Positions 1-64,000 of a DNA stretch of 64,000 bases are shown here, one piece after another. The position numbers and the translations under genes were made by a program. Numbering within the stretch: the first letter of the stretch is position 1; every line of letters starts with the position of its first letter. The DNA is taken from NCBI GenBank assembly GCA_963747225.1, contig CAVVES010000020.1:34967-98966 (forward strand). The letters are read 5' to 3'. The notes under the pieces were generated by a model that saw only the letters and a program-made list of their open reading frames with translations, had not been told where the DNA came from and made no database searches. The stretch comes from an uncultured beta proteobacterium (GTDB lineage: Bacteria > Pseudomonadota > Gammaproteobacteria > Burkholderiales > JAEUMW01).

Positions 1-51
1 CCTGCGGTCCGACCGGCGGTTTGATCAGCCGCAAGCCTACCGGGATGCGGT

Positions 52-933
52 TCATCCGACTTCGATGCCAGCCTGCCGCATCGCCTGAAGGACCGTGGAA
101 TGCGCTCCCGCTGACAAGGACACGAGTGGGAGTCGAATCCCGTCCCGAATCATCCCCATGCGATGGAGCGCCCATTTTGCGGGGATCGGGTTGGCCTCGA
201 CGAACAGGTTCCGGTGCAACCCGAACAGGCGCTGGTTGATTCCGCGCGCTTCTTCGAGCCGCCCCGCGAGCGCCGCGGCACACATGTCGTGCATCGCGCG
301 TGGCGCCACATTCGCGGTTACCGAGATCACTCCGTGTCCCCCCATCAACAGGAATGGGAGCGCCGTAGGGTCGTCACCCGTGTACAAGGCAAACTCCGCC
401 GGCGCCCGGGCGATCAGATCGGTTCCCCGCGCAAGATCGCCGGTTGCGTCTTTGATTCCCACGATTCCCGGTACTTGGGACAAGCGTATCGCGGTATCGT
501 TCGACATGTCGCAGACGGTTCGCCCCGGCACGTTGTAAAGGATCACGGGCAGGTCCACCGCCTCGGCGATGGCCTTGAAATGCCGATACAACCCTTCCTG
601 GGTGGGCTTGTTGTAGTACGGGACAACCGAAAGACTCATTGCCGCGCCTGCATCCTTCGCACAGGTGCTGAGCTCGATTGCCTCGGTCGTCGAATTCGCG
701 CCGGTCCCGGCAATGATCGGAATGCGGCCATTGGCATGCGTAACCGCTTCGCGGATCAGGAGGCAGTGCTCGTCATAGTCAACCGTGGCCGACTCGCCGG
801 TCGTCCCGACCACCACGAGGCCGTTCGATTTCTCCCGCACATGCCAGTCGATCAGCTTGCGGAAAGCATCGAGATCGAGGCTGCCGTCCTCGTGCATCGG
901 GGTGACGATCGCCACCAGACTGCCAGTCAGCAT
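52..933 (-). CDS. dapA: 4-hydroxy-tetrahydrodipicolinate synthase
   Basis: 293-aa track [16 protein letters not shown]...[14 protein letters not shown]...YNVPGRT and the length are typical of DapA. Confidence 0.93.
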
Positions 934-1024
934 GGGAATCCGTTCTGTGCGAAAACGAAAAACCGCGATTTTACCCGAAGCCTCACGCCCTGACTAAGGG
1001 CGTTCCCGCAAGCCCTTGCCAGCC

Positions 1025-1582
1025 TCAAGGCGTGCCGGGATGGGCTGGCTCGACGGCGCAGATCCGCTGGACCATGGCGGGTTTGGGATCATCAACGTAG
1101 CGATCCTCGAAGGCGATGACCCGGAGGCGGCCACGCACGAGATCCAGAAGCTCTCCCGGCTGCAGCAGGAAGTCCCGATTCGAAGGCCTGCCGAACCTTT
1201 CGTTGCCCGCCGCAAAGGTCTCGTAGAGCAGCACGCCGCTCGCATCGAGAACGTCGAGAATGGCTGGGAACAGCGGTCGCCAGAGGTAGTTGGTCACGAT
1301 TACCGCAGCGAAACGCCGCCCCGCAAAGGGCCATGGTCCGCTTTCGAGATCAGCGATCCGAGGCGTGACGCCGGACACGTCCGCCAGTTGGGCAATCGCC
1401 TCCGCGTCCCGATCCACCGCCTCGACCTGGAAGCCCAGGCGGGCCAGATGACGACTGTGACGACCGAAACCGCAGGCAAGGTCCAGAACCGTCCCTCCGA
1501 CCCGAATCAGAGGGGCGTGGCGCACGACCCACGGCGAGGGCGCGTCGATGCGATGGTCGGCGGAAGCGGACATGAGAGGCAA
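1025..1582 (-). CDS. class I SAM-dependent methyltransferase
   Basis: 185-aa ORF with SAM motif I VLDLACGFGRHS followed by the acidic loop EAVDRD. Confidence 0.75.
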   Translation of the reverse strand: MPLMSASADHRIDAPSPWVVRHAPLIRVGGTVLDLACGFGRHSRHLARLGFQVEAVDRDAEAIAQLADVSGVTPRIADLESGPWPFAGRRFAAVIVTNYLWRPLFPAILDVLDASGVLLYETFAAGNERFGRPSNRDFLLQPGELLDLVRGRLRVIAFEDRYVDDPKPAMVQRICAVEPAHPGTP

Positions 1583-1680
1583 AAGCTTAGCATCGAGCCA
1601 TCGCCCTGAGACACAGGAACGTGGCTACGCCTTTCGGCTACAATCCGCTCTCCTCCGATCGCCCGATTGATTCCCACCGA

Positions 1681-3042
1681 ATGAATCTCCACCGCCTGCT
1701 CGAGCGACGCGAAGACACGGGTGAACCGGTGCGCGTAGCGCTGATCGGCGCCGGCAAGTTCGGCGCGATGTTCCTGTCGCAGGTGCCCCGCACACCCGGG
1801 CTGCGCGTCGCCGGCATCGCCGATCTCTCCCCGGCGCGAGCGCAGGCGACCCTGGACCGGGTCGGCTGGTCCGCAGCTGCGAGCAGGCCGACTTCGATGG
1901 CCGAGGCAGTGCGGAAGGGCGTGCCTTTCGTTACGGACGACGCCCTTGCGCTCATTGCTTCGGACGATATCGATGTCGTGATCGACGCGACCGGCTCGCC
2001 GGCCGCGGGCATCCGCCACGTGCTCGCTTGCTGCGAGCACCGCAAGGACGTCGTGATGGTGAATGTGGAGGCGGACGCGCTCGCGGGTCCCCTGCTCGCA
2101 AGCCGCGCCACCGAGGCAGGCATCGTCTATTCGCTGGCGTATGGCGACCAGCCCGCACTCATTTGCGAATTGGTGGACTGGGCACGCGCAGCCGGTTTCG
2201 CGGTGACCGCGGCCGGTAAGGGCACGAAATATCTTCCCGCCTATCACGCGTCGACGCCGGACACCGTGTGGGGCCACTATGGCTTCACGCCCGAGATGGT
2301 GGCCCAGGACGACTTCAACGCGCAGATGTTCAACTCCTTCCTGGACGGTACCAAGTCGGCCCTCGAGATGGCTGCGGTGGCCAACGCAACCGGCCTTACC
2401 CCTGCGCCCGGAGGACTCTCGTTTCCTCCCTGCGGGGTGGACGATCTGCCGCGGGTACTCCGTCCCGCTTCCGCGGGCGGGCAGCTTCACCATGCGGGTC
2501 AGGTCGAGGTGGTTTCGAGCGTCGAGCGCGACGGTCGCCCCGTGTTCCGCGATCTGCGATGGGGCGTGTACGTCACGTTTTCCGCCGACAGCGAATATGT
2601 GCGCCGGTGCTTCAAGGAGTATGGTCTCGTCACCGACGACGGCGGCAACTACTCCGCCATGTACAAGCCCTATCACCTGATCGGGCTCGAGCTCGGCATC
2701 AGCGTCGCCTCGGTCGCGCTGCGACGCGAACCTACCGGATGCGCGACAGGCTTCCGCGGCGACGTGGTCGCCACCGCGAAGCGGGACCTGGCCGGGGGCG
2801 AGATGCTGGACGGGGAAGGCGGCTACACGGTTTACGGCAGACTGACGCCGGCGCGCGAATCGCTCGCCCTCGGCGCGCTGCCCCTGGGTCTTGCCAGCGG
2901 TGCGAAGCTGAAGCACTCCATTGCCGCCGGTGAGCCGGTCCTGTGGAGCGACGTGAACGTCGTCGACAGCGATGTCGTCCGCTTTCGCCGCGAGATGGAA
3001 ACAAGCTTCGTCGGCGAGCTGGGATTGCCGCCCGCTGCTTAG
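1681..3042 (+). CDS. NAD(P)-binding oxidoreductase, homoserine-dehydrogenase-like with SAF-type C-terminus (COG4091-like)
   Basis: Track ORF 1621..3042. The Rossmann motif VALIGAGKFGAMF lies shortly after the Met at 1681, which is my preferred start. The family call is from memory. Confidence 0.65.
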   Translation: MNLHRLLERREDTGEPVRVALIGAGKFGAMFLSQVPRTPGLRVAGIADLSPARAQATLDRVGWSAAASRPTSMAEAVRKGVPFVTDDALALIASDDIDVVIDATGSPAAGIRHVLACCEHRKDVVMVNVEADALAGPLLASRATEAGIVYSLAYGDQPALICELVDWARAAGFAVTAAGKGTKYLPAYHASTPDTVWGHYGFTPEMVAQDDFNAQMFNSFLDGTKSALEMAAVANATGLTPAPGGLSFPPCGVDDLPRVLRPASAGGQLHHAGQVEVVSSVERDGRPVFRDLRWGVYVTFSADSEYVRRCFKEYGLVTDDGGNYSAMYKPYHLIGLELGISVASVALRREPTGCATGFRGDVVATAKRDLAGGEMLDGEGGYTVYGRLTPARESLALGALPLGLASGAKLKHSIAAGEPVLWSDVNVVDSDVVRFRREMETSFVGELGLPPAA

Positions 3043-3097
3043 GATCACGATCGGTTGATTGCCAGCGATGCCGCTCCCATTAACCCAAGAGGAAACC

Positions 3098-3649
3098 ATG
3101 ACGGAGAAGATTCTGTTCAAGGCCGGCGAGGCCACGGTATTCGCGAAAGAAGGCCAATTCACGGACGCCATGCCGGAGATTCTGATCGGCGACGTGAGCG
3201 GTCCGGTCGGGCAGGCGTTCGCCAACATGATGGCGCAGAGTGCCGGTCACACGTGCATGTTCGCCGTGCGCGCGTGCAATTACATGGTGCGTCCACCGAC
3301 CATGCTGGCGACCAAGGTGACCATCAAGGACTCGGCCTACGTCAATCTGATGGGCAGCGTGGTGCAGTCGGCGACGGCGGACGCGATCGTCGATTGCGTG
3401 AGCGAGGGCATCATTCCGCGGGATCAGGTAAACCAGCTCTGCATAATTTCGCTGATCTGGATCGATCCGCGCGCGCCGAAGGACCCGAATCTGGATACCG
3501 AAGACATGTACCGCACCAACTACGAGGCGACCAAGCTCGCGATCCGGCGCGCGCTCAATGATGAGCCGGACATCGACGAGCTCATCAGGACGCGCAAGAC
3601 CGTGAAGCACGACATGTTCGATCAGGACACCGGCAAGTGGCTGCTCTAG
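3098..3649 (+). CDS. formaldehyde-activating enzyme (Fae) family protein, divergent
   Basis: Track ORF 3059..3649. The start is refined to the ATG at 3098, preceded by AAGAGGAAACC. It aligns end to end with Fae as I remember it (..SEGIIP.., ..NYEATKLAIRRALNDEP..). Confidence 0.75.
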   Translation: MTEKILFKAGEATVFAKEGQFTDAMPEILIGDVSGPVGQAFANMMAQSAGHTCMFAVRACNYMVRPPTMLATKVTIKDSAYVNLMGSVVQSATADAIVDCVSEGIIPRDQVNQLCIISLIWIDPRAPKDPNLDTEDMYRTNYEATKLAIRRALNDEPDIDELIRTRKTVKHDMFDQDTGKWLL

Positions 3650-3674
3650 CAGTCGCGCCGGGAGGAGAAGACCG

Positions 3675-4157
3675 ATGGCGCTGAATGCATATCTGAAGAT
3701 CAAGGGCGAGGCGCAGGGCGACATCAAGGGCTCTGCCACGGCGAAGGGTCGCGAGGGACGCATCGTGGTGATCGCCTGCTCCCACGACATCCTGACGCCC
3801 CACGACGCGGCGAGCGGCGAGGCCACCGGCAAGCGACAGCATCACCCGCTGCTCATCACCAAGGAACTCGACAAGAGCTCCGTTCCGTTGCGCCTTGCGC
3901 TGGTGGCAAACGAGACCCTGACGCTCTGGGATATGCAGTTCTGGCGCGCGATGACCCGCGGCAGCGAGAAGCAGCATTTCACCGTCCGCCTCGTAAATGC
4001 ACGGGTCGCGAGCATCCATTTCGAGCTTCCGAATACGCGCAGCCCGGATACGTCGAAGCTTCCCGAGCTGGAGCAGGTCGCATTCACCTACGAGAAGATC
4101 GAATGGATCTGGACCGACGGACTGGTCGCAGAGGACGAGTGGAACGCCGGGACATAG
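3675..4157 (+). CDS. hcp: Hcp/TssD family protein (type VI secretion tube fold), orphan
   Basis: 160-aa ORF with SD GGAGGAG upstream. MALNAYLKIKGEAQGDIKGS, GKRQHHPLLITKELDKSSVPL and FTYEKIEWIW match the Hcp family layout. Confidence 0.82.
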   Translation: MALNAYLKIKGEAQGDIKGSATAKGREGRIVVIACSHDILTPHDAASGEATGKRQHHPLLITKELDKSSVPLRLALVANETLTLWDMQFWRAMTRGSEKQHFTVRLVNARVASIHFELPNTRSPDTSKLPELEQVAFTYEKIEWIWTDGLVAEDEWNAGT

Positions 4158-4161
4158 AGTC

Positions 4162-4177
4162 GACCGCCGCGGCGGTC
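4162..4177 (+). terminator. GC-rich perfect palindrome just after hcp; possible terminator hairpin
   Basis: GACCGCCGCGGCGGTC lies 5 nt after the hcp stop and is followed by TGTCTCT. The T-tract is weak. Confidence 0.35.
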
Positions 4178-4234
4178 TGTCTCTATGGATAGAGCGCGCG
4201 TGCACTGCGCGCCTCGACGAGCCTGCCTGCCGTT

Positions 4235-5077
4235 TTGCCTCAATCACGAATCTTGACCGCGGTTCTCGCCCTCATCGCGCTCCTCGCGGCCGCGTTCTTC
4301 GGGCTGCGCTGGTACGAGCAGAAGGCGGTGTATTACCCGACGCGGGATATCGTCCGCACACCACAGGACGCCGGACTGCGATTCGAGGAAGTCACCCTCG
4401 ACACCTCCGACGGCGAAGTGATTCACGGCTGGTGGGTACCATCCGGGCGAGCCGATGCACCGGTGATCCTTTTCTTTCACGGCAACGGCGGGAATGTCTC
4501 CCATCGTATCGAGAAGCTCGCGGTATTCCACGCGATCGGCGCGGACACGCTCGCTATCGACTATCGTGGCTATGGCAAGAGCTCCGGAACGCCGAGTGAG
4601 GACGGCATCTATCGTGACGCCCTGGCTGCATACCGCTGGCTCACCGCGACGCGGTCGGTTGCACCGGAACGCATCGTCGTCTATGGCGAATCCCTCGGCG
4701 CCGCAGTGACTGTGCATCTTGCATCCGAAGTGCCGACTGGAGGAGTGATCGTGGAAAGCGGCTTCACGTCGGTGCTCGACATTGCGCGCAAGCGGCTCCC
4801 CTTTCTGCCGGTGCGCTGGATTCTCAAACACAAGTTCAATTCGATCGACAAGGTCCATCGGATCGACGCGCCTCTTCTCATTCTCCACAGCCGCGAGGAC
4901 GAGCTGTTCGAAATGTCGCATCCCGAGCGCCTGCTCGCCGCGGCGCAGTCGCCAAAGCAGCTCGTCGAATTGCAGGGCGGCCACAACGACGCGTTCCTGG
5001 TGAGCGCGGACGTTTATCGCGAGGCGCTCGCGAAATTCCTCGCGGAAATCCGCACAGCAGCACGGCCTGTGAAATAA
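4235..5077 (+). CDS. alpha/beta hydrolase with N-terminal membrane anchor
   Basis: 280-aa ORF with an N-terminal TM helix (ILTAVLALIALLAAAFFGL), HGNGGN, and the nucleophile elbow GESLGAA. Confidence 0.8.
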   Translation: MPQSRILTAVLALIALLAAAFFGLRWYEQKAVYYPTRDIVRTPQDAGLRFEEVTLDTSDGEVIHGWWVPSGRADAPVILFFHGNGGNVSHRIEKLAVFHAIGADTLAIDYRGYGKSSGTPSEDGIYRDALAAYRWLTATRSVAPERIVVYGESLGAAVTVHLASEVPTGGVIVESGFTSVLDIARKRLPFLPVRWILKHKFNSIDKVHRIDAPLLILHSREDELFEMSHPERLLAAAQSPKQLVELQGGHNDAFLVSADVYREALAKFLAEIRTAARPVK

Positions 5078-5089
5078 AAGGAGTTTTCC

Positions 5090-5410
5090 ATGATCATCAC
5101 CACTACCCCGACCATCGAAGGCCGGCTCATCAACGACTATCTCGGGATCGTCTCGGGCGAAGCGATCGTCGGCGCGAACGTCGTTCGTGATCTTTTCGCG
5201 CGCGTGCGCGACATCGTCGGCGGTCGCGCGGGCTCGTACGAGCACACGCTGGCGAACGCCCGCAAGATCGCCATCGAAGAGATGACCGAGACGGCGCGCA
5301 AGCTCGGTGCGACCGCTGTCGTCGGCGTGGACCTCGACTACGAGGTGCTCGGAGCGGACAACGGAATGCTGATGGTCACCGCATGCGGAACCGCGGTGGT
5401 GCTGGGTTAG
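5090..5410 (+). CDS. ybjQ: YbjQ/UPF0145 family protein
   Basis: 106-aa [34 protein letters not shown]...[18 protein letters not shown] is characteristic of YbjQ. Confidence 0.85.
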
Positions 5411-5428
5411 GGCGGCAGTCAGCGATGC

Positions 5429-5606
5429 TCAGAGCAAGCTCGCGCCTCCGCAGTTCGCGAAGCCACTAGTGGTAAGCCAGTCACGGCTGCATCCCAGCAC
5501 TGGGCGATACCACACCGCCGCCCAGATGCTGCGAACCGCGGAAGCCGCCGGTGGCGGCGCTTCCATCGGCGATCTTGCGGTCCAGCTCGGCCATGATCTC
5601 GACCGG
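5429..5606 (-). pseudogene. fragment of a pilin-like gene (C-terminal ~55 codons, frameshifted)
   Basis: The minus-strand translation ..EIPVEIMAELDRKIADGSAATGGFRGS.. then (after a frame shift) ..CSRDWLTTSGFANCGGASLL* parallels the C-terminus of the intact gene at 5873..6532 (LPVEMLAEMDRKIDDGNAATGRFRGS...WLIDNAYSNCGGANFL*). No N-terminal part is present. Confidence 0.55.
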
Positions 5607-5872
5607 AATCTCTCTTCCGGTGGGCGCCTTCGAGCAACCCCGTGCTACTGGACCGTGACGGAGAACTCGGGCCAGGCCATGCGAACCGGACTGTCGCGGC
5701 TGACGCTGCGGGTCGGACGAGAGCGTCCGGTGCGCGGTGTGTGTCAAGTCGGATTGGCCGGCGTTTGCGGTGCAGCGCCGGTCGCGGGGCTTCGGCTTGG
5801 TCAACCAGATATCGACAAAGCGGAAGGTCTGCTGAAGCGACAGACTCGCCGGTAGCGAATGCCGGGCTGAAA

Positions 5873-6532
5873 TCAGAGGAAGTTCGCGCCGCCGCAGTTG
5901 GAATATGCGTTGTCGATCAGCCAGCGCCCCGAGCCGTTCCAGCAGATAGTCACTCCACCGGCTCCATAGGCAGGAGAGCCGCGAAACCGGCCGGTGGCTG
6001 CATTCCCGTCGTCGATCTTCCGGTCCATCTCGGCGAGCATCTCGACCGGGAGCTGGTTGCCGGTCTTGATGCTGTGACGGCTGGTGGGTCCAAGGAGGTC
6101 TGCGTACAAGTCGTCGGCGACGATGTCGAGGTAGGCGCCGTAGGCATTGCTCGGACTGGTCAGCTCCGAATGCGAGGTCGCTCCGGCGGCATTGAACCCG
6201 CTGTTGAGAAAACCGGCATGGGACAGGTGATCCCAGACCAGGAGGTTCTCCGGGGGAGTGCCGGACATTTCGATGCGACCGTTCCCGTTGCCGCTCCCGC
6301 CGGCGTTCGGAATGTTCTGCGCGGCGTTGGCATAGTCGCCCGGCAGCGCCCGATAGCGGTCCTGAAAGCCGTAGAACGCGGCTTTCGCGCCCTCCTGCAG
6401 CGCGATCAGGTTGTGGACGCGCGCGCTCGCGATCAGCTCCTGTCCCCGCATCGCCGCCCCGAGCAACAGCCCGAGGATGACGAGGACGATGGCGCTCTCG
6501 ATGAGGGTCAAGCCGTGCTGTGCGTTGCGCAT
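5873..6532 (-). CDS. prepilin-type N-terminal cleavage/methylation domain protein (type IV pilin-like)
   Basis: 219-aa ORF with the class III signal MRNAQHG/LTLIESAIVLVILGLLLG and a C-terminal Cys pair. Confidence 0.8.
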   Translation of the reverse strand: MRNAQHGLTLIESAIVLVILGLLLGAAMRGQELIASARVHNLIALQEGAKAAFYGFQDRYRALPGDYANAAQNIPNAGGSGNGNGRIEMSGTPPENLLVWDHLSHAGFLNSGFNAAGATSHSELTSPSNAYGAYLDIVADDLYADLLGPTSRHSIKTGNQLPVEMLAEMDRKIDDGNAATGRFRGSPAYGAGGVTICWNGSGRWLIDNAYSNCGGANFL

Positions 6533-6797
6533 CCGATACTCCGCCGGCAGCGCCCCGTGGAAGCACCAGGGGCACTCCGGAAACCTGCAAGCACGAGGTT
6601 CTCCTGCAATATATTGAACCCGATTCCCTGCGCCAATCAGGGGCCAGAATCAGGCCGGCGGTCGTTCTAGGGGCACCGGCGGAAGACCGCGGCGGGGCCG
6701 GGGAGTTCTCCGGCGACCTCGACACTCGATGAGTTTTCCGGTTGACGCGTGAGAAGAACGAATGTACAAGTCCGTCGAACAACGCTTCGGAGTCTTC

Positions 6798-7511
6798 ATG
6801 GACCGCCGCAAGTTCGTACGGATCTGCGCCGGTTCCGTGGCATTCAGCGCGCTTCAGCGCAACGTGCTGGCGGCCGCGGACGATCAGGTGCGTCGCTACC
6901 AGCGGGTGCTTCTCACGGACCGGGAGGCACGGCCGCTGAAGGCGAAACTCCTCCTCACCGACCGGAATTACCTCTTTCACTACCCCTACGTGGGCACCCC
7001 CTGCTTCCTGCTCAATCTGGGCAAGCCGATCGAGCGGGACGTGGCGCTCAAGGCGGACGACGGCCGCGATTACCACTGGCACGGCGGCGTCGGTCCGAAG
7101 CGGGCGATCGTGAGCTACTCGGCGATCTGCGCCCACAAGCTCGCGTATCCCACCCGGCAACTCTCTTTCATCAGCTACCGGGGCGGCAACATTCCCGGGG
7201 AGAGCCGCGCCACTCCGAACATGATCCATTGCTGTGCCGAGCACAGCGAGTACGATCCCGCCGCCGGCGCGAAGGTGGTTGGAGGTCCGGCGAAGCAACC
7301 GCTCGCGACCATCCTGCTCGACTACGACGCCTCCCGGGACGAACTGTATGCAACAGGCACGCTCGGTGGCGAGCTGTTCGACGAGTTCTTCGCGAAGTAC
7401 GACTTCAAACTGTCGATGGAGCATGGCGCCAACCATGCGAAGCAGCCAGTCAGCGGCACCGCCGTAGTGACGGAACTAACGCAGTTCTGCCAGCAGGAAA
7501 TCCGCTGCTGA
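6798..7511 (+). CDS. Tat-exported Rieske [2Fe-2S] domain protein
   Basis: Track ORF 6762..7511. Twin-arginine motif MDRRKFVRICAGSVAF (Met at 6798). Rieske ligand boxes are CAH (SAICAHKL) and CAEH (IHCCAEHSEYD). Confidence 0.72.
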   Translation: MDRRKFVRICAGSVAFSALQRNVLAAADDQVRRYQRVLLTDREARPLKAKLLLTDRNYLFHYPYVGTPCFLLNLGKPIERDVALKADDGRDYHWHGGVGPKRAIVSYSAICAHKLAYPTRQLSFISYRGGNIPGESRATPNMIHCCAEHSEYDPAAGAKVVGGPAKQPLATILLDYDASRDELYATGTLGGELFDEFFAKYDFKLSMEHGANHAKQPVSGTAVVTELTQFCQQEIRC

Positions 7512-7527
7512 GCGAGAGAGCGCAAAC

Positions 7528-8994
7528 CTAGATCACCCTGGAGTAACGGGCGCGATTCCGGTCCGCCCGCAGATACCGGTCGAACACCATGCAGAGAGTG
7601 CGCAGGAGCAATCGCCCCCGGCGCGTGACCACGATCCATCGGTTTTCGATGCGTACGAGCCCCTCGTCCTGATAGCGCCGCAGATCTTCAAGCTCCTGCC
7701 GGAAATACCGATCGAAGTCGAGGAGGTAAGCAATCTCGATCGCCTCCTTCGAAAGCTCGAAGTGGCACATCAGCGCCTGGATTATCGCGCGGCGCGCGAG
7801 GTCGTCGGCGGACAGCTCGATCCCGCGCATGACAGGCAGCGTTCCCCGCTCGAGGGCGTCGTAGTAATCGTCGAGAGTACGCTGATTCTGGCTGTAAGCA
7901 GGCCCGATCATGCCGATGGCGGAAACTCCGAGCGCCACGAGGTCGCACTCCGCGTGGGTCGAATAACCCTGGAAATTGCGGTGCAGGCGGCCCTGCTTCT
8001 GGGCCGTGCTCAGAGCATCGGTCAGCTTTGCGAAGTGGTCCATGCCGATGTAGGCGTAGCCGGCATCTGTCAGGCGGGCGATGGCGAGGCCGAGAATCTG
8101 CAGCTTCGCTTCCGGGGGCGGCAGGTCCTCCTCGCGGATGCGGCGCTGGGGCTTGAAGACCGCGGGCAGGTGCGCGTAGTTGTAGATCGCGATCCGGTCC
8201 GGGCTCGCTTCGATCACGCTATCGAGGGTTCGGTCGAAACTCATGACCGTCTGCTTCGGCAGTCCGTAGATGAGGTCCATGCTCACCGACCGGAAGCCCT
8301 CGCGCCGTGCCGCCGCGACGATCCGCAACGTTTCCTCTTCGCTCTGGATGCGGTTGACCGCCTTCTGGACGTGGGGGTCGAAGTCCTGCACGCCGAGGCT
8401 CAGCCGATTGAAGCCGAGCTCGCGCAGGAGCGCGATGGTATCCTCGCCGAGCCGCCGCGGGTCGACTTCGATGGAGAACTCGCCGTTGGGAGCGAGATCG
8501 AAGTGGCACCGCAGCTGGTTCATCAACTCGCACATCTGTCCGTGGGACAGGTAGGTCGGCGTACCACCGCCCCAATGCAGCTGCTCGACCCGCGGCTCAT
8601 CGCGGAACAGCTCTCCCTGCAAACGGATCTCGCGCTCGAGATAATTCAGGTAGGTGGCAGCCTTCGCGGCCTTTCGGGTGACGATCTTGTTGCACGCGCA
8701 GTAGAAGCAAACCGTGTTACAGAAAGGAATGTGAACGTAGAGGGAGAGCGGACGGCTCACCGGCCCGAGATTTCGCTTGCCGGCCCAAGTGCGGTAGGCA
8801 TCAGCGCCAAACGCCTCGACGAAGCGGTCCGCGGTCGGATACGATGTGTACCGGGGCCCGTTGCGATCGAGCCGGCGGATCAGATCGAGATCGACTTCGA
8901 GCGCTTCCGATGCGCCAGCGGCGGTTTCTGCGGGCGGTGTCATCTGCGGGAGACTGGCTGGAACGTGATCCATCATGCCAGCATGACGGCGCAA
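7528..8994 (-). CDS. hemN: oxygen-independent coproporphyrinogen III oxidase (radical SAM)
   Basis: Contains GPRYTSYPTADRF and the radical-SAM box HIPFCNTVCFYCACN. The true start is probably the Met at 8943, given the FNR box at 9000. Confidence 0.93.
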   Translation of the reverse strand: MRRHAGMMDHVPASLPQMTPPAETAAGASEALEVDLDLIRRLDRNGPRYTSYPTADRFVEAFGADAYRTWAGKRNLGPVSRPLSLYVHIPFCNTVCFYCACNKIVTRKAAKAATYLNYLEREIRLQGELFRDEPRVEQLHWGGGTPTYLSHGQMCELMNQLRCHFDLAPNGEFSIEVDPRRLGEDTIALLRELGFNRLSLGVQDFDPHVQKAVNRIQSEEETLRIVAAARREGFRSVSMDLIYGLPKQTVMSFDRTLDSVIEASPDRIAIYNYAHLPAVFKPQRRIREEDLPPPEAKLQILGLAIARLTDAGYAYIGMDHFAKLTDALSTAQKQGRLHRNFQGYSTHAECDLVALGVSAIGMIGPAYSQNQRTLDDYYDALERGTLPVMRGIELSADDLARRAIIQALMCHFELSKEAIEIAYLLDFDRYFRQELEDLRRYQDEGLVRIENRWIVVTRRGRLLLRTLCMVFDRYLRADRNRARYSRVI

Positions 8995-8999
8995 CGCTT

Positions 9000-9013
9000 T
9001 TGATCTGCGTCAA
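9000..9013. promoter_or_regulatory. FNR/Anr-type box in the hemN-fnr divergent intergenic region
   Basis: TTGATCTGCGTCAA versus the consensus TTGAT-N4-ATCAA (1 mismatch). It lies ~63 nt upstream of the hemN Met at 8943 and ~52 nt upstream of the fnr ATG. Confidence 0.65.
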
Positions 9014-9058
9014 CTGACGCGATGCACCCGCACGGAATGGGCAGAGACAGCACGCGAC

Positions 9059-9814
9059 ATGGCTTCCACGATGAGTTTGAAGCGACTGGACCTCGGCCAG
9101 CTGAGGACCGCCTGCTCCGCCTGCAGCCTGCGCGAGCTGTGCCTGCCGGTTGGGCTCGACCCTGAAGAGGTCGCCAAGCTCGAGATGCTGATCGGACGCT
9201 CCCGCCCGCTTCGGCGCGGTGAATATCTGTTCCGGGTCGGCGCTCCGTTTCAGTCGCTATACGCGGTGCGCACGGGATTCCTCAAGAGCTATGTATTGCA
9301 CGAGGACGGGCGGGAGCAGGTTACGGGCTTTCACATGATGGGGGAGATCGTGGGCATGGACGCGATCTCGGGCGACGTGCACACCTGCGACGCGATCGCA
9401 CTCGAAGACACCGAAATCTGCGAGATCCCGTTCGCCCGGCTCGAGGAACTGTCGCGCCACATGCCGACGTTGGATCGCCACTTGCACAAGATCATGAGCC
9501 GGGAAATCGTGCGCGACCATGGAGTGATGCTGCTCCTGGGCACCATGAAGGCCGAGGAACGGCTCGCCGCATTTCTGCTCAATCTGTCACAGCGTTATGC
9601 CGCGCGCGGCTACTCGCCGACGAGCTTTCACCTGCGCATGACGCGCGAGGAGATCGGCAGCTACCTCGGCCTCAAGCTCGAGACGGTGAGCCGCGCGTTC
9701 TCCCACTTCCAGGAAGAGGGTCTGGTGAGCGTCCGCAACAAGGACGTCGAGCTGAAGGATGTGGAAGCGCTGAAAGCGATGATCGGGCAGTCCACGAACT
9801 GTCCACGGCACTGA
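9059..9814 (+). CDS. fnr: FNR-type (Crp/Fnr family) oxygen-sensing transcriptional regulator
   Basis: 251 aa. N-terminal Cys cluster CSACSLRELC (C-x2-C-x5-C) plus an internal Cys, a cNMP-like domain, and the C-terminal HTH REEIGSYLGLKLETVSR. Confidence 0.9.
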   Translation: MASTMSLKRLDLGQLRTACSACSLRELCLPVGLDPEEVAKLEMLIGRSRPLRRGEYLFRVGAPFQSLYAVRTGFLKSYVLHEDGREQVTGFHMMGEIVGMDAISGDVHTCDAIALEDTEICEIPFARLEELSRHMPTLDRHLHKIMSREIVRDHGVMLLLGTMKAEERLAAFLLNLSQRYAARGYSPTSFHLRMTREEIGSYLGLKLETVSRAFSHFQEEGLVSVRNKDVELKDVEALKAMIGQSTNCPRH

Positions 9815-9864
9815 AGAACGCTGCGCGCGGACCCTCAAGCACTCGCATCAAGCGATCGTCCCCG

Positions 9865-10981
9865 TCATAGCAGTCCTTTCGCGAGTTGCCCGAGCAGGAA
9901 TCTGGATCGCGAGCACGCCGATGAAAGGGATTACGACCGGCAGCGCAATCGCGAGCAGGGACGCCTTGCCAAGGGGAACGGGCCGCATCCGCATAGAGGG
10001 CGACGGTATCCGCGACCGGCCCGATCTCGGGCGCGGACAAGAGCGGCTCATTGCGCGTTGTCTCGCCCAGGATCCACTTGCTTCGCACCGCGGCGCCGTG
10101 CTGCGCGACCAGTGCGCCGTACTCGAGGAGTGCCTGGTTCTTCGCGCGCGCAAGCTTGCCGGCGAACATCAGGCACGGCGACAGAAAGACGAGGAGCAGG
10201 ATCACCAGCGCGGCGATCATCATCGGGTAGAGCGTGTGCACGTCGAGGCGGTGAAACTCGGCGTCGTGCGCCCAGCCGCCAGCGAGCACCATTGCGACCA
10301 CGAACACAAGGAGGCTGAACGCGCCGGGATAGCGTTCCAGGAAGCCGAGGCCACCCGCGCGATCGGTATGGGTCGGAACGATGGCGAGGTCGAGCTTCGC
10401 AATACGCCTGAGTGCGGTGGCGAACAGAATCAGGCGCCACAGCCAGCCGAGCAGCAACGCGACGAAGATCGGCCGACCGACGTAGACGTACCACCAGCCG
10501 CCGAAGCCGAGCGCAGGCGCGGCCGCGGCTTCGCCTTCAGTCGCTCATGAGAGTTCGTGTGCGCGGCTCACCACGGCCCCGGGAACGCCCAGGCCATGAT
10601 CACCCACGGCAGCGCCGCATCACGCAAACGCGCGGTGCCCGCGAGGGATTGCGCGAAAGCGTGGCACATCCTCGGGCCAGACGATGCCCGCATGCACAAA
10701 TTGCGGTATGAGCCGGAGCGTCACGCTCTCAGAGGCCACCTCCGCGATGATCAGCAAAGGGATGCTGAAGAGAAGACGCGCGTGCACACCAAAGTGCTGC
10801 AGCAGCGGCTCCACGCTTTGCCCCGGTTCGGGCACCGCCAGGCCTACGGTCCAGGCCCACACGGCGACGGGAAGCCAAGGCGAGCGCCGTCCAAGAAGAG
10901 CGCACGCCGTCCGACGCCCATGCCGCCGCGCGGGACGAGTCCGATGCGCCTTTGCAGGCGGAACGGAAAATCGTTCCGCAC
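9865..10981 (-). pseudogene. conserved-hypothetical polytopic membrane protein, disrupted (several frameshifts and an in-frame TGA)
   Basis: A recognisable reading (..RNDFPFRLQRRIGLVPRGGMGVGRRALFL.., ..EPLLQHFGVHARLLFSIPLLIIAE.., ..GFGGWWYVYVGRPIFVALLLGWLWRLILF.., ..PLGKASLLAIALPVVIPFIGVLAIQIP.., LLGQLAKGLL*) hops between all three minus frames. All three frames have stops at 10540-10570. The start is uncertain. Confidence 0.5.
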
Positions 10982-11094
10982 GAGAGAGATGTCGTCCGGC
11001 GGGTCGAGCGGCGGCGGCGAGCTAACGCCGCGGCCTGCCCATGTCCGCGCGCAGTCCACTCCAGGACCGTTGCCTATGGCCGCAACCCGATGCG

Positions 11095-11424
11095 TCAGAA
11101 CTTGTAGAAGCGCCGATTCAGGTACTGCACCACCTCGGCTTTCTCCTGTGCGCTCCAATCCAGTTTCTGATTCGCCTGCCAGCGGTCGACCTGCTCTTCG
11201 AGCTGTCCCATGTTGCGCACGAGCCGGCTGTCGCGCGTGTGCGCGATGGTCTTGTGGCACCCCGCGCAGTGATTCTCGTAGAGCGCCTGTCCCCGGTCGG
11301 CTGGCTCCGCCGCGTCAACATTGCCGACACTGGCGAGGCCGATTGCCGCAGCGCCGGCAGCGACAGATCGGAGAATCTTTCTCGCATGGACGCGCTGCCA
11401 CCAACCGGCGGAATCACCCACCAA
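11095..11424 (-). CDS. monohaem c-type cytochrome (small, signal peptide)
   Basis: 109-aa ORF with the haem motif CAGCH and an N-terminal signal-like segment. Confidence 0.72.
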   Translation of the reverse strand: MVGDSAGWWQRVHARKILRSVAAGAAAIGLASVGNVDAAEPADRGQALYENHCAGCHKTIAHTRDSRLVRNMGQLEEQVDRWQANQKLDWSAQEKAEVVQYLNRRFYKF

Positions 11425-11725
11425 GTTGCTCGCGCTTCGTGCGGGCCTCGGCGTGATCCATCGGGCCCGCGTGGTGATTCACATCGAAAGGCGAACGCTG
11501 CAGAAACACCGTAAGGGCGCTGGAGGCCGCCGCGAACGCCCAGAGCACGAGGAAACCGACGGAATAGAGCGCCGTGCGGCTCCAGTCGAGGGCCGTGCCG
11601 AAAACCCGGATGTCCTCGGGATCGACCGCGGTGAAAAAGACGCCGGTGCCGATGCCGGCTACGATGAACGCCGGCCACAGCACCCATATAATGCGCTGAG
11701 TCATCTCGCTATCATGATTCTCCAT
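11414..11725 (-). CDS. small hypothetical membrane protein
   Basis: 103-aa ORF with two predicted TM helices (IIWVLWPAFIVAGIGTGVFF, LYSVGFLVLWAFAAASSALTVF). It overlaps the downstream cytochrome c gene by 11 nt. Confidence 0.5.
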   Translation of the reverse strand: MENHDSEMTQRIIWVLWPAFIVAGIGTGVFFTAVDPEDIRVFGTALDWSRTALYSVGFLVLWAFAAASSALTVFLQRSPFDVNHHAGPMDHAEARTKREQLGG

Positions 11726-11788
11726 CGCGCACCCTTGTCAGTCGACCCTCCGCGATACCTCACGCCGTGCTGCCATAGCTGCCACAGA

Positions 11789-12373
11789 TCACCCTTCCCG
11801 CGGCTGCAGCACAACCTCCTCGTCCCGCGGCGCGCGCATCTCCCCGGTGAGCCGCCACGACTGATTCGCATCCTCCAGGATCAGCAGCCAGCGTCCCGCG
11901 CTGAGGGGCTTGATCGCACCGTCGAACCGGCTGGCGCCGCTCGCGGGCAGCGCCACGGTCTGGTCCGCTCCAGCGCGCGTCGGGTGGACGATCCTGAGGC
12001 GCAGCACCCGGGGGATCGCGGCACCTGCTTCGCTTGACATCCTCACGCGCAGCAGCTGATGGTCGAAGTCGAAATACAGCGTCGCTTCATAGCCGAGCTC
12101 TGCGGACATATGGTCCCGATGCAACAGTTGATTGATGGCGAGACCCTGCTTGTAGTAGTCCTCGGCGACCAGGCCGTCGTCGGTCTTGACGGCGAGCCAC
12201 AGGGTCACAAAGCCGGCGATCACGGAGGCAAGTGGACCTGCCATGAGCAACCAGGGCCACGGTTCCCGATACCAGGGACGACGACTGACGCCAATCTCTT
12301 GCGGCAAGGTGCTCAAGGGTTCCTCACTGGGCGTAGAAACTCGTTTTCGCGGTGGCGACGAGGCTCGCGTCAT
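11789..12373 (-). CDS. ccoH: FixH/CcoH family protein
   Basis: 194 aa. WYREPWPWLLMAGPLASVIAGFVTLWLAV...DYYKQGLAINQ is typical of FixH, and the gene follows ccoG. The start is uncertain because of a 50-nt overlap with ccoG. Confidence 0.78.
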   Translation of the reverse strand: MTRASSPPRKRVSTPSEEPLSTLPQEIGVSRRPWYREPWPWLLMAGPLASVIAGFVTLWLAVKTDDGLVAEDYYKQGLAINQLLHRDHMSAELGYEATLYFDFDHQLLRVRMSSEAGAAIPRVLRLRIVHPTRAGADQTVALPASGASRFDGAIKPLSAGRWLLILEDANQSWRLTGEMRAPRDEEVVLQPREG

Positions 12374-13820
12374 CGATCGATTTCACCTCGAACTCGATGG
12401 GATTCGATCCCGACCGCACCGCTGTCGGCTCCACCTGCACGCTGATCGGCACGGTCGTCGTCCCCGCACCCGCCAGCTCGACGCTTGACGCTTCCGCCAC
12501 GACCTTCGCACCCGGAATGCCGGACACCGAAACCGCAAACCTGTGCGGGTGCTCTGACGTGTTCAGTATCTGCACGCGATACACGTTCTCGAGGAGACCT
12601 TCGCTCGTTTCCCGCACCAGGTTTGCCCGGTCGCGCAGCACGTTCACTTTCAACGGCACACGCACGTACAGCGACACGACCATCGCCGTGATGACCGCCG
12701 CGAGGATGCCGATGTATACGAGAACGCGCGGACGCAGGAGGTGCGAGGTGACCTTCCCGAGCGCCGTCTTCTGCTCGGCGTACTTGCCCTGCATGGCATT
12801 CTCGGTGGAGTTGCGGATGAGGCCCTTCGGGTAGCCCATCTTTTCCATCACCGTGTCGCAGCCGTCGATGCAGGCACCGCAGGCGATGCACTCGTACTGC
12901 AGTCCGTCGCGGATGTCGATGCCGGTCGGACAGACCTGCACGCAGATCTTGCAGTCGATGCAGTCGCCGAGTCCCTGGGCCTTGTAGTCCGCCGATTTGG
13001 GGCGCGACCCGCGGGGCTCGCCACGCTCCCTATCGTAGGTGACGATGAGCGTGTCCGAATCGAACATCACCCCCTGGAAGCGTGCGTAGGGGCACATGTA
13101 CTTGCACACCTGCTCGCGCAGGAAACCGGCATTGCCGTAGGTCGCGAAGCCGTAGAAGAACGTCCAGAACGTCTCCCACGGACCGAGCCTGAAGGTCGCC
13201 AACTCGCCAAGCAGCGTCTTGATCGGCGTGAAGTAGCCCACGAAGGTGATCCCAGTCCACAAAGCAACGGCGATCCACGCCGCGTGCTTCGCCGTCTTGA
13301 TGCCGATCTTGTGCGCCGTCCACGGCTCGCTGTCGAGCTTCATCCGCGCCGGACGCTCACCCTCGATCTTGCGCTCGATCCACATGAACATTTCGGTGTA
13401 GACCGTCTGCGGACAGGCGTAGCCGCACCACAATCGCCCGGCCACCGCCGTGAACAGGAAGAGCGACAACGCACAGATGATGAGGAGGCCGGCGAGAAAG
13501 ATGAAGTCCTGGGGCCAGAATACGAGGCCGAAGATGTAGAACTTGCGCGCGCCCAGGTCGAAGAGAACGCCCTGCCGCCCGTTCCAGATCGTCCACGGCA
13601 ACCCATAGAAGACGACTTGGGTGAGGATGACGAGTGTGACGCGCCACGACGCGAAAACACCGTGCACCGAACGCGGATAGATCTTCTTGCGGACTTCGAA
13701 GAGCTCGACTTCTACGGTGTCCGCCTCTGCGGCGGAGGCTGCAACCTTCGGGAGCGGAGTGCTCAATGTCCTTCCTCGGCCCGGACAACGGCGGACCCGG
13801 CGGACGCAAGGTTCTCGCAA
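12324..13820 (-). CDS. ccoG: cbb3 oxidase accessory 4Fe-4S protein CcoG/FixG
   Basis: KIYPRSVHGVFASWR, CGYACPQTVYTE, and the ferredoxin box CIDCKICVQVCPTGIDIRDG. The exact start is uncertain. Confidence 0.9.
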   Translation of the reverse strand: MREPCVRRVRRCPGRGRTLSTPLPKVAASAAEADTVEVELFEVRKKIYPRSVHGVFASWRVTLVILTQVVFYGLPWTIWNGRQGVLFDLGARKFYIFGLVFWPQDFIFLAGLLIICALSLFLFTAVAGRLWCGYACPQTVYTEMFMWIERKIEGERPARMKLDSEPWTAHKIGIKTAKHAAWIAVALWTGITFVGYFTPIKTLLGELATFRLGPWETFWTFFYGFATYGNAGFLREQVCKYMCPYARFQGVMFDSDTLIVTYDRERGEPRGSRPKSADYKAQGLGDCIDCKICVQVCPTGIDIRDGLQYECIACGACIDGCDTVMEKMGYPKGLIRNSTENAMQGKYAEQKTALGKVTSHLLRPRVLVYIGILAAVITAMVVSLYVRVPLKVNVLRDRANLVRETSEGLLENVYRVQILNTSEHPHRFAVSVSGIPGAKVVAEASSVELAGAGTTTVPISVQVEPTAVRSGSNPIEFEVKSIDDASLVATAKTSFYAQ

Positions 13821-13916
13821 CGCAAGCCCTGACGCCGACCTCCGGAAGCCCGCCGACCCTCGTTCAGAACAAACCCGGTTGAGGCGGCACTACCGCTCGG
13901 CGCCAGATCCTGCGTC

Positions 13917-14822
13917 CTATTTGTTGTGGGCGGAAAGCGAGTAGACATAGGCCGCGAGCAGGTGCACCTTCTCTTCGCCCAGTACGTCCTTGAACGCCGG
14001 CATGACGTTGTTGCGACCCTTGGTGACGGTTTCCATGATGGTGGTCAGGGATCCGCCGTAGAGCCACACGTTGTCGGTGAGGTTCGGCGCACCGAGCGCC
14101 GGATTGCCCTTTCCTTCCGGCCCGTGGCACGCCGCGCACACTGCAAACTTCTCCTTTCCGAGCGCCGCGAGTTCTTCGTCGTACGGCTTCTGTCCCGAGA
14201 TCTGGCGCACGAAGTTCGCGACCTCCTTCACACCCTGGGGACCGCCCACGGCGTCGATCATCGGTGGCATGATCCCGTTGCGTCCGTTGAGAATGGTCGT
14301 CTGGATCGTTTCGGGCGTGCCGCCGTACAGCCAGTCGCCGTCGGTGAGGTTCGGGAAGCCCTTCGCGCCCCGCGCATCCGAGCCGTGACACTGATAGCAA
14401 TAGGTGAGGAAGAGGCGCTGTCCCATCTGGCGCGCCTCCGCATCGGCGCTTACTGCGGGAATCTCCATCTTCGCGTACTTCGCGAAGAGCGGTCCGAACT
14501 CGGCGTCCGCCCGCGCCTGCTCGGCCTGGTATTGCGAGACCGCCGACCAATTGAGGAGTCCGGGAAAACTGCCGAGGCCGGGATAAAGCGCGAGATACAC
14601 GAGCGCGAAGACGACGGTGCCGTAGAACCAGTAGACCCACCAGCGCGGGCACGGGTTGTTCCATTCCTCCAGGTCCTCGTCCCACGTGTGGGTCGTGGCG
14701 AGCTGCTCGCCCTTCGGGCGCGGCCTGCTCTGACTCTTGAGAATGACCGCGCAGAAGGCGATGCCGGCGAGTGCAATGATCGCGACGTAAAAGCTCCAGA
14801 AACCGCTCGTGAAATCGCTCAT
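13917..14822 (-). CDS. ccoP: cbb3-type cytochrome c oxidase subunit III (dihaem)
   Basis: 301 aa with an N-terminal TM helix and two haem motifs, CYQCHG and CAACHG. Confidence 0.93.
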   Translation of the reverse strand: MSDFTSGFWSFYVAIIALAGIAFCAVILKSQSRPRPKGEQLATTHTWDEDLEEWNNPCPRWWVYWFYGTVVFALVYLALYPGLGSFPGLLNWSAVSQYQAEQARADAEFGPLFAKYAKMEIPAVSADAEARQMGQRLFLTYCYQCHGSDARGAKGFPNLTDGDWLYGGTPETIQTTILNGRNGIMPPMIDAVGGPQGVKEVANFVRQISGQKPYDEELAALGKEKFAVCAACHGPEGKGNPALGAPNLTDNVWLYGGSLTTIMETVTKGRNNVMPAFKDVLGEEKVHLLAAYVYSLSAHNK

Positions 14823-14836
14823 TCTGGTTACGCTCC

Positions 14837-15025
14837 TTAATTGTCGGGGGCGGCGCGGGAAGTCTTGCCGTCTTCGCGGCGCGGCGCGTCGTCTTCGTCG
14901 AAGGGAAGCCGGGCCGCCTCGTCGAAGGCACGCTTGCGCTTCTTGCTGAAGGCCCAGAGCACGATGCCGACGAAAAGGACGAACATGATCACCGTCATCG
15001 CGGCACGAACATCCGTGGTGTCCAT
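14837..15025 (-). CDS. ccoQ: cbb3-type cytochrome c oxidase subunit IV
   Basis: This is the 62-aa tail of track ORF 14837..15448 (MDTTDVRAAMTVIMFVLFVGIVLWAFSKKRK..). It is a single-TM protein located between ccoO and ccoP. Confidence 0.8.
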   Translation of the reverse strand: MDTTDVRAAMTVIMFVLFVGIVLWAFSKKRKRAFDEAARLPFDEDDAPRREDGKTSRAAPDN

Positions 15026-15027
15026 CG

Positions 15028-15645
15028 TCACTTCGTTCCCTTGAGGGCGGTGCCGAGGCCCTGCAGATACGCGATCAGCGCATCGAGCTCGCTCTTGCCC
15101 GCCACCGCCGCGGTGGCTCCGTTGATCTCTTCGTCCGTGTAGGGCACTCCCACGAACCGCAGCGCTCTCATCTTCGCAGGCAGATCCTTGCCGTCGACGG
15201 CGGTCTGCGCGAGCCACGGGTACCCGGGCATGTTCGACTCGGGTACCACATCGCGGGGTTGATTGAAGTGCACCCGGTGCCATTCGTCCGAGTAGCGTCC
15301 TCCCACCCGTGCGAGGTCCGGACCCGTGCGCTTGCTGCCCCACTGGAAGGGGTGGTCGTACACCGACTCGCCCGCCACGGAGAAATGTCCGTAGCGCTCG
15401 GTCTCGGCGCGGAACGGCCGGATCATCTGCGAGTGGCAGGTGTAACACCCTTCGCGAATGTAGACGTCCCGCCCCGCGAGCCGCAGCGGCGGATAAGGCT
15501 TGAGCCCGGCTATCGGCTCCGTGGTGGACTTCTGGAAGAAGAGCGGCACGATTTCCACCAACCCGCCCACCGAAACGACGATCAGGGTCAGCACGACCAG
15601 GAGACCGACGTTTTGCTCGATCTTTTCATGAAAGGTACCGGACAT
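15028..15645 (-). CDS. ccoO: cbb3-type cytochrome c oxidase subunit II (monohaem)
   Basis: This is the 205-aa C-terminal part of track ORF 15028..17034, starting [16 protein letters not shown]. Haem motif CYTCHS. Confidence 0.93.
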
Positions 15646-15662
15646 GGTCACGCTCCTTCCGA

Positions 15663-17099
15663 TCAGGCGTGGGCGCCGGCAACCGCCGGAATCGGGGCAT
15701 CGAACGCCTTCTGACCGGCGATCGTCTTCACCACGTTGTACGCCATGATGAACATGCCGAACAGGAAGAGCGAGCCACCGAGCAGGCGGATACCGTAATA
15801 GGGGTACATCGTCTTCACCACTTCGGCGAAGCCGTAGGTGAGCGTGCCGTCGGCGTTGGTCGCGCGCCACATGAGACCCTGGCTTACACCGGCGATCCAC
15901 ATGGAGGCGATATACAGCACGACGCCGATGGTGGAGACCCAGAAATGCAGCGTGATGAGCGGGATGCTGTACATCTCTGCCCGTCCGAAGAGGCGCGGGA
16001 TCAGATAGTAGAGTGAGCCGATGGTGATCATCGCAACCCACCCTAGGGCGCCGGCGTGAACGTGGCCGATGGTCCATTCGGTGTAGTGCGACAGGGCGTT
16101 CACCGTCTTGATCGACATCATCGGCCCTTCGAAGGTCGACATGCCGTAGAACGACAGCGCCACGATCAGGAACTTCAGGATTGGGTCGGTGCGCAGTTTG
16201 TACCACGCTCCTGACAGAGTCATGATGCCGTTGATCATTCCGCCCCACGACGGGGCCATCAGGATGAGCGAGAAGACCATGCCGAGCGACTGGGTCCAGT
16301 CCGGCAGAGCGGTGTAGTGCAGGTGGTGCGGACCCGCCCACATGTAGGTGAAGATGAGCGCCCAGAAGTGTACGACGGAGAGCCGGTACGAATAGACCGG
16401 CCGGCCCGCCTGCTTCGGCACGAAGTAGTACATCATTCCGAGAAAGCCTGCAGTAAGGAAGAAGCCGACCGCGTTGTGGCCATACCACCACTGCACCATC
16501 GCGTCCTGGGCGCCCGCGTAGGCGGAGTACGATTTCCAGCTCGTGAGCCCGATCGGGATCTCCGCGCTGTTCACGATGTGCAGCAGGGCAATGGTGAGGA
16601 TGTAGCCGCCGAAGAACCAGTTGGCGACGTAGATGTGCGACACCTTCCGCTTCATGATGGTGCCGAAGAACACGACCGCGTAAGCCACCCACACCAGCGT
16701 GATCAGAATGTCGATCGGCCATTCGAGCTCGGCGTATTCCTTCGACGTGGTGATACCCTGGGGAAGGGTGATGACCGCGAGTACGATCACCGCCTGCCAG
16801 CCCCAGAACGTGAAGGCAGCGAGGCCGTCGCCGAAGAGCCGGGCGTGACAGGTTCGCTGCACACAGTAGTAAGAGGTCGCGAACAGCCCGCAGCCACCGA
16901 AGGCGAAGATCACGGCGTTGGTGTGCAGGGGACGCAGCCGGCCATAGGACAGCCAGGGAATGCCGTAAGTCAGATCCGGCCAGACGAGCTGCGCCGCAAC
17001 GATCACGCCGACCAGCATGCCTACGATTCCCCACACCACGGTCATGATCGCGAATTGCCTGATCACCTTGTAGTTATAGGTGGTTGCCTGCGCTTGCAT
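15663..17099 (-). CDS. ccoN: cbb3-type cytochrome c oxidase subunit I
   Basis: Track ORF 15663..17168. The start is refined to [16 protein letters not shown] at 17099, which has SD AAGGAGAAG. It is a polytopic haem-copper oxidase sequence. Confidence 0.94.
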
Positions 17100-17214
17100 G
17101 GTTCGCTTCTCCTTGACGGTCTGCAATCCTCTCGCACCGAGACGCCCAAGACGCCCAAGACGCCGCATGCCTGCGCGTCTTCGGTCACGCCGATGTTACG
17201 GAAAGACCGGTGCG

Positions 17215-17409
17215 CTACTTTTGATTTACATCAAATCGGTCGGGCTGTAAATTCCGCGACGGCGTCGGCCCGTCTTCATCCATCAGTATCCGGTGTGCCG
17301 GTCCCTCCAGATCTTCGAACTGCCCGCTCTTCAGGGCATACCAAAAGACGACCGCGATCGCCGCCACGAGCACCAGCGAAAGCGGGATCAGAAGATAAAG
17401 TATCTCCAT
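17215..17409 (-). CDS. ccoS: cbb3 oxidase maturation protein CcoS/FixS
   Basis: This is the 64-aa tail of track ORF 17215..17619 (MEILYLLIPLSLVLVAAIAVVFWYALKSGQFEDLEGPAHRIL). Its start overlaps the ccoI stop. Confidence 0.85.
   Translation of the reverse strand: MEILYLLIPLSLVLVAAIAVVFWYALKSGQFEDLEGPAHRILMDEDGPTPSRNLQPDRFDVNQK
17221..17234. promoter_or_regulatory. perfect FNR/Anr box upstream of ccoN
   Basis: TTGATTTACATCAA is a perfect palindrome lying ~128 nt upstream of the ccoN ATG, inside the last codons of ccoS (..FDVNQK*). Confidence 0.8.
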
Positions 17410-19970
17410 CAGCGCTGCAAACCGCGAGGGGCAAGATTCGTCGAGGCGATGCCGAGGCCAGGACGGGGGACCTTCGCACCTGCCTCCCGCTCTGCCAGCC
17501 GCAATGCGTTGAGCACCACCAGCAGCGAACTCGTCGCCATGCCGATCCCCGCCATCCACGGCGTGACGTGACCGGCCACGGCAAGGGGTAGCGCGATCGC
17601 ATTGTAGGCAACGGCCCAAGCCAGGTTCTGGCGGATGATCCTGTGCGTCCTGCTGCTCAGGTCGAAGGCGCGCCCGAGATGTTCCAGCTGGTCCGAGATC
17701 AGGATCATGTCGCTCGTTGCCTGCGCCACCTGGGTGCCGCCGCCCATGGCGATGGACACCCCCGCCGCCGCCAGAACCGGCCCGTCGTTCACGCCGTCGC
17801 CGATCATCGCCACGACCGCGCCTTTCGCCTGGAGCGCCTGCACATACGCAAGCTTTTCCGCCGGAGTCGCGTTCGGCACGCTCTCGCCGATGCCGACACT
17901 CGCCGCCAACGCCCGCACCGCAGCAGCGCGATCTCCGGACAGCAACACCACCTGTCGTCCGGAAGCGGCGAGAGCGGAAACGAGTGCCTTCGCTCCGGGC
18001 CGGACCGTGTCGCCCAAGCGAAAGAGCGCCAGCCAGCCGTGCTTGTCACCGAGCCCCACGAGCGTGCACCCGTCCTCGAATTTCCGCTCCGGCATCGGAC
18101 CCGCCAAGTCCCCGACGAACGCCGGGGTGCCGAGACGAATTCGTCTATCCTCGACCCATCCCTCCACACCGGCGCCGGGTATGTTGTGCAGATGTTCCGC
18201 CATCGGCGCCGGTCCGTGCGCGACCTCTGCGCAGGCGAGGATCGCCCGCGCGATCGGATGCTCGGAAGCCGCCTCCAGCGCACACGCGACGCGCACCGCG
18301 TCAGCGCGCGAGATCGTGCCCAACGCGTCGACGGCGAGCACCTCCATTCGCCCGAGGGTAAGCGTCCCGGTCTTGTCGAAGATCACATGGGTCGCCCGCG
18401 AAAGCGTCTCGAGCGCGTGACCCCGGGTCACCACGACGCCGAGCCGCACCAGGGCGTCCGTCGCGACCGTGAGCGCGGCAGGGGTTGCAAGCGACAGCGC
18501 ACAGGGACAACTCACCACCAGCACCGACACCGTGATCCAGAGCGCGCGCGCTGGATCGACGTACAACCAGGTCACGGCAGTGAGCGCAGCAATCACCAGC
18601 AGCACACCCACGAACCACTGCGCCACGCGATCAGCTGCCTGGGCGAGCGCCGGTTTGTCGTTCGTGGCCCGATCCAGCAGGCGCAGAATGCCAGCGAGCA
18701 TGGTCTCCTGGCCGATCTTCTCGACCCGCACCACGACCGGGCCCGTCACGTTGACCGCGCCACCCGTGAGGCGCTCGCCCGTGCGCCGCGGAAGCGGCCG
18801 GCTCTCGCCGGATAGCAGCGCCTCGTCGACCTCGGTTTCTCCCTCGACGATCTCGCCGTCCGCGGGAATTGACTCTCCCGGCTTCACCAGCACGTAATCG
18901 CCGCGGCCAAGGGACGACACCGCGATGCGCTCACTTCCGCGCGTGGCAGGAAATGCGGGCAGGCGCTCCGCGAACGCCGGGATCAGCTTGAGCAGCTCTT
19001 CCGCTGCCCGCGATGCGCGGGCACGCGCGTTCATCTCGAGGAACCGTCCGCCGAGCAGCAGGAACACGAACATCGCGATCGAGTCGAAGTACACCTCGCC
19101 GCTGCCGCGCACGGTCGCCCAGGCGCTCGCCGCGAAAGCCACAGCCACGCCCAAAGCGACCGGTACGTCCATGCCGATGCGGCGCAATCGGAGATCGCGC
19201 CAGGCGCCGGAGAAGAAGGGCGCCGCCGAGTACAGCACCACCGGCACCGTGAGCAACAGGCTCGCCCAGCGCATGAGGCTTTCGATGTCTGCGCTCATGT
19301 CGCCGTTCGCGATGTAGGCCGGATAGGCGTACATCATCACCTGCATCATGCCGAAACCCGCGACGAAGAGGCGCCACAGGGCGTTCCTGCGCTCGCGCCG
19401 CTGGATTTCGTCGAACCGCGCGCGGTCGAAGGGATGGGCGGTATAGCCGATGTCGCTCACCGCCTTGAGGATCGTGGAAAGATCGAGCTCGCGGGCGTCC
19501 CAGCGCACGTAGGCGCGCCGCGTCGCGTAGTTGATGTCCACCGAAAGCACACCGGAAAGCTGCGCGAGATGCTGCTCGTTCAGCCAGACGCATGCGGCAC
19601 AGGTGATCCCTTCGAGGATCAGCGCCGCCTCGCGCGCGTGTGGGCCCGCAGCGCGTACGAAGCTGCGTTGCATGTCGGGATTGTCGTAGAGGCGCAGTTC
19701 TTCGAGTCGGGCGGGCACTGCTTCCTGTCCGCGCGCCGCAGGCACGGTGCGATGGCGATAGTAGGAATCGAGCCCGTGATGCACGATCGCTCCGGCTACG
19801 GCCTCGCATCCGCGACAGCACAGCGCGCGGGAGACGCCGTCTACTCGCACGGAATACCGGGCTCCCCGCGGCACTGTCAGGCCGCAGTGGAAGCACGGGA
19901 CATCCTCCGTCGCCGCAGGAAGATCGGTGACCGGAGCGGACCGTGCAACCGCCATTGCCTCCGTCCTCAT
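17409..19970 (-). CDS. ccoI: copper-translocating P-type ATPase CcoI/FixI
   Basis: 853 aa. CPC motif (VSCPCALSL), phosphorylation site FDKTGTLT, and the hinge GDGVNDGP. Confidence 0.92.
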   Translation of the reverse strand: MRTEAMAVARSAPVTDLPAATEDVPCFHCGLTVPRGARYSVRVDGVSRALCCRGCEAVAGAIVHHGLDSYYRHRTVPAARGQEAVPARLEELRLYDNPDMQRSFVRAAGPHAREAALILEGITCAACVWLNEQHLAQLSGVLSVDINYATRRAYVRWDARELDLSTILKAVSDIGYTAHPFDRARFDEIQRRERRNALWRLFVAGFGMMQVMMYAYPAYIANGDMSADIESLMRWASLLLTVPVVLYSAAPFFSGAWRDLRLRRIGMDVPVALGVAVAFAASAWATVRGSGEVYFDSIAMFVFLLLGGRFLEMNARARASRAAEELLKLIPAFAERLPAFPATRGSERIAVSSLGRGDYVLVKPGESIPADGEIVEGETEVDEALLSGESRPLPRRTGERLTGGAVNVTGPVVVRVEKIGQETMLAGILRLLDRATNDKPALAQAADRVAQWFVGVLLVIAALTAVTWLYVDPARALWITVSVLVVSCPCALSLATPAALTVATDALVRLGVVVTRGHALETLSRATHVIFDKTGTLTLGRMEVLAVDALGTISRADAVRVACALEAASEHPIARAILACAEVAHGPAPMAEHLHNIPGAGVEGWVEDRRIRLGTPAFVGDLAGPMPERKFEDGCTLVGLGDKHGWLALFRLGDTVRPGAKALVSALAASGRQVVLLSGDRAAAVRALAASVGIGESVPNATPAEKLAYVQALQAKGAVVAMIGDGVNDGPVLAAAGVSIAMGGGTQVAQATSDMILISDQLEHLGRAFDLSSRTHRIIRQNLAWAVAYNAIALPLAVAGHVTPWMAGIGMATSSLLVVLNALRLAEREAGAKVPRPGLGIASTNLAPRGLQR

Positions 19971-20035
19971 GGTCGCATGCTAGCGCAGCCGGAGCCGCGA
20001 TACGACCCTCAAATCGCCTCAACGAGAAAAAAGGC

Positions 20036-20057
20036 AGCCGTCGCTACCTTCCCTTCC
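20036..20057 (-). terminator. rho-independent terminator downstream of ompW
   Basis: On the minus strand: GGTAGC-GACG-GCTGCC (6-bp stem, one G-U pair) followed by TTTTTT, ~45 nt after the ompW stop. Confidence 0.55.
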
Positions 20058-20102
20058 ATCGATCTCGCCGCGGACAGCTGTCCGCAATGGCACCCAGGGG
20101 CG

Positions 20103-20771
20103 TCAGAAGCGATAACCGACGCCGATCCCGTAGACACACGGATCGATGGTGAGCTTGCTGTTCACGAGCTTCGGTCCGGGGTTGTTGCTCGTCACCTGCG
20201 TGTCGATCCAGATGTACTTGAAGTCGGCGTTCAGGTACCAGTTCTCCGTCAGCTTGTAGTCCAGGCCGATTTGCAGCGCTGGCCCCCAACTCGTGCTCGA
20301 AACGCTGAGGGGCAGACCGCCCGGAACGACAAACGGGACGACGAGGTTGCTCTCCGTAAACCACGTGAAGTTGACCCCCGCGCCAACGTAAGGCTTGAAG
20401 CGCCCCAAGTCGAGGTGATACTGCAGCGTCAGGGTTGGCGGGAGATGCTTGACCGTTCCGATCCCGCCCGAATAAAGCCCCGGCACGTCTAGCGATACCG
20501 GCTGGCTTTGCGGATAGGTCGCGATCAACTCGAGCGCGATGTTCTTTGTGAAGAAGTAGCTGACATCGACTTCCGGCGCCCAGCGGTTTTGCACGCTGAT
20601 CGCATCCGCCGGCAATCCCGCCACTCCGCCGGCGGCGGAACTGGAGTTGGGATCGATATTGATGGCGCGCGCCCGCACGAGCCACGGACCCACCTCCCCT
20701 TCTTCGGCACTGGCCACCAGCGGGCAGGCAAGGCTGGCGGCAATGACGCTCGCGATCAGAGTCGTCTTCAT
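20103..20771 (-). CDS. ompW: OmpW family outer-membrane protein
   Basis: 222 aa with a signal peptide ending ..LVASA. WLVRARAINIDPN and the C-terminal GIGVGYRF are typical of OmpW. Confidence 0.9.
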   Translation of the reverse strand: MKTTLIASVIAASLACPLVASAEEGEVGPWLVRARAINIDPNSSSAAGGVAGLPADAISVQNRWAPEVDVSYFFTKNIALELIATYPQSQPVSLDVPGLYSGGIGTVKHLPPTLTLQYHLDLGRFKPYVGAGVNFTWFTESNLVVPFVVPGGLPLSVSSTSWGPALQIGLDYKLTENWYLNADFKYIWIDTQVTSNNPGPKLVNSKLTIDPCVYGIGVGYRF

Positions 20772-20889
20772 GTACTTTTCCTCCTGTCTTCAAAGTTGGC
20801 GCCCACGGGACGCTTTTCGTCGTGCTAACGCGGCCGCTCGAGTCTTTGCTGTGCCGCACAAATCTTAGAAGCGTCGCCGGTGGCTCTTA

Positions 20890-20903
20890 TTGATCTAAAT
20901 CAA
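20890..20903. promoter_or_regulatory. perfect FNR/Anr box upstream of ompW
   Basis: TTGATCTAAATCAA lies ~125 nt upstream of the ompW ATG. Confidence 0.72.
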
Positions 20904-20999
20904 ACGTTCCCCAAATGATACGCCGTCGACTTCCTCAGCAAACATCGCTGTGCCCGCGATCCTGCGATCGACCGTGCTGACTCTCCGAATGTCGCGGCC

Positions 21000-21698
21000 G
21001 TGATCCCCTGGCTGCAGCGCAACGATCCGTTTCCCCCCGTCGAGAGGGCGCTCAAGAACCCGAACGGGCTGCTCGCCGCGGGTGGGGATCTCTCGGCTGC
21101 CCGTCTGCTGGACGCTTACCGTCGAGGCATCTTCCCCTGGTTCGGCGAGGGCGAGCCGATCCTCTGGTGGAGCCCCGACCCGCGCATGGTGCTGTTCCCG
21201 AGCGAGCTCAAGATCTCCCGCTCGCTCGCGAAACGGTTGCGGCGACGCGATTACGAGATAGAAGCCGATACCGCTTTCGCGGAGGTGATGAGGCAGTGCG
21301 CAGCGCCGCGACACGGGCAACCGGGAACCTGGATCACCGCGCCCATCATTCAGGCCTACCTGACGCTGCACGCCCTCGGGCACGCGCACTCGGTGGAGAC
21401 ATGGATCGGCGGCGAGCTCGCCGGAGGACTGTACGGCGTCGCGATCGGGCGCATGTTCTATGGGGAGTCCATGTTTGCGCGCGTGACGGACGCTTCCAAG
21501 ATCGCATTCGTCCACCTGGTCAGGCATCTTGAGCGCTGCGGGTTCGGGATGATCGACTGCCAGATGAAGACCGCCCATCTGGCGAGCTTCGGTGCGCGCG
21601 AGATTCCCCGGTCGAAGTTTACGAGTGTGATGGAAGAATTGATAAACTATCCCAACCTTCCTGGACCCTGGCGACTCGTCGATGACCCACCTGGGTGA
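21000..21698 (+). CDS. aat: leucyl/phenylalanyl-tRNA--protein transferase
   Basis: 232 aa, GTG start. [27 protein letters not shown] is characteristic of Aat. Confidence 0.9.
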
Positions 21699-22413
21699 TT
21701 TTCCGCTGTCGATGCTGCAGTTCTACGCAACGGCGCCCTATCCGTGCAGCTACCTCACGGAGAAGATGGCCCGTTCGCAGGTGGCCACGCCGAGCCATCT
21801 CATCGATACCACCGTCTACAGCGAACTTGTTCGTGCAGGTTTCCGTCGCAGCGGCGCGTTCACCTACCGGCCGTACTGCGACCACTGCCGCGCCTGCGTG
21901 CCGGTGCGCATCCTGACCGAAGCCTATCAGCCGAGCCGCGCCCAGCGCCGAGCGTGGAAACGCCACGAGGGACTCACCGCCCAACTCCTTGACCTCCGTT
22001 ACAGCCCGGAGCACTACGGCCTGTATCTTCGCTATCAGTCGCGTCGCCACAGCGGCGGCGGCATGGACCAGGACAGCCGCGAGCAGTATCGGCATTTCCT
22101 GCTCCAGAGCAACGTGGATTCGAACCTCGTGGAGTTCCGGGAGAACAGCATCCTGCGCATCGTCAGCATCGTGGACCGGCTGCAGGACGGTCTTTCCTCG
22201 GTCTACACTTTCTTCGATCCGACCATCGAAGGAGCCAGCTACGGCACCTACAACGTGATGTGGCAGGTGGAGCTGTGCCGCAAGCTCGGCTTGCCCTATC
22301 TCTATCTCGGCTACTGGATCGGCCAGAGCCGCAAGATGGCCTACAAGATCAATTTCCGCCCCATGGAGGGGCTGATCGACGACCGCTGGCAGACCCTGCC
22401 GCCGGCGCCCTGA
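21682..22413 (+). CDS. bpt: arginyl/leucyl-tRNA--protein transferase (Bpt/Ate)
   Basis: 243 aa. [12 protein letters not shown]...[13 protein letters not shown]...YLYLGYWI. A start at 21712 is also possible. Confidence 0.88.
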
Positions 22414-22464
22414 CGCGATACGCCGGTGGCCGCGGCCGCCGGCCCGGCGTGACGGAATTGGCCA

Positions 22465-23520
22465 ATGCTCTATTCGGCGGTACGCCGCGTCCTGTTTTGC
22501 CTCGAACCGGAAACTGCTCACCGCGTCACCCTTGCGGCACTCTCCGGGTTGGTTACCATCGGCTTGCGGCGCCTCGCGGGAGCGCCACCGCCGAGTGTGC
22601 CCCGTCGGGTTATGGGCATCGAATTCCCGAATCCGCTCGGGCTCGCCGCCGGCTTCGACAAGAACGCCGAGTACATCGACCTGATGGGCGCGCTGGGCTT
22701 CGGCTTTCTCGAAGTCGGTACCGTGACTCCCCGCCCTCAACCGGGCAATCCGCCACCCCGCATCTTCCGCATCCCCGAGAAGCACGCCCTCATCAATCGT
22801 CTCGGCTTCAACAATCAGGGTGTCGACGCCTTGCTGCGCAACGTCGAGCGATCCCGCTTCAAGGGCGTGCTCGGAATCAACATCAGCAAGAATTTCGATA
22901 CCCCGATCGAGAGTGCGCACGAGGACTACCTCACCTGCCTGCGGCGGGTCTATGTGCATGCGAGCTATGTCGCGGTGAACATCTCGTCGCCCAATACACC
23001 CGGACTGCGCGACCTGCAAAATGCTGAAGAGCTCGACAAGCTCCTCGGACTACTCAAGAATGAACAACAAGATCTGGCTGCAACCCACGGAAAATACGTG
23101 CCGATCGCGGTGAAGATAGCGCCGGACCTGGAGCCTGAGCAAGTCGAACAGATCGCCACGCTTCTCGTCAGGCACCGAATGGACGGTGTCATCGCAACCA
23201 ACACCACACTTTCGCGCGAGGGGCTGGAACATCTGCCCGTATCGCGGGAAGCGGGTGGCTTGAGCGGCGCTCCCTTGCGGGAGAGGTCGACGGCGGTACT
23301 GCGTCGCTTATCGAAAGTACTTGAAGGAAACGTGCCAATGATCGGCGTAGGCGGGATTTTTTCTGCGCATGATGCGCAGACAAAGCTGGATGCAGGTGCA
23401 AGTCTCGTGCAGGTCTACACCGGCTTCATCTACCGCGGTCCGGCGCTCATACGCGAGGTCGTCGAGGCGGTCGCCCGACAGGGCGAGCTTCCTCCGGTGA
23501 AAGGAAGGCAGTGGTCGTGA
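22465..23520 (+). CDS. pyrD: dihydroorotate dehydrogenase (quinone)
   Basis: 351 aa. GLAAGFDKN...[10 protein letters not shown]...[11 protein letters not shown]...GVGGI. Confidence 0.94.
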
Positions 23521-23552
23521 CACCGACGCACTTCAAAACCCTCCCGCCCTTG

Positions 23553-24239
23553 ATGAAAATTGAAAAGATCGACGGGTTGCTGCCCCAGACCCAGTGCCAG
23601 CGCTGCGGCTTCGGGGGTTGCCGCCCCTACGCCGAAGCCATCGAGGCGGGAGATGCCGACATCAATCAGTGCCCGCCCGGAGGCGTGGAAGGGGTAAGAC
23701 GGCTGGCCCGACTTCTCGGCGTCGAGCCGAAGCCGCTGGACCCATCGCGCGGGGCGCCTCCACCGTCTGCCGTAGCAGTGATCGACGAAAGTGCGTGCAT
23801 CGGATGCGCCCAGTGCCTCGGGCCGTGTCCGGTGGACGCCATCATCGGCGCGCCGCACCAGGTACACACCGTGATAGCTGCCTTGTGCACTGGCTGCGAA
23901 CTCTGCATCGCGCCTTGTCCGGTCGACTGCATCGCCATGAAGGTGGTCCCGGCGCCGGCCGACGAGTCGAAGTGGCAACGGAGAAGGCGCGAGAAGAAGG
24001 CTGCGGATGCTTCGCGCAAACGCCATGCGTTTCACCTTTTCCGGCACGAGCGCGAGGAGCGGGAGCGTGCCGCCATGCACGCGCGGGGAGCGGCTTCAGC
24101 AGGCGGCGGCAGGATCGCGGATCCGCGGCAGGCTGCGGTGCAGGCGGCGCTCGAGCGCGCGAAGGCGAAGCAGCACGCTGCCAGCGGCGACCGGCGTGCT
24201 CCAGACCCGAATGCGCCGGTTCCCGCGGAATCCGAATGA
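23553..24239 (+). CDS. RnfB/RsxB-like ferredoxin (stand-alone)
   Basis: Track ORF 23511..24239; preferred start is [23 protein letters not shown]. Two 4Fe-4S boxes are present: [12 protein letters not shown] and [12 protein letters not shown]. The stop overlaps the nth start (ATGA). Confidence 0.8.
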
Positions 24240-24880
24240 ACGCCGCCAAGCGTCACGCGATCTTCGCGCGCCTGCGGGCGGGGAACCCCGCTCCCGCATC
24301 AGAGCTAGCCTATCAGACTCCGTTCGAACTCCTGATCGCTGTGATCCTTTCGGCGCAGGCGACCGACAAGAGCGTGAATGTCGCGACGGCGGAGCTCTTC
24401 CCCGCCGCCCATACCCCCGAGTCGATGCTGGCCCTGGGCCAAGCCGGACTCGAGTACTACGTGAAGCGCATCGGGCTCTACCGCATGAAGGCGAAACACA
24501 TCATCGAAACCTGCCGGTTGCTCATCGAACGCCACGGCGGGCAGGTGCCCGAGAATCGGGAAGCGCTCGAAACGCTTCCCGGCGTCGGCCGCAAGACCGC
24601 CAACGTGATTCTGAACACGGCGTTCGGTCAGCCCACCATCGCCGTGGACACGCATATTTTCCGCGTGGCAAACCGTACTGGCCTTGCAAAGGGGAAGACC
24701 GTCCTCGAAGTCGAGAAAAAACTCGAGAAGTCCACCCCTCCCGAATTCCGGCACAACGCCCATCACTGGCTCATCCTCCACGGACGCTACGTCTGCGTCG
24801 CCCGTAAACCGAAGTGCCCGAGCTGTCTGATCGAGGATTTGTGCGAGTATCCGAACAAGACCCAAGGAGTGAAAACGTGA
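24236..24880 (+). CDS. nth: endonuclease III
   Basis: This is the 214-aa tail of track ORF 23594..24880. Hh[17 protein letters not shown] and the FeS cluster loop [17 protein letters not shown]. Confidence 0.94.
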
Positions 24881-25007
24881 AGGGGTGAAACTGTGGAAGG
24901 ATGCAACGGTGGGAAGGTGGCTTAAGAAAAAAGCCGTACATCGCTGCTGACTTGACTTCTTCACGCCTTCAGTCATTCACTCGTTCACCCATTCACGCCT
25001 TTTCGCC
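24869..25007. repeat. dyad-symmetric pair of 8-bp-period pentamer arrays (GTGAA-N3 x~7 / N3-TTCAC x~7)
   Basis: Left array: GTGAAAAC GTGAAGGG GTGAAACT GTGGAAGG ATGCAACG GTGGGAAG GTGGCTTA (24869-24924). Right array pentamers at 24952, 60, 68, 76, 84, 92 and 25000: TTGAC TTCAC TTCAG TTCAC TTCAC TTCAC TTTTC. Pentamer pairs are mirror-registered about 24932.5. The spacers are not complementary. Confidence 0.7.
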
Positions 25008-25010
25008 TCC

Positions 25011-25466
25011 ATGTTCTCCCCTTCCCGCGATCAGGCCCGAAAATTCCTGTTCGACGCCTGGGCGAAGTACCGCGCGGGTGCTCCCCTTGAAGGATTGGAA
25101 GCGGTCGCTGTCGGCTTGATCTCCCTCCATTCGGAGTACCAGCCGCTGCTCGAAGATCGGGAACGCAATCTGGATCGGGAGTTCGGCCCAGAGCGGGGCG
25201 GCCTCAATCCGTTTCTCCACCTCTCGCTACATCTCGCGATCGAGGAGCAGCTCGCGATCGATCAGCCTCCGGGCATCCTGTCGCAGTACCAGCGCCTCGC
25301 CGCGCGGCTGGGTGACGAGCACGCGGCAAAGCACATTCTGCTCGAATGTCTCGGGGAGGTCGTCTGGAACGCCCAGCGCAACGCCACGGCGCCGGACGGC
25401 GAAGCTTACCTGCGCTGCATCCAACGTCACCTCGGTGAAAGGGCTGGCGGCTCCGGCAGCGTTTGA
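25011..25466 (+). CDS. DUF1841 family protein
   Basis: 151 aa. RKFLFDAWAKYRAG.PLEGLE...NPFLHLSLHLAIEEQL matches my memory of DUF1841. Confidence 0.75.
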   Translation: MFSPSRDQARKFLFDAWAKYRAGAPLEGLEAVAVGLISLHSEYQPLLEDRERNLDREFGPERGGLNPFLHLSLHLAIEEQLAIDQPPGILSQYQRLAARLGDEHAAKHILLECLGEVVWNAQRNATAPDGEAYLRCIQRHLGERAGGSGSV

Positions 25467-25573
25467 GCGCGGCACGGCAGACGATGCGCTCAACTCAGGC
25501 CGGTGTTCGTAACACCCCGGCCGGGAGGCGATGCTAGAATCCGCGTCCCACGTACTTCCACTTCGTTCGAACG

Positions 25574-26119
25574 ATGGCCGAAACATCCCACTTGAAGTTG
25601 CGCCCGATTCCGGCGCTCATATTCGCCAGCCGCTGGCTGCAGCTACCGCTGTACCTCGGACTGATCGTCGCGCAGTGCGTCTACGTCTGGCAGTTCTGGA
25701 AAGAACTGGTCCATCTGCTGCATATCGCGGCCGAGCGCAACGTCATCAACGAGACCCAGATCATGCTCGTAGTGCTGGGGCTGATCGACGTGGTGATGAT
25801 CGCGAACCTGCTCATCATGGTGATCGTCGGCGGCTACGAGACCTTCGTCTCACGGCTTTACCTGGAGGGGCATCCGGACCAGCCGGAGTGGCTATCGCAC
25901 GTTAACGCGGCGGTGCTCAAGGTGAAGCTCGCCACGGCCATCATCGGCATCTCTTCGATCCATCTGCTCAAGACGTTCATCAACGCGGAGCAGCTATCGC
26001 AGCACGTAATCATGTGGCAGGTCACCATTCACATCACGTTCCTGCTGTCCGCGATCGTGGTCGCCTGGACGGACCGAATCCTGGCGCCTACCCTGAAGGT
26101 CAAGCACGCGGCGCATTAG
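25574..26119 (+). CDS. yqhA: UPF0114 (YqhA) family membrane protein
   Basis: 181 aa. [17 protein letters not shown]...[28 protein letters not shown]. Confidence 0.82.
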
Positions 26120-26153
26120 GTGGTAGGCCGAGGGGATCGACGTACCGCTCCTG

Positions 26154-29100
26154 TCAACGGCCGTTTTCCAGCGTCTCGATCAGGAAGAGGATTTCGGCGG
26201 CCATCGTGTAGTCCAAATCCGGGGCGTCGGCGAGGGTGCGGTCGCGGCTGCCGGCGACGATGGCTTGGAGGGCTTGGATGAAGGGGTGGACGCCACGCGG
26301 CGTCGGGATCGGCGGCGAGTTGCTGGAGGAGGGACGCAGCGGCGGCCGGGTCGCCGGCGAGCAGGGCTTGGGTCACGGCGAGGCAGATGCGGCCATCGGC
26401 GGTGTGGTTCTCGCCGCCGTCGCGGCGGTAGGCGAGGTAGCAGGCGATGGCCTTGCGCTTCGCCTCCGCGGCGGCGGCGGGGTTGCCGGCGTCCGTCTCG
26501 ATGTCGGCGAGGATGGCCCAGGTCTTCCACGGCTCAGACGCGTGGCCGAACTGCGCTTTGCATTCGATCGCCCGGCGGATTTCCTGCCGCGCTTCGTCGA
26601 GGCGGCGGAGCTTGCGCAGGGTGTTGGCGAGATTGTTCCTCGCGCGCCCTTCGTTCGCCACATCGCCGATCTCGACATACTTGTCCGCGGCTTGCCGGTA
26701 GAAGGCCACGGCTTCCTCCGGGCGGTCGAGGACATCGTCATACAAGTTCCCCAGTTGCACTGAGCGTGCTCGCCTGCCCGGCGACATTTCCGAGCCGCAC
26801 CTTGATCGCGAGCGATTTCCGGTAGGCATCCTCCGCCGCTTCCGGCTGTCCCGCCTCCTGATACACCATGCCGGTCTGATGCCAGATCACGGCGACGGTG
26901 CCCGGTTCGTCCAACTGCGTGAACCGCTCGCGCGCTTCGGCATACGCCGCCAGCGCCTCCGGGTAGCGGCGCTGCTCCATGCGGACGGTCCCAAGCTGGC
27001 CTTTGCCGACGGCGACCTCCCGGTCGTCACCGAGTTGCTCGGCGCGGCGGATGCTCTCTTCGTAGGCCGCCGCCGCTTCGTCGAGCCGACCCAGGTCGCG
27101 AAGACAGTCGCCTCGTTCCGCGAAGCAGACGGACGCCATCCCTTCCGCAGCTTTGCTGGCTCGCTCCTTCGCGACGGCCTCGAAGCGCTGGCGGGCCTCG
27201 TCCAGCAGCGGCAAGGCCTGTTCCGAGCCGCCGGCCGTCTTCAACACGCGGGCCAGCAGGCAGCAAGCCATCGCCAGATCGTAATCGGCGTCGGGATACG
27301 CCTGCTCGCCCGCCGCCCGGGCGCGCTGGAGCAACTGCTGCGCGCCGTCCAACGCCTCGCGCAACCGCCCGCCGGCAAGCTGCTGCTCGATGCGGGTCCG
27401 CGCCGCCTCGAACCGCGCGTGATTCCAGGCGTCGCCCAGCGCCGCCGCCGCGGCGTCGCGCACCTGCCCCACGCGCTCCAGCAGCCGCGGCTTGCCGAGC
27501 GAATTGCAGCAGGCTGTAGAGCGAAGTGGCCAGATCGATCGTCGCCTCCGCATCCCCCGCGCGCTGCACGAGGTCGAGCAGCGCAAAGAGGTTCGGCAGC
27601 TCCAGCACCGTCAGCGTCGCCGCGAGTTCGGCGTTCTGGCTCTGCTGCTGCTCGAGGAACCCGACATACCCGCGCATCGCCTCGACCCAGCGGGCCGTCA
27701 GCGCCTCGCGCTCCGCCGCGTCCATCCGCCCGCGCAGGTAGGGGCAGAGCGCGGGATTGAGCGTGAGATGGTTGTAGCGGTTCGGCGTCGCCAGCCCCGT
27801 CTCGATCAACTCGCCCGCCAGCGAGGCCACGTCCGCCTCTTCCCACTCCATCATCACGCGGAGCACGTCCAGATCGACCCCGCCGTGAAACACCCCGAGC
27901 ACGCGCGCCCTGTCCCGGTTCGCGGGCGACATGCGGCGCAGCGAAAGCTCGACGCTGGCGAAGACCGATTGCTCCCGGCTGCCGGGGAACTTCCGCTCCA
28001 TCTCCGCCATCAGCTCGACGAGCGATTCGCGGGTCGCCTCGACGCCGCGGCTGCGCAGCGCCGGGGCCAGCAGCGCCAGCGTGCGGGCGTGGCCGTGGAC
28101 GGCATCCACGAGCTGCTCGATCTCCTCGCGCGCGGCATCGGCGGCGGCGCCGGCGTCCGCCGCCGTCGGCGTTCAGCACGCGCTCGACCAGCTTCACCGC
28201 GTCCTCGCGGTCGAGCCGGTGCAGCTCGCGCCGGTGCCGCTCGGCATCGAACGGCGCGGGCAGCGCCTCGCGGCTGGTGAAGACGAGCCGCGTGTCGCCC
28301 TTCGCATGCAGCCGCGCGCAGAGCTGCGAGGATGGCGTCCAGCTCGCGGCGCGCCTCCTCGGAGAGCGCCTCCGGCGTCTCGCACGATAGGGCGGCAGGA
28401 GGATGCTCTCCATGTTGTCCACCACCAGCAGCGTGGACTGCTCGGCAGCGCGCGCTCGACGGGCAGGATGGCCTTTTCCAGATCGTCGAACGTGGCGACG
28501 GAGTAATCCGTCGCACGAGCTGGCGGCCGATGGCATCGAGCACCGCGGCGGCGTTGCTGTGCGTCTCGACGGAGACGAACGCGGCGCGGCGCATCTGCTG
28601 CGAGCGGACCATCCAGCGCGCAAACTCGGCGGCGAGCGCGGTCTTGCCTTCGCCGCCCTGGCCGCGCACCACGGCGTAGCGCTCGTGGCGCAGCAGCCGC
28701 TGCAGCGCGAGCAGCTCGCGGCTGCGGCCGATGAAGCCGGTCTCCGGCTCCGGCGGCAGTTCGCCGAGGCGCGCCGCGAGCGCGGTCTTGCAAGTCCTCC
28801 TGCGTCTGCTGCGCGGGCGTGGTGCGGAAGAGCTGCGGGTCGTCCTTTTCCTGGAAGAGCACGGGCACGAACCAATCCTCCAGCCGCAGCTCGCCCGCGC
28901 CGAAGATGCGGCCGCGGAAGGTGTCGTCCTTGAGCTGGCGCTGGCCTGCGAGCATGGCATCGCCCACGCGCTGCGCCGCGGGCCAGCGCGTCGTAGAACG
29001 CCTCGACGAAGCGGCGCGCGGTCTCGACCAGCACGCTGTGGCTCATGGCCACGACCGAGGCCACGCCGACCTTCAGCAGCTCGGAGGCGACGGACTCGGA

Positions 29101-30543
29101 CGCCTTCTCGGCCTGCGCGGTCTGGCAGGCTTCGAGGAAGACGAGCGGGATGCGGTGATCGCGCAGCAGCGGGCCGAGTTCGCTGGTGAAGACGGTGACG
29201 TGCCGGCGCTGGTCGAGCTTGCCGATGTCCTGCGGGTCCTCGAAGCACAGCCCGCCGAGGCCGACGCGTGCGGTCATAGACGCCGTGGCCGTCGAAGTGG
29301 ACGACGTGATAGGGCTCGCGCTCGCGCGCGGGCGCGGTCGAGCTCCTCGCGCAGGGCCGGCAGCGTGGGCGGGCTGAGGACGTGGATGCTGCACCAGGCC
29401 GCCGAGCGTCTTCCATCGCCTCGACCAGCGGCAGCGCGCTCGCGCGGTGGTCGATGTAGCCGCACGCGTCGTCCTCCGGCCGCGCGGTGACGAGCAGGAT
29501 GCGGATGGGCGTGGCGACCACCGGCACGTCGAGCACTCGCGTGTTCGGCAGGCGGCGGCGGACGCGCGTGGGCTTCGCGCCCTGGAACAGGTAGCCGTCG
29601 CCGTCGTGGAGCAGTTCCCACGGCAGGCCGAGCAGGAGCGTGGCGGCTTCGCGGGCGGTCGTCGACCTCGGCCTCGGCGGCGCCGGCTTCGAGCGACGCA
29701 TCGACGTGGACGGAGAAACGGCGCCCGGCGTGGTCGTCGATCCGCGCCCAGGCGTTCATGACGTTCGCCGTGTGGGCGACGGGCATCGCGGCCTCGTGCA
29801 GGAGCCGCCCCCACTTCACGAGGTTCTCCTCGACCTTGCGCGCGCGGTCCCGGAAGTAGTCGCTCGGCCAGATGGCGTACTTCTCCAGGTACCAGCGCAG
29901 CTCCTCGGCCTCGATCGGACCGATGGGAGCGATGAAGCGCCAGCTCTGCGCGCTGGCGACTTCGCGCTGCCCCGGCGTGGCCGGCTCGTAGACGAGCCGG
30001 GCGCGAGCCGAGGCGCGGCGCACGCCGTCCTGCTCGTGGAACTTGAAGTCGGTGAGTTCGAGCACGAGCTCTTCCAGCGGCTCGGCCTTGGGCTGCGGCG
30101 TGGGAGCAACATCGGCGGGGAGCGCGTTTGCCCAGGGCGACGAGGATCGCATTCATCGCCGCTTCGACGCCGCCCGCGTCGCTGCTCACCGGGATGTAGA
30201 TCGGCTCCTCGCCGAAGAACTCTTCGAGCACGCCGAGCTTCGTGCCGTTCGAGCGAGAGCGGGATGACCGGGAACTTGTCCTTGCCGCGCTGCTTCTGCA
30301 CCTCGAGCGCGTGGCGCAGTTCCTTGCCGACCCACTTCGACTGCAACGACATCCGGGCTGACGACGACGGCGTAGGCCGACGCTTCCTCGATGGCTTTCT
30401 GGATCTCCGGCCAGAGCGGATCGCCGCCGCGCAGCTCGCGCGAATCGATCCAGCCGTCCTGCCCGTGATCGGCGAGCGCCGCGCGGAGATCGCGCACGAA
30501 CGCGTCGTCCTGTCGAGCTGTGGGAGATGAAGAGTCTGGTCAT
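26154..30543 (-). pseudogene. TIR - CHAT protease - STAND/P-loop NTPase - TPR protein (~1,460 codons), reading frame broken ~18 times
   Basis: Stitched from track ORFs 27241..30543, 30186..30497, 29816..30580, 29274..30152, 28010..29701, 28194..28967, 27027..28109, 26738..27586 and 26116..26829, plus an unlisted tail ending ..ILFLIETLENGR* at 26154. Motifs: FISHSS / SKWVGKEL (TIR), LGLPWELL, HFDGHG, FLEACQT (CHAT), GQGGEGKT and LLVVDNME (P-loop), and multiple TPR units. Confidence 0.75.
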
Positions 30544-30570
30544 CGCGGCCCTGCCGGTACCACTCTAACC

Positions 30571-30590
30571 GTGAAAGCAAGGACTTTCAC
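30571..30590. promoter_or_regulatory. inverted repeat upstream of the TIR-CHAT-STAND gene; possible operator
   Basis: GTGAAAG-CAAGGA-CTTTCAC is a perfect 7-bp inverted repeat, 28 nt upstream of the ATG at 30543. Confidence 0.3.
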
Positions 30591-30694
30591 CCACGCGTTG
30601 CGCGTGCGATCAACTCGCAGGGACGGTGCCGCCAACAAAAACCGTGAACGCCTCGCTGATGACTGTTTGGTGCGGACCGCAGTAGCGCCGGAGG

Positions 30695-31027
30695 CTACTC
30701 CATCCGCGGCGCCTTCTTCACGAAGAGCCCGCTCTGGCTCGAAAAGAATGCCGCCAGATCTGCCATATCCTGGTCGGTCAGACTCGCAGCCTGCGGCGCC
30801 ATGATCGCGTTCTTGCGCGCCCCGCTCTTGTAGTCTTTCAGGGCTTTCACGATGTAGTCCGGCTGCTGGCCGGCAAGGCGGGGGAAATCCGGCACAGCGC
30901 TGTTGCCGTCGGCGCCATGACACGCCGCGCAGGGGGTGGACTTCTGCTTGCCGGCTTCGACGCTGCCGGCAAATGCGGGCAGCGCGAAAAAGGCAAGAGC
31001 TGCCACCGCGGCGATGGATTTCAGCAT
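30695..31027 (-). CDS. class I monohaem cytochrome c (c4/c553-like half)
   Basis: This is the 110-aa tail of track ORF 30695..31291 (MLKSIAAVAALAFFALPAFA..). Haem motif CAACHG and DQDMADLAAFF. Confidence 0.85.
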   Translation of the reverse strand: MLKSIAAVAALAFFALPAFAGSVEAGKQKSTPCAACHGADGNSAVPDFPRLAGQQPDYIVKALKDYKSGARKNAIMAPQAASLTDQDMADLAAFFSSQSGLFVKKAPRME

Positions 31028-31047
31028 GCTCACACTCTTCTTGGAGT

Positions 31048-31404
31048 TCACTTCGCGGCGGCGCTCGTCGGGGCGCCTGCGGGTGTGGAGTAGAAGGCGG
31101 CCAGATCCGCCATGTCCTGGTCCGACAGACTCGCCGCGATCGCCGCCATTGTGGGATGCCAGCGCTCGCCACTCTTGTAGGCCTGCAGCGCCTTCACGAT
31201 ATAGGCGGCGTGCTGACCGCCGATCTTGGGCACCGAGTACACCGCGGGAAACGCCGTGCGGTAGTCCGGTATGCCGTGGCATCCCTGGCACATCGAATCC
31301 TTGAGCTTGCCCGCCGCCGCGTTGCCGTCGGCTGCTGCGCCCGGCGTCGGAGTACAGAGGACAGAGGTGAGGAGCACAGCGGTCACTGCGAAGCGCACGA
31401 TCAT
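31048..31404 (-). CDS. class I monohaem cytochrome c (c4/c553-like half)
   Basis: 118 aa with a signal peptide. Haem motif CQGCHG and DQDMADLAAFY. It is a paralogue of the gene at 30695..31027. Confidence 0.85.
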   Translation of the reverse strand: MIVRFAVTAVLLTSVLCTPTPGAAADGNAAAGKLKDSMCQGCHGIPDYRTAFPAVYSVPKIGGQHAAYIVKALQAYKSGERWHPTMAAIAASLSDQDMADLAAFYSTPAGAPTSAAAK

Positions 31405-31506
31405 TCTCTCTGCAAGTTTGCGTCGGTTTCCAGCGGCCGGACTTTATCGGAAGCGGCGGTCATGGTCAACGGAGCGGCCGCGCCCACACCGGCCGAAACC
31501 CCTATA

Positions 31507-32148
31507 ATGCGCGTTTTTTGTGCGAATCCCGTGCTTTGCGCCGAAAATCTCGCCTGCTCGCGGGGCGACAGACTCGTCTTCTCGGGCGTCGGATTCGATG
31601 TTGAGCCGGGGCAGGCGCTCGTGGTCACAGGAGCCAACGGTAGCGGCAAGACGAGCCTGCTGCGGATCGTGTGCGGCCTGCTCGAACCCGCCGCGGGAGA
31701 GATCCGCTGGGACGGCACGAAGACGCGAAGACTCGGCGAAGAATACTTCGCGCGGCTCGGTTACGTCGGCCATCTGAACGGCCTCAAGGACGATCTGACC
31801 CCGGCGGAGAACCTTCGAACCGCGACTGGCATGTCGGGCGCGCCTGCGGACGAAGGCGCGGCAAGAACGGCGCTGCGGCGCCTCGGCATCGAAGGTCAGG
31901 CCGACCTGCCGGTGCGGTGGCTGTCGCAGGGTCAGAAGCGCCGTGCAGCGCTAGCCCGTCTGCTGGTCGCGCAGCGCTCACTATGGGTGCTCGACGAGCC
32001 CTTCACAGCCCTCGACCGGGAGTCGACCGCGACGGTGGAAGCGCTGCTGCAGGAGCATCTCGAAGGCGGCGGCCTGGCTCTGCTCGCAACCCATCAGGAC
32101 TTGCACGGCGTGCGCGCGCCCGTCCTCCGCCTCGGCCTCGGGGCTTGA
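31507..32148 (+). CDS. ccmA: haem exporter ATP-binding protein CcmA
   Basis: This is the 213-aa tail of track ORF 30973..32148. Walker A GANGSGKTS, signature LSQGQKRR, Walker B LWVLDEP. Confidence 0.9.
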   Translation: MRVFCANPVLCAENLACSRGDRLVFSGVGFDVEPGQALVVTGANGSGKTSLLRIVCGLLEPAAGEIRWDGTKTRRLGEEYFARLGYVGHLNGLKDDLTPAENLRTATGMSGAPADEGAARTALRRLGIEGQADLPVRWLSQGQKRRAALARLLVAQRSLWVLDEPFTALDRESTATVEALLQEHLEGGGLALLATHQDLHGVRAPVLRLGLGA

Positions 32149-32157
32149 GAAGCGGCG

Positions 32158-32826
32158 ATGGGCTCAGCGCTCGCATGGATCATTCGTCGCGATCTCGTTC
32201 TCGCGCTGCGCCAGCGTACCGATGTGACGACCACTCTCATTTTCTTCGTCATCGTGGTGAGCCTTTTTCCTCTCGGCGTCGGGCCGGAGATGGAGAAGCT
32301 GCGGCCGCTCGCACCAGGGGTGCTGTGGGTCGCCGCCCTGCTCGCCTCGATGCTCTCCCTCGGGCGACTCTTCGCGAGCGACTACGCAGACGGCACGCTG
32401 GAACAGATGCTGATCGCGCCGCAGCCGCTCTCCCTTGTGGTGCTCGGCAAGATCATCGCTCACTGGCTCGCGTCCGGCTTGCCGCTCGTGCTCATCGCAC
32501 CCGTGCTCGCGATCCAGTACGACCTCACCGGCGAGCCGCTGCTGGTGCTGCTCGCGGCGCTGCTCATCGGCACACCTGTATTGTCGGCGATCGGTGCGAT
32601 CGGCGCCGCGCTCACGCTCGGCCTGCGCGGTGGGGGCGTGCTGATTGCCCTACTGGTGCTGCCGCTCTACGTGCCGGTCGTGATCTTCGGCGCCGGTGCG
32701 GTCGATGCCAGCGTGTCCGGCCTCGACCCGGTTGGACACCTTTCGCTGCTTGCGGCGTTCCTTCTCCTGTCTCTGGTGGTCGGGCCGGTCGCTTCCGCCA
32801 CTGCCCTTAGAATCTCCGTAGAATGA
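32158..32826 (+). CDS. ccmB: haem exporter membrane protein CcmB
   Basis: 222-aa polytopic ORF in the ccm order. DYADGTLEQMLIAP. Confidence 0.9.
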   Translation: MGSALAWIIRRDLVLALRQRTDVTTTLIFFVIVVSLFPLGVGPEMEKLRPLAPGVLWVAALLASMLSLGRLFASDYADGTLEQMLIAPQPLSLVVLGKIIAHWLASGLPLVLIAPVLAIQYDLTGEPLLVLLAALLIGTPVLSAIGAIGAALTLGLRGGGVLIALLVLPLYVPVVIFGAGAVDASVSGLDPVGHLSLLAAFLLLSLVVGPVASATALRISVE

Positions 32827-32851
32827 AGCGGCCAGGATCGTCGCAATTCTT

Positions 32852-33604
32852 ATGTCGAGCACCACAATCAGCTGGTTCAAGTACGCCTCCCCAGCGAGCT
32901 TCTACGGCCTCGCTGGAAAGCTCGTTCCGTGGTTCGCGCTCGGCGCTGCCATGCTCTTCGCGGCCGGCCTGTACACGGGTTTCTTGGTCGCCCCCACGGA
33001 CTTTCAGCAGGGCGAGTCGTACCGGATCATCTTCATTCACGTGCCGGCCGCCTGGATGTCCATGTTCCTGTATCTGCTGATGGCAGCCTACGCGGCCCTC
33101 GGATTCATCCTCAACGCACGGCTTTCCGCGATGATGGCGCAGGCGATCGCGCCCACCGGCGCTCTCTTCACCTTCATAGCACTTTGGACCGGCGCGCTCT
33201 GGGGACGACCCACCTGGGGCACTTACTGGGTGTGGGACGCGCGGCTCACGTCGGAGCTGATCCTGCTCTTCCTCTATCTCGGCTTCATGGCGCTGCAGGC
33301 CGCGATCGAGGACCCGCGTCGGGCCGATCGCGCGGGCGCCGTGCTGGCGATCGTCGGCGCCATCAACGTCCCGATCATCTATTTCTCCGTGCAGTGGTGG
33401 AACACGCTGCACCAGGGCGCGTCGGTGAGCCTCACGCAGTCGCCGACGATGGCGACGGTCATGCTCCGGGGAATGCTGCTGATGGCGTTTGCCTGTTGGT
33501 TCTATGCGACCGCCGTGATCCTCACACGGGTGCGCGTCATCATTCTCGAAAGGGAGCAGGCGAGGCCCTGGCTGGCCGAACGGGCGGACCGGGAGCACGC
33601 ATGA
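32852..33604 (+). CDS. ccmC: haem exporter protein CcmC
   Basis: 250 aa with the WWD-type motif [12 protein letters not shown]. Confidence 0.92.
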
Positions 33605-33783
33605 ACTGGGACAGCCTCTCCGCCTTTCTCCACATGGGCGGCTACGGCTTCTACGTATGGGGCGCCTACGGCGTGACGGCGGCGTTGCTGCTCGTCGAGG
33701 TTACGTGGGTGCGTGCGCGGCGCCGAACGATCGTGCAGCGTGCGGGTCTCATCCGCGATGCGTCCGGACTCGCACGCGAATGA
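33601..33783 (+). CDS. ccmD: haem exporter protein CcmD
   Basis: This is the 60-aa tail of track ORF 32929..33783 ([30 protein letters not shown]). ATGA overlap with ccmC. Confidence 0.82.
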
Positions 33784-34226
33784 AACCCCGGCATAGACGC
33801 TTCGCCCTGATCGGGGCCGGACTTTGCGCGCTGGCGATCGCGACTGCGCTCGTCCTCAACGCCTTCCGCTCGAACCTCGTGTTCTTCTTCACGCCGAGCC
33901 AGGTCGCTGCGCAGGAAGCGCCAGTGGGGCGTACATTCCGCATCGGCGGCATGGTGGAAGCGGGCAGCCTGCGGCGCGAGCCGGACGGACTCACGGTCCA
34001 CTTCACCATCACCGACACGGCGCAGGCGATCCCCGTGGTATACAGGGGAATCCTCCCCGATCTCTTCAAGGAAGGGAAAGGTGTCGTCGCCCAGGGCAGG
34101 CTTGCTCCAGACGGGCAATTCACTGCCAGCGAAGTGCTCGCGAAGCACGACGAAAACTACATGCCGCCGGAAGCCGCCCACGCGATGGAGCAGGCGAAGA
34201 AGGCGCAGCGGACGCTGGTCCGATAG
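33780..34226 (+). CDS. ccmE: cytochrome c maturation haem chaperone CcmE
   Basis: This is the 148-aa tail of track ORF 33657..34226. [11 protein letters not shown]...[17 protein letters not shown] overlap with ccmD. Confidence 0.92.
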
Positions 34227-34247
34227 CGCGTCAGCCAAGGAGTCGAG

Positions 34248-36263
34248 ATGGTCCCAGAAATCGGTCAGTTCGCCTTGATCCTCGCGTTGCTGCTCGCCGT
34301 CGCGCAGGCCGCGGTGCCCCTCGCGGGGGCGGCGTGCGGCGTGCGCTCGTGGATGGTGTCGGCACGCTCGCTCGCGCAGGGCCAGTTCGTGTTCGTCGCG
34401 ATCGCGTTCGGCTGTCTTGCCTGGTCATTCGTGCATAGCGACTTCTCCGTGCTCAATGTCGCGACCAACTCCAACTCGAAGCTGCCTCTGCCCTATCGCT
34501 TTGCGGCGACCTGGGGTTCGCACGAAGGCTCGCTTCTGCTGTGGACGCTGATGCTCACCGTCTGGACGGTGGCAGTGACGGTCTTCAGCCGGCACCTGCC
34601 TTTGGAAATGGTGGCGCGGGTGCTGGCGGTGATGGGATTCGTGAGTGTCGGTTTCCTGCTCTTCATGCTCCTCACCTCGAATCCGTTCGAGCGGCTCATT
34701 CCCGCCCCCGAGGAAGGCCGGGATCTGAATCCCCTGCTGCAGGACCCGGGCATGGTCATTCATCCGCCCATGCTGTACATGGGATACGTCGGCTTTTCGG
34801 TCGCGTTCTCCTTCGCGCTCGCGGCACTCCTGTCGGGTCGGCTCGATGCGACGTGGGCGCGCTGGTCACGGCCGTGGACGACGATCGCCTGGACGTTTCT
34901 CACCATCGGCATCATGCTCGGCAGCGCATGGGCCTACTACGAGCTCGGCTGGGGCGGATGGTGGTTCTGGGACCCGGTGGAGAACGCCTCGTTCATGCCG
35001 TGGCTGGTCGGCACCGCCCTCATTCATTCTCTCGCGGTGACTGAGAAACGCGGCAGCTTCAAGAGCTGGACCGTGCTCCTCGCGATAGCAGCGTTCTCGC
35101 TGTCGCTCCTCGGCACGTTCCTCGTCCGCTCCGGCGTGCTCACCTCGGTCCACGCCTTCGCCACCGATCCCCGACGCGGCGTCTTCATCCTCGCGTTCCT
35201 GTCCATCGTGATCGGCGGCTCGCTTCTGCTCTACGCGTGGCGCGCGCCGAAGGTCGGACTCGGCGGCAGCTTCGCCATCGTTTCGCGCGAATCGATGCTG
35301 CTCGCGAACAACGTGCTGCTCGTGGTGGCAGCCGGCACCGTCCTGCTCGGGACGCTTTATCCGCTGATCGTGGATGCCCTCAACCTCGGCAAGATTTCGG
35401 TCGGACCGCCCTACTTCAACGCCGTATTCGTGCCGTTGATGGTGCCGGCGGTGTTTCTCATGGGTGTCGGACCGATCGCGCGCTGGAAGAGCGCGCGCAT
35501 TCCCGCGCTCGCCGTGCGGCTGCGCTGGGCTTTCGGTGCAGGTGTCGTCGCGGCATTGATTCTGCCGTTCGTGCTGGGAACGTGGACCCCGCTCATCGCG
35601 CTCGGATTTCTGCTCGCCTTCTGGGTCATCGGGGCGGTGGTCACCTCGATCGCCTTCGGCACTCAGGAAGGGGCCGCTACCCAGAGCATCTGGCGCCGCA
35701 TGTCGAAGCATTCGCGCAGCACCTGGGGCATGCATCTCGCGCATTTCGGTATCGCCGTGTTCATCATCGGCGTGACCATGGTCGGCGGATTCCAGACCGA
35801 GAAAGACGTGAAGATGGAGCCCGGGGCGACGACCACCGTCGGCGGTTACACCTTCCGCTTCGATGGAATCGAAACGCGCGACGGTCCCAACTATCGTGCG
35901 GCGCGCGGCACGGTGACCGTGTTGAAGAACAATCGCGCCATTGCCGTCATGCATCCGGAAAAGCGGCGCTACAACGCATCCGGCATGGCCATGACCGAAG
36001 CCGCGATCGACACCGGTCTCGCGCGCGATCTCTATGTCTCTCTCGGAGAACCGGTGGGCGACAACGCGTGGATCGTGCGCGTCTATCACAAGCCGTTCGT
36101 GGACTGGATCTGGGGCGGCTGCGTGCTCATGGCCCTCGGCGGACTGCTCGCGGTCACCGACCGCCGGTACCGATTCGCAGTAAAGGCGAAACCTCACACT
36201 GTGCCGACAGCACCACCGGCGCCCGTCCCCACGCCTCTTGCGCCGGAGGCGAAGCGATCGTGA
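34248..36263 (+). CDS. ccmF: cytochrome c haem lyase subunit CcmF
   Basis: 671-aa polytopic protein with the WWD motif WGGWWFWDPVENAS. Confidence 0.94.
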   Translation: MVPEIGQFALILALLLAVAQAAVPLAGAACGVRSWMVSARSLAQGQFVFVAIAFGCLAWSFVHSDFSVLNVATNSNSKLPLPYRFAATWGSHEGSLLLWTLMLTVWTVAVTVFSRHLPLEMVARVLAVMGFVSVGFLLFMLLTSNPFERLIPAPEEGRDLNPLLQDPGMVIHPPMLYMGYVGFSVAFSFALAALLSGRLDATWARWSRPWTTIAWTFLTIGIMLGSAWAYYELGWGGWWFWDPVENASFMPWLVGTALIHSLAVTEKRGSFKSWTVLLAIAAFSLSLLGTFLVRSGVLTSVHAFATDPRRGVFILAFLSIVIGGSLLLYAWRAPKVGLGGSFAIVSRESMLLANNVLLVVAAGTVLLGTLYPLIVDALNLGKISVGPPYFNAVFVPLMVPAVFLMGVGPIARWKSARIPALAVRLRWAFGAGVVAALILPFVLGTWTPLIALGFLLAFWVIGAVVTSIAFGTQEGAATQSIWRRMSKHSRSTWGMHLAHFGIAVFIIGVTMVGGFQTEKDVKMEPGATTTVGGYTFRFDGIETRDGPNYRAARGTVTVLKNNRAIAVMHPEKRRYNASGMAMTEAAIDTGLARDLYVSLGEPVGDNAWIVRVYHKPFVDWIWGGCVLMALGGLLAVTDRRYRFAVKAKPHTVPTAPPAPVPTPLAPEAKRS

Positions 36264-36784
36264 CCCGATTCGCCATTCCCCTCATCGCCTTCGTGGTCCT
36301 CGTCGGATTTCTCCTCGTCGGCCTCAACCTCGATCCGCGCGAAGTCCCCTCGCCCCTCATCGACAAGCCTGCGCCATCGATTCAACTCACGCAGCTGCAC
36401 GCACCGGAGAAGGCGTTCTCGCTGGCAGACATGAGAGGCCGGGTGTGGCTGCTCAACGTGTGGGCGTCGTGGTGCGTCTCCTGTCGTGACGAGCATCCGT
36501 TCCTGCTGGAGCTCGCGAAGCAGAATGTCGTTCCGATCGTTGGGCTCAACTACAAGGACAAACGCGACGACGCGATGAAGTGGCTCACCCAGTTCGGCAA
36601 TCCCTATCAGCTCAGCGTCGTCGATGCGGACGGACGCACCGGGATCGACTTCGGGGTGTACGGCGTGCCCGAAACCTTCGTCATCGACCGGAGCGGCGTC
36701 ATCCGCTACAAGCAGATCGGCCCGCTCAACGCAGAGAAGTGGCAGCAGACCATCCTGCCTCTCGTGAAGAAGCTCTCGGCGTGA
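36260..36784 (+). CDS. ccmG: thiol:disulfide oxidoreductase CcmG/DsbE
   Basis: This is the 174-aa tail of track ORF 35237..36784. The GTG start overlaps the ccmF stop (GTGA). Active site WASWCVSC and GVYGVPETF. Confidence 0.9.
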   Translation: MTRFAIPLIAFVVLVGFLLVGLNLDPREVPSPLIDKPAPSIQLTQLHAPEKAFSLADMRGRVWLLNVWASWCVSCRDEHPFLLELAKQNVVPIVGLNYKDKRDDAMKWLTQFGNPYQLSVVDADGRTGIDFGVYGVPETFVIDRSGVIRYKQIGPLNAEKWQQTILPLVKKLSA

Positions 36785-37260
36785 CCCGCGCCGTCCTCCT
36801 GCTCGTTGCGCTGTGGATGCTGACGGGGCTTGCCGCGCTGGCAGCGGACGCGCCACCCGCGGCTGACAATCCAGTCATCGAAGCGCGGCTGCATCGACTC
36901 TCGAACGAGCTGCGCTGCCTCGTCTGCCAGAACGAGACCCTTGCGGAATCGCGCGCCGATCTCGCAAACGACCTGCGCCGCGAGATCCGCGAAATGATGA
37001 AAGCGGGAAAGAGCGACCGCGAGATCAAGGAATTCCTCGTGGCCCGCTACGGCGACTTCGTGCTCTACCGACCTCCGGTAAAATCCACCACGCTCGTGCT
37101 CTGGGTCGGTCCATTCGCGCTCCTCGCGATCGGCGTCGCCATGTGGTTCGTGCTGCTCAGACGCCGCCAGCGTCGCGCGCCGGACGCGCCGCTCACCGCC
37201 GAGGAGCAGGACCGCGCTGCCGTGTTGCTCGAAACGGATCGTCCCCGGAATCCATCTTGA
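36781..37260 (+). CDS. ccmH: cytochrome c biogenesis protein CcmH (CycL)
   Basis: This is the 159-aa tail of track ORF 36580..37260. The GTG start overlaps the ccmG stop. LRCLVCQNETLAES motif. Confidence 0.88.
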   Translation: MTRAVLLLVALWMLTGLAALAADAPPAADNPVIEARLHRLSNELRCLVCQNETLAESRADLANDLRREIREMMKAGKSDREIKEFLVARYGDFVLYRPPVKSTTLVLWVGPFALLAIGVAMWFVLLRRRQRRAPDAPLTAEEQDRAAVLLETDRPRNPS

Positions 37261-38507
37261 CCCTCTTCGTCGCTGTCTGCGCGATCCTCGTCGTGATCGC
37301 CCTGCTCTTTGCGCTGCCGCCTTTCCTGCGCGCTCCGAAAGCCACACCCGACACGGATCGCGCGCAGGCCAACGTCGACATCTACCGCGAACAGCTCCGC
37401 GACCTGGAGCGGGATTTCGCCGCTGGCGCCCTCGCGCGCGAACAATACGAGCGGGACCGGCAGGAGCTGTCGCGGCGCATGCTCGAAGACGTGCAGACGG
37501 GGACCAGCGCACCGATTGCTGCAAGCGGCAGCACGACGCGCATCCTTCCCGCAATCCTGATCGCTGCCCTCTTTCCGATCGTTGCCGTGCTTCTCTACAT
37601 GCAGATCGGCGCGCCGTCCGCACTCGATCCGCAGACGCTCAAAGCGGCGGCGCCACATAAGGGTCAGCAGTTCACGCGTGAAGAGATTGAACAGATGGTG
37701 GCGCTCCTCGCGGAGCGGATGAAGAAAGAGCCGGACAACCTCGAAGGCTGGACATTGCTCGGACGCTCGTACGCGGCGATGGGCCGCTATGCGGATGCCG
37801 CAGCTGCGCTGCGGCACGCAATCCGGCTCAAGGCGAACGATCCCGATCTGCTGGCTGACTATGCCGACACCCTCGCCATGGCAAGTGGAGAGAAGCTTGA
37901 CGGCGAGCCGCTGAAACTCATCGACCAGGCGCTCGCCATCGATCCTGATCATCAGAAATCCCTCGCCCTGGCGGGAACGGGTGCGTTCGAGCGCGGCGAC
38001 TTTGCCGGCGCGGTGACCTACTGGGAACGGCTGCTGAAGACCCTGCCGCCGGAATCGGAAGGCGCGCGCGCGATCCAGGCGAGCATCGACGAAGCGCGCC
38101 AGCAAGCGGGCGGAAAAGTGCCGGAGGCGGCGGAGGCGGCGCGCGGTGCTCCGACCGGTACGGCGGGCAGGATCGCGGGGGTCGTCACGCTGGCGCCGAC
38201 CCTCGCCGGCAAGGCTGCACCCGACGACACGCTCTTTGTCTACGCACGCGCCTTGCAAGGGCCGCCCATGCCGCTCGCCGTGCAGCGCTTCAAGGCGAGG
38301 GACCTGCCAGCGAGCTTCAGTCTCGACGACTCGATGGCGATGGCGCCAGAGATGAAGCTTTCGAAGCACCAGAACGTGATGGTGCTCGCGCGCATCTCGA
38401 AATCGGGCAACGCGATGCCTCAGAGCGGAGATCTGCAGGGCACTACCGGTCCGGTGCCGGTCGGGGGCTCCGCCGTCAACATCGTCATCGATCGCGTTGT
38501 GCCGTGA
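37257..38507 (+). CDS. ccmI: cytochrome c biogenesis TPR protein CcmI (CycH)
   Basis: Track ORF 37143..38507. The probable TTG start at 37257 overlaps the ccmH stop (TTGA). An N-terminal TM helix is followed by TPR repeats (GWTLLGRSYAAMGRYADAAAALRHA..). Confidence 0.82.
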   Translation: MTLFVAVCAILVVIALLFALPPFLRAPKATPDTDRAQANVDIYREQLRDLERDFAAGALAREQYERDRQELSRRMLEDVQTGTSAPIAASGSTTRILPAILIAALFPIVAVLLYMQIGAPSALDPQTLKAAAPHKGQQFTREEIEQMVALLAERMKKEPDNLEGWTLLGRSYAAMGRYADAAAALRHAIRLKANDPDLLADYADTLAMASGEKLDGEPLKLIDQALAIDPDHQKSLALAGTGAFERGDFAGAVTYWERLLKTLPPESEGARAIQASIDEARQQAGGKVPEAAEAARGAPTGTAGRIAGVVTLAPTLAGKAAPDDTLFVYARALQGPPMPLAVQRFKARDLPASFSLDDSMAMAPEMKLSKHQNVMVLARISKSGNAMPQSGDLQGTTGPVPVGGSAVNIVIDRVVP

Positions 38508-38629
38508 CTGCGGCCGCGCCTGAATAGATTGCCTGAGCCGGTGCGCCGCGACGATCCGCCCGCGACGACGCTCTCCGCGGTACAGTAGCATCCGCGTTTT
38601 TCAAGCATCCCCGCGCGGCACCGAAGCCG

Positions 38630-40699
38630 ATGTCGCCCCCACCCCAAACTTCATTGTCGGAGGACGCTGCCGTGGCCGACTATTCCCAACCGAAGAAGAC
38701 CTGCGATCTCGTGATGAAAGGCGGCGTGACGAGTGGACTCGTCTACCCGCGGGCGGCGTTGCAGCTCGCCGAGACATACAGCTTCAAATGCATCGGCGGA
38801 ACTTCCGCCGGAGCGGTCGCCGCCGCGTTCACGGCCGCCGCGGAATACAACCGTCACGGGGGTGGCTTCGATCGCCTCGATGAGCTCAATCGCGAGCTGC
38901 AGGAGGGGGACAAACTGAGTTCCCTCTTTCAGCCCTCGAACGCGACCCGTCCGGCGCTCAACCTGTTTCTGGGGATCCCCCAGTATCGGAAAGACGCGAT
39001 CAAGCTCTCCGGGAAGGGATTGTTGGGCAAGCTCATGGGAACCGTTTGCCTCGTATCGAGAGTTCTCAAGGAGATCGGCGTCCCGGGATTGTCAACGGGA
39101 CGTATCAAGGGCGCGCTCGTCGGCGTCGCCGCTGCCATTGTCCTCTGCGTCGCGATCTCGCTCGTCGCGTGGATGCTCGGAGCGGTCACGCCGCTTCGCA
39201 CGCTGGTCTCTGCGGCTGTCGTTCTGGGGCTCCTGCTCGGTGTCGTCGGTTGGGTGGCGGGCGGCCTCGGCCGCGGCCTTTCCGCTCTCTACGACATCAT
39301 CGTCAACGAGCTGCCGGCGAACCACTTCGGCATCTGCAACGGCCTCCGGCCCAAGGGCGCGCCGCAGCAGCCGGAAGCAGTGACCGAGTGGCTGCACCGT
39401 CAGGTCCAGCGCATCGCGGGAAGGTCCGTCGGCGATCCGCCGCTCACCATCGGTGAGCTCGAGAAACAGGGTATCGAGCTGAAGACCGTCACCACCAACC
39501 TCAACCTTGGACGGCCCTATGTTCTGCCGTTCGCCGAAACCAGCGACTCGCAGAACCGCGGCGCCGATGCTGCCGCCAGCGCGCGCTTCCTTTTTCGCAG
39601 GCAGGACATGGAAGCGCTGTTCCCCGAGGAAATCGTCGACCATCTCGTGAAGCGCGCGTTTCCACCCGGCGGCTGGAGGCTTCCGAAGGATTTTCATTTC
39701 CTGCCAGCCGAGTGCGATTTGCCGGCAACCGTCGCGGCACGGATGAGCATGAGCTTTCCGCTCTTCTTCAGCTCGATACCGCTCTTTCAGCTGCCGCGGC
39801 GGATGGTCGAGGCCGCCGCCGCTTGCGCACTGGAAAAAGAGGATCTCATTCCGAGCTGGTTCAGCGACGGCGGAATTGCCAGCAACTTCCCCATCCATTT
39901 CTTCGATGCATGGATCCCGAGCCGGCCGACCTTCGGCATCACGCTGCGCTACCTTCCCGAGGAAGTGGCGGCTGGAAAGGGACGTCACGACAGCGCGGCA
40001 CGCCACTACTACGATGCGCTAGGCGAGCGCGGCGCGAAGACTGCACCAACGCCCATTGCGCGGGATGCGCACACCGTGCCGGGACCGGAAGCGGTCAAGG
40101 ACGTGTGGCTGCCGCAGCCCGGCGAGCGCGTTGCGCCAGACTGGACACCGCTGCGCGAACCGACATCCACGGCGCACGGCACACTCGGTGAAGTCTGGAA
40201 TTTCCTGTGGTCCGTGTTCGATACTGCACAGAACTACCGGGACAACATGCAGGCCGAGCTGCCGAGTTATGCGGACCGGGTCGTCCAGGTCCGGCTCGAA
40301 CCCAACGAAGGCGGCTTCAATCTCAAGATGCCCCGCGAAACTATCGCGAAGGTGGTGGGCAAGGGCAACGACGCGGGAACGCTCGTTCTCCACGAGTTCG
40401 GTTTCGATCAGCACCAGTGGGTGCGTTTTCGCATGCTCACCGAACAGCTCGACGAAGCGTTCAGTGGATTGCTCGAGCACGAAACCAGCAAGGCGATCGA
40501 CCTCGACAAACTGCATGAGCTTCAGCTGAGCGCCGAGCCGCATTATCACTGGAGGCTATACCCGAAGTCGGTCTCCGACGCCTCGGTTGAGCGCGTTGCA
40601 CTGTTCACGGATTTCATGAAGAAGTGGATCAACCCCAAACTCTCCGATCTCGGCCCAGGCGATGCGCTCGCGCGGCTCCGGATTACGCCGCGGATTTAG
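38630..40699 (+). CDS. patatin-like phospholipase with inserted TM hairpin and large C-terminal domain
   Basis: 689 aa. Oxyanion box MKGGVTSG, nucleophile GGTSAG (GxSxG), catalytic Asp box FSDGGIASNFP. A hydrophobic segment lies at ~aa 160-215, between the Ser and Asp motifs. Confidence 0.85.
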   Translation: MSPPPQTSLSEDAAVADYSQPKKTCDLVMKGGVTSGLVYPRAALQLAETYSFKCIGGTSAGAVAAAFTAAAEYNRHGGGFDRLDELNRELQEGDKLSSLFQPSNATRPALNLFLGIPQYRKDAIKLSGKGLLGKLMGTVCLVSRVLKEIGVPGLSTGRIKGALVGVAAAIVLCVAISLVAWMLGAVTPLRTLVSAAVVLGLLLGVVGWVAGGLGRGLSALYDIIVNELPANHFGICNGLRPKGAPQQPEAVTEWLHRQVQRIAGRSVGDPPLTIGELEKQGIELKTVTTNLNLGRPYVLPFAETSDSQNRGADAAASARFLFRRQDMEALFPEEIVDHLVKRAFPPGGWRLPKDFHFLPAECDLPATVAARMSMSFPLFFSSIPLFQLPRRMVEAAAACALEKEDLIPSWFSDGGIASNFPIHFFDAWIPSRPTFGITLRYLPEEVAAGKGRHDSAARHYYDALGERGAKTAPTPIARDAHTVPGPEAVKDVWLPQPGERVAPDWTPLREPTSTAHGTLGEVWNFLWSVFDTAQNYRDNMQAELPSYADRVVQVRLEPNEGGFNLKMPRETIAKVVGKGNDAGTLVLHEFGFDQHQWVRFRMLTEQLDEAFSGLLEHETSKAIDLDKLHELQLSAEPHYHWRLYPKSVSDASVERVALFTDFMKKWINPKLSDLGPGDALARLRITPRI

Positions 40700-40830
40700 C
40701 AGCGTCGCAGGTCGCAGTTCAGCGACGGCTGCGTCCGGTCGCCATGCACGAAGGTAGAGGTTGGCCGCTGCGGCTCCCGCGCCGATGTCCGATCCTGTTC
40801 GTCGCCGACGGTCGCCCCGATCCGCCCTCA

Positions 40831-41598
40831 TCACGGCGCGCGCAAGGATTGAGCAAGGCTCAACAGGTTCTGCGGGCTCACGCGGATGACGCCCCCGCGC
40901 GGGCTATCGAGATCCGCGATGAGATAGAACGCGATGGCTATAAGAAATGGCAGAACGAGGAGCAGCCTGGTTTCCGCCCTGGCGTTTCTCGCGCCGAACC
41001 CGACCATAGCGATGGCGCAGAGGGCGATCGCTGCCATGAGACTCCATGCGGCGACCGGGATCCGATTCCGCCACGCCGCCTGCGTGTAACCCTGCGAGTT
41101 CAGCACGTCGTTCATGCCTGCCACCGCCAGCGCGATGACAGGGGATGGTTGTGCGACGGCCGGACCGCGGACGGCCGCCCACAACCGAGCCTGCAAATCC
41201 GCAGTGGTGGCATTGGTCTGCCGCAGCTGTTGGTCGTCGCGGGTGCTGTAGAACGCGATACGCTGATCCAGGTAGTTCAGTAGCAGCGCCTTCACTCTGG
41301 CCGCATCGGCTGCAGGCGGCAGCTCGGCCCGGAGGTACGCCGTGCCGATGGCGTTGGTTTCCTCTTCCTCGAGGTTCTTGCGCTGATCGTATCGACCCAG
41401 CGCCATCGAAAAGCTGAATCCGACAATGAGCGCAAGCAGGGTCAGCGTCGCAGCCTGGATCACGCCGAAATCGTCGCGTACCCCGGCTTCGTCGGCCGGC
41501 CATCTCTTCGCGATCAGCACCCCGATCCACGCCGCGAGCGCGAGGCCGAAAAAGGACAGCACGAACACGAGCACCGGATAGTCCATTACGTTCCCCAT
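40831..41598 (-). CDS. hypothetical membrane protein (DUF4239-like)
   Basis: 255-aa ORF with TM helices at both ends (PVLVFVLSFFGLALAAWIGVLI; LLLVLPFLIAIAFYLIADL). The family call is from memory. Confidence 0.55.
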   Translation of the reverse strand: MGNVMDYPVLVFVLSFFGLALAAWIGVLIAKRWPADEAGVRDDFGVIQAATLTLLALIVGFSFSMALGRYDQRKNLEEEETNAIGTAYLRAELPPAADAARVKALLLNYLDQRIAFYSTRDDQQLRQTNATTADLQARLWAAVRGPAVAQPSPVIALAVAGMNDVLNSQGYTQAAWRNRIPVAAWSLMAAIALCAIAMVGFGARNARAETRLLLVLPFLIAIAFYLIADLDSPRGGVIRVSPQNLLSLAQSLRAP

Positions 41599-41772
41599 TC
41601 CGTCGTTTCTCTCTGCATGCGAGGCCCGCCATCCCCCGGATCAAGTTCCCAATGCGGGGATCAGCTCCCGATACGGGAAGCGTAGCATGGCCGCGCCGCA
41701 CCACCGGCCCCCCGCAACCCTGTCCGATCCCTGGATCGCCTGCGGGACATTGACGATACCCCTCTATCCGGA

Positions 41773-41790
41773 TAAGACTCGGTTGTCTTA
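41773..41790. promoter_or_regulatory. candidate TetR operator palindrome
   Basis: TAAGAC-TCGGTT-GTCTTA is a perfect 6-bp inverted repeat ending 19 nt upstream of the TetR ATG at 41809. Confidence 0.4.
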
Positions 41791-41808
41791 CCAACCAACA
41801 CAGACTTC

Positions 41809-42355
41809 ATGCAAGACCGAAGGCAGCAGATCATCGAAGCCGGCCTCGCCACGCTACGCGAATACGGCTTCACCGGACTCACCCAGCCGCGAGTGGCAGC
41901 GCGCGCGGGCCTCCGTCAAAGCCATCTGACCTACTACTTTCCGACCCGCGTCGATCTCTTGACCGCCGCAGCTCGCTCGGCCATCGACCGTCAACTTGCG
42001 GCGGTGGACCTCGTGCTGAAGGGAAACGCATCCCAGGCTGCCGACGCGATCGCAAAAGTCGCCGTCCGTCACGAGAACACGCGGGTGATGATGGCTCTCG
42101 CCCAGGCAGCCGACGAGGAGCCCGCGTTGCGAGAGCTGTTCCGTGAGTTGGCCGACGGAATCGTGGCACGCTCGAACACCTTCCTGAAGACTCTGAACGG
42201 CGCGTCAACCGAGGAACACGCCCGTCTCCTTCACGCGCTCTCGGTCGGGCTTGCAGTCGTCGATCTCGCGAACGTCGCGGCCCGACAGCGCCAAGTGCTC
42301 CGCGGCCGTCCTTGCCACCGCTCTCAAGCTCATCGCATCCTCGAAGAAGCGCTGA
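41809..42355 (+). pseudogene. TetR/AcrR family regulator with an apparent frameshift near the C-terminus
   Basis: N-terminal HTH GFTGLTQPRVAARAGLRQSHLTYYF. After ..GLAVVDLA (~42275) a plausible C-terminus (SRPDSAKCSAAVLATALKLIASSKKR*) continues in another frame. In the track frame the ORF instead runs on into the next gene. Confidence 0.6.
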
Positions 42356-42396
42356 GGATCGTACTATTCACCACGACTTTTTCGGAGAAACGCGAA

Positions 42397-43864
42397 ATGA
42401 CAAACCCGGTACTCATCGTCGGCGCGGGCCCTGTCGGCCTTACCGTGGCCAGCGAGCTGGCGCGCTTCGGAGTAGCCGTCCGCATCGTCGACAAGGCAGC
42501 GCAGCGCACTGACAAATCCAAGGCTCTGGTGCTGTGGAGCCGAACCCTTGAACTGCTCGATCGCGGTGAAGGTTCCGCGCCATTCATCGACGCGGGTTCA
42601 AGGCACATGGGGTGAACTTCGTCGCCGGCGGCGGAAAGCTGATCGGGCACGTCGACATGGACGGCGTGCAAAGTCCCTACCCCTACGCGCTGATGCTTCC
42701 GCAGTCCGATACCGAGAGATTGCTCGAGGAACGGCTGAACAAGCTGGGTGTCGTGGTCGAGCGCCAAGTCGAGGTCGTCCGCTTCACGCATGGCGAAGCC
42801 GGCGTCAAAGCGCTGCTTCGTCACCACGACGGAGGCGAGGAGAACGTCTCGGCCGACTGGCTCCTGGGGTGCGATGGCGCGCACAGCATCGTTCGCAACA
42901 GCCTTGGTGTGAACTCGCCGGCGAGACCCTGGATAGTGACTGGATGCTGGCGGATGTCCACATGCGCGGCTATCCGTTCCCGGACAGCGAAACGTCCGTC
43001 TATTGGCACGAGGACGGTGTCTTCGTAATCTTCCCGATCTCGCCTGGTCGCTATCGCGTGGTCGCCAACCTGCCGTCGATTGAGGGCGAGCATCCCCCGG
43101 CGCCCACGCTGGAGCAGGCACAGGCGATCATCGATCGCAGAGGTCCTCCGGGTCTCACCGCTTTCGACCCGATCTGGCTTGCGGGCTTCCGCATCAACGA
43201 CCGCAAGGTCGCGAACTATCGCCACGGCCGCGTCTTTCTCCTCGGCGACGCCGCGCACATTCACAGCCCCGCAGGCGGACAGGGCATGAACACCGGCATG
43301 CAGGACGCCTTCAATCTTGCGTGGAAGCTGGCGCTGGTCATTCGCGGGGCGTGTGGGGATCGCCTGCTCGAGAGCTACAGCGCCGAACGCAGCAAGGTCG
43401 GCGACGAAGTGCTCAAACAGGCTGGCAGGCTGACGGCAATGGGCACGCTGAGGAGCCCTGTGGGGCAGAGCATCCGCAATTTCCTGGGTCACTTGCTGTT
43501 CGGCCTTGCACCCGTTCAGCACGCGTTCGCGGATTCGATGACGGAGGTCGCAATCGGCTATCCGGAGAGCCCGTTGAACGGCCCCGGCGTGCACGGAACG
43601 GGACCGAAACCGGGCGAGCGCGTCGTCCCCGTCAGCGGTCAGTCTCCGATCGGATCGGGCAGCACGCCGCGCTTCGCGCTATTCGCGGAGCGCAATGCAG
43701 CGATCGCCGATCTGCGCAAGCGGTTCGACAGGCTCCTCGAACACGACATCAGGCCGCCACTGCGTGAGGGATTTATCTGGCTCGTCAGACCCGATGGTTA
43801 CGCAGTGTGTTCTGCGAGCGATCCAGCAACGATCGCCGACTATCTGCACGGGCTCGCCAGTTGA
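42397..43864 (+). pseudogene. FAD-dependent aromatic-ring monooxygenase (PheA/TfdB-like), two frameshifts
   Basis: MTNPVLIVGAGPVGLTVASELARFGVAVRIVDK (GxGxxG), with frame changes at ~42605 and ~42905. Then ..GRVFLLGDAAHIHSPAGGQGMNTGMQDAFNLAWKLA. Stitched from ORFs 41809..42615, 42612..43028 and 42548..43864. Confidence 0.8.
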
Positions 43865-43907
43865 AATCCAGCGTCCCGCGGTCTCTTGCACATCGCCCGC
43901 ACGAGGT

Positions 43908-44960
43908 TCACGCGCCTTCGTCGCGCGGGGATGATTCGTCTTTCTTGCCATCGGCCGCCGGTTTCATGAGCGCGAAATACGCATAGAGATCGCCCGAGTA
44001 CTCGTAGGATTCCTTGGGGATGAGCGACACGTACAACGGCCGAAAGCCGATTCGCTCCGCAAGCTCCCAGAATTCCTCGATGCGAAACGATGTGAAGCGG
44101 GAGGAATGCCGATAGTAATCCACTCGTTGCTGCCTGCTGCGTTCCGAACCCTCGTCGTAGCGAATCTGAATGAGCGCGAGCCCCGCCGGGGCCAGCAGTT
44201 CATAGGCTAGCCGGGTGATGCGCTCGCAATACTGCTTGCCCGGCAGCAGTTCGTACACGTAGGTACACAGGAAAAAATCATAGGACGTGTCGAGGAGCGT
44301 ACGCACCTGCTCCGGGTTCTCGGAAGGCACGAGCACCGGCCGGAAACCGTGAAAATTCGCACGCGCAAGCACGCGGCCGCATTCATCGAGATTGGCCTGT
44401 GAAATCTCCACCCCGCAGAACTCGCGAACGTCGTCCACGAAATGGATCGCGTTGGCGCCGCCTCCACATCCCCACTCGATCGCTTTGCCCAGAGGACGGT
44501 GCACGGAGGCGTACCGGCAGAGTTTCTCGAACATCTCGAAATGCACACGCCCGATGGCGCGCCAGCGATCCCGGTCCTGCCACGGCCCCGCGCCTTCCCA
44601 GTGGGAGTAATCCTTGAGGTCGATTCCCGCCTTGTCTCCTTCGTTCCAGTAATCCTGCGCGACGCGCGCCAACTCCTCCTCCGACTGGCCGCGTCCGAGG
44701 ATACGCAGGCCGAGAAAGCGGACCCGGTCGCTGCAATACCTGCCGACTCCCGTCCAACCTCTGGCTGCATGCGCGAGTCTCAAGTGGGAAGCAGTGCGGC
44801 GCATCGGATAGGTGTGCTTCGCGACCTGTGCGTACAGCCCTCGCCCCAGCAGCGCCATCACACCGCCAAGCTGGCCGCGGCTCCACTCGCGCTTCAGGGT
44901 ATTCCGTTGCCTGGAAAACATCGGTGAGGTTCGACTCGAGTGTGATGGTGTCCGAACCAT
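43908..44960 (-). CDS. SAM-dependent methyltransferase
   Basis: This is the C-terminal ~350 aa of track ORF 43908..45476, with motif I AIEWGCGGGANAIHF. The ATG at 44960 shares one base with the upstream esterase stop. Met 44921 is an alternative start. Confidence 0.68.
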   Translation of the reverse strand: MVRTPSHSSRTSPMFSRQRNTLKREWSRGQLGGVMALLGRGLYAQVAKHTYPMRRTASHLRLAHAARGWTGVGRYCSDRVRFLGLRILGRGQSEEELARVAQDYWNEGDKAGIDLKDYSHWEGAGPWQDRDRWRAIGRVHFEMFEKLCRYASVHRPLGKAIEWGCGGGANAIHFVDDVREFCGVEISQANLDECGRVLARANFHGFRPVLVPSENPEQVRTLLDTSYDFFLCTYVYELLPGKQYCERITRLAYELLAPAGLALIQIRYDEGSERSRQQRVDYYRHSSRFTSFRIEEFWELAERIGFRPLYVSLIPKESYEYSGDLYAYFALMKPAADGKKDESSPRDEGA

Positions 44961-45883
44961 CAGTTCACCGCGCGTGCGATGTCGTCCATGGCGGACTGTG
45001 CCTCCAGAACGAGACCACGCATCTGCAGAAAGCCGTGCACCATTCCTGCGTAGCAGACGTACCGCGCGGCGACGCCCGCCGCCTGGAGGCGCTCGGCGTA
45101 CGCCTGGGCCTCGTCGCGCAATGTATCGTATTCGGCAGTGATGATGAGGGCGGGCGGCAACCCGGACAGATCGTCGGCAAAGATCGGAGACACCTGGGGA
45201 TCTCTCGGGCTGCGTCGATCGCCGCAGTAAGTCTTGTAATACCAGGCGAGATCCTCGCGCGGCACGAGACACTCGGATGCAGGCAGCGCGATGGAGGGAA
45301 ACGAAAGCGTGAAGTCGATCACCGGCTGCAGCAACACCTGGTGGCGAATCGCCACCTGCGGGTTCGATCGCGCAAGAAGACAAACGACCGCAGCGAGATT
45401 CCCGCCGGCGCTTTCGCCGCACACAACCACGGAACCCGGTGCGCCGCCGAGTTCGGCAGCATGCTCGCAGGCCCATGCGGTTGCGGCGAATGCGTCGTCG
45501 CGAGCCGCGGGAAACGGGTGCTCCGGCGCGAGGCGATACGCAACCGAGAGCACCACGTGCGAAGTGGTGCGAGCAAGACTGCGGCAGAAGGCATCGGTCT
45601 CTTCGATCCCGCCTTTTACGTATCCGCCGCCGTGGAAGTACAGCATGATCGGCAGGCGCCCGTCGCGCTCCGGGGTGTAGATGCGCACCGGTATGCGACT
45701 ATCCGGACCCGGTACCGAAATGTCTTCGATGCGCCTTACGGATAACGGATCTCCGGTAAGGGCGGGGGTCCAGAGCTCCCGGAATGCCTCGCGCACTTCC
45801 GCTATCGGAAGAGCCCACTGGGGCGCACGCGCGTGTTCGAGCTTGTTCTGGATAAGCCGCTCGAGCGCCGGATGAAGTGGCAT
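44960..45883 (-). CDS. alpha/beta hydrolase fold-3 esterase/lipase (HSL family)
   Basis: Track ORF 44960..45928; preferred start is MPLHPALERL at 45883. Oxyanion motif FHGGGY and nucleophile GESAGGNL. Confidence 0.85.
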   Translation of the reverse strand: MPLHPALERLIQNKLEHARAPQWALPIAEVREAFRELWTPALTGDPLSVRRIEDISVPGPDSRIPVRIYTPERDGRLPIMLYFHGGGYVKGGIEETDAFCRSLARTTSHVVLSVAYRLAPEHPFPAARDDAFAATAWACEHAAELGGAPGSVVVCGESAGGNLAAVVCLLARSNPQVAIRHQVLLQPVIDFTLSFPSIALPASECLVPREDLAWYYKTYCGDRRSPRDPQVSPIFADDLSGLPPALIITAEYDTLRDEAQAYAERLQAAGVAARYVCYAGMVHGFLQMRGLVLEAQSAMDDIARAVN

Positions 45884-45900
45884 CGTTCCCGTCCCCCGGT

Positions 45901-46716
45901 TCAGCGAGGCACAATGAGAACGGGACATTCCACGGTGCCGATGATGCGCTCCGCATTGCGTCCCAGACGCGGAACGTCTTTGCCCTCTCGGCCGCGCCGG
46001 CCCACCACGACGAGGTCGGCGCGCGTTTCACGGGCGACAGCGACGATCGCATCCGAGGGTTTGCTCGGGCCGGACACAACGCGAACATCGACCTCCACGC
46101 CTGCGCTGCGTGCGATCCCCGCAGCCGCCTCGGCGTGGCGCCCCGCGTCAATGCCTTCCGTGGAAACCGAGACGATGGTCATCGGAATGCGGCATCCGAG
46201 GGCGACCTCGGATGCGACCGCAGCCGCGCGTTCGGAGTCCGGCGCACCATCGGTCGCGAGCAGGATCCTCCGTCGCCACATCTGGCTGCTGCGCGGAACC
46301 ATGAGGACGTTGCACGCCGCATGGCTGGCGACGTTCATCACCATCTCGCCAACCAGCAGACTCGCAAGGAATCCGAGCCTCCCGTAACGTCGGCAGACGA
46401 TGAGATCCGCCTTGCGCTCACGCGCCTCGTCGAGGATTTCCCGCCACGGCTCCTCTCCGCGGCGCACATGCGCGTCGAACTCAATCCCGACCTTCCTTGT
46501 CTCTTCCGCGAGCACGGCGAGGCGAGCATTCGCCTCTTCCTCCGCCTTCGCGACGGATTCGAGCGCCTGTGCCTCGAACTCCGGCGCCCCGAGAGGCACG
46601 ATGGCCATCAGCGGGCGCTTTCGGCTCTGCGCGACGGCGACGGCGACCCGCTCCGCGCCAAGGTCGAACGGAGTGCCCAGGGTGACAAGCAGAATCGAAT
46701 CGAAGGGATGCGTCAT
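45901..46716 (-). CDS. tandem-domain universal stress protein
   Basis: 271 aa with two UspA-like halves, each ending in a G..G(9)G(S/T)-like ATP motif (..VGRRGREGKDVPRLGRNAERI..). Confidence 0.82.
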   Translation of the reverse strand: MTHPFDSILLVTLGTPFDLGAERVAVAVAQSRKRPLMAIVPLGAPEFEAQALESVAKAEEEANARLAVLAEETRKVGIEFDAHVRRGEEPWREILDEARERKADLIVCRRYGRLGFLASLLVGEMVMNVASHAACNVLMVPRSSQMWRRRILLATDGAPDSERAAAVASEVALGCRIPMTIVSVSTEGIDAGRHAEAAAGIARSAGVEVDVRVVSGPSKPSDAIVAVARETRADLVVVGRRGREGKDVPRLGRNAERIIGTVECPVLIVPR

Positions 46717-46869
46717 GGCGGCCTCGTCGAGGGGCGATCTTGCCGTTGCAAAAACGGGATAGCGTACGCGAAAAATCGCGGCGTCGGCAGTATGGCGCGC
46801 ACGCCGATCGGGTGACGTGCCGACGCTTATAAGCCCTTATAATCGCGCTTTCGCATTCGGTACAAGCTC

Positions 46870-47436
46870 ATGGCGCACCGTCTCTCCAGGATAGTGACCC
46901 GCACCGGCGACGACGGCACGACGGGTCTCGGCGACGGCTCGCGCCTTTCGAAGACCGCGCCACGCGTCGCAGCGATTGGAGACGTGGACGAGCTGAACAG
47001 CAGTCTCGGCGTCGTGCTAGCGGAAACGCTGCCGGCCGGGGTTCGCGCCTGCCTCGTCGACGTGCAGCACGATCTCTTCGACCTGGGTGGAGAGCTCGCG
47101 GTGCCGGGATTCACCCTCGTCACCGATGCGCATCTGGCGCGCGTCGACGCAGCGGTCGAAGCTTTCAACGGGGCGCTGCCGCCGCTGAAGGAATTCATCC
47201 TCCCGGGAGGCAGCCGCGCCGGGAGCCTCGCGCACGTCGCAAGAACGGTGTGCCGCCGTGCCGAGCGCGACGTCGTCGCGCTGGGCGCAGGGGAGACGGT
47301 CTCGCCCCTCGTTCAGCGCTACCTGAACCGCCTTTCCGACCTGCTTTTCGTTCTTGCGCGGGTCGTCAACCGCGCCGAGGGCGTCGCCGACGTGCTCTGG
47401 CAGCAGGGCAGGAACCGCGGCAGCGCGGGGGACTAG
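46870..47436 (+). CDS. ATP:cob(I)alamin adenosyltransferase, PduO type
   Basis: 188 aa. RIVTRTGDDGTTGLGDGSRLSK...IGDVDELNSSLG is typical of the PduO/MMAB family. Confidence 0.88.
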   Translation: MAHRLSRIVTRTGDDGTTGLGDGSRLSKTAPRVAAIGDVDELNSSLGVVLAETLPAGVRACLVDVQHDLFDLGGELAVPGFTLVTDAHLARVDAAVEAFNGALPPLKEFILPGGSRAGSLAHVARTVCRRAERDVVALGAGETVSPLVQRYLNRLSDLLFVLARVVNRAEGVADVLWQQGRNRGSAGD

Positions 47437-47445
47437 ACGCCCACC

Positions 47446-48021
47446 ATGAGCGACCTCCTCGATCCTGCGCTGCTCTCGGGTCTGCTCGCGCGGAGCGCGC
47501 TCAAGGACCAGCAGGCGTTCGCCGACTTGTACCGGCGCACGAGCCCGAAACTGCTTGGGATGGCGCTGCGTATATTGCACAGGCAGGACTGGGCCGAAGA
47601 GGTGTTGCAGGAGAGTTTCGTCAGCATCTGGCAGCACGCGGGCGACTATACGGCGGCGAAGAGCGCACCCGTCACCTGGATGACGAGCATTGTGCGGAAC
47701 CGCGCGCTGGACTTCTTGAGGCGTCCGCGGGAGGAGTTGCCGGGGGAGTTCGAGGCGATGCTCGAGGTCATCGCCGACGAGACGCCTGGTCTGCTCGATG
47801 AACTCGCCGAGCGCGACGAGGCGCGCAGCCTCGTTCGCTGCCTCGAAACCCTCGAGCCGAGCCAGCGGCAGACCATCGCCCTCGCCTTCTTTCATGGGCT
47901 CACGCATTCGGAGCTGGCCGCGCACCTCAAGGCGCCCCTCGGAACCGTGAAGACTTGGGTGCGGCGCGGGCTGGAGCGTCTGAAAAGCTGTTTGGGGGCG
48001 ATGGAAACCGGAAGGCAATAA
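47446..48021 (+). CDS. ECF (sigma-70 family) RNA polymerase sigma factor
   Basis: 191 aa. Region 2 (FADLYRRTSPKLLGMALRIL..AEEVLQESFVSIW) and region 4 HTH (LTHSELAAHLKAPLGTVKTWVRRGL). Confidence 0.9.
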   Translation: MSDLLDPALLSGLLARSALKDQQAFADLYRRTSPKLLGMALRILHRQDWAEEVLQESFVSIWQHAGDYTAAKSAPVTWMTSIVRNRALDFLRRPREELPGEFEAMLEVIADETPGLLDELAERDEARSLVRCLETLEPSQRQTIALAFFHGLTHSELAAHLKAPLGTVKTWVRRGLERLKSCLGAMETGRQ

Positions 48022-48031
48022 AGCGGAACAC

Positions 48032-48742
48032 ATGAGATACCAGGACCCGCGACTGCGCGATCTGCTGGCTGCCGAGTACGTGCTCGGCACGCTGCGTGGG
48101 CTCGCGCGCGTGCGCTTCCGGCGGCTGCTGCGCTACGACCCGGCGCTGCGACGCACGGTGGAAGACTGGGAAGCGCGGCTTCTGCCCCTCGTGCTCGCCA
48201 CACCGGGCGTCGTACCGTCGGAACATGTCTGGCAAAGCATCCAGGCGCGCATCGGAGGAGTACCGGCTCGTGCTCCCGCGCGGCGCGGGTTTCTGCAGAA
48301 CCTGTTCCTGTGGCGGAGTCTCGCCGTTCTCGCCTCGGTCGCGGCCATCGCCCTCGGCGTCCTGCTGGCGCAGGGTCCGCCCCCCAAACCGGCGACGATG
48401 GTGGTCGTGATGAACAACAAGGAAGCGCAGCCGCGGATCACTGTGTCGTGGCTGTCCAAGGAGCCGGGAAAACGGACTTTGCGCGTGCGCGTGATGGGTC
48501 ACCAGGAAATGGCACCCGATACTTCGTGGGAGCTGTGGTGCCTGCCGGGTGGAGGCAAGCCACCCCAGTCTATCGCGCTCATCACCACCCACGAGGACCA
48601 GGTGCTGAGCCTCCCACGCGACCTGTGGCCAATGCTCGATCACGCGGAGGGCCTCGCCATGAGCATCGAGCCAAAGGGAGGTTCGCCTACCGGCCTTCCT
48701 ACCGGGCCGGTGATTTTCTCCGGCGCGCGGGTCGTGATCTGA
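48032..48742 (+). CDS. anti-sigma factor (RskA-like)
   Basis: 236 aa immediately after the ECF sigma gene. N-terminal LAAEYVLGTL, a central TM helix, and a C-terminal domain ending ..GGSPTGLPTGPVIFSG. Confidence 0.78.
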   Translation: MRYQDPRLRDLLAAEYVLGTLRGLARVRFRRLLRYDPALRRTVEDWEARLLPLVLATPGVVPSEHVWQSIQARIGGVPARAPARRGFLQNLFLWRSLAVLASVAAIALGVLLAQGPPPKPATMVVVMNNKEAQPRITVSWLSKEPGKRTLRVRVMGHQEMAPDTSWELWCLPGGGKPPQSIALITTHEDQVLSLPRDLWPMLDHAEGLAMSIEPKGGSPTGLPTGPVIFSGARVVI

Positions 48743-48753
48743 GGAACCGGTCC

Positions 48754-49659
48754 TCAGCGCGCGCGCTCTAGCTTCTCGCAGACTTCAGCGATCCCCGCAG
48801 TGAGGCGCGGCGACGCGCGCTCCACGCGCGTGGCGTCGATCCGGTACGCGTTACCATGGGCGACCGCGCGCAGCGTGGGAAGCTGCGCCCACCGCCCGTT
48901 CCCGCTCTCTTCCGCGCCGCCGATCAGGATGACCTGCGGATCGGCGGCGATCACGCTTTCGATGGACACCTCAGGAGCGAGGAGTTTCACCTCACCGAAC
49001 ACGTTGCGCCCACCGCAGAAGCGGATCACCTCGTCGATGAGATGCACGCCGCCGACGGTTACGAGGGGCCGCTCCCACACCTGGTAGAAGACAGTCACCT
49101 CGCGCCGGCCGCCGTAGCGATTGCGCAGCGTCGCCACTTCGCTATCGAAAGCCGTTGCGGAGGCATCCGCCACGGCGCTCGTTTCTGAAACCAGTCCGAT
49201 GAGGCGCACGATGCGCGACACATCGCCGATTCGTTGTGGCTCGGTCGCGATGACCGGGATGCCGAGTTCCTCAATCCGCTTCACATCGACGGGCCGGTTA
49301 CCGCTCTTCCACGCGAGCACGAGATCCGGTTTCAGGGCAAGCAGCCGCTCGATGTCGACGCCGTTGGCGCTCGCGACAACGGGTAGCCGCTTCGCCTCGG
49401 GCGGCGCATCGCTGAAATCGGAAACGCCGACGAGCGCGGAGCCGGCGCCGGCAGCAAAGGAAAGCTCGGTGAGATTCGGGGCCAGCGTGACGATGCGGCG
49501 GGCGGGCCCGGCAAGCTGGATGGTCATCCCGCGGTCGTCGGTGAGGGTAACGGGAGCCGCAAGCGACTTCGCCGCAGTGAGCAGCAGAAGGGAAAAAACG
49601 ACGAGACTCCACTTGGCCTCTGCCCGCAAGCAGAGCAAGCGGTTTGGATCGGCGATCAC
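48754..49659 (-). CDS. periplasmic ABC substrate-binding protein, BtuF/cobalamin-siderophore class
   Basis: 301 aa with a signal peptide. RIVTLAPNLTELSFAAGAGSALVGVSDFSD is typical of the BtuF-like class. Confidence 0.75.
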   Translation of the reverse strand: MIADPNRLLCLRAEAKWSLVVFSLLLLTAAKSLAAPVTLTDDRGMTIQLAGPARRIVTLAPNLTELSFAAGAGSALVGVSDFSDAPPEAKRLPVVASANGVDIERLLALKPDLVLAWKSGNRPVDVKRIEELGIPVIATEPQRIGDVSRIVRLIGLVSETSAVADASATAFDSEVATLRNRYGGRREVTVFYQVWERPLVTVGGVHLIDEVIRFCGGRNVFGEVKLLAPEVSIESVIAADPQVILIGGAEESGNGRWAQLPTLRAVAHGNAYRIDATRVERASPRLTAGIAEVCEKLERAR

Positions 49660-49751
49660 GCAAATCCCGGGATAGCAACCGGACGCGGGCTATGGATACC
49701 GCGGCCGCGCTTGCCCGTCACGGTCCTTCCGGAAGCGCACCGCGCCCGCGG

Positions 49752-50291
49752 TCACGACCGGGGTGCCTTTTCGGCAGCCTCCATGAGTTCGACGAGCTTC
49801 GCACTCGCCTGCCGCAGCCGCTGGTTCAGCAGAACGACCAGGTGCATCAGAACCTTCGTGGCGAGAGCCGGTTGCCGCTCGGTGATCGCATGGAAACCGG
49901 TCCGGTCCAGCATCGCGAACGTCGTGTCTTCCGCAGCGACGCAGGTGGCGAAGCGCGGCTCGCCGTCGACCATGGACATCTCACCCAGGGTCTTGCCTGG
50001 CCCGACGGTCGCAACCAGTTTTGGATTGGCGCTGTTGAACTGCTTGTGCACTGTGACCTGGCCGCTTAACACGAGGACCATGAAGCTGCCCTCGTCGCCC
50101 TCGATGATGAACGGCTCACCGGCACGCACGCGAAACACGTCGAGGAAGCCGCACAGCAGGCCTGCCTCCTCGGGCGAGAGCTCGCTGAAGACGCGCGCGC
50201 TGCGCACCGCATTGATCTGATCCGCGAATGCGAGCCCGCTGCCGAGATGATCCAGGCCCTCGATATAGCGACCGCCGAGGCGGTAACCCAT
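49752..50291 (-). CDS. cyclic-nucleotide-binding domain protein
   Basis: 179 aa with a cNMP-binding beta-barrel (FIIEGDEGSFMVLVLSGQVTV...GKTLGEMSMVDGEPRFATCVA). Confidence 0.78.
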   Translation of the reverse strand: MGYRLGGRYIEGLDHLGSGLAFADQINAVRSARVFSELSPEEAGLLCGFLDVFRVRAGEPFIIEGDEGSFMVLVLSGQVTVHKQFNSANPKLVATVGPGKTLGEMSMVDGEPRFATCVAAEDTTFAMLDRTGFHAITERQPALATKVLMHLVVLLNQRLRQASAKLVELMEAAEKAPRS

Positions 50292-50315
50292 TTGCCGTTC
50301 CTCCTGCTCGTTCGC

Positions 50316-51437
50316 TCAGGCGCTTTCCCGGAACTTCTGTCCGAGCCCCACGCGGCGCAGATACGCTTCGCGGGCAATCGCGACGTCCTGCAGAAAATGC
50401 GGCAGCTCTCCCATGAGCAGCGCCTGCGGTCCGTCCACCAGCGCCTTCGCCGGATTTGGATGAAAGTCTACAAGAACCATGTTCGCTCCGGCGAGCACGC
50501 CTTGCGCGGTGACATGGAAAACGTCGAGCAGCCCGTCAGGCGCCTGAACGCGCGAGCCGACCGAGTGCGAGGGGTCGATACACACCGGCATGCGCGTGAG
50601 CCGCCTCACCACGGGTACGTGGGAGAAGTCCACGAAGTTGCGGTGGGGATCGCCCATGTTGGTCTTCATGCCGCGCAGGCCGAACACGACCCGGCGGTTG
50701 CCTTCGCTCGCGAGATACTCGGCGGCGTTCAGGGATTCGTCCAGCGTGATGCCGAAGCCGCGCTTCAGCAGCACGGGAAAGTCCTTCTGGCGACCGGCGA
50801 TCTTGAGCAGCTCGAAGTTCTGGGTGTTGCGCGTGCCGATCTGGAGCATGACGCCGGTCGGATTCCCGGTTTGCTCCAGCGCTTCGCGGATCTCGTTGAT
50901 GTGCGATTCGTGGGTGACCTCCATTGCGATCACCTTGATGCCGTACTTCCCGGCGAGCTCGAACACGTAAGGCAGGCATTTCTTTCCGTGCCCCTGGAAT
51001 GCGTACGGGCTGGTGCGCGGCTTGTACGCACCCATGCGCGTGCAGACCTGACCTTCGTCGCGGAGCGCCCGCATCATCTGCTCGACGTGCTCGGGAGTGT
51101 CGACCGCGCACAAACCCGCGAACACGTTCAGCGTATCCTGACCAAAGCGCACGCCGTTGTAGTCGAAATGCGTGGGCCGCGCCTCGTCCTTGTGGCGGCC
51201 GAGAACACGGTATTCCTCCGAGATTCTGACCACCCGCTCGACGCAGGGCAGCGATCGCATATCGTCGAGATCGAGGGAAGTCGTGCTGCCGATGAGGTAA
51301 ACCTCGAACACGCCGCGCTCGGTGCCCTGTTCGTGATGCACCCGCGCGGTGATGTTCGGCAGGTTGGCAAGCTTCGCCATCAGCGACTGGTACTCGCCGC
51401 TCTTGGGATCCGTGTTTTCTTCGAGGATGAGGATCAT
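50316..51437 (-). CDS. 3-deoxy-7-phosphoheptulonate (DAHP) synthase, type I-beta with N-terminal regulatory domain
   Basis: Track ORF 50316..51512; preferred start is MILILEENTD at 51437. ..RMGAYKPRTSPYAFQGHG...CIDPSHS.. Confidence 0.88.
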   Translation of the reverse strand: MILILEENTDPKSGEYQSLMAKLANLPNITARVHHEQGTERGVFEVYLIGSTTSLDLDDMRSLPCVERVVRISEEYRVLGRHKDEARPTHFDYNGVRFGQDTLNVFAGLCAVDTPEHVEQMMRALRDEGQVCTRMGAYKPRTSPYAFQGHGKKCLPYVFELAGKYGIKVIAMEVTHESHINEIREALEQTGNPTGVMLQIGTRNTQNFELLKIAGRQKDFPVLLKRGFGITLDESLNAAEYLASEGNRRVVFGLRGMKTNMGDPHRNFVDFSHVPVVRRLTRMPVCIDPSHSVGSRVQAPDGLLDVFHVTAQGVLAGANMVLVDFHPNPAKALVDGPQALLMGELPHFLQDVAIAREAYLRRVGLGQKFRESA

Positions 51438-51606
51438 CGCAGCAGGGTGAGCGCTAGCCACGAGAAACGGACAGGGCGCGCCGGAGAAAAGCGCGCATTC
51501 TAGCGGATTCACAAGGGGCAGTCATGAACACCGCCGCTCCAGCGGTCGCCCACGTCCGCTGAACGTAAGCTTTGCCCGCCCGCGCCCTCCCCTGCCGAAG
51601 CCGCGA

Positions 51607-51813
51607 CTAATCGAGCGTGAACCCCACCTTGATCGTCACCTGCCAATGGACGACCTTGCCGCTCACGATCTGACCGCGGGTGTCGACCACCTGGAACCAG
51701 TGCATGTTGCGCATCGTCTGCGCTGCGCGCTCGACCGCGGTCTGGATGGCATCTTCGATACTCGTTTCGGACGAGCCGGTCAGCTCGAGGTGTTTGTACA
51801 CATGCTGGCTCAT
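51607..51813 (-). CDS. dodecin family flavin-binding protein
   Basis: This is the 68-aa tail of track ORF 51607..52119. [42 protein letters not shown]. Confidence 0.8.
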
Positions 51814-51839
51814 GGTTTCCTGCTCCGAATCGAATGCGG

Positions 51840-52304
51840 CTAGAGTTTGCGCGGCGCAAAGGCGGAGAGCTGCCCGGGTTTGCGCAGCATCTTGTCCACT
51901 TCTCCGGCGTGCAACTCCTCGGCGTGGACCATCTGGCGCGTGAATTCTTCCAGCGCCACCGCGCGCCCCTCGACCAGCCCGAGCAGCTCGCGGTACAACT
52001 TGAGAGCATCGGCCTCCGCTTGCAGAGACTCGCGCAGAATGTCGCCGATATCGAACTTGTGGCTGTCGAGCAGCGGTCCGATTTCGAGGGAGGGATAGGC
52101 GCCGAAATGCGTGATCCATTCGCCGACCTGCTGGGCGTGCAGCAGGGATTCGTCGGCCTGGGCCCGAAGCCAGGAGACAATCGGTATTCGCCCGAAGCCG
52201 AAAACCAGAAAGGAATAGTGCGTGTAGCGCACCACCCCGGCGAGCTCCATTTCCAGGATACGGTTCAGCACCGATACCACCCGGTCGTTGTCGAGGTCGG
52301 CCAT
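51840..52304 (-). CDS. bfr: bacterioferritin-family (ferritin-like) protein
   Basis: 154 aa with a four-helix ferritin-like pattern ([18 protein letters not shown]...[13 protein letters not shown]...EADALKLY...[13 protein letters not shown]). Confidence 0.72.
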
Positions 52305-52516
52305 GACTGCCCCCTAGTGGTTGAAGGACGATTGGAACCCGGAGCCAAGAATTGGATTAGCCATTCTAGCGCTGCGGCACGAGCAAAGGGGAACGCGACC
52401 ACTGGATGCGAAACGACGGACAACGCCCGCGGCGCAGCGCGCCAATGGACGGGCGTGGTATTGGTGGCCCCACCGAATACCCCCATAATCGCCTTCTCCT
52501 ATCGAATCGCGAAACG

Positions 52517-53380
52517 ATGAAGGACAACGACGAACCGGACGCCGCCGGGCTTGGGCAGGTGATCGAGCACAACGTGTCGGCGGCGCTCGAAGAGGACGTC
52601 GGCAGCGGTGACCTGACCGCCCTGCTGGTTCCCGCAGAGGAAACCGCACACGCCACGGTCATCAGCCGGCAAGCAGCAACACTGGCAGGGGGACCATGGT
52701 TCGAAGCGGTGTTCCGGCAGATCGATGCACGGGTGCGAGTGACCTGGCACCGTCGCGAGGGCGACGCGTTGCACGCGGGCGAAACCGTCTGCACCCTGGA
52801 CGGGCCCGTCCGCTCATTGCTCACCAGCGAACGGACTGCCCTCAATTTCCTGCAGACCCTCTCCGCGGTCGCCACCCAGACGCGTGCGTACGCCGATGCC
52901 GTGCGCGGCACGCGGGCGGTCGTGGTCGACACGCGGAAGACGCTGCCGGGACTCAGGCTTGCGGAAAAATACGCGGTGCGGGTGGGCGGCGGCCGGAACC
53001 ACCGGCTCGGGCTCTACGACGGCATCCTGATCAAGGAGAACCATATCGCCGCTGCCGGCGGTATCGGTCCGGCCCTCGGGGCCGCTGCGCGCCTGAACGC
53101 AGATGTTCCTGTGCAGATCGAGGTCGAGACGCTGACGCAACTCGAGGAAGCCTTGCAGGCCGGCGCGAAGCTCATTCTCCTCGACAATTTCAGCGTCGAT
53201 CAGCTGCGCGAGGCGGTACGCCTCAATGCCGGCCGTGCCGCGCTCGAAGCGTCCGGCGGCATCGGCCTCACCGATGTGCACGCGGTCGCGGAGACGGGCG
53301 TGGACCGCATCTCGGTGGGTGCGCTCACCAAGGACGTAAAGGCGATCGACCTGTCGATGCGGTTCGCTTACACCCGCTGA
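52517..53380 (+). CDS. nadC: nicotinate-nucleotide diphosphorylase (quinolinate phosphoribosyltransferase)
   Basis: Track ORF 52406..53380; preferred start is MKDNDEPD at 52517. ALEEDVGSGDLTA...ERTALNFLQ...DTRKT.PGLR...KENH. Confidence 0.9.
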   Translation: MKDNDEPDAAGLGQVIEHNVSAALEEDVGSGDLTALLVPAEETAHATVISRQAATLAGGPWFEAVFRQIDARVRVTWHRREGDALHAGETVCTLDGPVRSLLTSERTALNFLQTLSAVATQTRAYADAVRGTRAVVVDTRKTLPGLRLAEKYAVRVGGGRNHRLGLYDGILIKENHIAAAGGIGPALGAAARLNADVPVQIEVETLTQLEEALQAGAKLILLDNFSVDQLREAVRLNAGRAALEASGGIGLTDVHAVAETGVDRISVGALTKDVKAIDLSMRFAYTR

Positions 53381-53385
53381 TCACC

Positions 53386-54036
53386 TCACGCTGCCGGATC
53401 AGCGCAGTCGCCCCCCGATCCCTTGCGCGCGACAAAGTCCACGAGGGCGGAACGACCGACATGCCGGGTCCCTTCCTCCAGCCAGTCCTCCCGCTCTTCG
53501 AGGAGCACGGTCTCGAAATCGCCGAAAGCCGCGCGCAGCATGTCTTGCGTGTAGAGGTGATCCGCATCGGGCGGGCCGCCCGTTCCATGCTGGAGCTGCC
53601 TGCGGCCGTAACCCTCGAGAATCAATAGCCCACCCGGCTTGAGTGCGCGGCGCATGTCCAGGAAAAGCTGCTCGCGTTCGGAGGGCGAGGCGAACTGGAT
53701 GAAGATCGCGACCATCGCGTCGTAACGCTCCGCCGGCCAGCTCCACTCGCGCACGTCCGCGAGGGTCAAATGAATCTCGACGCCGCGCTCGGCCGCGAGC
53801 TTGCGCGCCTTCTCGACCGCTCGCGGCGAGATCTCCACGCCTTCGACTTCGAGACCCTGCTGCGCGAGCCACACGCTGTTGCGACCCTCGCCATCCGCGA
53901 CACTCAGCACACGCTGGCCGGGCTTCAACCGATGCCCTTGAGTGACGAGAAAGCGATTCGGCGCCGTGCCAAAGATATACTCGTCGGTCGCGAAGCGGCT
54001 GTCCCAGACCTTACGTGCGTCGTCGAAACCGGGCAT
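53386..54036 (-). CDS. class I SAM-dependent methyltransferase
   Basis: 216 aa with motif I VLSVADGEGRNSVWLA and motif post-I EGVEISP. Confidence 0.78.
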   Translation of the reverse strand: MPGFDDARKVWDSRFATDEYIFGTAPNRFLVTQGHRLKPGQRVLSVADGEGRNSVWLAQQGLEVEGVEISPRAVEKARKLAAERGVEIHLTLADVREWSWPAERYDAMVAIFIQFASPSEREQLFLDMRRALKPGGLLILEGYGRRQLQHGTGGPPDADHLYTQDMLRAAFGDFETVLLEEREDWLEEGTRHVGRSALVDFVARKGSGGDCADPAA

Positions 54037-54038
54037 GG

Positions 54039-55448
54039 TCAGGCGACCCGGTCCGCGATGTAGCGCTTGATGGCCACCGGATCGGCGTCCATCGAATCGA
54101 AGCGCAAAGGTTTGCGCTCCAGGTCCGCATAAGCGGCCGGACGCGCCGGATCCCGACCGATGGCGGCGCGTATGGTCTCAGCGAATTTCGCCGGCTGCGC
54201 CGTTTCGAGACATACGAGCGGCACGCCCGCGTCGCGCTGCTCCAGCCCCGCCTTGATCCCGTCCGCCGTATGCGTATCGACCATCACGCCATAGCGCTCG
54301 TACACGCGCCGGATCGTGGCAAGGCGATCTTCGTGCGCGCTGCGCCCGGACGCGAAGCCGAACTCGCGAACTCTCCCGAAATACGAAGTCGACCCGAGAT
54401 CGAACTCACCGTCGCGATCGAGCTTCCGCCAGAGATCCGCGACGAAACCCGGATCACGCCCGACGAGGTCGTACACGAAGCGCTCGAAATTCGACGCTCT
54501 GGAGATGTCCATGGACGGGCTGGTGGTTTGCACGACGTCCCGGGACGGGCGGGCCCGATAGCGCCCGGTGCGGAAGAATTCGTCGAGCACGTCGTTCTCG
54601 TTCGTTGCCACCACAAGCTTCGCGATCGGGAGCCCCATCGTGCGCGCCACGTGCCCCGCGCAGACGTTGCCAAGGTTGCCCGACGGCACCGAGAACGCAA
54701 CGCTCTCCGCCTCGGACGAGGTCACGGCAAAATAGGCTTTGAAGTAGTACACAACCTGGGCGAGGAGCCGCGCCCAGTTGATGGAATTGACCGTGCCGAT
54801 GCGGTATCGCGATTTGAATTCCAAATCGTTCGACACCGCCTTCACCATGTCCTGACAATCGTCGAACACGCCGCGCACTGCGACGTTGTAGATATTGGCA
54901 TCCTGCAGCGAGTACATCTGCGCGGTCTGGAACGCGCTCATCTTGCCTTCCGGTGAAAGCATGAACACCCGCACGCCGCGCTTGCCACGCATCGCATATT
55001 CCGCCGCCGAACCGGTGTCGCCCGAGGTGGCGCCGAGGATGTTCAACTCCTCGCCTCGCTGCGCGAGGACGTACTCGAACAGGGCGCCGAGCAACTGCAT
55101 CGCCACGTCCTTGAACGCCAGCGTCGGGCCGTTGGAGAGATGAAGGAGGTGCAATCCCGGCTCCAACGTGGTGACGGGCGTGATCTCATCCGACCCGAAC
55201 ACTTCCGCCGTGTAGGTCCGGCTCACGATGGCGCGAAGGTCCGCGTGAGGAATGTCGTCGATGAACCGCGAGAGGATTTCGAGCGCGAGCTCGCGATACC
55301 CGAACGTGCGCCACGACCGAAGGTCCTCTGGCGATAGGCGCGGATAGCGATCTGGCGTAACCAGCCCGCCGTCCGGCGCCAGACCGCCCAGCAGGATCTC
55401 GGTAAATGGCGCGGGTGGCATGCCGCCACGGGTGGAAACGTATTTCAA
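54039..55448 (-). CDS. thrC: threonine synthase
   Basis: 469 aa. MKYVSTRG..., PLP lysine region PTLAFKDVAMQ, and position after hom. Confidence 0.94.
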   Translation of the reverse strand: MKYVSTRGGMPPAPFTEILLGGLAPDGGLVTPDRYPRLSPEDLRSWRTFGYRELALEILSRFIDDIPHADLRAIVSRTYTAEVFGSDEITPVTTLEPGLHLLHLSNGPTLAFKDVAMQLLGALFEYVLAQRGEELNILGATSGDTGSAAEYAMRGKRGVRVFMLSPEGKMSAFQTAQMYSLQDANIYNVAVRGVFDDCQDMVKAVSNDLEFKSRYRIGTVNSINWARLLAQVVYYFKAYFAVTSSEAESVAFSVPSGNLGNVCAGHVARTMGLPIAKLVVATNENDVLDEFFRTGRYRARPSRDVVQTTSPSMDISRASNFERFVYDLVGRDPGFVADLWRKLDRDGEFDLGSTSYFGRVREFGFASGRSAHEDRLATIRRVYERYGVMVDTHTADGIKAGLEQRDAGVPLVCLETAQPAKFAETIRAAIGRDPARPAAYADLERKPLRFDSMDADPVAIKRYIADRVA

Positions 55449-55490
55449 TTGCAGCTCGCAATGGCGAAACGACGGGGCCGTGCGACGCGG

Positions 55491-56807
55491 TTACTTCGCA
55501 TTCAGCTCTTCCATGCGGATGCGCGTCACCTCGCTCGCGATGGTCGGCAGTTTCTCGATGCGGCCGATCGCGGTATTCACGTGCTTCTCCCGCGTCACGT
55601 GAGTGAGCATGATGATGTCGGCGTGCTGTTCGCCTTCCTGCGGCTCCTTCTGCATCATCGCGTCGATGGAGATCTCGACATCGGCGAGAATGCGGGTAAT
55701 GTCTGCCAGCACGCCGGGCTTGTCCCACGCGCGCATGCGCAGGTAATAGGCACTTTGCACTTCCGACATGGGCAGAATGGGCAGGTCCGTCACCTTGTCC
55801 GGCTGGAATGCGAGGTGCGGCACGCGATGCTCCGGATCAGCCGTGTGCATGCGCGTCACATCCACGAGGTCTGCCACCACGGCCGATGCCGTCGGCTCCG
55901 CACCCGCGCCCGCGCCGTAGTAAAGCGTCGAACCCACGGCGTCGCCTTTGACCAAGACCGCATTCATGACGCCGTCGACGTTCGCGATGAGCCGGCGCTC
56001 CGGAATCAACGTCGGGTGCACGCGCAGCTCGATGCCTTCGGGCCTGCGCTTGGTGATGCCGAGGAGCTTGATCCGATAGCCCAGCTCCTCGGCGTAGCGG
56101 ATGTCGAGGCGCGAAAGCTTCGAGATGCCCTCCGTGTACGCGGAGCTGAATTTCATCGGAATCCCGAAACTGATAGCGGACATGATTGTCAGCTTGTGGG
56201 CGGCGTCAATGCCTTCGATGTCGAAGGTCGGATCGGCCTCCGCGTATCCCCGCGCCTGCGCATCCTTGAGGGCGAGCTCGAAGCTCACGCCGCGATTGCG
56301 CATCTCGGTGAGGATAAAATTGCTGGTGCCGTTGATGATGCCCGCAATCCACTCGATGCGGTTCGCGGTCAGCCCTTCGCGCAGCGCCTTGATGATCGGA
56401 ATGCCCCCGCACACGGCCGCTTCGAAGGCGACCATGACGCCCCGTCTCTGGGCTGCGGCGAATATTTCGTTGCCGTGCAGCGCAAGGAGTGCCTTGTTAG
56501 CGGTCACGACGTGCTTGCCGTTTTCGATTGCCGCGAAGATCAGATCCTTGGCGATGGTACAGCCGCCGATCAGCTCGATGACGATGTCGATCTCGGGATC
56601 GCGCACCACCGAATACGCATCGTCGGTCACGTGCGCGACGCTGTCCGCCATGCTGCGCGCCTTCTCAATATCCTTGTCGGCCACGCTGCGAATCAGGATC
56701 TCACGCCCCGCGCGCCGCGCGATCTCCTGCTGATTGCGGGTGAGCACGGTGAACGTGCCGCCGCCGACGGTGCCGATGCCGAGAAGTCCTGCGTTGATGG
56801 GTTTCAT
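55491..56807 (-). CDS. hom: homoserine dehydrogenase
   Basis: Track ORF 55491..56912; the start MKPINAGLLGIGTVGGG at 56807 overlaps the GNAT stop (ATGA). A C-terminal ACT domain is present. Confidence 0.94.
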   Translation of the reverse strand: MKPINAGLLGIGTVGGGTFTVLTRNQQEIARRAGREILIRSVADKDIEKARSMADSVAHVTDDAYSVVRDPEIDIVIELIGGCTIAKDLIFAAIENGKHVVTANKALLALHGNEIFAAAQRRGVMVAFEAAVCGGIPIIKALREGLTANRIEWIAGIINGTSNFILTEMRNRGVSFELALKDAQARGYAEADPTFDIEGIDAAHKLTIMSAISFGIPMKFSSAYTEGISKLSRLDIRYAEELGYRIKLLGITKRRPEGIELRVHPTLIPERRLIANVDGVMNAVLVKGDAVGSTLYYGAGAGAEPTASAVVADLVDVTRMHTADPEHRVPHLAFQPDKVTDLPILPMSEVQSAYYLRMRAWDKPGVLADITRILADVEISIDAMMQKEPQEGEQHADIIMLTHVTREKHVNTAIGRIEKLPTIASEVTRIRMEELNAK

Positions 56808-57241
56808 AGCGTCTTCGTGAAACCGAAAGTCCTGATGGTGTATCCCGCGCGAAAGTAGAAGCGGTGAGCGCGCTCCCGGTGCGTTCCCGAGTCGAGATCC
56901 AGCACCGCACAACCGGCCCGCCGCGCCTCGTGCTCGAGGTGCGTGAGGAGAGCGTGCCCGACTCCCCTAGAGCGGTGCTCGGCATCCACGATCAAGTCGT
57001 CGACATAGAGCTTGCGGCCCTGGGAAGTATTCTCATAGATACGGAAGATCGCGATGCCGGCGACTGCGTCGTCCGTCACCGCCAGCCGCATTCGCCCGCC
57101 GCCCGCGAATACGCGGACGATGCTCTCCGGATACGGGTCGGGGATCTGCGGTCGCAGTTGCCGGTGCACGGACTCCGCCCGCGCGAGCCAGATGGGCTCC
57201 GCTACCGCACCCTCTCCATTGGTCACTGCAATGATACGCAC
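56804..57241 (-). CDS. GNAT family N-acetyltransferase
   Basis: 145 aa with acetyl-CoA motif A HRSRGVGHALLTHLEHEARRAG. Confidence 0.8.
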   Translation of the reverse strand: MRIIAVTNGEGAVAEPIWLARAESVHRQLRPQIPDPYPESIVRVFAGGGRMRLAVTDDAVAGIAIFRIYENTSQGRKLYVDDLIVDAEHRSRGVGHALLTHLEHEARRAGCAVLDLDSGTHRERAHRFYFRAGYTIRTFGFTKTL

Positions 57242-58426
57242 CTAGAGCAGACCGTCCCTTTTGAACATCTCCCTGATGCCCCGGAGAGCCTGGCGCGTGC
57301 GTGCTTCGTTCTCGATCAGACTGAAGCGCACGTGAGCATCGCCGTATTCGCCGAAGCCAACTCCGGGGGACACGGCGACCTTCGCATCCTTGAGGAGCTT
57401 CTTGGAGAACTCGAGCGAGGCCATCTCCTTGTAGGGCTCCGGGATCGGCGCCCAGACGAACATGGTCGCCTTGGGTATCTCGATCGCCCAGCCCGCCTGC
57501 TGCAGACCCTTGCATAGAACGTCGCGGCGATTCTGGTAGATCTGGCAGATCTGCCGCACCGGCTCCTGGGGTCCCTCGAGGGCCACGATGGAAGCAATCT
57601 GGATCGGCGCGAACGTGCCGTAATCGTGGTAGCTCTTGATCCGGCCGAGCGCCGCGACTAGCTCGCGATTGCCGACCATGAAGCCCACGCGCCAGCCGGG
57701 CATGTTGTAGCTCTTCGACAGCGTGAAGAACTCGACGGCGATCTCCCGCGCTCCGGGAACCTCGAGGACCGAAGGCGACCGATAGCCGTCGAACACGATA
57801 TCGGCGTAAGCGAGATCGTGCACCACGTAGATGTGATGCTCCCGCGCGAGATTGACCACGCGCTCGAAGAAAGCGAGATCGACGCACTGGGTCGTGGGAT
57901 TGCTGGGGAAATTCAGGATCAGCATCTTCGGCTTCGGATAGCTGTCCTTGATCGCCCGCTGCAGTTCGTCGAAGAAGTCGATGCCGGGCCCGATCGGCAC
58001 GTGACGGATATCGGCGCCGGAGATCACCGGTCCGTAGATGTGGATCGGATAGCTCGGGTTCGGGACGAGCACGATGTCGCCCGTATCGAGGGTCGCGAGG
58101 GCAAGATGTGCAATGCCCTCCTTGCTGCCGATGGTCACGATCGCCTCGGTATCGAAATCGAGCTCGACACCGTAGCGGTCCTGATACCACTTGCAGATGG
58201 CACGGCGCAACCGCGGTATGCCCTTCGAGACTGAGTAGCGATGGGTGTCCGGGCGCTGCACCGCCTCGATCAGCTTGTCGACGATGTGCTTCGGAGTCGG
58301 CCCGTCGGGGTTGCCCATTCCGAAGTCGATGATGTCCTCACCGCGCTTGCGCGCGGCAGCTTTGAGCTCACCGGTGATGTTGAAGACGTAAGGCGGCAGG
58401 CGCCGGATGCGGTTGAACTCTTCCAT
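57242..58426 (-). CDS. PLP-dependent aminotransferase, class I (AlaC-like)
   Basis: 394 aa. RLPPYVF...DFGMGNPD...[13 protein letters not shown] (PLP lysine). Confidence 0.9.
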
Positions 58427-58518
58427 GGAGAATTTCGGGTTGGGCCAGCCCAGGCAAAAAGGCTATGATTCTATTGCGCGACGCGCCAAGCCGCAATTCG
58501 AAGCACGACCCGGGTGCC

Positions 58519-58890
58519 GTGAAATTCCACCTCGCCGACACATCTGGACTCAACGTCTTCACCGGCTACGGCGAGGGTTACGTTACGGTCAACCGCGTGC
58601 GCTGCGAGTCGAGCGTCGTGGTCCTGCCGGAACGCCTCATCAATCCGTGGGATGCTTCGGGGTTCGACGCACTCGCTCCCGCCCATTTCGAATTTCTTGC
58701 CGGGCTCGGCGTGCAGATCGTGCTTCTCGGCACCGGTCCGCGTCTGCGCTTTCCCGCACCCGCGCTCCAGCGCATCGTCCTTACAACCGGCACCGGCCTC
58801 GAAGTGATGGATGCGAGCGCAGCGTGCCGGACCTACAACATCCTGGCGGCCGAAGGACGCAGCGTTGCCGCGGCGATCCTGCTGAGCTAA
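58519..58890 (+). CDS. Mth938-like / DUF498 family protein
   Basis: Track ORF 58465..58890; probable GTG start at 58519. ..GYGEGYVTVNRVRCESSVVVLP...VLLGTGPRLRFP...GTGLEVMDASAACRTYNIL. Confidence 0.72.
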   Translation: MKFHLADTSGLNVFTGYGEGYVTVNRVRCESSVVVLPERLINPWDASGFDALAPAHFEFLAGLGVQIVLLGTGPRLRFPAPALQRIVLTTGTGLEVMDASAACRTYNILAAEGRSVAAAILLS

Positions 58891-59810
58891 AGCCCCGACA
58901 GCACCTTCAGGTGCGTGGCCACGCTGCGGCCCAGGGCGTGCAATTCGTAGCCGCCTTCCAGCACCGACACGACGCGTCCGCCGCAATGCTTTTCCGCCTG
59001 CTCGAGCAGGCGCCGGGTGACCCAGGCATAGTCCGCCTCGACCAGCCCGAACGAGGCCATGTCGTCGTCCCGGTGCGCGTCGAAGCCCGCGGATATGAAG
59101 ATGAGTTCGGGCCGGAACGCTTCGATCGCAGGCAGCCAGTACTCGGTGATGGCGCCCCGGAATCCCGCGCCGGTCGTGTACGCCGGAAGCGGAATGTTCA
59201 CCATCGTATCCGACCGGCCTTCCACGCCGCTGTAGGGATAGAACGGATGCTGGAAGGTCGAAACCATGAGCACCCGCGGATCATCCTGGAAGATGTCCTC
59301 GGTGCCGTTGCCGTGGTGCACGTCGAAATCCGCGATGCACACCCGCTTCAGGCCGTAATGTTCCAGCGCATGGGCAGCGCCGACAGCGACATTGTTGAAG
59401 AAGCAGAAGCCCATCGCCCGCGCACGTTCGGCGTGATGTCCAGGCGGCCGAACGCAGCAGAACGCCGTCTTCTTCTTGCCAGAGAGGACCAGATCGACCG
59501 CGTGAACGACGGCGCCCGCGGCGCGCAATGCGGCGTTCAGCGAATGCGGGTTCATCGCGGTGTCCGGATCGAGGTGATGGATACCGGTCTGCGGCACCGC
59601 CTCGAAGATGCTGTCGATGTATTCGGGCGCATGGACCCTTTCGAGCTGATGCCGCTCGGCGAGGGGTGCATCGATGTGATCCAGGTAGCCAATCAAGCCC
59701 GAGGCGATGAGCTGATCCTCCACGGCGCGAAGCCGCAAGGGGCTTTCGGGATGATACGACCCCATGTCGTGGGCGAGACAGTCCCGGTGGGTGATGAAGG
59801 CGGTGGGCAA
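58887..59810 (-). CDS. Zn-dependent histone-deacetylase-family (class II HDAC-like) deacetylase
   Basis: 307 aa. RPPGHHA...DFDVHHGNGT...GFDAH..D are hallmark motifs. Confidence 0.9.
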   Translation of the reverse strand: MPTAFITHRDCLAHDMGSYHPESPLRLRAVEDQLIASGLIGYLDHIDAPLAERHQLERVHAPEYIDSIFEAVPQTGIHHLDPDTAMNPHSLNAALRAAGAVVHAVDLVLSGKKKTAFCCVRPPGHHAERARAMGFCFFNNVAVGAAHALEHYGLKRVCIADFDVHHGNGTEDIFQDDPRVLMVSTFQHPFYPYSGVEGRSDTMVNIPLPAYTTGAGFRGAITEYWLPAIEAFRPELIFISAGFDAHRDDDMASFGLVEADYAWVTRRLLEQAEKHCGGRVVSVLEGGYELHALGRSVATHLKVLSGL

Positions 59811-60030
59811 AAAAACTCCTCGTGCGCGGTACGCGGACCTGCCTTGTAAGAAAACTGCAGCCTTGCCGGAATGCTATAGGCAGCAACCCGCAAAGTCCAT
59901 TGCGCCGCGGCCCGCGACGTTGCGACTGTCGCACTGGCGGGCGTACGCCGACGCGCCGGACCCGGCCGATACCGACCGCGACCCGGGAGCCGTTCGGGTA
60001 AACTGTCGAGCCCCGTTGCAAGGAAGCGTT

Positions 60031-62730
60031 GTGAGCCCGCTCCACACTGTCGAACGGCGGTACCTGTCGCAGCTTTTCGCCCCAACGTCTGTTGCATTGG
60101 TCGGCGCGAGCGAGCAGCTTGGGAGCGCGGGCCGGATCCTGCTCGAAAACCTTCAGCACGGCGATTACCAGGGCGAATTCTTCGCGGTTAATCCACGGCA
60201 CACGACGGTGCTCGGCGTTCCGTGTCATGCGAGCGTGGACGCGATCGGCAGGCCGATCGACCTCGCCATCATCGCCACCTCCGCGGACGTGGTGCCGGAC
60301 GTGATCGAATCCTGCCGCAAGGCGCGGGTGTTTGCTGTTCTCATCCTCACCGCGGAACTGCGCCCCGTAACACCCGATTCCGAAGCGCTGCTCGAGACCA
60401 CGCTGACTCTCGCGAAGAAATCGGGAATCCGCATCCTCGGTCCCAATTCGGTCGGCCTGATGCGGCCGTCGCTCGCGTTCAACGGCGCCTTGATCAAAGG
60501 GCCGGTCAAGCCCGGCAGCGTCGCGCTCGCGTCCCACTCGGGCGCGCTCCTGAGCGCGATGGTCGACTGGGCGCGCGCCGACGAGATCGGCTTCTCGAGC
60601 GTGATTGCCCTGGGCGATCGCGCCGACATCGACCTCGCCGATGTGCTCGACTTTCTCACCGAAGACCCGAAGACCGAGAGCATTCTGCTGTACACGGAAG
60701 CTTTCCGCCGGCCGCGGCGCTTTCTCTCCGCCCTGCGCGCGGCCGCGCGCCTGAAGCCAGTGATCGTGGTCAAGGCGGGACGTCATGCAGGGAGCGCGCA
60801 AGCTGCGCTCACCCACGCCGGCGCGCTGGTCGGGCGCGACGACGTGGTCGATGCAGCCATCCGCCGGGCGGGAGCGGTGAGGGTGGTTACGTGCTCGCAG
60901 CTCTTCTCCGCCGCCAAGTGCCTTTCTTCGCGCTACAAGCCCACCGGCGACCGCCTCGCCATCGTCACTAACGGCGGCGGCCCCGGGGTGATCGCGGCCG
61001 ACTGGGCGATCGAGAGAGGAATTCACGTTGCGGAATTCGCGTCGGAAACGCTGGCAGCCATTCGCGAGACCCTGTCGCCGGGACACCATGCGGGCAACCC
61101 CGTCGACATCGGCGAAGACGCCGGCGGTGAGCGCTACGCGCCGGCGGTCCGCGCCTTTTTTGCCGATCCCGGTGTCGACGGGGTGCTTGTCATTCATGCC
61201 CCGCAGGTAATCTCTGACTCCTCCGAGGTTGCGAACGCCGTCATCGCGCTTCGCCCCGAAAGCAGCAAGCCCCTCGTCACGTGCTGGATGGGCGATGCGC
61301 AGGTCGCCGCAGCCCGCCAGCTGCTGCAGGACGCGAGCATCCCGGTGTTCCGTACGCCGGAGCCTGCGGTGGAAGCCTTCAAGAACATCGTCAGCTACTA
61401 CCAGAACCAGCAATTGCTCATGCAGGTGCCCGGTCCTCTCGCGCGAGAGCAACCGGCCCACGTCGAAGGTGCGCGCATACTGATCGAGGCGGTGCTCGCG
61501 GAGCGGCGCAAGACGCTGACGGAGACGGAGTCGAAGGCGCTTCTTGCCGCCTTCCGCATCCCGGTCGCGAAGACTGTGGTCGCGCGATCGCTGGCGGAAG
61601 CCCTCGTCAATGCCGAGCAGCTCGGCTTCCCCGTGGCGATGAAGGTCAGCTCCCCGGACATCGTGCACAAATCGGAAGCGCGCGGGGTGCGGCTGGACAT
61701 CCGCAACGCGCAGGAGTTGCGCGCCGCCTATACGGACATCACGGCGAGCGTGAAACAGGCCGCTCCGGACGCGCACATCGAGGGGATTGCGATCCAGCCG
61801 ATGGGAATCAAGCGGAACGGTCGCGAGCTGACCGTGGGCGTCGTTACCGATCCCCAGTTCGGTCCCGTGATCACCTTCGGAGCAGGCGGCTCGCTGGTGG
61901 AGGCGCTCGCGGACCGGGCGGTCGCTCTGCCGCCGCTCAACGGGTTCCTCGCCCGCGATCTCATTCAACGCACGCGCGTCGCCAAGACGCTGGGTGACTA
62001 CCGCAACCTGCCGGCGGCGGACATCGATGCGCTGGTCGAAACCCTCGAACGCGTGTCGGAGATGGTCTGCGAGCTGCCGTGGATCACCGAAATGGACATC
62101 AACCCCCTCATTCTGGACGAGGAGGGAATCATCGCCGTCGACGCTCGTATCCTGGTCGACCACCCCTCGCCGGATCTCTCAGGCCGCTACGCCCACATGG
62201 CGATCTGTCCTTATCCCGCGCACCTGACCGAATCCCTGGTCCTCTCCGACGGCACCGAGATCACGATCCGCCCGATCCGGCCCGAGGACGCGGAGATGGA
62301 GCAGCAGTTCGTGCGCGACCTGTCGGACGAGTCGAAGTACTACCGCTTCATCAGCACGGTGCGCGAGCTGTCGCAGCAAATGCTCGTGCGTTTTACGCAG
62401 ATCGACTACGACCGGGAACTCGCGCTGGTTGCGGTCACCCGCCAGGAAGACCGCGATGTTCAGATCGGTGTCACGCGCTACGTGACCAACGCGAGCGGTG
62501 ACAGCTGCGAGTTTGCGGTGGCTATCGCCGACAGCTGGCAACACCGCGGCATCGGCGGGCGGCTCATGGTGAGTCTCATGGATGCCGCCCGTGAGAAGGG
62601 CCTGCGTCGCATCGAAGGCGACGTGCTGACCGCGAACACCAGGATGCTGCGGTTCGTTCAGGCGCTCGGCTTCGAGGCGCTGCCGAACGAGGAGGACCCG
62701 GACCTGAAACGCTGTGTCCGCGACCTGTGA
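60031..62730 (+). CDS. pat: Pat-type protein lysine acetyltransferase (ADP-forming acyl-CoA synthetase-like domains fused to C-terminal GNAT)
   Basis: Track ORF 59764..62730; probable GTG start at 60031 (VSPLHTVERRYLSQLFAPTSVALVGAS). CoA-binding and ATP-grasp-like regions are followed by GNAT (WQHRGIGGRLMVSLMDAAREKG). Confidence 0.88.
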   Translation: MSPLHTVERRYLSQLFAPTSVALVGASEQLGSAGRILLENLQHGDYQGEFFAVNPRHTTVLGVPCHASVDAIGRPIDLAIIATSADVVPDVIESCRKARVFAVLILTAELRPVTPDSEALLETTLTLAKKSGIRILGPNSVGLMRPSLAFNGALIKGPVKPGSVALASHSGALLSAMVDWARADEIGFSSVIALGDRADIDLADVLDFLTEDPKTESILLYTEAFRRPRRFLSALRAAARLKPVIVVKAGRHAGSAQAALTHAGALVGRDDVVDAAIRRAGAVRVVTCSQLFSAAKCLSSRYKPTGDRLAIVTNGGGPGVIAADWAIERGIHVAEFASETLAAIRETLSPGHHAGNPVDIGEDAGGERYAPAVRAFFADPGVDGVLVIHAPQVISDSSEVANAVIALRPESSKPLVTCWMGDAQVAAARQLLQDASIPVFRTPEPAVEAFKNIVSYYQNQQLLMQVPGPLAREQPAHVEGARILIEAVLAERRKTLTETESKALLAAFRIPVAKTVVARSLAEALVNAEQLGFPVAMKVSSPDIVHKSEARGVRLDIRNAQELRAAYTDITASVKQAAPDAHIEGIAIQPMGIKRNGRELTVGVVTDPQFGPVITFGAGGSLVEALADRAVALPPLNGFLARDLIQRTRVAKTLGDYRNLPAADIDALVETLERVSEMVCELPWITEMDINPLILDEEGIIAVDARILVDHPSPDLSGRYAHMAICPYPAHLTESLVLSDGTEITIRPIRPEDAEMEQQFVRDLSDESKYYRFISTVRELSQQMLVRFTQIDYDRELALVAVTRQEDRDVQIGVTRYVTNASGDSCEFAVAIADSWQHRGIGGRLMVSLMDAAREKGLRRIEGDVLTANTRMLRFVQALGFEALPNEEDPDLKRCVRDL

Positions 62731-62786
62731 ACCGCCTTGCCGGAGGGGTCTACGGGCGCGTAGGGCCGGTTTGCACCGGCGCCGCG

Positions 62787-62802
62787 TGGCACCAAACTTG
62801 CA
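62787..62802 (+). promoter_or_regulatory. sigma-54 (-24/-12) promoter candidate upstream of moxR
   Basis: TGGCAC-CAAAC-TTGCA exactly matches TGGCAC-N5-TTGCA. It lies 20 nt before the ATG at 62822 and 44 nt before the ATG at 62846. Confidence 0.5.
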
Positions 62803-62821
62803 CCCTGCCGACCGCTTCCCC

Positions 62822-63763
62822 ATGCTGCTCAGCCGACCCTCCCCCATGCCGCAACCCGTAGACGCTGTCGTCAAGCAGGTCTCCGCCGTCGTTCTCGGAA
62901 AGGAACAGCATATCCGCCTGGCCCTCGCCTGCCTGCTCGCCCGCGGCCACCTGCTGATCGAAGACCTTCCGGGTGTAGGCAAAACCACCCTCGCCCATGC
63001 TCTGGCGATTTCCGTCGGCCTCGACTTCCAGCGCATCCAGTTCACGAGCGACCTCCTCCCCGCGGATATCCTCGGGGTTTCGATTCTCGATCGCGAAAGC
63101 GGCGAGTTCCGGTTTCACTCCGGACCGATCTTCGCCCAGGTAATCCTGGCCGACGAAGTCAATCGCGCAACGCCCAAGACCCAGAGCGCGCTGCTCGAAG
63201 CCATGGCGGAGCGCCAGGTCACCGTGGAAGGCAAGACCCGGCCGCTCCCGGAACCGTTTTTCGTCATTGCGACCCAGAATCCATCGCACCAGGTCGGCAC
63301 TTTCCCCCTGCCCGAGTCCCAGCTCGATCGCTTCCTCATGCGCATTACCCTCGGCTATCCGGATCGCAAGGCCGAGCGCTCGCTCCTCGAAGGTGCTGAC
63401 CGCCGTGACCTCATCGCGAATCTGCAACCGCGCATGCGTCTCGAGCAACTCGTTGCGCTCCAGCGGCAAGCGCTGGGGGTCCACGCTTCTGCTGCGCTGC
63501 TCGACTACGTGCAGGCCATCATCGAGCATTCACGGCGCTCGCCCGATTTCGTGTCGGGCCTGTCGCCCCGCGCCGGGCTCGCGCTGCTCGGCTCCGCCCG
63601 CGCATGGGCGCTGATGGAAGGCCGCGACCAGGTGTTGCCGGAAGACGTGCAGACGGTGCTTCCCGGTGTGATCGGCCATCGCCTCCACGCCGCGAGCGAG
63701 TTATCGCGGGTGGATGGCTCCGAGCTCTCGCGCAAGCTCGTCTCCGAGGTCGCCATTCCCTGA
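62822..63763 (+). CDS. moxR: MoxR family AAA+ ATPase
   Basis: Track ORF 62714..63763; start is the Met at 62822 or 62846. HLLIEDLPGVGKTTLA (Walker A), ILADEVNRATPKTQSALLEAM (Walker B / sensor). Confidence 0.9.
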   Translation: MLLSRPSPMPQPVDAVVKQVSAVVLGKEQHIRLALACLLARGHLLIEDLPGVGKTTLAHALAISVGLDFQRIQFTSDLLPADILGVSILDRESGEFRFHSGPIFAQVILADEVNRATPKTQSALLEAMAERQVTVEGKTRPLPEPFFVIATQNPSHQVGTFPLPESQLDRFLMRITLGYPDRKAERSLLEGADRRDLIANLQPRMRLEQLVALQRQALGVHASAALLDYVQAIIEHSRRSPDFVSGLSPRAGLALLGSARAWALMEGRDQVLPEDVQTVLPGVIGHRLHAASELSRVDGSELSRKLVSEVAIP

Positions 63764-63794
63764 AGTCGCGGTCGCCAACTTCGAGGTCATCCGC

Positions 63795-64000
63795 GTGATT
63801 CAGGTGCTCAAGGGTTTCATCGGTGACCAGCTGTTCCGGCCGTACGGTGCGGAAAGCGGTCCCATCACCCTTACCCAGCGCCGCATTTTCATCCTGCCTA
63901 CGCGCTACGGGTTCGGCTTTCTCGCCATGCTGGCCGTGATGCTGATGGGTTCGGTGAACTACGCCCTCAGCCTCGGCTTCGTGCTCACCTTCCTGCTCGG
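63795..64000 (+). CDS. DUF58 family protein (5' partial; runs off the window)
   Basis: The frame from the GTG at ~63795 reads ..LTQRRIFILPTRYGFGFLAMLAVMLMGSVNYALSLGFVLTFLL. This is the typical N-terminus of the DUF58 partner of MoxR. It is not in the ORF track because it is open-ended. Confidence 0.6.
   Translation, partial: MIQVLKGFIGDQLFRPYGAESGPITLTQRRIFILPTRYGFGFLAMLAVMLMGSVNYALSLGFVLTFLL

What the first reader, a model, noticed from the sequence alone, without database searches (positions are those of the whole stretch)
1681..4177. Apparent operon joining a SAF-domain dehydrogenase, an Fae-like protein and an orphan Hcp, with no T6SS or H4MPT genes nearby
Three same-strand genes are tightly spaced. 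The gaps are 3042 to 3098 and 3649 to 3675. The last two genes have their own Shine-Dalgarno sequences, and the unit is closed by a 16-nt perfect palindrome at 4162-4177.

Gene 2 aligns along its whole length with formaldehyde-activating enzyme as I remember it (SEGIIP, NYEATKLAIRRALNDEP). However, the N-terminal segment that reads ..VAHIDLIIGP.. in canonical Fae is ..DAMPEILIGDVSGP.. here. That suggests a divergent paralogue with possibly different chemistry.

Gene 3 is a full-length Hcp/TssD-fold protein. None of the following occurs anywhere in the 64 kb:
- T6SS genes: tssBC, vgrG, PAAR, clpV.
- H4MPT genes: mtdB, mch, fhc.

Pairing an oligomeric Fae-fold enzyme with a ring-forming Hcp behind an NAD(P) dehydrogenase is not explained by either parent pathway. 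Hcp could be acting as a chaperone or scaffold, or the Fae-like protein could be Hcp cargo. The downstream membrane-anchored alpha/beta hydrolase (4235-5077) may or may not belong to the unit.
Basis: partly seen in the sequence, partly recalled or inferred. Interest (0 to 1): 0.6.

Follow-up and report, generated by a model that had tools for sequence, protein, structure and literature searches.

The report
Lineage-specific Fae2, Hcp, oxidoreductase gene neighbours
Three tightly spaced genes (a DXR-II-like oxidoreductase, a Fae2-type formaldehyde-activating-enzyme paralogue and a lone type VI secretion tube protein) are really there, but they sit together only in one small group of uncultured Burkholderiales, some of which have lost one or two of them, so this looks like chance neighbours rather than a new system.

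Summary
Profile searches confirm three same-strand genes: 1681-3042 (DRL/SAF oxidoreductase), 3098-3649 (Fae family) and 3675-4157 (Hcp/TssD). The gaps are 55 and 25 nt, and the perfect 16-nt palindrome is at 4162-4177. About 55 further ORFs scanned in the 64 kb contain no T6SS or H4MPT gene.

The proposed functional coupling is not supported.
- **Gene 2** is the already-known Fae2 paralogue. It is 65.5% identical to the only Fae homologue on the M. aquaticum plasmid that carries fae2, and about 35% identical to canonical Fae. In 54 of 80 species genomes it lies directly after fhcB-A-D-C. None of the 80 has the oxidoreductase nearby, and only one, from the same clade, has Hcp.
- **Gene 3**: its nearest outside relatives (52-62% identity) sit next to T6SS core genes in 17 of 30 contigs of at least 5 kb, and never next to Fae.
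- **Gene 1**: its 77%-identical homologues lie in unrelated contexts.

Within the one uncultured Burkholderiales clade that has the trio:
- the oxidoreductase is a pseudogene in one species;
- it is deleted in another;
- both it and Fae2 are absent in a third, where hcp remains under purifying selection.

Best reading: a lineage-specific, possibly co-transcribed juxtaposition of independent genes. Interest is low.

The parts
1025..1582 (-). SAM-dependent methyltransferase, transcribed divergently. It marks the upstream boundary and is not part of the trio.
   Evidence: Pfam Methyltransf_25 and TehB. Conserved next to dapA in relatives L001, L002 and L095.
1583..1680 (.). 98-nt divergent intergenic region. 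It is the only obvious place for a promoter serving genes 1-3 (inferred).
   Evidence: Sequence. The sigma-70 scan found no site here.
1681..3042 (+). Gene 1: an NAD(P)-binding oxidoreductase of the DRL/DXR-II-like family, with Rossmann, DRL_cat and SAF domains. It is probably the uncharacterised DLO type rather than a true DXR-II.
   Evidence: Pfam. Brucella DRL 3upl at E=2e-57, with Thr229 and His250 both aligned to Ser (residue roles from PMC3847144). 77%-identical homologues lie in unrelated contexts. dN/dS 0.17.
3085..3093 (+). Shine-Dalgarno-like AAGAGGAAA before gene 2.
   Evidence: Read from the sequence.
3098..3649 (+). Gene 2: a Fae2-type paralogue of formaldehyde-activating enzyme.
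   Evidence: PF08714 2e-56 and TIGR03126 above its cutoff. About 35% identity to Fae 1y5y. 65.5% identity to the single Fae homologue on plasmid pMaq22A_1p, where fae2 is located (PMC7356819). Orthologues follow fhcBADC in 54 of 80 genomes. dN/dS 0.05-0.2.
3659..3666 (+). Shine-Dalgarno-like GGGAGGAG before gene 3.
   Evidence: Read from the sequence.
3675..4157 (+). Gene 3: a full-length Hcp/TssD type VI secretion tube protein, orphan within this window.
   Evidence: PF05638 and TIGR03344. PDB Hcp chains to 8e-27. Relatives at 52-62% identity lie in T6SS core clusters. dN/dS about 0.15.
4153..4187 (+). GC-rich hairpin whose core is the 16-nt palindrome at 4162-4177. It overlaps the hcp stop codon and has no U-tract. 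A terminator or stabiliser role is inferred only.
   Evidence: 85-nt fold -40.1 kcal/mol, z -2.2. The terminator scan did not call it. It is conserved only in a near-identical strain.
4235..5077 (+). Membrane-anchored alpha/beta hydrolase. It is a neighbour, not part of the trio.
   Evidence: Generic Hydrolase_4 and Abhydrolase hits. It travels with YbjQ. In L093 a 963-aa SIR2-TPR gene separates it from hcp. In L096, L090 and L095 its place is taken by phaE-phaC.
5090..5410 (+). YbjQ-family protein, paired with the hydrolase. Not part of the trio.
   Evidence: PF01906 1e-37. Synteny with the hydrolase in L001-L003 and L092-L093.

Best explanation
The trio is a lineage-specific juxtaposition of three functionally independent chromosomal genes in an uncultured Burkholderiales bacterium.

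**Gene 1** is a DXR-II-like (DLO-type) NAD(P) oxidoreductase with an unknown substrate.

**Gene 2** is Fae2, a conserved paralogue of formaldehyde-activating enzyme. In most Burkholderiales it belongs to the tetrahydromethanopterin (H4MPT) C1 gene island, in the order fhcB-A-D-C, fae2, pabB-like. Here it has been separated from that island. It most likely still serves H4MPT-linked formaldehyde handling, using pathway genes encoded elsewhere in the genome (inferred).

**Gene 3** is an ordinary T6SS tube subunit encoded away from its apparatus genes, as is common for hcp. It most likely feeds a T6SS encoded elsewhere (inferred).

The short gaps and the lack of an internal terminator make co-transcription from the 1583-1680 region plausible (inferred, not shown). 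Co-expression here would be an accident of gene order at a rearrangement-prone spot, not a shared pathway.
For: 1. **Each gene has its own usual context outside the clade.**
   - The other 26 loci share no recurring partner.
   - Hcp relatives at 52-62% identity have TssA/B/C/E/F/G/K/L/M within 8 kb in 17 of 30 contigs of at least 5 kb.
   - Oxidoreductase homologues at 77% identity are flanked by unrelated genes.
2. **There is no cross-linkage.** 0 of 80 Fae2 loci have DRL, and 1 of 80 has Hcp (L016, same clade). 0 of 30 Hcp contigs have Fae or DRL.
3. **The trio erodes within the clade**.
   - L096 keeps DRL-Fae2-Hcp.
   - In L093 DRL is broken into six out-of-frame pieces, while the flanking genes of 1056 and 963 aa are intact. 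An independent contig, L094, also shows a frameshift.
   - L090 has Fae2-Hcp only.
   - L095 has Hcp only.
4. **Selection.** All three genes are under purifying selection where intact, and hcp remains so where Fae2 is gone (omega 0.05-0.2).
5. **A precedent for a displaced fae2.** Fae2 encoded away from the H4MPT island, in a genome that has the full pathway, is documented in Methyloversatilis universalis FAM5 (PMC5023235). A MAG of that species carries a 77%-identical orthologue with no fhc genes within 6 kb (L010).
6. **Composition.** GC of the trio region (0.644) matches the window (0.648), so there is no sign of recent import.
Against: - Fae2 and hcp stay adjacent, 24-51 nt apart, in at least five distinct clade members even though the flanks differ on both sides. 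Upstream is a methyltransferase or an RND pump. Downstream is the hydrolase, SIR2-TPR or phaEC. This could reflect selection for linkage rather than shared descent.
- I could not examine the rest of the genome. The presence of a T6SS and of an H4MPT pathway elsewhere is assumed, not shown.
- The function of Fae2 itself is unknown. Mutants show little or no phenotype (PMC5023235, PMC7356819).
Confidence: 0.75

Rival explanations
1. One reading: the genes form a real functional module in this clade. Hcp would act as a ring-shaped chaperone or scaffold for the Fae2 oligomer, or the 20-kDa Fae2 would be Hcp-borne cargo. The oxidoreductase would supply a redox step.
For: - Tight spacing, a shared strand and no internal terminator.
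- The fae2-hcp pair persists across clade members with different flanks.
- Fae2 is in the size range of known Hcp-lumen substrates (my own knowledge, not tested).
Against: - The pairing is confined to one narrow clade.
- hcp is retained under purifying selection after Fae2 was lost in L095.
- The oxidoreductase was deleted or inactivated at least twice.
- Fae2 here is 77-80% identical to orthologues that have no Hcp partner, and omega stays at 0.07-0.21 in every comparison. There is no sign of a shift in function.
- No immunity-like gene is present.
- No paper was found that links the two families.
Confidence: 0.05
2. hcp is a true orphan in a genome without any T6SS and has taken on another role that needs neither Fae2 nor the oxidoreductase.
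For: - No T6SS gene in 64 kb, nor in the 12-16 kb around hcp in relatives L090, L093, L095 and L096.
- The clade's Hcp proteins form a tight group (68-99% identical to the window's). Identity drops sharply to about 60% for all other Hcps.
- omega of about 0.15 shows the protein is in use.
Against: - 13 of 30 related hcp genes also lack T6SS genes within 8 kb. One of them lies about 7 kb from tssA/B/C. Local absence therefore says little.
- Full-length conservation with bona fide tube proteins: 61 invariant columns across clade and T6SS-linked members.
Confidence: 0.12
3. The oxidoreductase and Fae2 form a two-gene metabolic pair, for example aldehyde or C1 oxidation, with hcp as a bystander.
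For: - The two genes are adjacent and on the same strand in the window, L096 and, ancestrally, L093.
- An aldehyde dehydrogenase lies 0.3-3 kb upstream of both oxidoreductase homologues examined. This hints at aldehyde-related chemistry.
Against: - 0 of 80 Fae2 loci have the oxidoreductase.
- The oxidoreductase homologues examined have no Fae nearby.
- The oxidoreductase is the first gene lost within the clade, while Fae2 stays intact.
Confidence: 0.04

Closest known systems
Fae2, the second paralogue of formaldehyde-activating enzyme in methylotrophs and Burkholderiales
   Same: - 65.5% identity to the single Fae homologue on the M. aquaticum plasmid that carries fae2 (PMC7356819).
- 70-80% identity to orthologues in Methylococcaceae, Methyloversatilis, Thauera, Variovorax and Rubrivivax.
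- Shares the subfamily's invariant TDAMPE and GHT..M.A.RACN motifs.
- Carries the Fae Pfam and TIGRFAM signatures.
   Different: - It is not next to fhcBADC and the pabB-like gene, as it is in 54 of 80 genomes.
- Instead it lies between an oxidoreductase and hcp.
Canonical Fae (Fae1) of Methylorubrum extorquens, PDB 1Y5Y and 1Y60
   Same: - Same family over nearly the full length (E=1e-19, residues 24-172).
- Same fold in a low-confidence model (TM 0.61-0.66).
- Conserved EGIIP and NYEATKL..RA segments.
   Different: - Only about 35% identity.
- 'AHIDLIIG' is replaced by 'AMPEILIG' (His to Met, Asp to Glu).
- A 5-residue insertion near 'DPNLD' and a longer C-terminus.
- Catalytic equivalence is untested.
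T6SS tube protein Hcp/TssD encoded as an orphan gene
   Same: - Full-length Hcp by HMM.
- Matches solved Hcp chains, with E. coli EAEC Hcp1 (4hkh) at 8e-27.
- Same fold in the model.
- 57-62% identity to Hcps that sit between tssC and tssE.
   Different: - No T6SS gene within the 64 kb.
- Whether the genome has a T6SS is unknown.
DXR-II (DRL) of Brucella and the related DLO1 and DLO2 oxidoreductases
   Same: - Same three-domain architecture.
- Aligned end to end with 3upl (E=2e-57).
- Gly121 is conserved.
   Different: - Thr229 and His250, conserved in DXR-II, are both Ser here. Ser at position 229 is reported for DLO2 (PMC3847144).
- It is therefore probably not a DXP reductoisomerase.

Membership tests
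Fae family (PF08714 / TIGR03126) | Profile match above the curated threshold over the whole domain | tested here: met
   PF08714: 190.6 bits against a cutoff of 27, profile positions 2-158 of 159. TIGR03126: 137.5 bits against 118.05.
Fae family (PF08714 / TIGR03126) | Fae fold | tested here: met
   The AF2 model is low-confidence (pLDDT 55.7). Its only significant PDB matches are 1Y60 and 1Y5Y, with TM 0.55-0.66.
Fae family (PF08714 / TIGR03126) | The His in the N-terminal 'AHIDLIIG' segment of canonical Fae. Its catalytic or cofactor-proximal role is recalled from memory and was not verified here. | tested here: not met
   It aligns to Met in 'AMPEILIG'. Met is invariant in 13 subfamily members.
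Fae family (PF08714 / TIGR03126) | Genomic association with H4MPT-pathway genes | tested here: inconclusive
   None in this window. Orthologues follow fhcBADC in 54 of 80 genomes. The rest of this genome could not be examined.
Fae family (PF08714 / TIGR03126) | Catalyses condensation of formaldehyde with H4MPT | not testable with these tools
   Needs an enzyme assay. Published fae2 mutants show little or no phenotype (PMC5023235, PMC7356819).
Fae2 subfamily | Closer to a genetically named Fae2 than to Fae1 | tested here: met
   65.5% identity to the only Fae-like locus on pMaq22A_1p. That plasmid carries fae2, Maq22A_1p31155 (PMC7356819). Identity to Fae1 is about 35%. The plasmid record has no annotation in the collection, so the locus tag itself was not seen.
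Hcp/TssD | Profile match above the curated threshold, full length | tested here: met
   PF05638: 97.3 bits against 23.5. TIGR03344: 129.6 bits against 58.9, residues 1-157.
Hcp/TssD | Hcp beta-barrel fold | tested here: met
   The model (pLDDT 62.8) matches 66 PDB chains at E<=0.001. Almost all of the 50 listed are Hcp or Hcp fusions, and the top matches are all Hcp with TM about 0.6. Sequence matches to 7 solved Hcps.
Hcp/TssD | Encoded in or near a T6SS core cluster | tested here: not met
   No T6SS family in the 64 kb. In contrast, 17 of 30 related contigs have core genes within 8 kb.
Hcp/TssD | A T6SS elsewhere in the genome; hexameric rings; secretion | not testable with these tools
DXR-II (DRL) | Architecture of Rossmann, DRL catalytic and SAF domains | tested here: met
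DXR-II (DRL) | The family-diagnostic residues Thr229 and His250 (PMC3847144) | tested here: not met
   Both align to Ser (Ser226 and Ser247 of the window protein) in the 3upl alignment.
DXR-II (DRL) | DXP reductoisomerase activity | not testable with these tools
   Needs complementation or an enzyme assay.
Conserved operon / functional gene module | The genes co-occur as neighbours in independent lineages | tested here: not met
   The arrangement occurs only in one clade of uncultured Burkholderiales.
Conserved operon / functional gene module | All members are retained together where the module occurs | tested here: not met
   The DRL gene is a pseudogene in L093 and L094. L090 has no DRL. L095 has neither DRL nor Fae2.
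Conserved operon / functional gene module | Co-transcription | not testable with these tools
   No expression data are available. Only the short gaps and the absence of a predicted terminator bear on it.

The most novel reading that the evidence does not exclude
In this uncultured Burkholderiales clade, Fae2 and Hcp may have become a working pair. Hcp could be a ring-shaped carrier or chaperone of the 20-kDa Fae2. Alternatively, Hcp could be kept for a non-T6SS role in genomes that lack the apparatus. Either would explain why fae2-hcp stays adjacent while both flanks change.
Probability: 0.04. Interest if true: 0.6.

Novelty: new member of a known kind. Interest (0 to 1): 0.15.

Why it matters
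As it stands, it matters little. Each gene is an ordinary member of a described family, and the adjacency carries no evidence of shared function.

Two minor points of value:
- The survey shows that Fae2, whose role is still unknown, is physically tied to fhcBADC and a pabB-like gene in most Burkholderiales. That keeps it within H4MPT biology rather than pointing to new chemistry.
- The clade gives a small natural experiment in which fae2 and hcp survive without the oxidoreductase, and hcp survives without fae2.

If complete genomes showed neither a T6SS nor H4MPT genes, the retained and selected fae2-hcp pair would become interesting.

Tried and rejected
- **Alpha/beta hydrolase (4235-5077) as a Tle-like T6SS effector or fourth member.** Rejected. 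It has only generic hydrolase hits. It travels with YbjQ, not with hcp. In other clade members a SIR2-TPR gene separates it from hcp, or phaEC takes its place.
- **Defence-system reading.** PADLOC gives no hit for any of the three genes.
- **Palindrome as an intrinsic terminator.** The scan did not call it, it has no U-tract, and its z-score is only -2.2. It is conserved only in a near-identical strain.
- **Recent horizontal import of the trio.** GC and GC3 match the window, and there are no tRNA genes in the window.
- **A second, canonical Fae close to Fae2.** None found in any of the 96 loci then held or in the window.
- **A recurring partner of stand-alone Fae2.** None found. The top 'clusters' were antisense ORF artefacts.
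- **Literature.** No paper links Hcp and Fae. The 2005 gene-island paper that I recall as defining Fae2 and Fae3 is not held in the library. I found no accessible text on Fae active-site residues, so the significance of the His-to-Met change rests on memory.
- **Structure models.** They were built from shallow alignments and are low-confidence (pLDDT 56 and 63). I used them only as fold checks.
- **T6SS or H4MPT genes elsewhere in this genome.** I could not test this.
Full report
**Observation**

Gene 1 runs from 1681 to 3042 (453 aa), gene 2 from 3098 to 3649 (183 aa), and gene 3 from 3675 to 4157 (160 aa). All are on the + strand, with gaps of 55 and 25 nt.

Profile searches confirm the families.
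- Gene 1: DRL_cat (3e-58), SAF, and a Rossmann domain.
- Gene 2: Fae PF08714 (2e-56). It also passes NCBI's TIGR03126 threshold (137.5 against 118 bits).
- Gene 3: T6SS_HCP (1e-27) and TIGR03344 (1e-37).

The quoted peptide motifs are present. Purine-rich Shine-Dalgarno-like strings precede genes 2 and 3. The 16-nt palindrome at 4162-4177 is perfect.

Two caveats apply.
- Gene 1 could start at GTG 1621, but homologue lengths of 444-465 aa favour 1681.
- The palindrome is the core of a longer hairpin (4153-4187) that overlaps the stop codon. It lacks a U-tract, the terminator scan did not call it, and it is conserved only in a near-identical strain.

**The rest of the window**

I scanned about 55 further ORFs with Pfam. 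They encode ordinary chromosomal functions:
- dapA, hemN and a Crp-type regulator;
- the cbb3 oxidase cluster with ccoG, ccoH and ccoI, and the ccm genes;
- pyrD, aat and ate;
- thrC, hom and nadC;
- an ECF sigma and anti-sigma pair.

No T6SS or H4MPT family appears. A tblastn with nine T6SS core proteins taken from a related locus finds nothing. NCBI labels the near-identical proteins as coming from uncultured Burkholderiales MAGs.

**Gene 2 is Fae2, a known paralogue**

It is about 35% identical to structurally characterised Fae (1Y5Y). The His of 'AHIDLIIG' is replaced by Met in 'AMPEILIG'. This is not an isolated divergent copy.
- The protein database holds at least 1,298 homologues (E<=1e-5). 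The 120 best are 69-100% identical and, where named, come from Methylococcaceae, Burkholderiales or Rhizobium.
- The TDAMPE motif is invariant in 13 aligned members.
- At least 571 species genomes encode a relative.
- It is 65.5% identical to the single Fae-like locus on plasmid pMaq22A_1p of Methylobacterium aquaticum 22A. That replicon carries the genetically studied fae2 gene Maq22A_1p31155, while fae1 is chromosomal (PMC7356819).

Fae2 is reported in all nine Methylophilaceae genomes compared in PMC4109929. Its mutants show little or no phenotype (PMC5023235, PMC7356819).

**Usual context of Fae2**

In the 80 best genome loci, 54 have Fae2 downstream of fhcB-fhcA-fhcD-fhcC, the formyltransferase/hydrolase complex. 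Pfam confirms FTR and FTR_C, GXGXG and amidohydrolase neighbours. The FhcC ORF ends a median of 48 nt before Fae2. Most of these loci are followed by a chorismate-binding, pabB-like gene.

The other 26 loci carry Fae2 as a stand-alone gene with no recurring partner. They include the closest non-clade relatives.

None of the 80 loci has the oxidoreductase within 6 kb. Only L016, which is 90% identical and belongs to the same clade, has Hcp. Fae2 is therefore explained by the H4MPT parent pathway.

A displaced fae2 in a genome with a complete H4MPT island elsewhere is documented for Methyloversatilis universalis FAM5 (PMC5023235). A MAG of that species carries a 77%-identical orthologue without nearby fhc genes (L010).

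**Gene 3 is an ordinary tube protein**

It matches seven solved Hcps (best 4hkh, 8e-27). Its homologues fall into two groups: a small clade at 68-99% identity, then a broad family at about 52-62% found in many phyla.

One member at 60% identity lies between tssC and tssE inside a full core cluster. Another lies about 7 kb from tssA, tssB and tssC. Of 30 related contigs of at least 5 kb, 17 carry T6SS core genes within 8 kb and none carries Fae or the oxidoreductase. An orphan position is therefore common in this Hcp family and says little about whether a T6SS is absent.

**Gene 1**

It aligns end to end with Brucella DRL (3upl, 2e-57). Two residues reported as diagnostic of true DXR-II, Thr229 and His250, are both Ser here (PMC3847144). 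This points to the uncharacterised DLO type.

Homologues at 75-77% identity are abundant in Burkholderiales MAGs and in Pelomicrobium. In the two contexts I examined they have unrelated neighbours, with no Fae and no Hcp.

**The clade that has the trio**

Contigs from related uncultured Burkholderiales show one variable region.

| Locus | Arrangement |
|---|---|
| Window | methyltransferase(-) / DRL-Fae2-Hcp / hydrolase-YbjQ |
| L096 | RND pump / DRL-Fae2-Hcp / phaE-phaC |
| L093 | RND pump / DRL pseudogene-Fae2-Hcp / SIR2-TPR / hydrolase-YbjQ |
| L090 | RND pump / Fae2-Hcp / phaEC (no room for DRL) |
| L095 | methyltransferase(-) / RND pump / Hcp / phaEC (neither DRL nor Fae2) |

In L093 the DRL gene is in six out-of-frame pieces with residues 54-102 missing, yet the neighbouring genes of 1056 and 963 aa are intact. 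An independent contig, L094, also shows a frameshift.

By synonymous distance, L095 nests among Fae2-bearing members (dS 0.44-0.48 to L090 and L016). Fae2 was therefore lost there.

Where intact, all three genes are under purifying selection: omega 0.05-0.21 for Fae2, 0.06-0.19 for Hcp and 0.17 for DRL. Hcp in the Fae2-less genome is included.

The trio is thus ancestral to one clade and is being dismantled, oxidoreductase first. That is not how an obligate module behaves. GC content gives no hint of recent import.

**Most likely mechanism**

Shown:
- the family identities;
- the Fae2 orthology;
- the usual contexts of each family;
- the clade-restricted and eroding adjacency;
- purifying selection.

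Inferred:
- Fae2 works with H4MPT genes elsewhere in the genome.
- Hcp feeds a T6SS elsewhere.
- The three genes may share a transcript from the 1583-1680 divergent region, because the gaps are short and no terminator is predicted.

I put 0.75 on 'independent genes, accidental neighbours'.

The main residual argument for coupling is that fae2 and hcp stay adjacent while both flanks change. In a 1-kb segment this is equally expected from shared descent.

**Comparison and novelty**

The closest known entities are Fae2, orphan Hcp genes, and the DLO relatives of DXR-II. Each gene is a new member of a known kind. No paper in the searchable library links Hcp and Fae, and the data here give no reason to.

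The structural models were low-confidence (pLDDT 56 and 63) and served only as fold checks. Their only strong PDB matches were Fae and Hcp respectively.

**Limits**

I could not inspect the rest of the genome, so 'T6SS and H4MPT elsewhere' is an assumption. I had no transcription data. I could not verify from the literature what the canonical His does, so I make no claim about altered chemistry beyond noting that the substitution is fixed in the whole Fae2 subfamily.

**Verdict**

The functional interpretation is not supported. Interest is 0.15.

Noticed in passing
window 41809-43861 (+): An FAD-dependent monooxygenase (PF01494) is split over three reading frames. Profile positions 3-56, 82-172 and 175-348 fall in separate ORFs. 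The first piece is fused to a TetR-like N-terminus. This is either a pseudogene or frameshift errors in the assembly.
   Followed up: no
window 26741-30543 (-): A 282-aa TPR protein and an 1100-aa protein with a CHAT (caspase-like) domain lie in a segment of raised GC (0.69-0.73 against 0.65). PADLOC matches only the TPR repeats.
   Followed up: partly
L093 8559-11447: In a sister species, a 963-aa SIR2_2-TPR protein is inserted between hcp and the hydrolase-YbjQ pair. It has weak PADLOC hits to SIR2-type defence proteins such as PDC-S65, SIR2-PNTD and ThsA. The spot is a variable insertion site.
   Followed up: partly
L093 5991-7345 and L094 1-1045: The DRL-like oxidoreductase is a pseudogene in this species. 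L093 has six out-of-frame fragments between intact neighbours, and an independent contig also shows a frameshift.
   Followed up: yes
L019-L086 (54 of 80 loci), e.g. L028 5097-6525: Fae2 is the gene immediately after fhcB-A-D-C and before a chorismate-binding, pabB-like gene in most Burkholderiales and Thauera genomes. In 16 loci a methyl-accepting chemotaxis protein lies a median of about 2.5 kb downstream.
   Followed up: partly
L181 5250-6710 and L183 2640-4070: An aldehyde dehydrogenase lies 0.3-3 kb upstream of both 77%-identical homologues of the oxidoreductase that I examined. This may hint at the substrate class.
   Followed up: no
window 6762-7511 (+): A 249-aa protein has no Pfam hit. 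Its N-terminus looks like a twin-arginine signal (DRRKFV), and it has Cys/His pairs (CAHK, CCAEH) reminiscent of a Rieske centre. I read this from the translation only. The gene is conserved in position in L001.
   Followed up: no
window 1-5410 compared with L095 and L096: The CusCBA-like RND efflux operon and phaE-phaC flank the trio in relatives. Both are absent from the whole 64-kb window (tblastn). This strain has therefore lost or moved both flanks.
   Followed up: partly

Follow-up and report, generated by a model that had tools for sequence, protein, structure and literature searches.

The 64,000-nucleotide stretch of DNA analyzed here (the window) carries a copy of a gene family, the TIR-CHAT genes, that is real, very widespread and putatively of immune type. 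The copy itself most likely arose in assembly, by the blending of several alleles that are nearly identical, and its 19 frame breaks very probably are non-biological. The joint best explanation, to which a probability of roughly 0.7 is assigned, is that the window copy consists of blended alleles of a real gene and that this gene specifies an NLR-type TIR/CHAT switch. According to the evidence, the frameshifts in the window cannot be used as biology, and nor can the precise allele. The point of interest instead is the gene family, which is covered by no named defense system.

The reading extends on the minus strand from an ATG at 30543 to a TGA at 26156-26154 and comprises ~1,457 codons once repaired. 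The stop lies 35 nt from the end of yqhA, and the cytochrome c gene ends ~150 nt upstream of the start. The window contains no partner gene for the TIR-CHAT gene, in agreement with the stand-alone gene described in the initial annotation, and the GC content of the gene (0.708) is higher than that of the remaining window (0.643), as also had been proposed. No empty site, in which the locus lacks the gene, was found. A 1,100-amino acid open reading frame at 27241-30543 in the mechanical ORF list was rejected as a protein because it is in the wrong frame beyond codon 10. The principal features are:

25574-26119, plus strand: intact yqhA/UPF0114 gene, convergent with the TIR-CHAT gene and one boundary of the insertion (Pfam PF03350 in contig L007, described below)
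26154-30543, minus strand: whole TIR-CHAT-NB-ARC-TPR reading, 4,390 nt, not divisible by three, with 19 frame-breaking indels
30130-30543, minus strand: TIR domain, residues 1-137 (Pfam TIR_2)
29639-30092, minus strand: N-terminal extension of the protease module, β-sheet plus helical, residues 150-300 (AlphaFold model)
28839-29638, minus strand: CHAT caspase-like protease, residues 301-565 (Pfam CHAT), with His413 at codon 29299-29297 and Cys470 at codon 29127-29125
28131-28747, minus strand: STAND NTPase, NBD-HD1, residues 596-800 (invariant motifs and fold)
27500-28130, minus strand: winged-helix domain plus helical domain 2, both part of the NB-ARC-type module, residues 801-1010 (same model and folds as the NBD)
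26157-27499, minus strand: TPR region, the presumed sensor, residues 1011-1457 (Pfam TPR_12, TPR_8, TPR_1 and TPR_2)
30695-31027, minus strand: intact cytochrome c gene, 110 amino acids, the other boundary of the insertion

The four modules that the initial annotation had recognized, in the order TIR, CHAT, STAND NTPase and TPR, were borne out in the stitched protein by Pfam (TIR_2, CHAT, TPR_12) and by the fold of the NTPase. The motifs MTRLFISHSS (30543), LGLPWELLHDG (29632), RILLVTARPEDD (29503) and the C-terminal ILFLIETLENGR (26192-26157) were located where they had been placed, as were the CHAT His and Cys, Walker A (GQGGEGKT, 28663-28640; Lys codon 28645-28643) and Walker B (LLVVDNME, 28431-28408; Asp codon 28419-28417). 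The TIR Glu, the CHAT His and Cys and both Walker motifs are invariant in the clade and near-invariant in relatives that are 33-85% identical.

TIR_2 matched the stitched protein with 75.2 bits (Pfam cut-off 28). Sequence matches for this domain in the PDB were AbTIR, Cat1 and SPARTA TIRs, and its model superposed on AbTir (7uxu) with a TM score of 0.79 and an rmsd of 2.9 Å. All 112 close members have the putative catalytic residue Glu74 (codon 30322-30320, motif SKWVGKEL), as do 42 of 43 diverse members. No Pfam family was found for the extension at residues 150-300, which is modeled with strands at 155-203 and helices at 208-265 and 289-304 at pLDDT values mostly of 80-95. TIR-less relatives start at ~residue 150, and the alignment with distant cyanobacterial CHAT-STAND proteins begins at ~residue 200. 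The CHAT domain scored 74.1 bits (cut-off 24), and Foldseek matched its model to SAVED-CHAT (8tl0), Csx29 (8eey), separase, DdvA, gingipain, CED-3 and caspase-9. Close members show no variation at its His and Cys, which occur in 42/43 and 38/43 diverse members, respectively; replacement of the Cys in five of these relatives counts against the proposed NLR-type switch.

The P-loop NTPase proposed by the initial annotation stood in part. Every Pfam P-loop family remained under its cut-off on the stitched protein (AAA_16, 25.0 against 32.6; NACHT, 21.0 against 26.7; NB-ARC, 18.6 against 23.5), and the identity of the module therefore derives from the invariant Walker A and B motifs and the fold. 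A TSRE sensor motif lies at ~28278-28267. The NB-ARC-like character was upheld by the NTPase model (pLDDT 92.4), the top folds for which were Apaf-1 (3shf, 1z6t), CED-4 and the plant NLRs NRC2/3/4, ZAR1, Sr35, Roq1 and RPP1. TPR_12 matched with 78.2 bits (cut-off 30.1), and PDB sequence matches for this region were LGN/Pins TPRs. Conservation of the TPR region equals that of the other modules (0.69-0.87 per 30-residue bin), unlike the fast evolution that typifies immune sensors.

The initial annotation treated the locus as one reading, a real gene that might have decayed and whose frames had to be repaired. Instead, frameshift-aware alignment to the intact homologue P0001 revealed 19 frame-breaking events, comprising 16 insertions of one nucleotide, two deletions of one nucleotide and one insertion of two nucleotides, as well as an in-frame gap, and the evidence favors a collapsed consensus of multiple alleles. 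The events, all on the minus strand, are:

30513, 30350, 30250, 30123, 29663, 29410, 29388 and 29327: +1 insertions
29266, 28980, 28787, 28327, 28158, 27503, 26761 and 26295: further +1 insertions
28512 and 28447: -1 deletions
28385: +2 insertion
near 28682: in-frame gap of three codons

The repaired reading contains no stops and is 87% identical to P0001 at the amino acid level. The 19 breaks fall within a 4.4-kb gene, compared to ~0 across the other 59.6 kb. A homology-free HMM of codon-position GC content detected 13 same-strand frame switches that lack a stop codon within 150 nt; every one of them falls within 26125-30512. Of the 24 same-strand switches outside the locus, 23 are ordinary gene ends, with a stop no more than ~70 nt away, the exception being a switch at 42914 for which the nearest stop is 112 nt distant. 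The indels are isolated inserted bases that mainly are not in homopolymers; this insertion-dominated, non-homopolymer pattern differs from the classical Nanopore error type, which speaks against collapse. They coincide with allele-variable sites (local variability 0.278 compared to 0.160; the observed value was attained in 0 of 20,000 permutations), a test that is inflated as aligners tend to push gaps toward variable columns. The dN/dS of the window copy against intact alleles is ~0.3, the same as among intact alleles, and the branch that leads to the window copy has 55 synonymous and 26 non-synonymous private changes. Thus, selection is not relaxed.

Comparison with a near-identical genome, represented by a short-read contig (L006) and a 94-kb contig (L007), delimited the anomaly. 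Both flanks and the termini of the reading are 100% identical to the window, whereas ~11% of positions differ inside it. The insertion with its identical junctions also is present in that genome, where it holds a different allele. The identical segments of the gene are:

26154-26172, minus strand: 3′ terminus of the reading, base-identical to the L007 allele, with divergence from 26173 on
30527-30694, minus strand: 5′ terminus and upstream intergenic region, base-identical to L007 and L006, with divergence inside the reading below ~30527

Identity to L006 is 100% from the cytochrome c gene through 33157. The five insertions that L006 overlaps are all missing from it, and it is open across the 368 codons recovered; L007 has two to three frame breaks of its own.

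The window copy has two private nucleotides in 4,372 sites compared to 18-174 in real alleles, although no real allele comes closer to it than 89.7% identity in DNA. Its identity to the leave-one-out DNA consensus is 94.3%, compared to ≤91.3% for other alleles, and it is the nearest neighbor of 14 of 28 alleles; this DNA set is less biased, as it came from a genome scan whose seeds were peptide motifs of the window itself. At the protein level the window copy is 94% identical to the consensus and members are 79-89% identical, in a set that consists of the window's best hits and hence is biased. An ancestral-like, slowly evolving genuine allele likewise would resemble the centroid. Among 81 loci, multi-frame copies occurred in 19/21 long-read but only 7/60 short-read assemblies (Fisher p = 7e-11). 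Other heavily broken long-read copies also are centroid-like, among them L074, with six private nucleotides and 15 insertion columns; L074 is the window's closest sequence (93.4%), and only one insertion column is common to the two. Six MAGs of sample MFD00032 have the gene, which indicates that alleles co-occur, and MFD MAGs are Nanopore assemblies (PMC12313526). A few short-read copies (L026, L060, L082) are multi-frame. These and the breaks in L007 indicate that some of the breaks seen in the family are not artefacts.

A collapsed consensus would explain the 19 frameshifts. A betaproteobacterium-like host would hold one copy of a widespread gene of ~1,460 codons between yqhA and the cytochrome c/ccm cluster, and only the two ends of the gene in the window would be the organism's own. 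The interior (~26173-30527) would be a blend of several community alleles, 80-90% identical, produced in a long-read metagenome assembly through recruitment to the shared gene of reads, or of polishing data, that stem from other genomes. Blending would have yielded a centroid-like sequence with ~19 spurious indels where alleles disagree. The organism's real gene most likely would be intact and carry an L006/L007-like allele.

Other origins of the broken sequence fare less well. Replacement of the interior by a foreign, ancestral-like allele through gene conversion, with the indels as ordinary sequencing errors, is unlikely. It accommodates identity breakpoints inside the reading at both ends, as expected if the gene were the only homology, and would produce the same interior-only divergence and identical junctions as collapse. 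Moreover, the family clearly moves among genomes, and a 50%-identical member occupies the same yqhA-adjacent site in a related betaproteobacterium (L083). However, conversion leaves unexplained why errors are restricted to the reading and to allele-variable sites; a real allele ~10% from its nearest relative should have tens of private bases rather than two, and an independent broken long-read copy reaches the same centroid. A genuine pseudogene, inactivated in this lineage before 19 real frameshifts accrued, is very improbable. In its favor, the protein cannot be translated from the sequence in its present form, and real inactivations exist elsewhere, namely IS insertions (L041, L045, L061) and the multi-frame short-read copies. 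Bacterial gene decay is deletion-biased, but here 16 of 19 events are insertions and the ratio of indels to private substitutions is ~1:4. In-frame stops are absent, non-synonymous private changes are not in excess, private bases number only two, the near-identical genome is open at the same junctions, and breaks follow the assembly technology. Recoding or phase variation finds nothing in its favor beyond the many +1 shifts. These are not in slippery or repeat sequences, do not occur in any intact short-read allele, and share zero to one columns between broken copies; as shift positions are not conserved, programmed frame changes effectively are refuted.

Beyond the window copy, more than 2,000 full-length relatives are 75-88% identical at the amino acid level across at least eight phyla, cross-phylum dS is unsaturated (0.4-0.65), and neither conserved flanks nor mobility genes were found around family copies. 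These data support horizontal acquisition without mobility genes, which the initial annotation had suggested. Its view of a one-gene island between core genes calls for a qualification, as the L006/L007 junctions, the L083 neighbor, and synteny within Competibacteraceae and within Nitrosomonas indicate stable inheritance within lineages after transfer. In long-resident copies dN/dS is as low as 0.07-0.1. The phyletic distribution is patchy, with the family mostly in uncultured soil, water and sludge bacteria. Neighbors of some copies include RM, Mrr, AbiJ, toxin-antitoxin and Fic genes; many copies, including those in the window and L004, are outside defense islands, an observation at odds with an immune role. 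In three to four genomes the gene is broken by IS insertions that arose independently. Such disruption is frequent for costly or toxic genes. As the initial annotation had anticipated, the protein is assignable to no named system: PADLOC produced domain-level TIR and TPR matches but no system model for the NTPase or the whole protein, which also counts against immunity, and NCBIfam gave nothing above cut-off.

The gene product likely is an NLR-like NADase/protease activated by oligomerization, as inferred from Pfam matches above cut-off (TIR_2, CHAT, TPR), invariant catalytic residues, and confident models with the folds of the AbTir NADase, SAVED-CHAT/Csx29/separase, and Apaf-1/CED-4/plant NLRs. 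In NLRs and apoptosomes, TIR and caspase domains are activated through oligomerization. The TPR region of this single-polypeptide switch would bind a trigger, upon which the Apaf-1-like NB-ARC NTPase would exchange nucleotide and oligomerize. The oligomer would gather N-terminal TIRs so that they jointly form a composite NADase site, which would deplete NAD+ or produce a cADPR-type signal, and would gather the CHAT domains so that the protease is switched on by proximity, like caspase-9 on the apoptosome. The protease might be a second effector, might release the TIR, or might be activated by the TIR product, as precedented in type IV Thoeris where TIR is coupled to caspase (Rousset et al., 10.1101/2024.10.24.620036). 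The infected or stressed cell then would arrest growth or die.

It is possible, if doubtful, that the family is a conserved cellular regulator, for example of stress- or density-triggered programmed death or of proteolytic signaling, that responds to a host-derived or universal cue and not to a virus. The uniformly high conservation, including that of the TPR region, the low dN/dS and retained synteny, the copies outside defense islands, and the existence of non-immune CHAT proteins (HetF and the anti-sigma factor DdvA) are in keeping with this role. The patchy distribution and cross-phylum transfer, RM, Abi and TA genes near some copies, and IS knock-outs are not, and the combination of TIR, caspase and NB-ARC is a hallmark of immunity and cell death (PMC8195603).

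An immune-type switch fits the NLR/Avs-like conflict-system logic put forward by the initial annotation. The closest structural counterparts of the NTPase core are Apaf-1 and CED-4. There, as in the family, an AP-ATPase is paired with a protease of caspase fold, and the mechanism expected for the family is likewise activation by proximity within an oligomer. In the family the two are fused, as in other bacterial variants (PMC13581612). The sensor is TPR rather than a WD40 β-propeller, an extra N-terminal TIR precedes the protease, which belongs to the CHAT type (SAVED-CHAT/Csx29/separase-like), and there is no CARD adaptor. Plant TIR-NLR resistosomes (RPP1, Roq1; TIR-NB-ARC-LRR) likewise combine an N-terminal TIR with a catalytic Glu, an NB-ARC-fold NTPase and C-terminal repeats, and activation of the TIR NADase by oligomerization is a natural model. 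However, the family has a 430-residue CHAT module between TIR and NB-ARC, TPR repeats in place of LRR, and is a bacterial, horizontally spread gene. Avs/AVAST proteins (Avs1-5 and the families of PMC13581612) share the single-gene effector-NTPase-TPR-like sensor architecture and abortive-infection logic, and some have TIR or protease effectors, but no PADLOC Avs model matches the protein, the top 50 NTPase fold matches include the Apaf-1/NB-ARC clade but no Avs structure, and the family has two tandem enzymatic effectors and an unusually conserved sensor. Type IV Thoeris places a TIR and a caspase-family protease in one immune pathway and is a tested case of a caspase-like protease turned on by a TIR product, but it is a two-gene operon with diffusible N7-cADPR and no STAND NTPase or TPR, in contrast to one fused NLR-like protein of 1,460 residues. 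SAVED-CHAT and Csx29 of Craspase are the best structural matches of the protease including its extension, at only 11-19% sequence identity. Both are activated by assembly or ligand, and Csx29 also is a TPR-CHAT protein, but the activator is cyclic oligoadenylate or target RNA-bound Cas7-11 and not a fused NTPase. The general class that holds the family is that of the predicted AP-ATPase, TPR and caspase/TIR conflict systems (Kaur et al., 2021; PMC8195603), the plasmid-borne relatives among which are ≤30% identical to the protein. Whereas those systems mostly are multi-gene, with EAD/Death-like adaptor domains, and occur in cyanobacteria and actinomycetes, the TIR-CHAT family is a compact single gene free of adaptor domains that is 75-88% conserved across phyla.

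The gene in the window is a protein-like reading on the minus strand that runs from an ATG at 30543 to a TGA at 26156-26154 and uses all three frames. The features of the locus are as follows.

25574-26119, plus strand: yqhA, intact, its end 35 nt from the stop codon of the gene
26120-30694: maximum extent of the insert, whose sole content is the ORF
26154-30543, minus strand: TIR-CHAT-NB-ARC-TPR gene, with frame breaks
27241-30543, minus strand: mechanically listed ORF of 1,100 aa, with the true ATG but in the wrong frame after codon 10
30695-31027, minus strand: cytochrome c gene, intact, ending ~150 nt upstream of the start of the gene

Frameshift-aware alignment with the closest intact homologue, the 1,460-aa P0001, placed 19 frame-breaking events (16 of +1, two of -1 and one of +2) alongside one in-frame gap of three codons. 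The repaired reading comprises 1,457 codons with no stops and is 87% identical to P0001. The motif coordinates in the initial annotation were all correct, and the gene is more GC-rich than its flanks as had been noted there, with a GC content of 0.708 for the locus versus 0.643 in the remaining window. It is solely the 72% GC content that keeps the 1,100-aa ORF free of stops, and this ORF thus is a trap for gene callers.

The frame breaks also were detected without homology by a six-frame HMM of codon-position GC that was run over the 64 kb in place of a sliding-window GC3 plot, which was too noisy. Thirteen same-strand frame switches were located within 26125-30512, 12 of which had no stop codon inside 150 nt. 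Outside the locus, 23 of 24 same-strand switches were accompanied by a stop within about 70 nt and therefore are ordinary gene boundaries. The sole outside switch whose nearest upstream-frame stop was more than 100 nt away (112 nt), at ~42914 on the plus strand, may mark either a normal gene boundary or one frameshift.

The initial annotation had proposed that the frames be repaired. Of the marks of a pseudogene, neither in-frame stops nor relaxed selection was found: dN/dS for the repaired gene against intact alleles was ~0.30, which is the value among the intact alleles themselves, and the changes private to the window branch comprised 55 synonymous and 26 non-synonymous substitutions with an N/S ratio below that of the intact branches. 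The frame breaks very probably are not the product of decay. Isolated single bases (A, C, G or T) were inserted, mostly away from homopolymers, and they tend to occur at sites that vary among alleles. Local variability at the breaks was 0.278 versus 0.160, a value that was reached in none of 20,000 permutations, although aligners favor the placement of gaps in variable columns. Programmed frameshifting was rejected because the positions of the breaks are unconserved between copies, as was hypermutation of the DGR type because the changes are indels and not A-directed substitutions.

The relationship of the window gene to other alleles was assessed at the DNA level with 28 intact alleles from the genome scan and homologue contigs, a set which was not ranked by similarity to the window, although the scan was seeded with peptide motifs of the window. 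In this set the window gene has two private nucleotides in 4,372 sites compared to 18-174 in real alleles, although the nearest real allele is only 89.7% identical. The window gene is the nearest neighbor for 14 of the 28 alleles, and its leave-one-out consensus identity is 94.3% whereas all others are ≤91.3%. The same pattern emerged at the protein level in a biased set: identity to the consensus was 94% for the window and 79-89% for the members, with two private residues compared to a median of 22. The interior of the window gene appears to be a centroid rather than a real allele, and recruitment of data from other alleles is the most economical reading of this pattern. Reads or data from the alleles of other genomes would be recruited to the shared 4.4-kb gene at the consensus or polishing stage and would overwrite the native interior, with indels arising where the recruited alleles disagree.

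Two contigs from a near-identical genome, the short-read L006 and the 94-kb L007, bear another allele at the same junctions. Between ~30600 and 33157, a stretch that spans cytochrome c genes, ccmA, ccmB and ccmC, L006 and the window are 100% identical. Inside the ORF, L006 is ~11% divergent, lacks all five of the insertions that it overlaps, and remains open for 368 codons up to the end of the contig. The allele in L007 is that of L006 (99.6%), and the flanks of L007 diverge from the window by 0-0.2% at 25000-26000 and 30500-33000. The identity breakpoints between the window and L007 fall within the ORF, with the 3′ end identical up to 26172 and the 5′ end identical down to ~30527. Thus, the insertion junctions are shared and the interior alone differs. 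Real gene conversion within the ORF would yield the same identity breakpoints as the blending of a consensus, but accounts for neither the density of errors, nor their bias to variable sites, nor the shortage of private bases. The gene observed is real, and the copy in the window is best explained as a corrupted, collapsed multi-allele consensus. Elsewhere, at 23500-25000 and 34000-35000 (the rnfB/nth region and ccmF), stretches of 0% and 3-20% divergence between the window and L007 alternate, with many gaps. The related short-read contig L008 matches the window at 99.84% over 24580-25812, and L007 therefore seems to be the noisy assembly there. In both assemblies, good stretches are interspersed with poor ones.

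Among 81 loci, multi-frame copies were present in 19 of 21 long-read assemblies versus seven of 60 short-read assemblies (Fisher p = 7e-11), where the long-read class denotes Flye-style "contig_N" names and np2-np3, and frames were counted by tblastn. The MFD MAGs derive from deep Nanopore metagenomes (PMC12313526). In short-read controls the gene was free of HMM breaks and a single break lay in a flank (L063); the HMM is insensitive at low host GC and underestimates in-gene breaks at such loci, for which reason the comparison relied on frames counted by tblastn. Heavily broken long-read copies are centroid-like too, with six private nucleotides and 15 insertion columns in L074 and 13 private nucleotides in L075, whereas those with few breaks (L007, L069, L034 and L078) resemble real alleles with 88-168 private nucleotides. 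L074, from a different MAG, is the closest sequence to the window (93.4%) and has one insertion column in common with it. The gene is present in six MAGs of sample MFD00032, and several alleles therefore co-occur in one community. Separately, a 4.6-kb segment just downstream of the gene in L065 (14784-19360), a 4.36-Mb long-read contig of Thermoanaerobaculia, contains 16 stop-less frame switches and may be another community-shared gene with consensus collapse.

The domain content proposed in the initial annotation was borne out by Pfam for the TIR, CHAT and TPR modules, and by motifs and fold for the NTPase. The Pfam results were as follows.

TIR_2 (PF13676): 75.2 bits, cut-off 28, above
CHAT (PF12770): 74.1 bits, cut-off 24, above
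TPR families: above their cut-offs
NB-ARC (PF00931): 18.6 bits, cut-off 23.5, below
NACHT (PF05729): 21.0 bits, cut-off 26.7, below

None of the P-loop families AAA_16, AAA_22, NACHT, nSTAND3 and NB-ARC reached its Pfam cut-off, and sequence relatives in the PDB matched the TIR and TPR parts only. An AlphaFold2 model of residues 1-600 had a pLDDT of 84.8 and a pTM of 0.82. Residues 1-137 of the model match AbTir and the SPARTA and Cat1 TIRs (AbTir 7uxu, TM 0.79, rmsd 2.9 Å), and residues ~150-565 match SAVED-CHAT, Csx29, separase, DdvA and caspases. The stretch from 150 to 300 is a β-sheet and helical extension of the protease module which is kept in relatives that lack the TIR. The NTPase core was modeled separately (residues 580-1045, pLDDT 92.4). 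Its top 30 Foldseek matches are Apaf-1, CED-4, NRC, ZAR1, Sr35, Roq1 and RPP1 (E 1e-10 to 1e-7), with MalT and a TPR-STAND protein lower in the ranking and NOD2 at rank 49; Avs structures were absent from the top 50. The modeled NTPase is an NBD-HD1-WHD-HD2 assembly closest to the NB-ARC modules of Apaf-1, CED-4 and plant NLRs.

The candidate catalytic residues are strongly conserved. Glu74 of the TIR (in SKWVGKEL) does not vary among 112 members, and 42 of 43 diverse members have it as well. His413 and Cys470 of the CHAT module are invariant in the clade and occur in 42 and 38 of the 43 diverse relatives, respectively. The NTPase sequences GQGGEGKT, LLVVDNME and TSRE, which match the Walker A (GxxxxGK[ST]), Walker B (hhhhD) and TxR-type sensor-1 patterns, also are invariant in the clade, and the Walker A Lys and Walker B Asp are found in all 43 diverse relatives. 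Among relatives with identities as low as 33%, the catalytic residues and the TSR motif show almost no variation. The N-terminal module is a TIR-fold domain with a conserved, predicted catalytic Glu and is a putative NADase, and the second module is a predicted cysteine protease of CHAT/caspase fold with a His-Cys dyad.

The family is large and widely dispersed. A word-indexed search returned 2,224 matches with E-values of 1e-10 or better, and the top 120 all measure 1,395-1,882 aa at 77-86% identity. A scan with one genome per species recovered 78 loci, most of them 75-88% identical and a few 50-63% identical, from Acidobacteriota, Planctomycetota, Verrucomicrobiota, Chloroflexota, Nitrospirota, Myxococcota, Cyanobacteria, and Gamma- and Betaproteobacteria. 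Among the carriers are the isolate Nitrosomonas oligotropha Nm45, whose copy (L032) is intact, and contigs of Mb scale (the 7.49-Mb chromosome L034, L065, and L078 of 3.55 Mb), and mis-binning therefore cannot explain the spread. The copy in L004 is flanked by PSCyt, PSD1 and DUF1501 genes that are typical of planctomycetes. An exhaustive search of 50%-cluster representatives with residues 1-1150 as query yielded 1,232 representatives at E 1e-30 or better overall, among them TIR-less variants and dozens of further clusters at 37-56% identity with the same TIR-CHAT-NTPase-TPR order.

The horizontal transfer suggested in the initial annotation stands in view of this identity across phyla, a cross-phylum dS of only 0.39-0.65, and unshared flanks. 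Flanking DNA is shared within lineages only, namely by four Competibacteraceae species, by two Nitrosomonas and by L004 with L030; across phyla no sequence sharing was detected beyond the ORF, nor were terminal repeats or companion genes conserved across lineages. The low-GC copies in Nitrosomonas are ameliorated (GC3 0.56) and saturated (dS ~2) with a dN/dS of ~0.1. In the family as a whole dN/dS is 0.07-0.36 (median 0.24), and conservation is even along the protein, TPR region included. Sequenced plasmids and phages contained no close relative, only CHAT-STAND proteins at ≤30% identity. Designation as a mobile element or genomic island was rejected because no integrase or transposase, terminal repeats or flanks travel with the gene. 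The copies in L062 and L064, contigs of one Methylococcaceae MAG, are 78% and 76% identical to the query, respectively, and may be paralogues in one genome or reflect a strain mixture.

The surroundings of the gene vary. Neighbors in L002 include Eco57I RM, Mrr and AbiJ genes and those in L005 include ParE, VapBC, Fic, a ResIII endonuclease and a methylase; the copies in L004, L007 and the window are located among housekeeping genes. A metagenome scan with yqhA for an empty site recovered 80 loci at 62-84% identity, none with ccm/DUF1841 synteny and none with a TIR-CHAT gene. The interval between yqhA and ccm was rejected as a defense hotspot in general, as the syntenic betaproteobacterial MAG contig L083 has a sugar ABC transporter and recQ there. 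In L083 the 118 codons at the 3′ end of yqhA occur twice (15232-15585 and 17413-17952) with recQ (15218-17365) between the fragment and the full gene, and its TIR-CHAT homologue is only 50% identical to that in the window. In other contigs the gene is interrupted by IS elements from three families or, in one case, by a 1.5-kb low-GC insert.

L045, 13949-15506: IS5-like DDE_Tnp_1 inside the gene
L061, 11312-13824: IS1595 and another DDE inside the gene
L041, 2655-3967: ISAZ013 inside the gene
L017, 11990-13510: 1.5-kb insert inside the gene, GC 0.40, containing a 406-aa ORF without a Pfam match

These interruptions are genuine knock-outs in some genomes. Downstream of the intact copy in the Competibacteraceae MAG contig L010 are a TumE-toxin-like ORF and an isolated second copy of the last 42 codons of the gene (14714-15187 and 15801-15926), suggesting that the 3′ end underwent an insertion or rearrangement in the past. 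In the separate contigs L005 and L013, the stop codon is followed immediately, in the first ~100 nt, by a tandem array of a 7-nt repeat.

The protein fuses in one bacterial polypeptide three hallmarks of eukaryotic innate immunity and cell death, namely a putative TIR NADase, a predicted caspase-fold protease and an Apaf-1/NB-ARC-like switch. The apoptosome and the TNL resistosome are activated by oligomerization. By analogy with such precedents and from domain homology, the protein would function as an NLR-type switch and would offer a compact model for an NLR-type oligomer that coordinates two different effectors, with a bearing on the bacterial ancestry of apoptosome and TNL logic. Within the fusion, TIR and CHAT might act in sequence in cis, for example with a TIR product or oligomer engaging the protease. 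The cross-phylum conservation, which extends even to the TPR sensor, contrasts with the usual arms-race picture and points to one highly conserved trigger that might be a universal phage or host cue. Such a trigger could be identified by phage-gene screens of the kind now used for Avs proteins, and a cultured carrier exists. For assembly, a gene shared horizontally can silently be converted into a chimeric "consensus allele" with frameshifts in long-read MAGs; loci collapsed in this way would wrongly be counted as pseudogenes, and their alleles are unsuitable for evolutionary inference. The abundance and near-identity of the gene across co-occurring genomes might suffice to corrupt long-read metagenome assemblies systematically. 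It is a rather doubtful proposition that all of these elements hold together, such that the clade is a self-sufficient, single-gene hybrid of TIR resistosome and caspase apoptosome that spread recently as a bare ORF through at least eight phyla at a retained protein identity of 75-88%, responds to one conserved trigger, deploys TIR and CHAT sequentially in cis, and systematically corrupts long-read assemblies.

Comparison with named systems places the gene among proteins of known type. PADLOC-DB 2.0 (2023) gave no Avs HMM match for the NTPase or the whole protein, only domain-level TIR and TPR matches and one weak PDC-S27 match (E 0.005), and NCBIfam gave nothing above cut-off. Assignment as a bNACHT was rejected as NACHT scored below its cut-off and the fold is closer to NB-ARC than to NOD2. 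Conflict systems that combine AP-ATPase, TPR, caspase and TIR modules have been predicted (PMC8195603), bacterial Apaf-1 orthologues with a fused caspase-like protease have been described (PMC13581612), and a survey of TIR signaling explicitly left out the TIRs of Avs-type and stand-alone proteins (10.64898/2025.12.03.692087). The literature searched contained no experimental study of the fused TIR-CHAT-NB-ARC-TPR architecture, phage protection included. No partner gene is adjacent in the window. In L001, a separate 124-aa TIR_2 gene (9630-10004) upstream overlaps the start of the intact large gene by 4 bp and could be an accessory or decoy TIR; a small upstream gene of this type is absent from the window. 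TIR-to-caspase signaling is established in type IV Thoeris (10.1101/2024.10.24.620036), a two-gene operon in which the TIR (ThsB) and the caspase-like effector (ThsE) are separate and N7-cADPR is the signal that switches on the protease, whereas the gene studied here encodes both domains, an NTPase and TPRs as a single protein. The gene belongs to the known class of NLR-like STAND conflict proteins as an uncharacterized variant that is distinguished by the fusion of two effectors, TIR and CHAT, to a core like that of Apaf-1 and a TPR sensor, and by notable cross-phylum conservation.

Follow-up and report, generated by a model that had tools for sequence, protein, structure and literature searches.

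A Many-Times Frameshifted TIR–CHAT–NTPase–TPR Gene in a Burkholderiales Metagenome Assembly Is Probably a Mixed-Allele Consensus

Introduction

One gene of a Burkholderiales MAG changes its reading frame again and again over some 4.4 kb, raising the question of whether it has decayed in the cell, is expressed despite its frame changes, or was damaged only on the way from reads to contig. The window analysed here is the whole 64,000-nt stretch around this gene, taken from a 133.8-kb contig. In the genome collection, the nearest relative was an MFD MAG. An earlier note on this DNA had left two options: a gene that is intact in vivo but carries errors of the consensus where coverage is low or strains vary, or an unusual localised mutational process.

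Results

The gene and its locus

The gene forms a single insert between housekeeping genes. Its CDS starts with ATG at 30543, ends with TGA at 26156-26154 and, as deposited, is split into 20 frame segments. The features of the locus are:

25574..26119, plus strand, UPF0114 membrane-protein gene in the flank, with an identical sequence in the assembly L087 and also conserved in L004, a related MAG
26154..30543, minus strand, TIR–CHAT–NTPase–TPR gene, approximately 1457 aa, defined by the frame trace and the stitched protein
30698..31404, minus strand, two small flanking genes, for a cytochrome c and a 118-aa ORF

When the segments were stitched, the resulting 1457-aa protein had more than 2300 intact homologues, all single uninterrupted ORFs of approximately 1460 aa. 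Along its full length (100%) it was collinear with homologues of 1457–1470 aa, at 78–86% identity, the best match reaching 86%. Pfam placed TIR_2 at 5-99, CHAT at 301-536, AAA_16 at 600-753 and TPR at about 1190-1330 on the homologue P0001. By these matches, the gene belongs, as an unremarkable member, to a very widespread TIR, CHAT, P-loop NTPase, TPR family.

The order TIR_2, CHAT, AAA_16/AAA_22, TPR_12 is that of conflict proteins combining TIR, a CHAT protease, a STAND-type NTPase and TPR; Kaur, Burroughs, Iyer and Aravind reportedly discussed comparable conflict/defence architectures in 2020. In some genomes the homologues adjoin restriction-modification, Mrr and AbiJ genes. The TIR domain matched ThsB-type and other TIR defence models of PADLOC. 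No PADLOC model of any defence family was matched over its full length, the matches being those of the TIR domain (residues 3-98) and the TPR domain. With Thoeris ThsB, as with TIR defence proteins in general, kinship lies at the domain level only; any defence role of the gene in the window is putative.

Frame changes within the gene

A GC3 frame plot and a codon-usage Viterbi trace both showed that, from 30543 to 26154 on the minus strand, the coding frame passes through each of the three phases. The events were placed by DNA alignment to the intact homologues L001 and L003 (approximately 89% identical) and then by alignment to six sequences; A and B-type in the list are the alleles described below, and L086 is another assembly of the locus. 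There were 19 frame events in the gene, 15 of them +1; 16 share one phase effect. They are listed here from the start of the gene, with approximate positions:

30513, minus strand, +1, TCG-A-CAG-GAC, allele A (TCG ACC GAC) combined with B-type (TCG CAG GAC)
30351, minus strand, +1, multi-base codon block variable among alleles; L086 also shifted, with another local sequence
30251, minus strand, +1, CT[C]GAACGGC, in which the C from allele A precedes B-type GAACGGC; event common to L086
30126, minus strand, +1, C/G SNP with both bases present (CGCGCT); L086 shifted there with a different sequence
29661, minus strand, +1, variable codon block; L086 shifted there with a different sequence
29392..29410, minus strand, +1 twice, at 29410 and at 29392, with a segment of 8 codons between
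29325, minus strand, +1 in the window only, CGCGC[G]CGAG; alleles show C, A or G in this column
29267, minus strand, +1 in the window only, CCGCAC[G]CGTC; not in L086, L087, L001 or L003
28982, minus strand, +1 in the window only, the sole insertion lengthening a short same-base run
28791, minus strand, +1 in the window only, GACTT[G]CAAG
28514, minus strand, -1 in the window only, highly polymorphic codon
28446, minus strand, -1 in the window only, coinciding exactly with a T/G SNP that separates A from B-type
28388, minus strand, +2, where an in-frame 6-bp indel separates real alleles and the window is of intermediate length
28326, minus strand, +1 in the window only
28159, minus strand, +1 in the window only, GGCGG[C]GGA, the C breaking a G run
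27498, minus strand, +1 in the window only, TTCGC[T]CGGC, that is, TTCGC (allele A) combined with CT-CGGC (B-type)
26761, minus strand, +1, codon CTG, TTG or GGG among alleles; L086 shifted there with a different sequence
26302, minus strand, -2, C-terminal stretch in which the alleles themselves differ by indels

The hopping of the frame and its bias towards one direction, both described in the earlier note, were borne out, and the computational re-trace did not turn them into a balanced set. The counts given there, 18 transitions with 14 one-way, had to be corrected to 19 and 16 because the 8-codon segment at 29412-29389 had been merged into one transition. No internal stop was found in the stitched 1457-aa protein, as had been noticed before for the separate segments. 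The extra bases had also been described as single and lying outside long homopolymers; indeed, for 15 of the 16 insertions the added base was unlike both its neighbours, and therefore these are not homopolymer slips. A 1100-aa 'clean' ORF at 27241-30543 was considered as a sign of intactness and rejected as a high-GC artefact, since it translates for the most part into Arg/Ala junk, in which islands of sense are embedded, and since the true frame moves according to GC3.

Frameshifts elsewhere in the window

The genes for ccoN, ccoI, ccmF and the patatin each read in one frame, as the earlier note had stated of the neighbourhood. This cleanness does not extend to all neighbours: tetR carries a +1 at ~42272, and the adjoining FAD monooxygenase gene runs through three frames with breaks at ~42593 and ~42912. 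Contrary to the earlier note, damage is not strictly confined to one gene, the 42.2-42.9 kb region also being hit. The concentration itself stood. Event density was approximately 4 per kb in the gene vs 2 window-specific indels in ~13.5 kb of comparable flank, an error density about 27 times that of the flanks. Each of the three long assemblies, the window, L086 and L087, has private singleton indels in its flanks as well. Near 9975, a possible frameshift was considered, where Pfam gave no match on either piece.

Other assemblies of the same locus

Three other assemblies, L084, L086 and L087, yielded this locus with flanks that are essentially identical. Number and position of the indels differed among these copies: 19 in the window, approximately 25 in L086, 3 in L087 and 0 in the 1104 bp of L084.

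The Logan contig L084 differed from the window by 1 mismatch between 30685 and 33157, that is, in ~2.5 kb of flank. It spans only the first 368 codons of the gene, and in these first 1104 bp it had 0 of the five shifts of the window and gave a sensible 368-aa N-terminus. In L087, which carries allele A, the gene is 4383 bp long, exactly the length of the intact homologue L001, with 3 indels and a 1049-codon open frame. A search for a clean full-length allele A returned only this 1049-aa fragment of L087 itself. L086 had about 25 insertions, 6-7 of them at positions shifted in the window, where the local sequence usually differs between the two. These 6-7 common positions could in principle have been inherited, though the local sequences differ.

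The comparison of the window with L087 delimited the divergent part sharply. No differences were found in 25740-26172 and 30527-32180, and the differing stretch lies inside the CDS only:

26173..30526, stretch differing between the window and L087, approximately 12% divergence in a site-wise A/B-like mosaic

Extra bases at allelic SNPs

The columns flanking insertions were allele-polymorphic more often than expected in both frameshifted assemblies. In the window this held for 22 of 52 columns vs 12.4 expected (P=0.008), and in L086 for 52 of 88 vs 21 expected, a value reached by 0 of 4,000 shuffles. The extra base equalled the alternative allele of an adjacent SNP in 7 of 13 cases in the window (1.6 expected, P=0.0003) and in 16 of 23 in L086 (2.8 expected; 0 of 3,000 simulations reached this). 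Extra bases that repeat the other allele of a neighbouring SNP mean that both alleles were written in tandem.

The mosaic of two alleles

The window was 88.0% identical to allele A and 89.7% to L001, and A and L001 were 81.6% identical to each other. The window and L086 shared 95.8% identity, each lying approximately 12% from allele A. Over the 522 sites separating A from B, the source of the window sequence changes 154 times. Interleaving of A and B was not relied on alone, as a three-taxon tree gives interleaving too; it counts only together with the very short private branch of the window and with conflicting splits. Bases private to one sequence numbered 60 of 4367 in the window vs 367 in L087, 208 in L001 and 233 in L003. 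Among four-taxon informative sites, 7 grouped the window with L086, apart from A and B, and the two conflicting splits had 29 and 47 sites, interleaved gene-wide. These split counts replaced a comparison in which the window or L086 equalled A at 92% of their differences, which was dropped because a simple tree predicts the same.

The stitched protein is also unusually central among the family members. Its best family match was at 86%, whereas real allele A reached 77-78% at best. This independent comparison with allele A replaced a centrality test on the 110 best matches, in which the window came first in mean identity; that result was discounted because the homologue set had been chosen by similarity to the window and is biased. 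Part of the mosaic pattern could likewise arise from a real allele that is highly recombinant.

Discussion

The results point to a gene copy that very probably (we put this at roughly 0.88) is a mixed-allele consensus artefact of metagenome assembly and not the real sequence of any cell, a judgement drawn from sequence comparison. The first option of the earlier note, consensus errors where strains vary and an intact gene in the cell, is supported because independent assemblies disagree on where the indels lie, L084 reads unshifted through 368 codons, the sequence blends two alleles and the extra bases are SNP alleles. The cell itself most likely has the gene as one unbroken ORF of about 1460 codons.

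The reads behind the consensus would have carried at least two versions of the 4.4-kb accessory gene, approximately 18% apart in DNA. Allele A would be the resident version, which other assemblies sharing these flanks show cleanly, and the B-like version would lie near the common type of the family and stem either from co-occurring strains or from cross-mapping copies of other organisms. Inside the CDS, the consensus step may have picked A or B-like one base at a time. At A/B differences, both SNP alleles would often have been written successively, leaving an extra base, and more rarely neither, leaving a lost one. The flanks would have been resolved correctly because they are unique. Such mixing of alleles would yield the excess of insertions, their non-homopolymer context, the lack of stops, a normal dN/dS and damage confined to the CDS. 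Flye-style contig names of the sister assemblies, together with the sporadic indels, suggest that the window contig comes from an error-prone long-read assembly. A link to the Microflora Danica long-read project would be a guess from these contig names and from the MFD relative. The disagreement between assemblies, the mosaic and the SNP alleles written in tandem are shown by the sequences; the sequencing platform, the behaviour of the polisher and the source of the B-like reads we infer.

Could the window instead hold a real third allele, 'C', overlaid with random long-read consensus errors, for example at low coverage, and no mixing at all? The high identity of the window and L086 at a similar distance from A, the sporadic indels elsewhere on the contig and the great diversity of the family make this plausible in outline. 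It is nevertheless improbable, as 76 informative sites conflict with a grouping of the window with L086 and only 7 favour it, private bases are very few in the window, and its flanks are identical to those of the carrier of allele A. Random noise, moreover, would give neither the roughly 27-fold excess over the flanks nor alternative-allele bases at allele SNPs. We regard as still less probable a true pseudogene, inactivated in vivo by localised, insertion-biased mutation, even though the deposited frameshifts are strongly insertion-biased, some of their positions recur in L086, and accessory defence-like genes can be costly and lost. Decaying bacterial pseudogenes likewise have several frameshifts in an accessory gene, but the gene in the window differs from them in having no stops, no rise in dN/dS (0.32-0.34 vs 0.26-0.32 between intact alleles), nearly one-way indels, and indels that same-flank assemblies do not reproduce. 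Stops and a dN/dS near 1 had been named in the earlier note as marks of true decay, and balanced directions as what would remove the bias; none of the three was seen, and a decayed pseudogene is therefore unlikely. Although their flanks are identical to those of the window, L084 shows no shift over its 368 codons and L087 only 3 indels, and even at the positions shared with L086 the local sequences differ. The insertions do not resemble slippage, and a mutational process has no reason to supply the base of an alternative allele. The proposal of an unusual localised mutational process found no support.

Many shifts in the same direction and a corrected frame free of stops are also what expression through programmed ribosomal frameshifting or other recoding would present. 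There is, to our knowledge, no precedent for 19 recoding events within a single bacterial gene. The homologues, more than 2300 of them, are single ORFs of about 1460 aa, and the shift sites have no motif in common and differ from one assembly of the locus to another. No slippery motif was conserved at the shift sites, their junction sequences being unrelated to each other. Programmed frameshifting is effectively refuted by the intact homologues, L084 and L087.

The mixed-allele consensus resembles errors familiar from long-read assembly and strain collapse. Watson and Warr are said to have reported in 2019 that indels break protein prediction. Breakage of a gene into many short ORFs by single-base indels, variation between assemblies, concentration where similar sequences collapse and an open reading of the same locus in a k-mer-based assembly are all common to such errors and to the present case. 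The usual long-read error is a genome-wide error of homopolymer length, whereas the extra bases here are non-homopolymer, lie in one CDS and are traceable to SNPs between two alleles. Strain collapse in metagenome assemblies is the problem that the tool Strainberry is presented as addressing (PMC8302730), and Nanopore-only soil assemblies have been produced with Flye plus Medaka (PMC12313526).

As deposited, such a gene would be called a pseudogene or a string of fragments in the MAG annotation, and pseudogene or "gene decay" statistics from these assemblies would be inflated at precisely the most variable and most widely shared loci, for example defence genes. The signature can be recognized without reads: an excess of non-homopolymer insertions, in which the added base is the other allele of an adjacent SNP, and, as further signs, divergence confined to the CDS and a sequence "central" between real alleles. 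Nothing here suggests a new mutational mechanism or new biology.

Finally, it is conceivable, but rather doubtful, that strains of one Burkholderiales species with identical flanks carry alleles of this gene approximately 18% apart, the whole CDS having been replaced from a cross-phylum gene pool. Otherwise, the B-like signal would be only cross-mapping from unrelated organisms. If allele replacement were true, the locus would be hypervariable, often exchanged and immune-like. Homologues at 75-86% amino-acid identity occur in Planctomycetota, Acidobacteriota, Verrucomicrobiota and Gammaproteobacteria.

Frameshifts in the TIR-CHAT-NTPase-TPR gene

26154-30543 (-), TIR-CHAT-NTPase-TPR coding sequence, frameshifted as deposited

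The G+C content is 71-73% across 26-30.5 kb and about 64% in the flanks. The 1100-aa ORF that starts at ATG 30543 in the ORF listing was rejected as a real product, its translation being for the most part meaningless Arg/Ala-rich sequence broken by islands of plausible protein; it is a spurious long ORF typical of such G+C-rich sequence. The frame was traced with a GC3 frame plot and a codon-usage Viterbi path in which frame jumps were permitted, and both agreed. Between 30543 and 26154 the minus-strand coding frame makes about 19 jumps through all three phases, 16 of them acting like one extra base. The joined segments encode a protein of 1457 aa, and its matches over 100% of the length to more than 2300 database proteins of about 1457-1470 aa (best identity 86%) demonstrate that the frame trace is correct. 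The lesions were located by DNA alignment to the intact homologues of loci L001 and L003 (about 89% nt identity) and refined by a six-sequence alignment, which gave 15 +1 events, two -1 events (28514 and 28446), one +2 (28388) and one -2 (26302).

The frame changes reported in the earlier note were thus confirmed by GC3, Viterbi and the alignment to intact homologues. The strong bias towards one direction also stood, but the exact count of 18 shifts with 14 one way did not, since the 8-codon segment 29412-29389 had been merged. As had likewise been claimed, the insertions lie outside homopolymers, the extra base being unlike both neighbours in 15 of the 16 insertion events, and the joined protein has no internal stop.

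Copies of the same locus in other assemblies

The decisive evidence comes from same-locus copies in independent assemblies. The CcmB protein of the window was found, exact, on the Logan contig L084, which differs from the window at 1 position across 30685-33157 and at 128 of 1109 positions inside the gene (29435-30543). The five extra bases of the window in the latter interval are exactly those absent from L084, and the 368 codons of L084 read as a plausible TIR N-terminus. The whole locus is also present on each of two metagenome contigs from ENA, L086 and L087. Outside the gene the nearest differences between L087 and the window are at 25739 and 32181; all those in between fall within 26173-30526, i.e., inside the coding sequence. 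L087 is 99.4% identical to L084, so both were named allele A. The gene of L087 (4383 bp, the length of the intact L001 homologue) carries only three indels and has an open frame of 1049 codons. The L086 gene (4407 bp) carries about 25 insertions and one deletion; 6-7 of its indels coincide with shifted window positions, the local sequence there being usually different. Indel tallies and sites differ among L084, L086, L087 and the window, hence the frameshifts follow the assembly and not the organism. A clean full-length allele A was looked for among the database homologues and was not found.

Logan contigs from four runs (L084; ERR15459708, ERR12036786 and ERR12983021) share the ccm/cytochrome c flank, and each runs into the TIR-CHAT gene for a different distance, ending within its first 66-368 codons. 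Such staggered ends fit assembly-graph branching from several similar alleles in those communities.

Despite the identity on either side of the TIR-CHAT gene, window 22166-24900 is roughly 10-25% divergent from L087:1-2800, with many gaps. In the gene calls, a 494-aa minus-strand ORF of L087 stands in place of the Fer4/FeS and endonuclease III genes that the window shares with L086. The stretch may be a second segment that varies or was wrongly assembled; alternatively, the gene content truly differs.

The window sequence as a blend of two alleles

Over the whole gene the window is 88.0% identical to allele A (L087) and 89.7% to L001, A and L001 being 81.6% identical to each other, and the window falls between the two in every 200-bp step. 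Bases absent from all other aligned sequences numbered 60 of about 4367 in the window, 367 in L087, 208 in L001 and 233 in L003. At the 522 sites separating A from B (the L001/L003 type), the window agrees with A at 151 and with B at 371, with 154 switches of source. This interleaving alone was set aside as proof of mixing because a three-taxon tree allows it too. The four-taxon split of window and L086 versus A and B was found at 7 sites, and the two conflicting splits at 29 and 47 sites, which are spread and intermixed along the whole gene. Hardly anything thus points to a genuine third allele common to the window and L086. Judged from these site patterns, both are independent site-by-site draws between A and a B-like sequence. 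The best non-self match is 77-78% for allele A and 86% for the joined protein of the window, as expected if the window sequence had been drawn towards the family consensus; this comparison avoids the selection bias of an earlier homologue-centrality test.

The positions of the insertions were compared with the columns at which the clean alleles L087, L001 and L003 vary.

Insertions and polymorphic columns
Polymorphic columns flanking insertions, window: 22/52, expected 12.4, P=0.008
Polymorphic columns flanking insertions, L086: 52/88, expected 21, reached in 0/4,000 shuffles
Inserted base equal to the alternative allele of a directly adjacent SNP, window: 7/13, expected 1.6, P=0.0003
Inserted base equal to the alternative allele of a directly adjacent SNP, L086: 16/23, expected 2.8, reached in 0/3,000 simulations

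Junctions in the window
30513: TCG-A-CAG-GAC, ACC codon of A and CAG codon of B
30251: CT-C-GAACGGC, C from A, then GAACGGC from B
30126: CGC-G-CT, C/G SNP with both alleles present
27498: TTCGC-T-CGGC, TTCGC of A joined to CT-CGGC of B
28446: missing base is a T/G SNP
28388: in-frame 6-bp indel between real alleles, window length intermediate

On the simplest reading, the consensus would have been computed over a pile-up containing both alleles. Mismatched bases, as we infer of the software, may have been laid out as adjacent insertion and deletion columns and both retained, which would add a base at a SNP and naturally give the non-homopolymer context.

Origin of the frameshifts

The earlier note had offered two readings, a consensus error where strains vary (the gene then being intact in vivo) and a localised mutational process, and had stated that stops together with dN/dS near 1 would speak for a decayed pseudogene. 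Neither sign of decay was found: after removal of the window-specific indel columns, dN/dS was 0.32-0.34 for the window versus L001, L003 or L087 (0.26-0.32 between intact alleles), and the corrected gene has only its terminal stop codon. A localised mutational process is not supported; it would also not be expected to insert exactly the neighbouring-site base of another allele. The discordance of assemblies, the mosaic and the SNP-adjacent insertions support with high confidence the consensus error and, with it, a gene that is most likely intact in vivo. The pattern of frame changes is not biological in origin. The B-like reads would come either from a co-occurring strain that shares the flanks or, by cross-mapping, from other taxa. 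What remains of biological interest is the possibility of real allelic replacement of the TIR-CHAT gene between strains with identical flanks.

The closest relative in genome collections is a long-read MAG from Microflora Danica, a project whose assemblies were made with Flye from Nanopore data alone and given one Medaka round (PMC12313526); for the sequencing provenance of the window this gives no more than a lead.

Other frameshifts in the window

The window, L086 and L087 each have singleton indels of their own in the flanks.

41809-42352 (+), tetR, frame switch at about 42272, extra A in the window versus both L086 and L087
42397-43864 (+), FAD-dependent monooxygenase adjoining tetR, split over three frames
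About 9848-10544 (-), coding segment that may hold a further frameshift

In the monooxygenase one G of a G4 run is missing at about 42593, and a second shift lies near 42912; positions 3-56, 82-169 and 180-348 of the PF01494 profile are each in a different frame. In the third region the coding signal ends at about 9981, the ORF continuing to 9672 and overlapping a plus-strand gene, and a short segment in another frame (9899-9970) has its stop at 9848. Pfam gave no matches to either piece.

Gene family and insertion site

The window gene is a new member of the known, very widespread TIR-CHAT-NTPase-TPR family. The homologue P0001 carries Pfam-type domains TIR_2 (5-99), CHAT (301-536), AAA_16/AAA_22 P-loop NTPase (600-753) and TPR (about 1190-1330); PADLOC matched TIR and TPR at domain level only. 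Homologues at 72-86% aa identity are on contigs labelled Planctomycetota, Acidobacteria, Chthoniobacteraceae, Competibacter, Contendobacter, Accumulibacter and Nitrospira, often short ones (P0001-P0189; L001, L003). Such identity across very different phyla indicates that the family is very widely exchanged and suggests frequent horizontal transfer of the gene as a single-gene module. Restriction-modification, Mrr and AbiJ genes surround the L001 copy. Upstream of the gene, L001 and L002 both have a pair of small conserved ORFs (197 aa and 260-273 aa), and downstream a 66-aa ORF; the L003 gene follows that of a separate TIR protein of 124 aa. The window has none of these partners.

The related MAG locus L004 (about 75% nt identity) is syntenic with the window on both flanks of the gene. 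L004:10532-12231, the equivalent of window 26117-30695, spans 1.7 kb versus 4.6 kb and has a 305-aa (-) and a 147-aa (+) ORF in place of the TIR-CHAT gene; from reading the sequence our guess is that these may be MscS-like and OsmC-like. The other ORFs at the syntenic site mark the TIR-CHAT gene as an inserted accessory gene, and the intergenic site, which has conserved UPF0114 and cytochrome c/ccm genes on its two sides, seems to vary in content.
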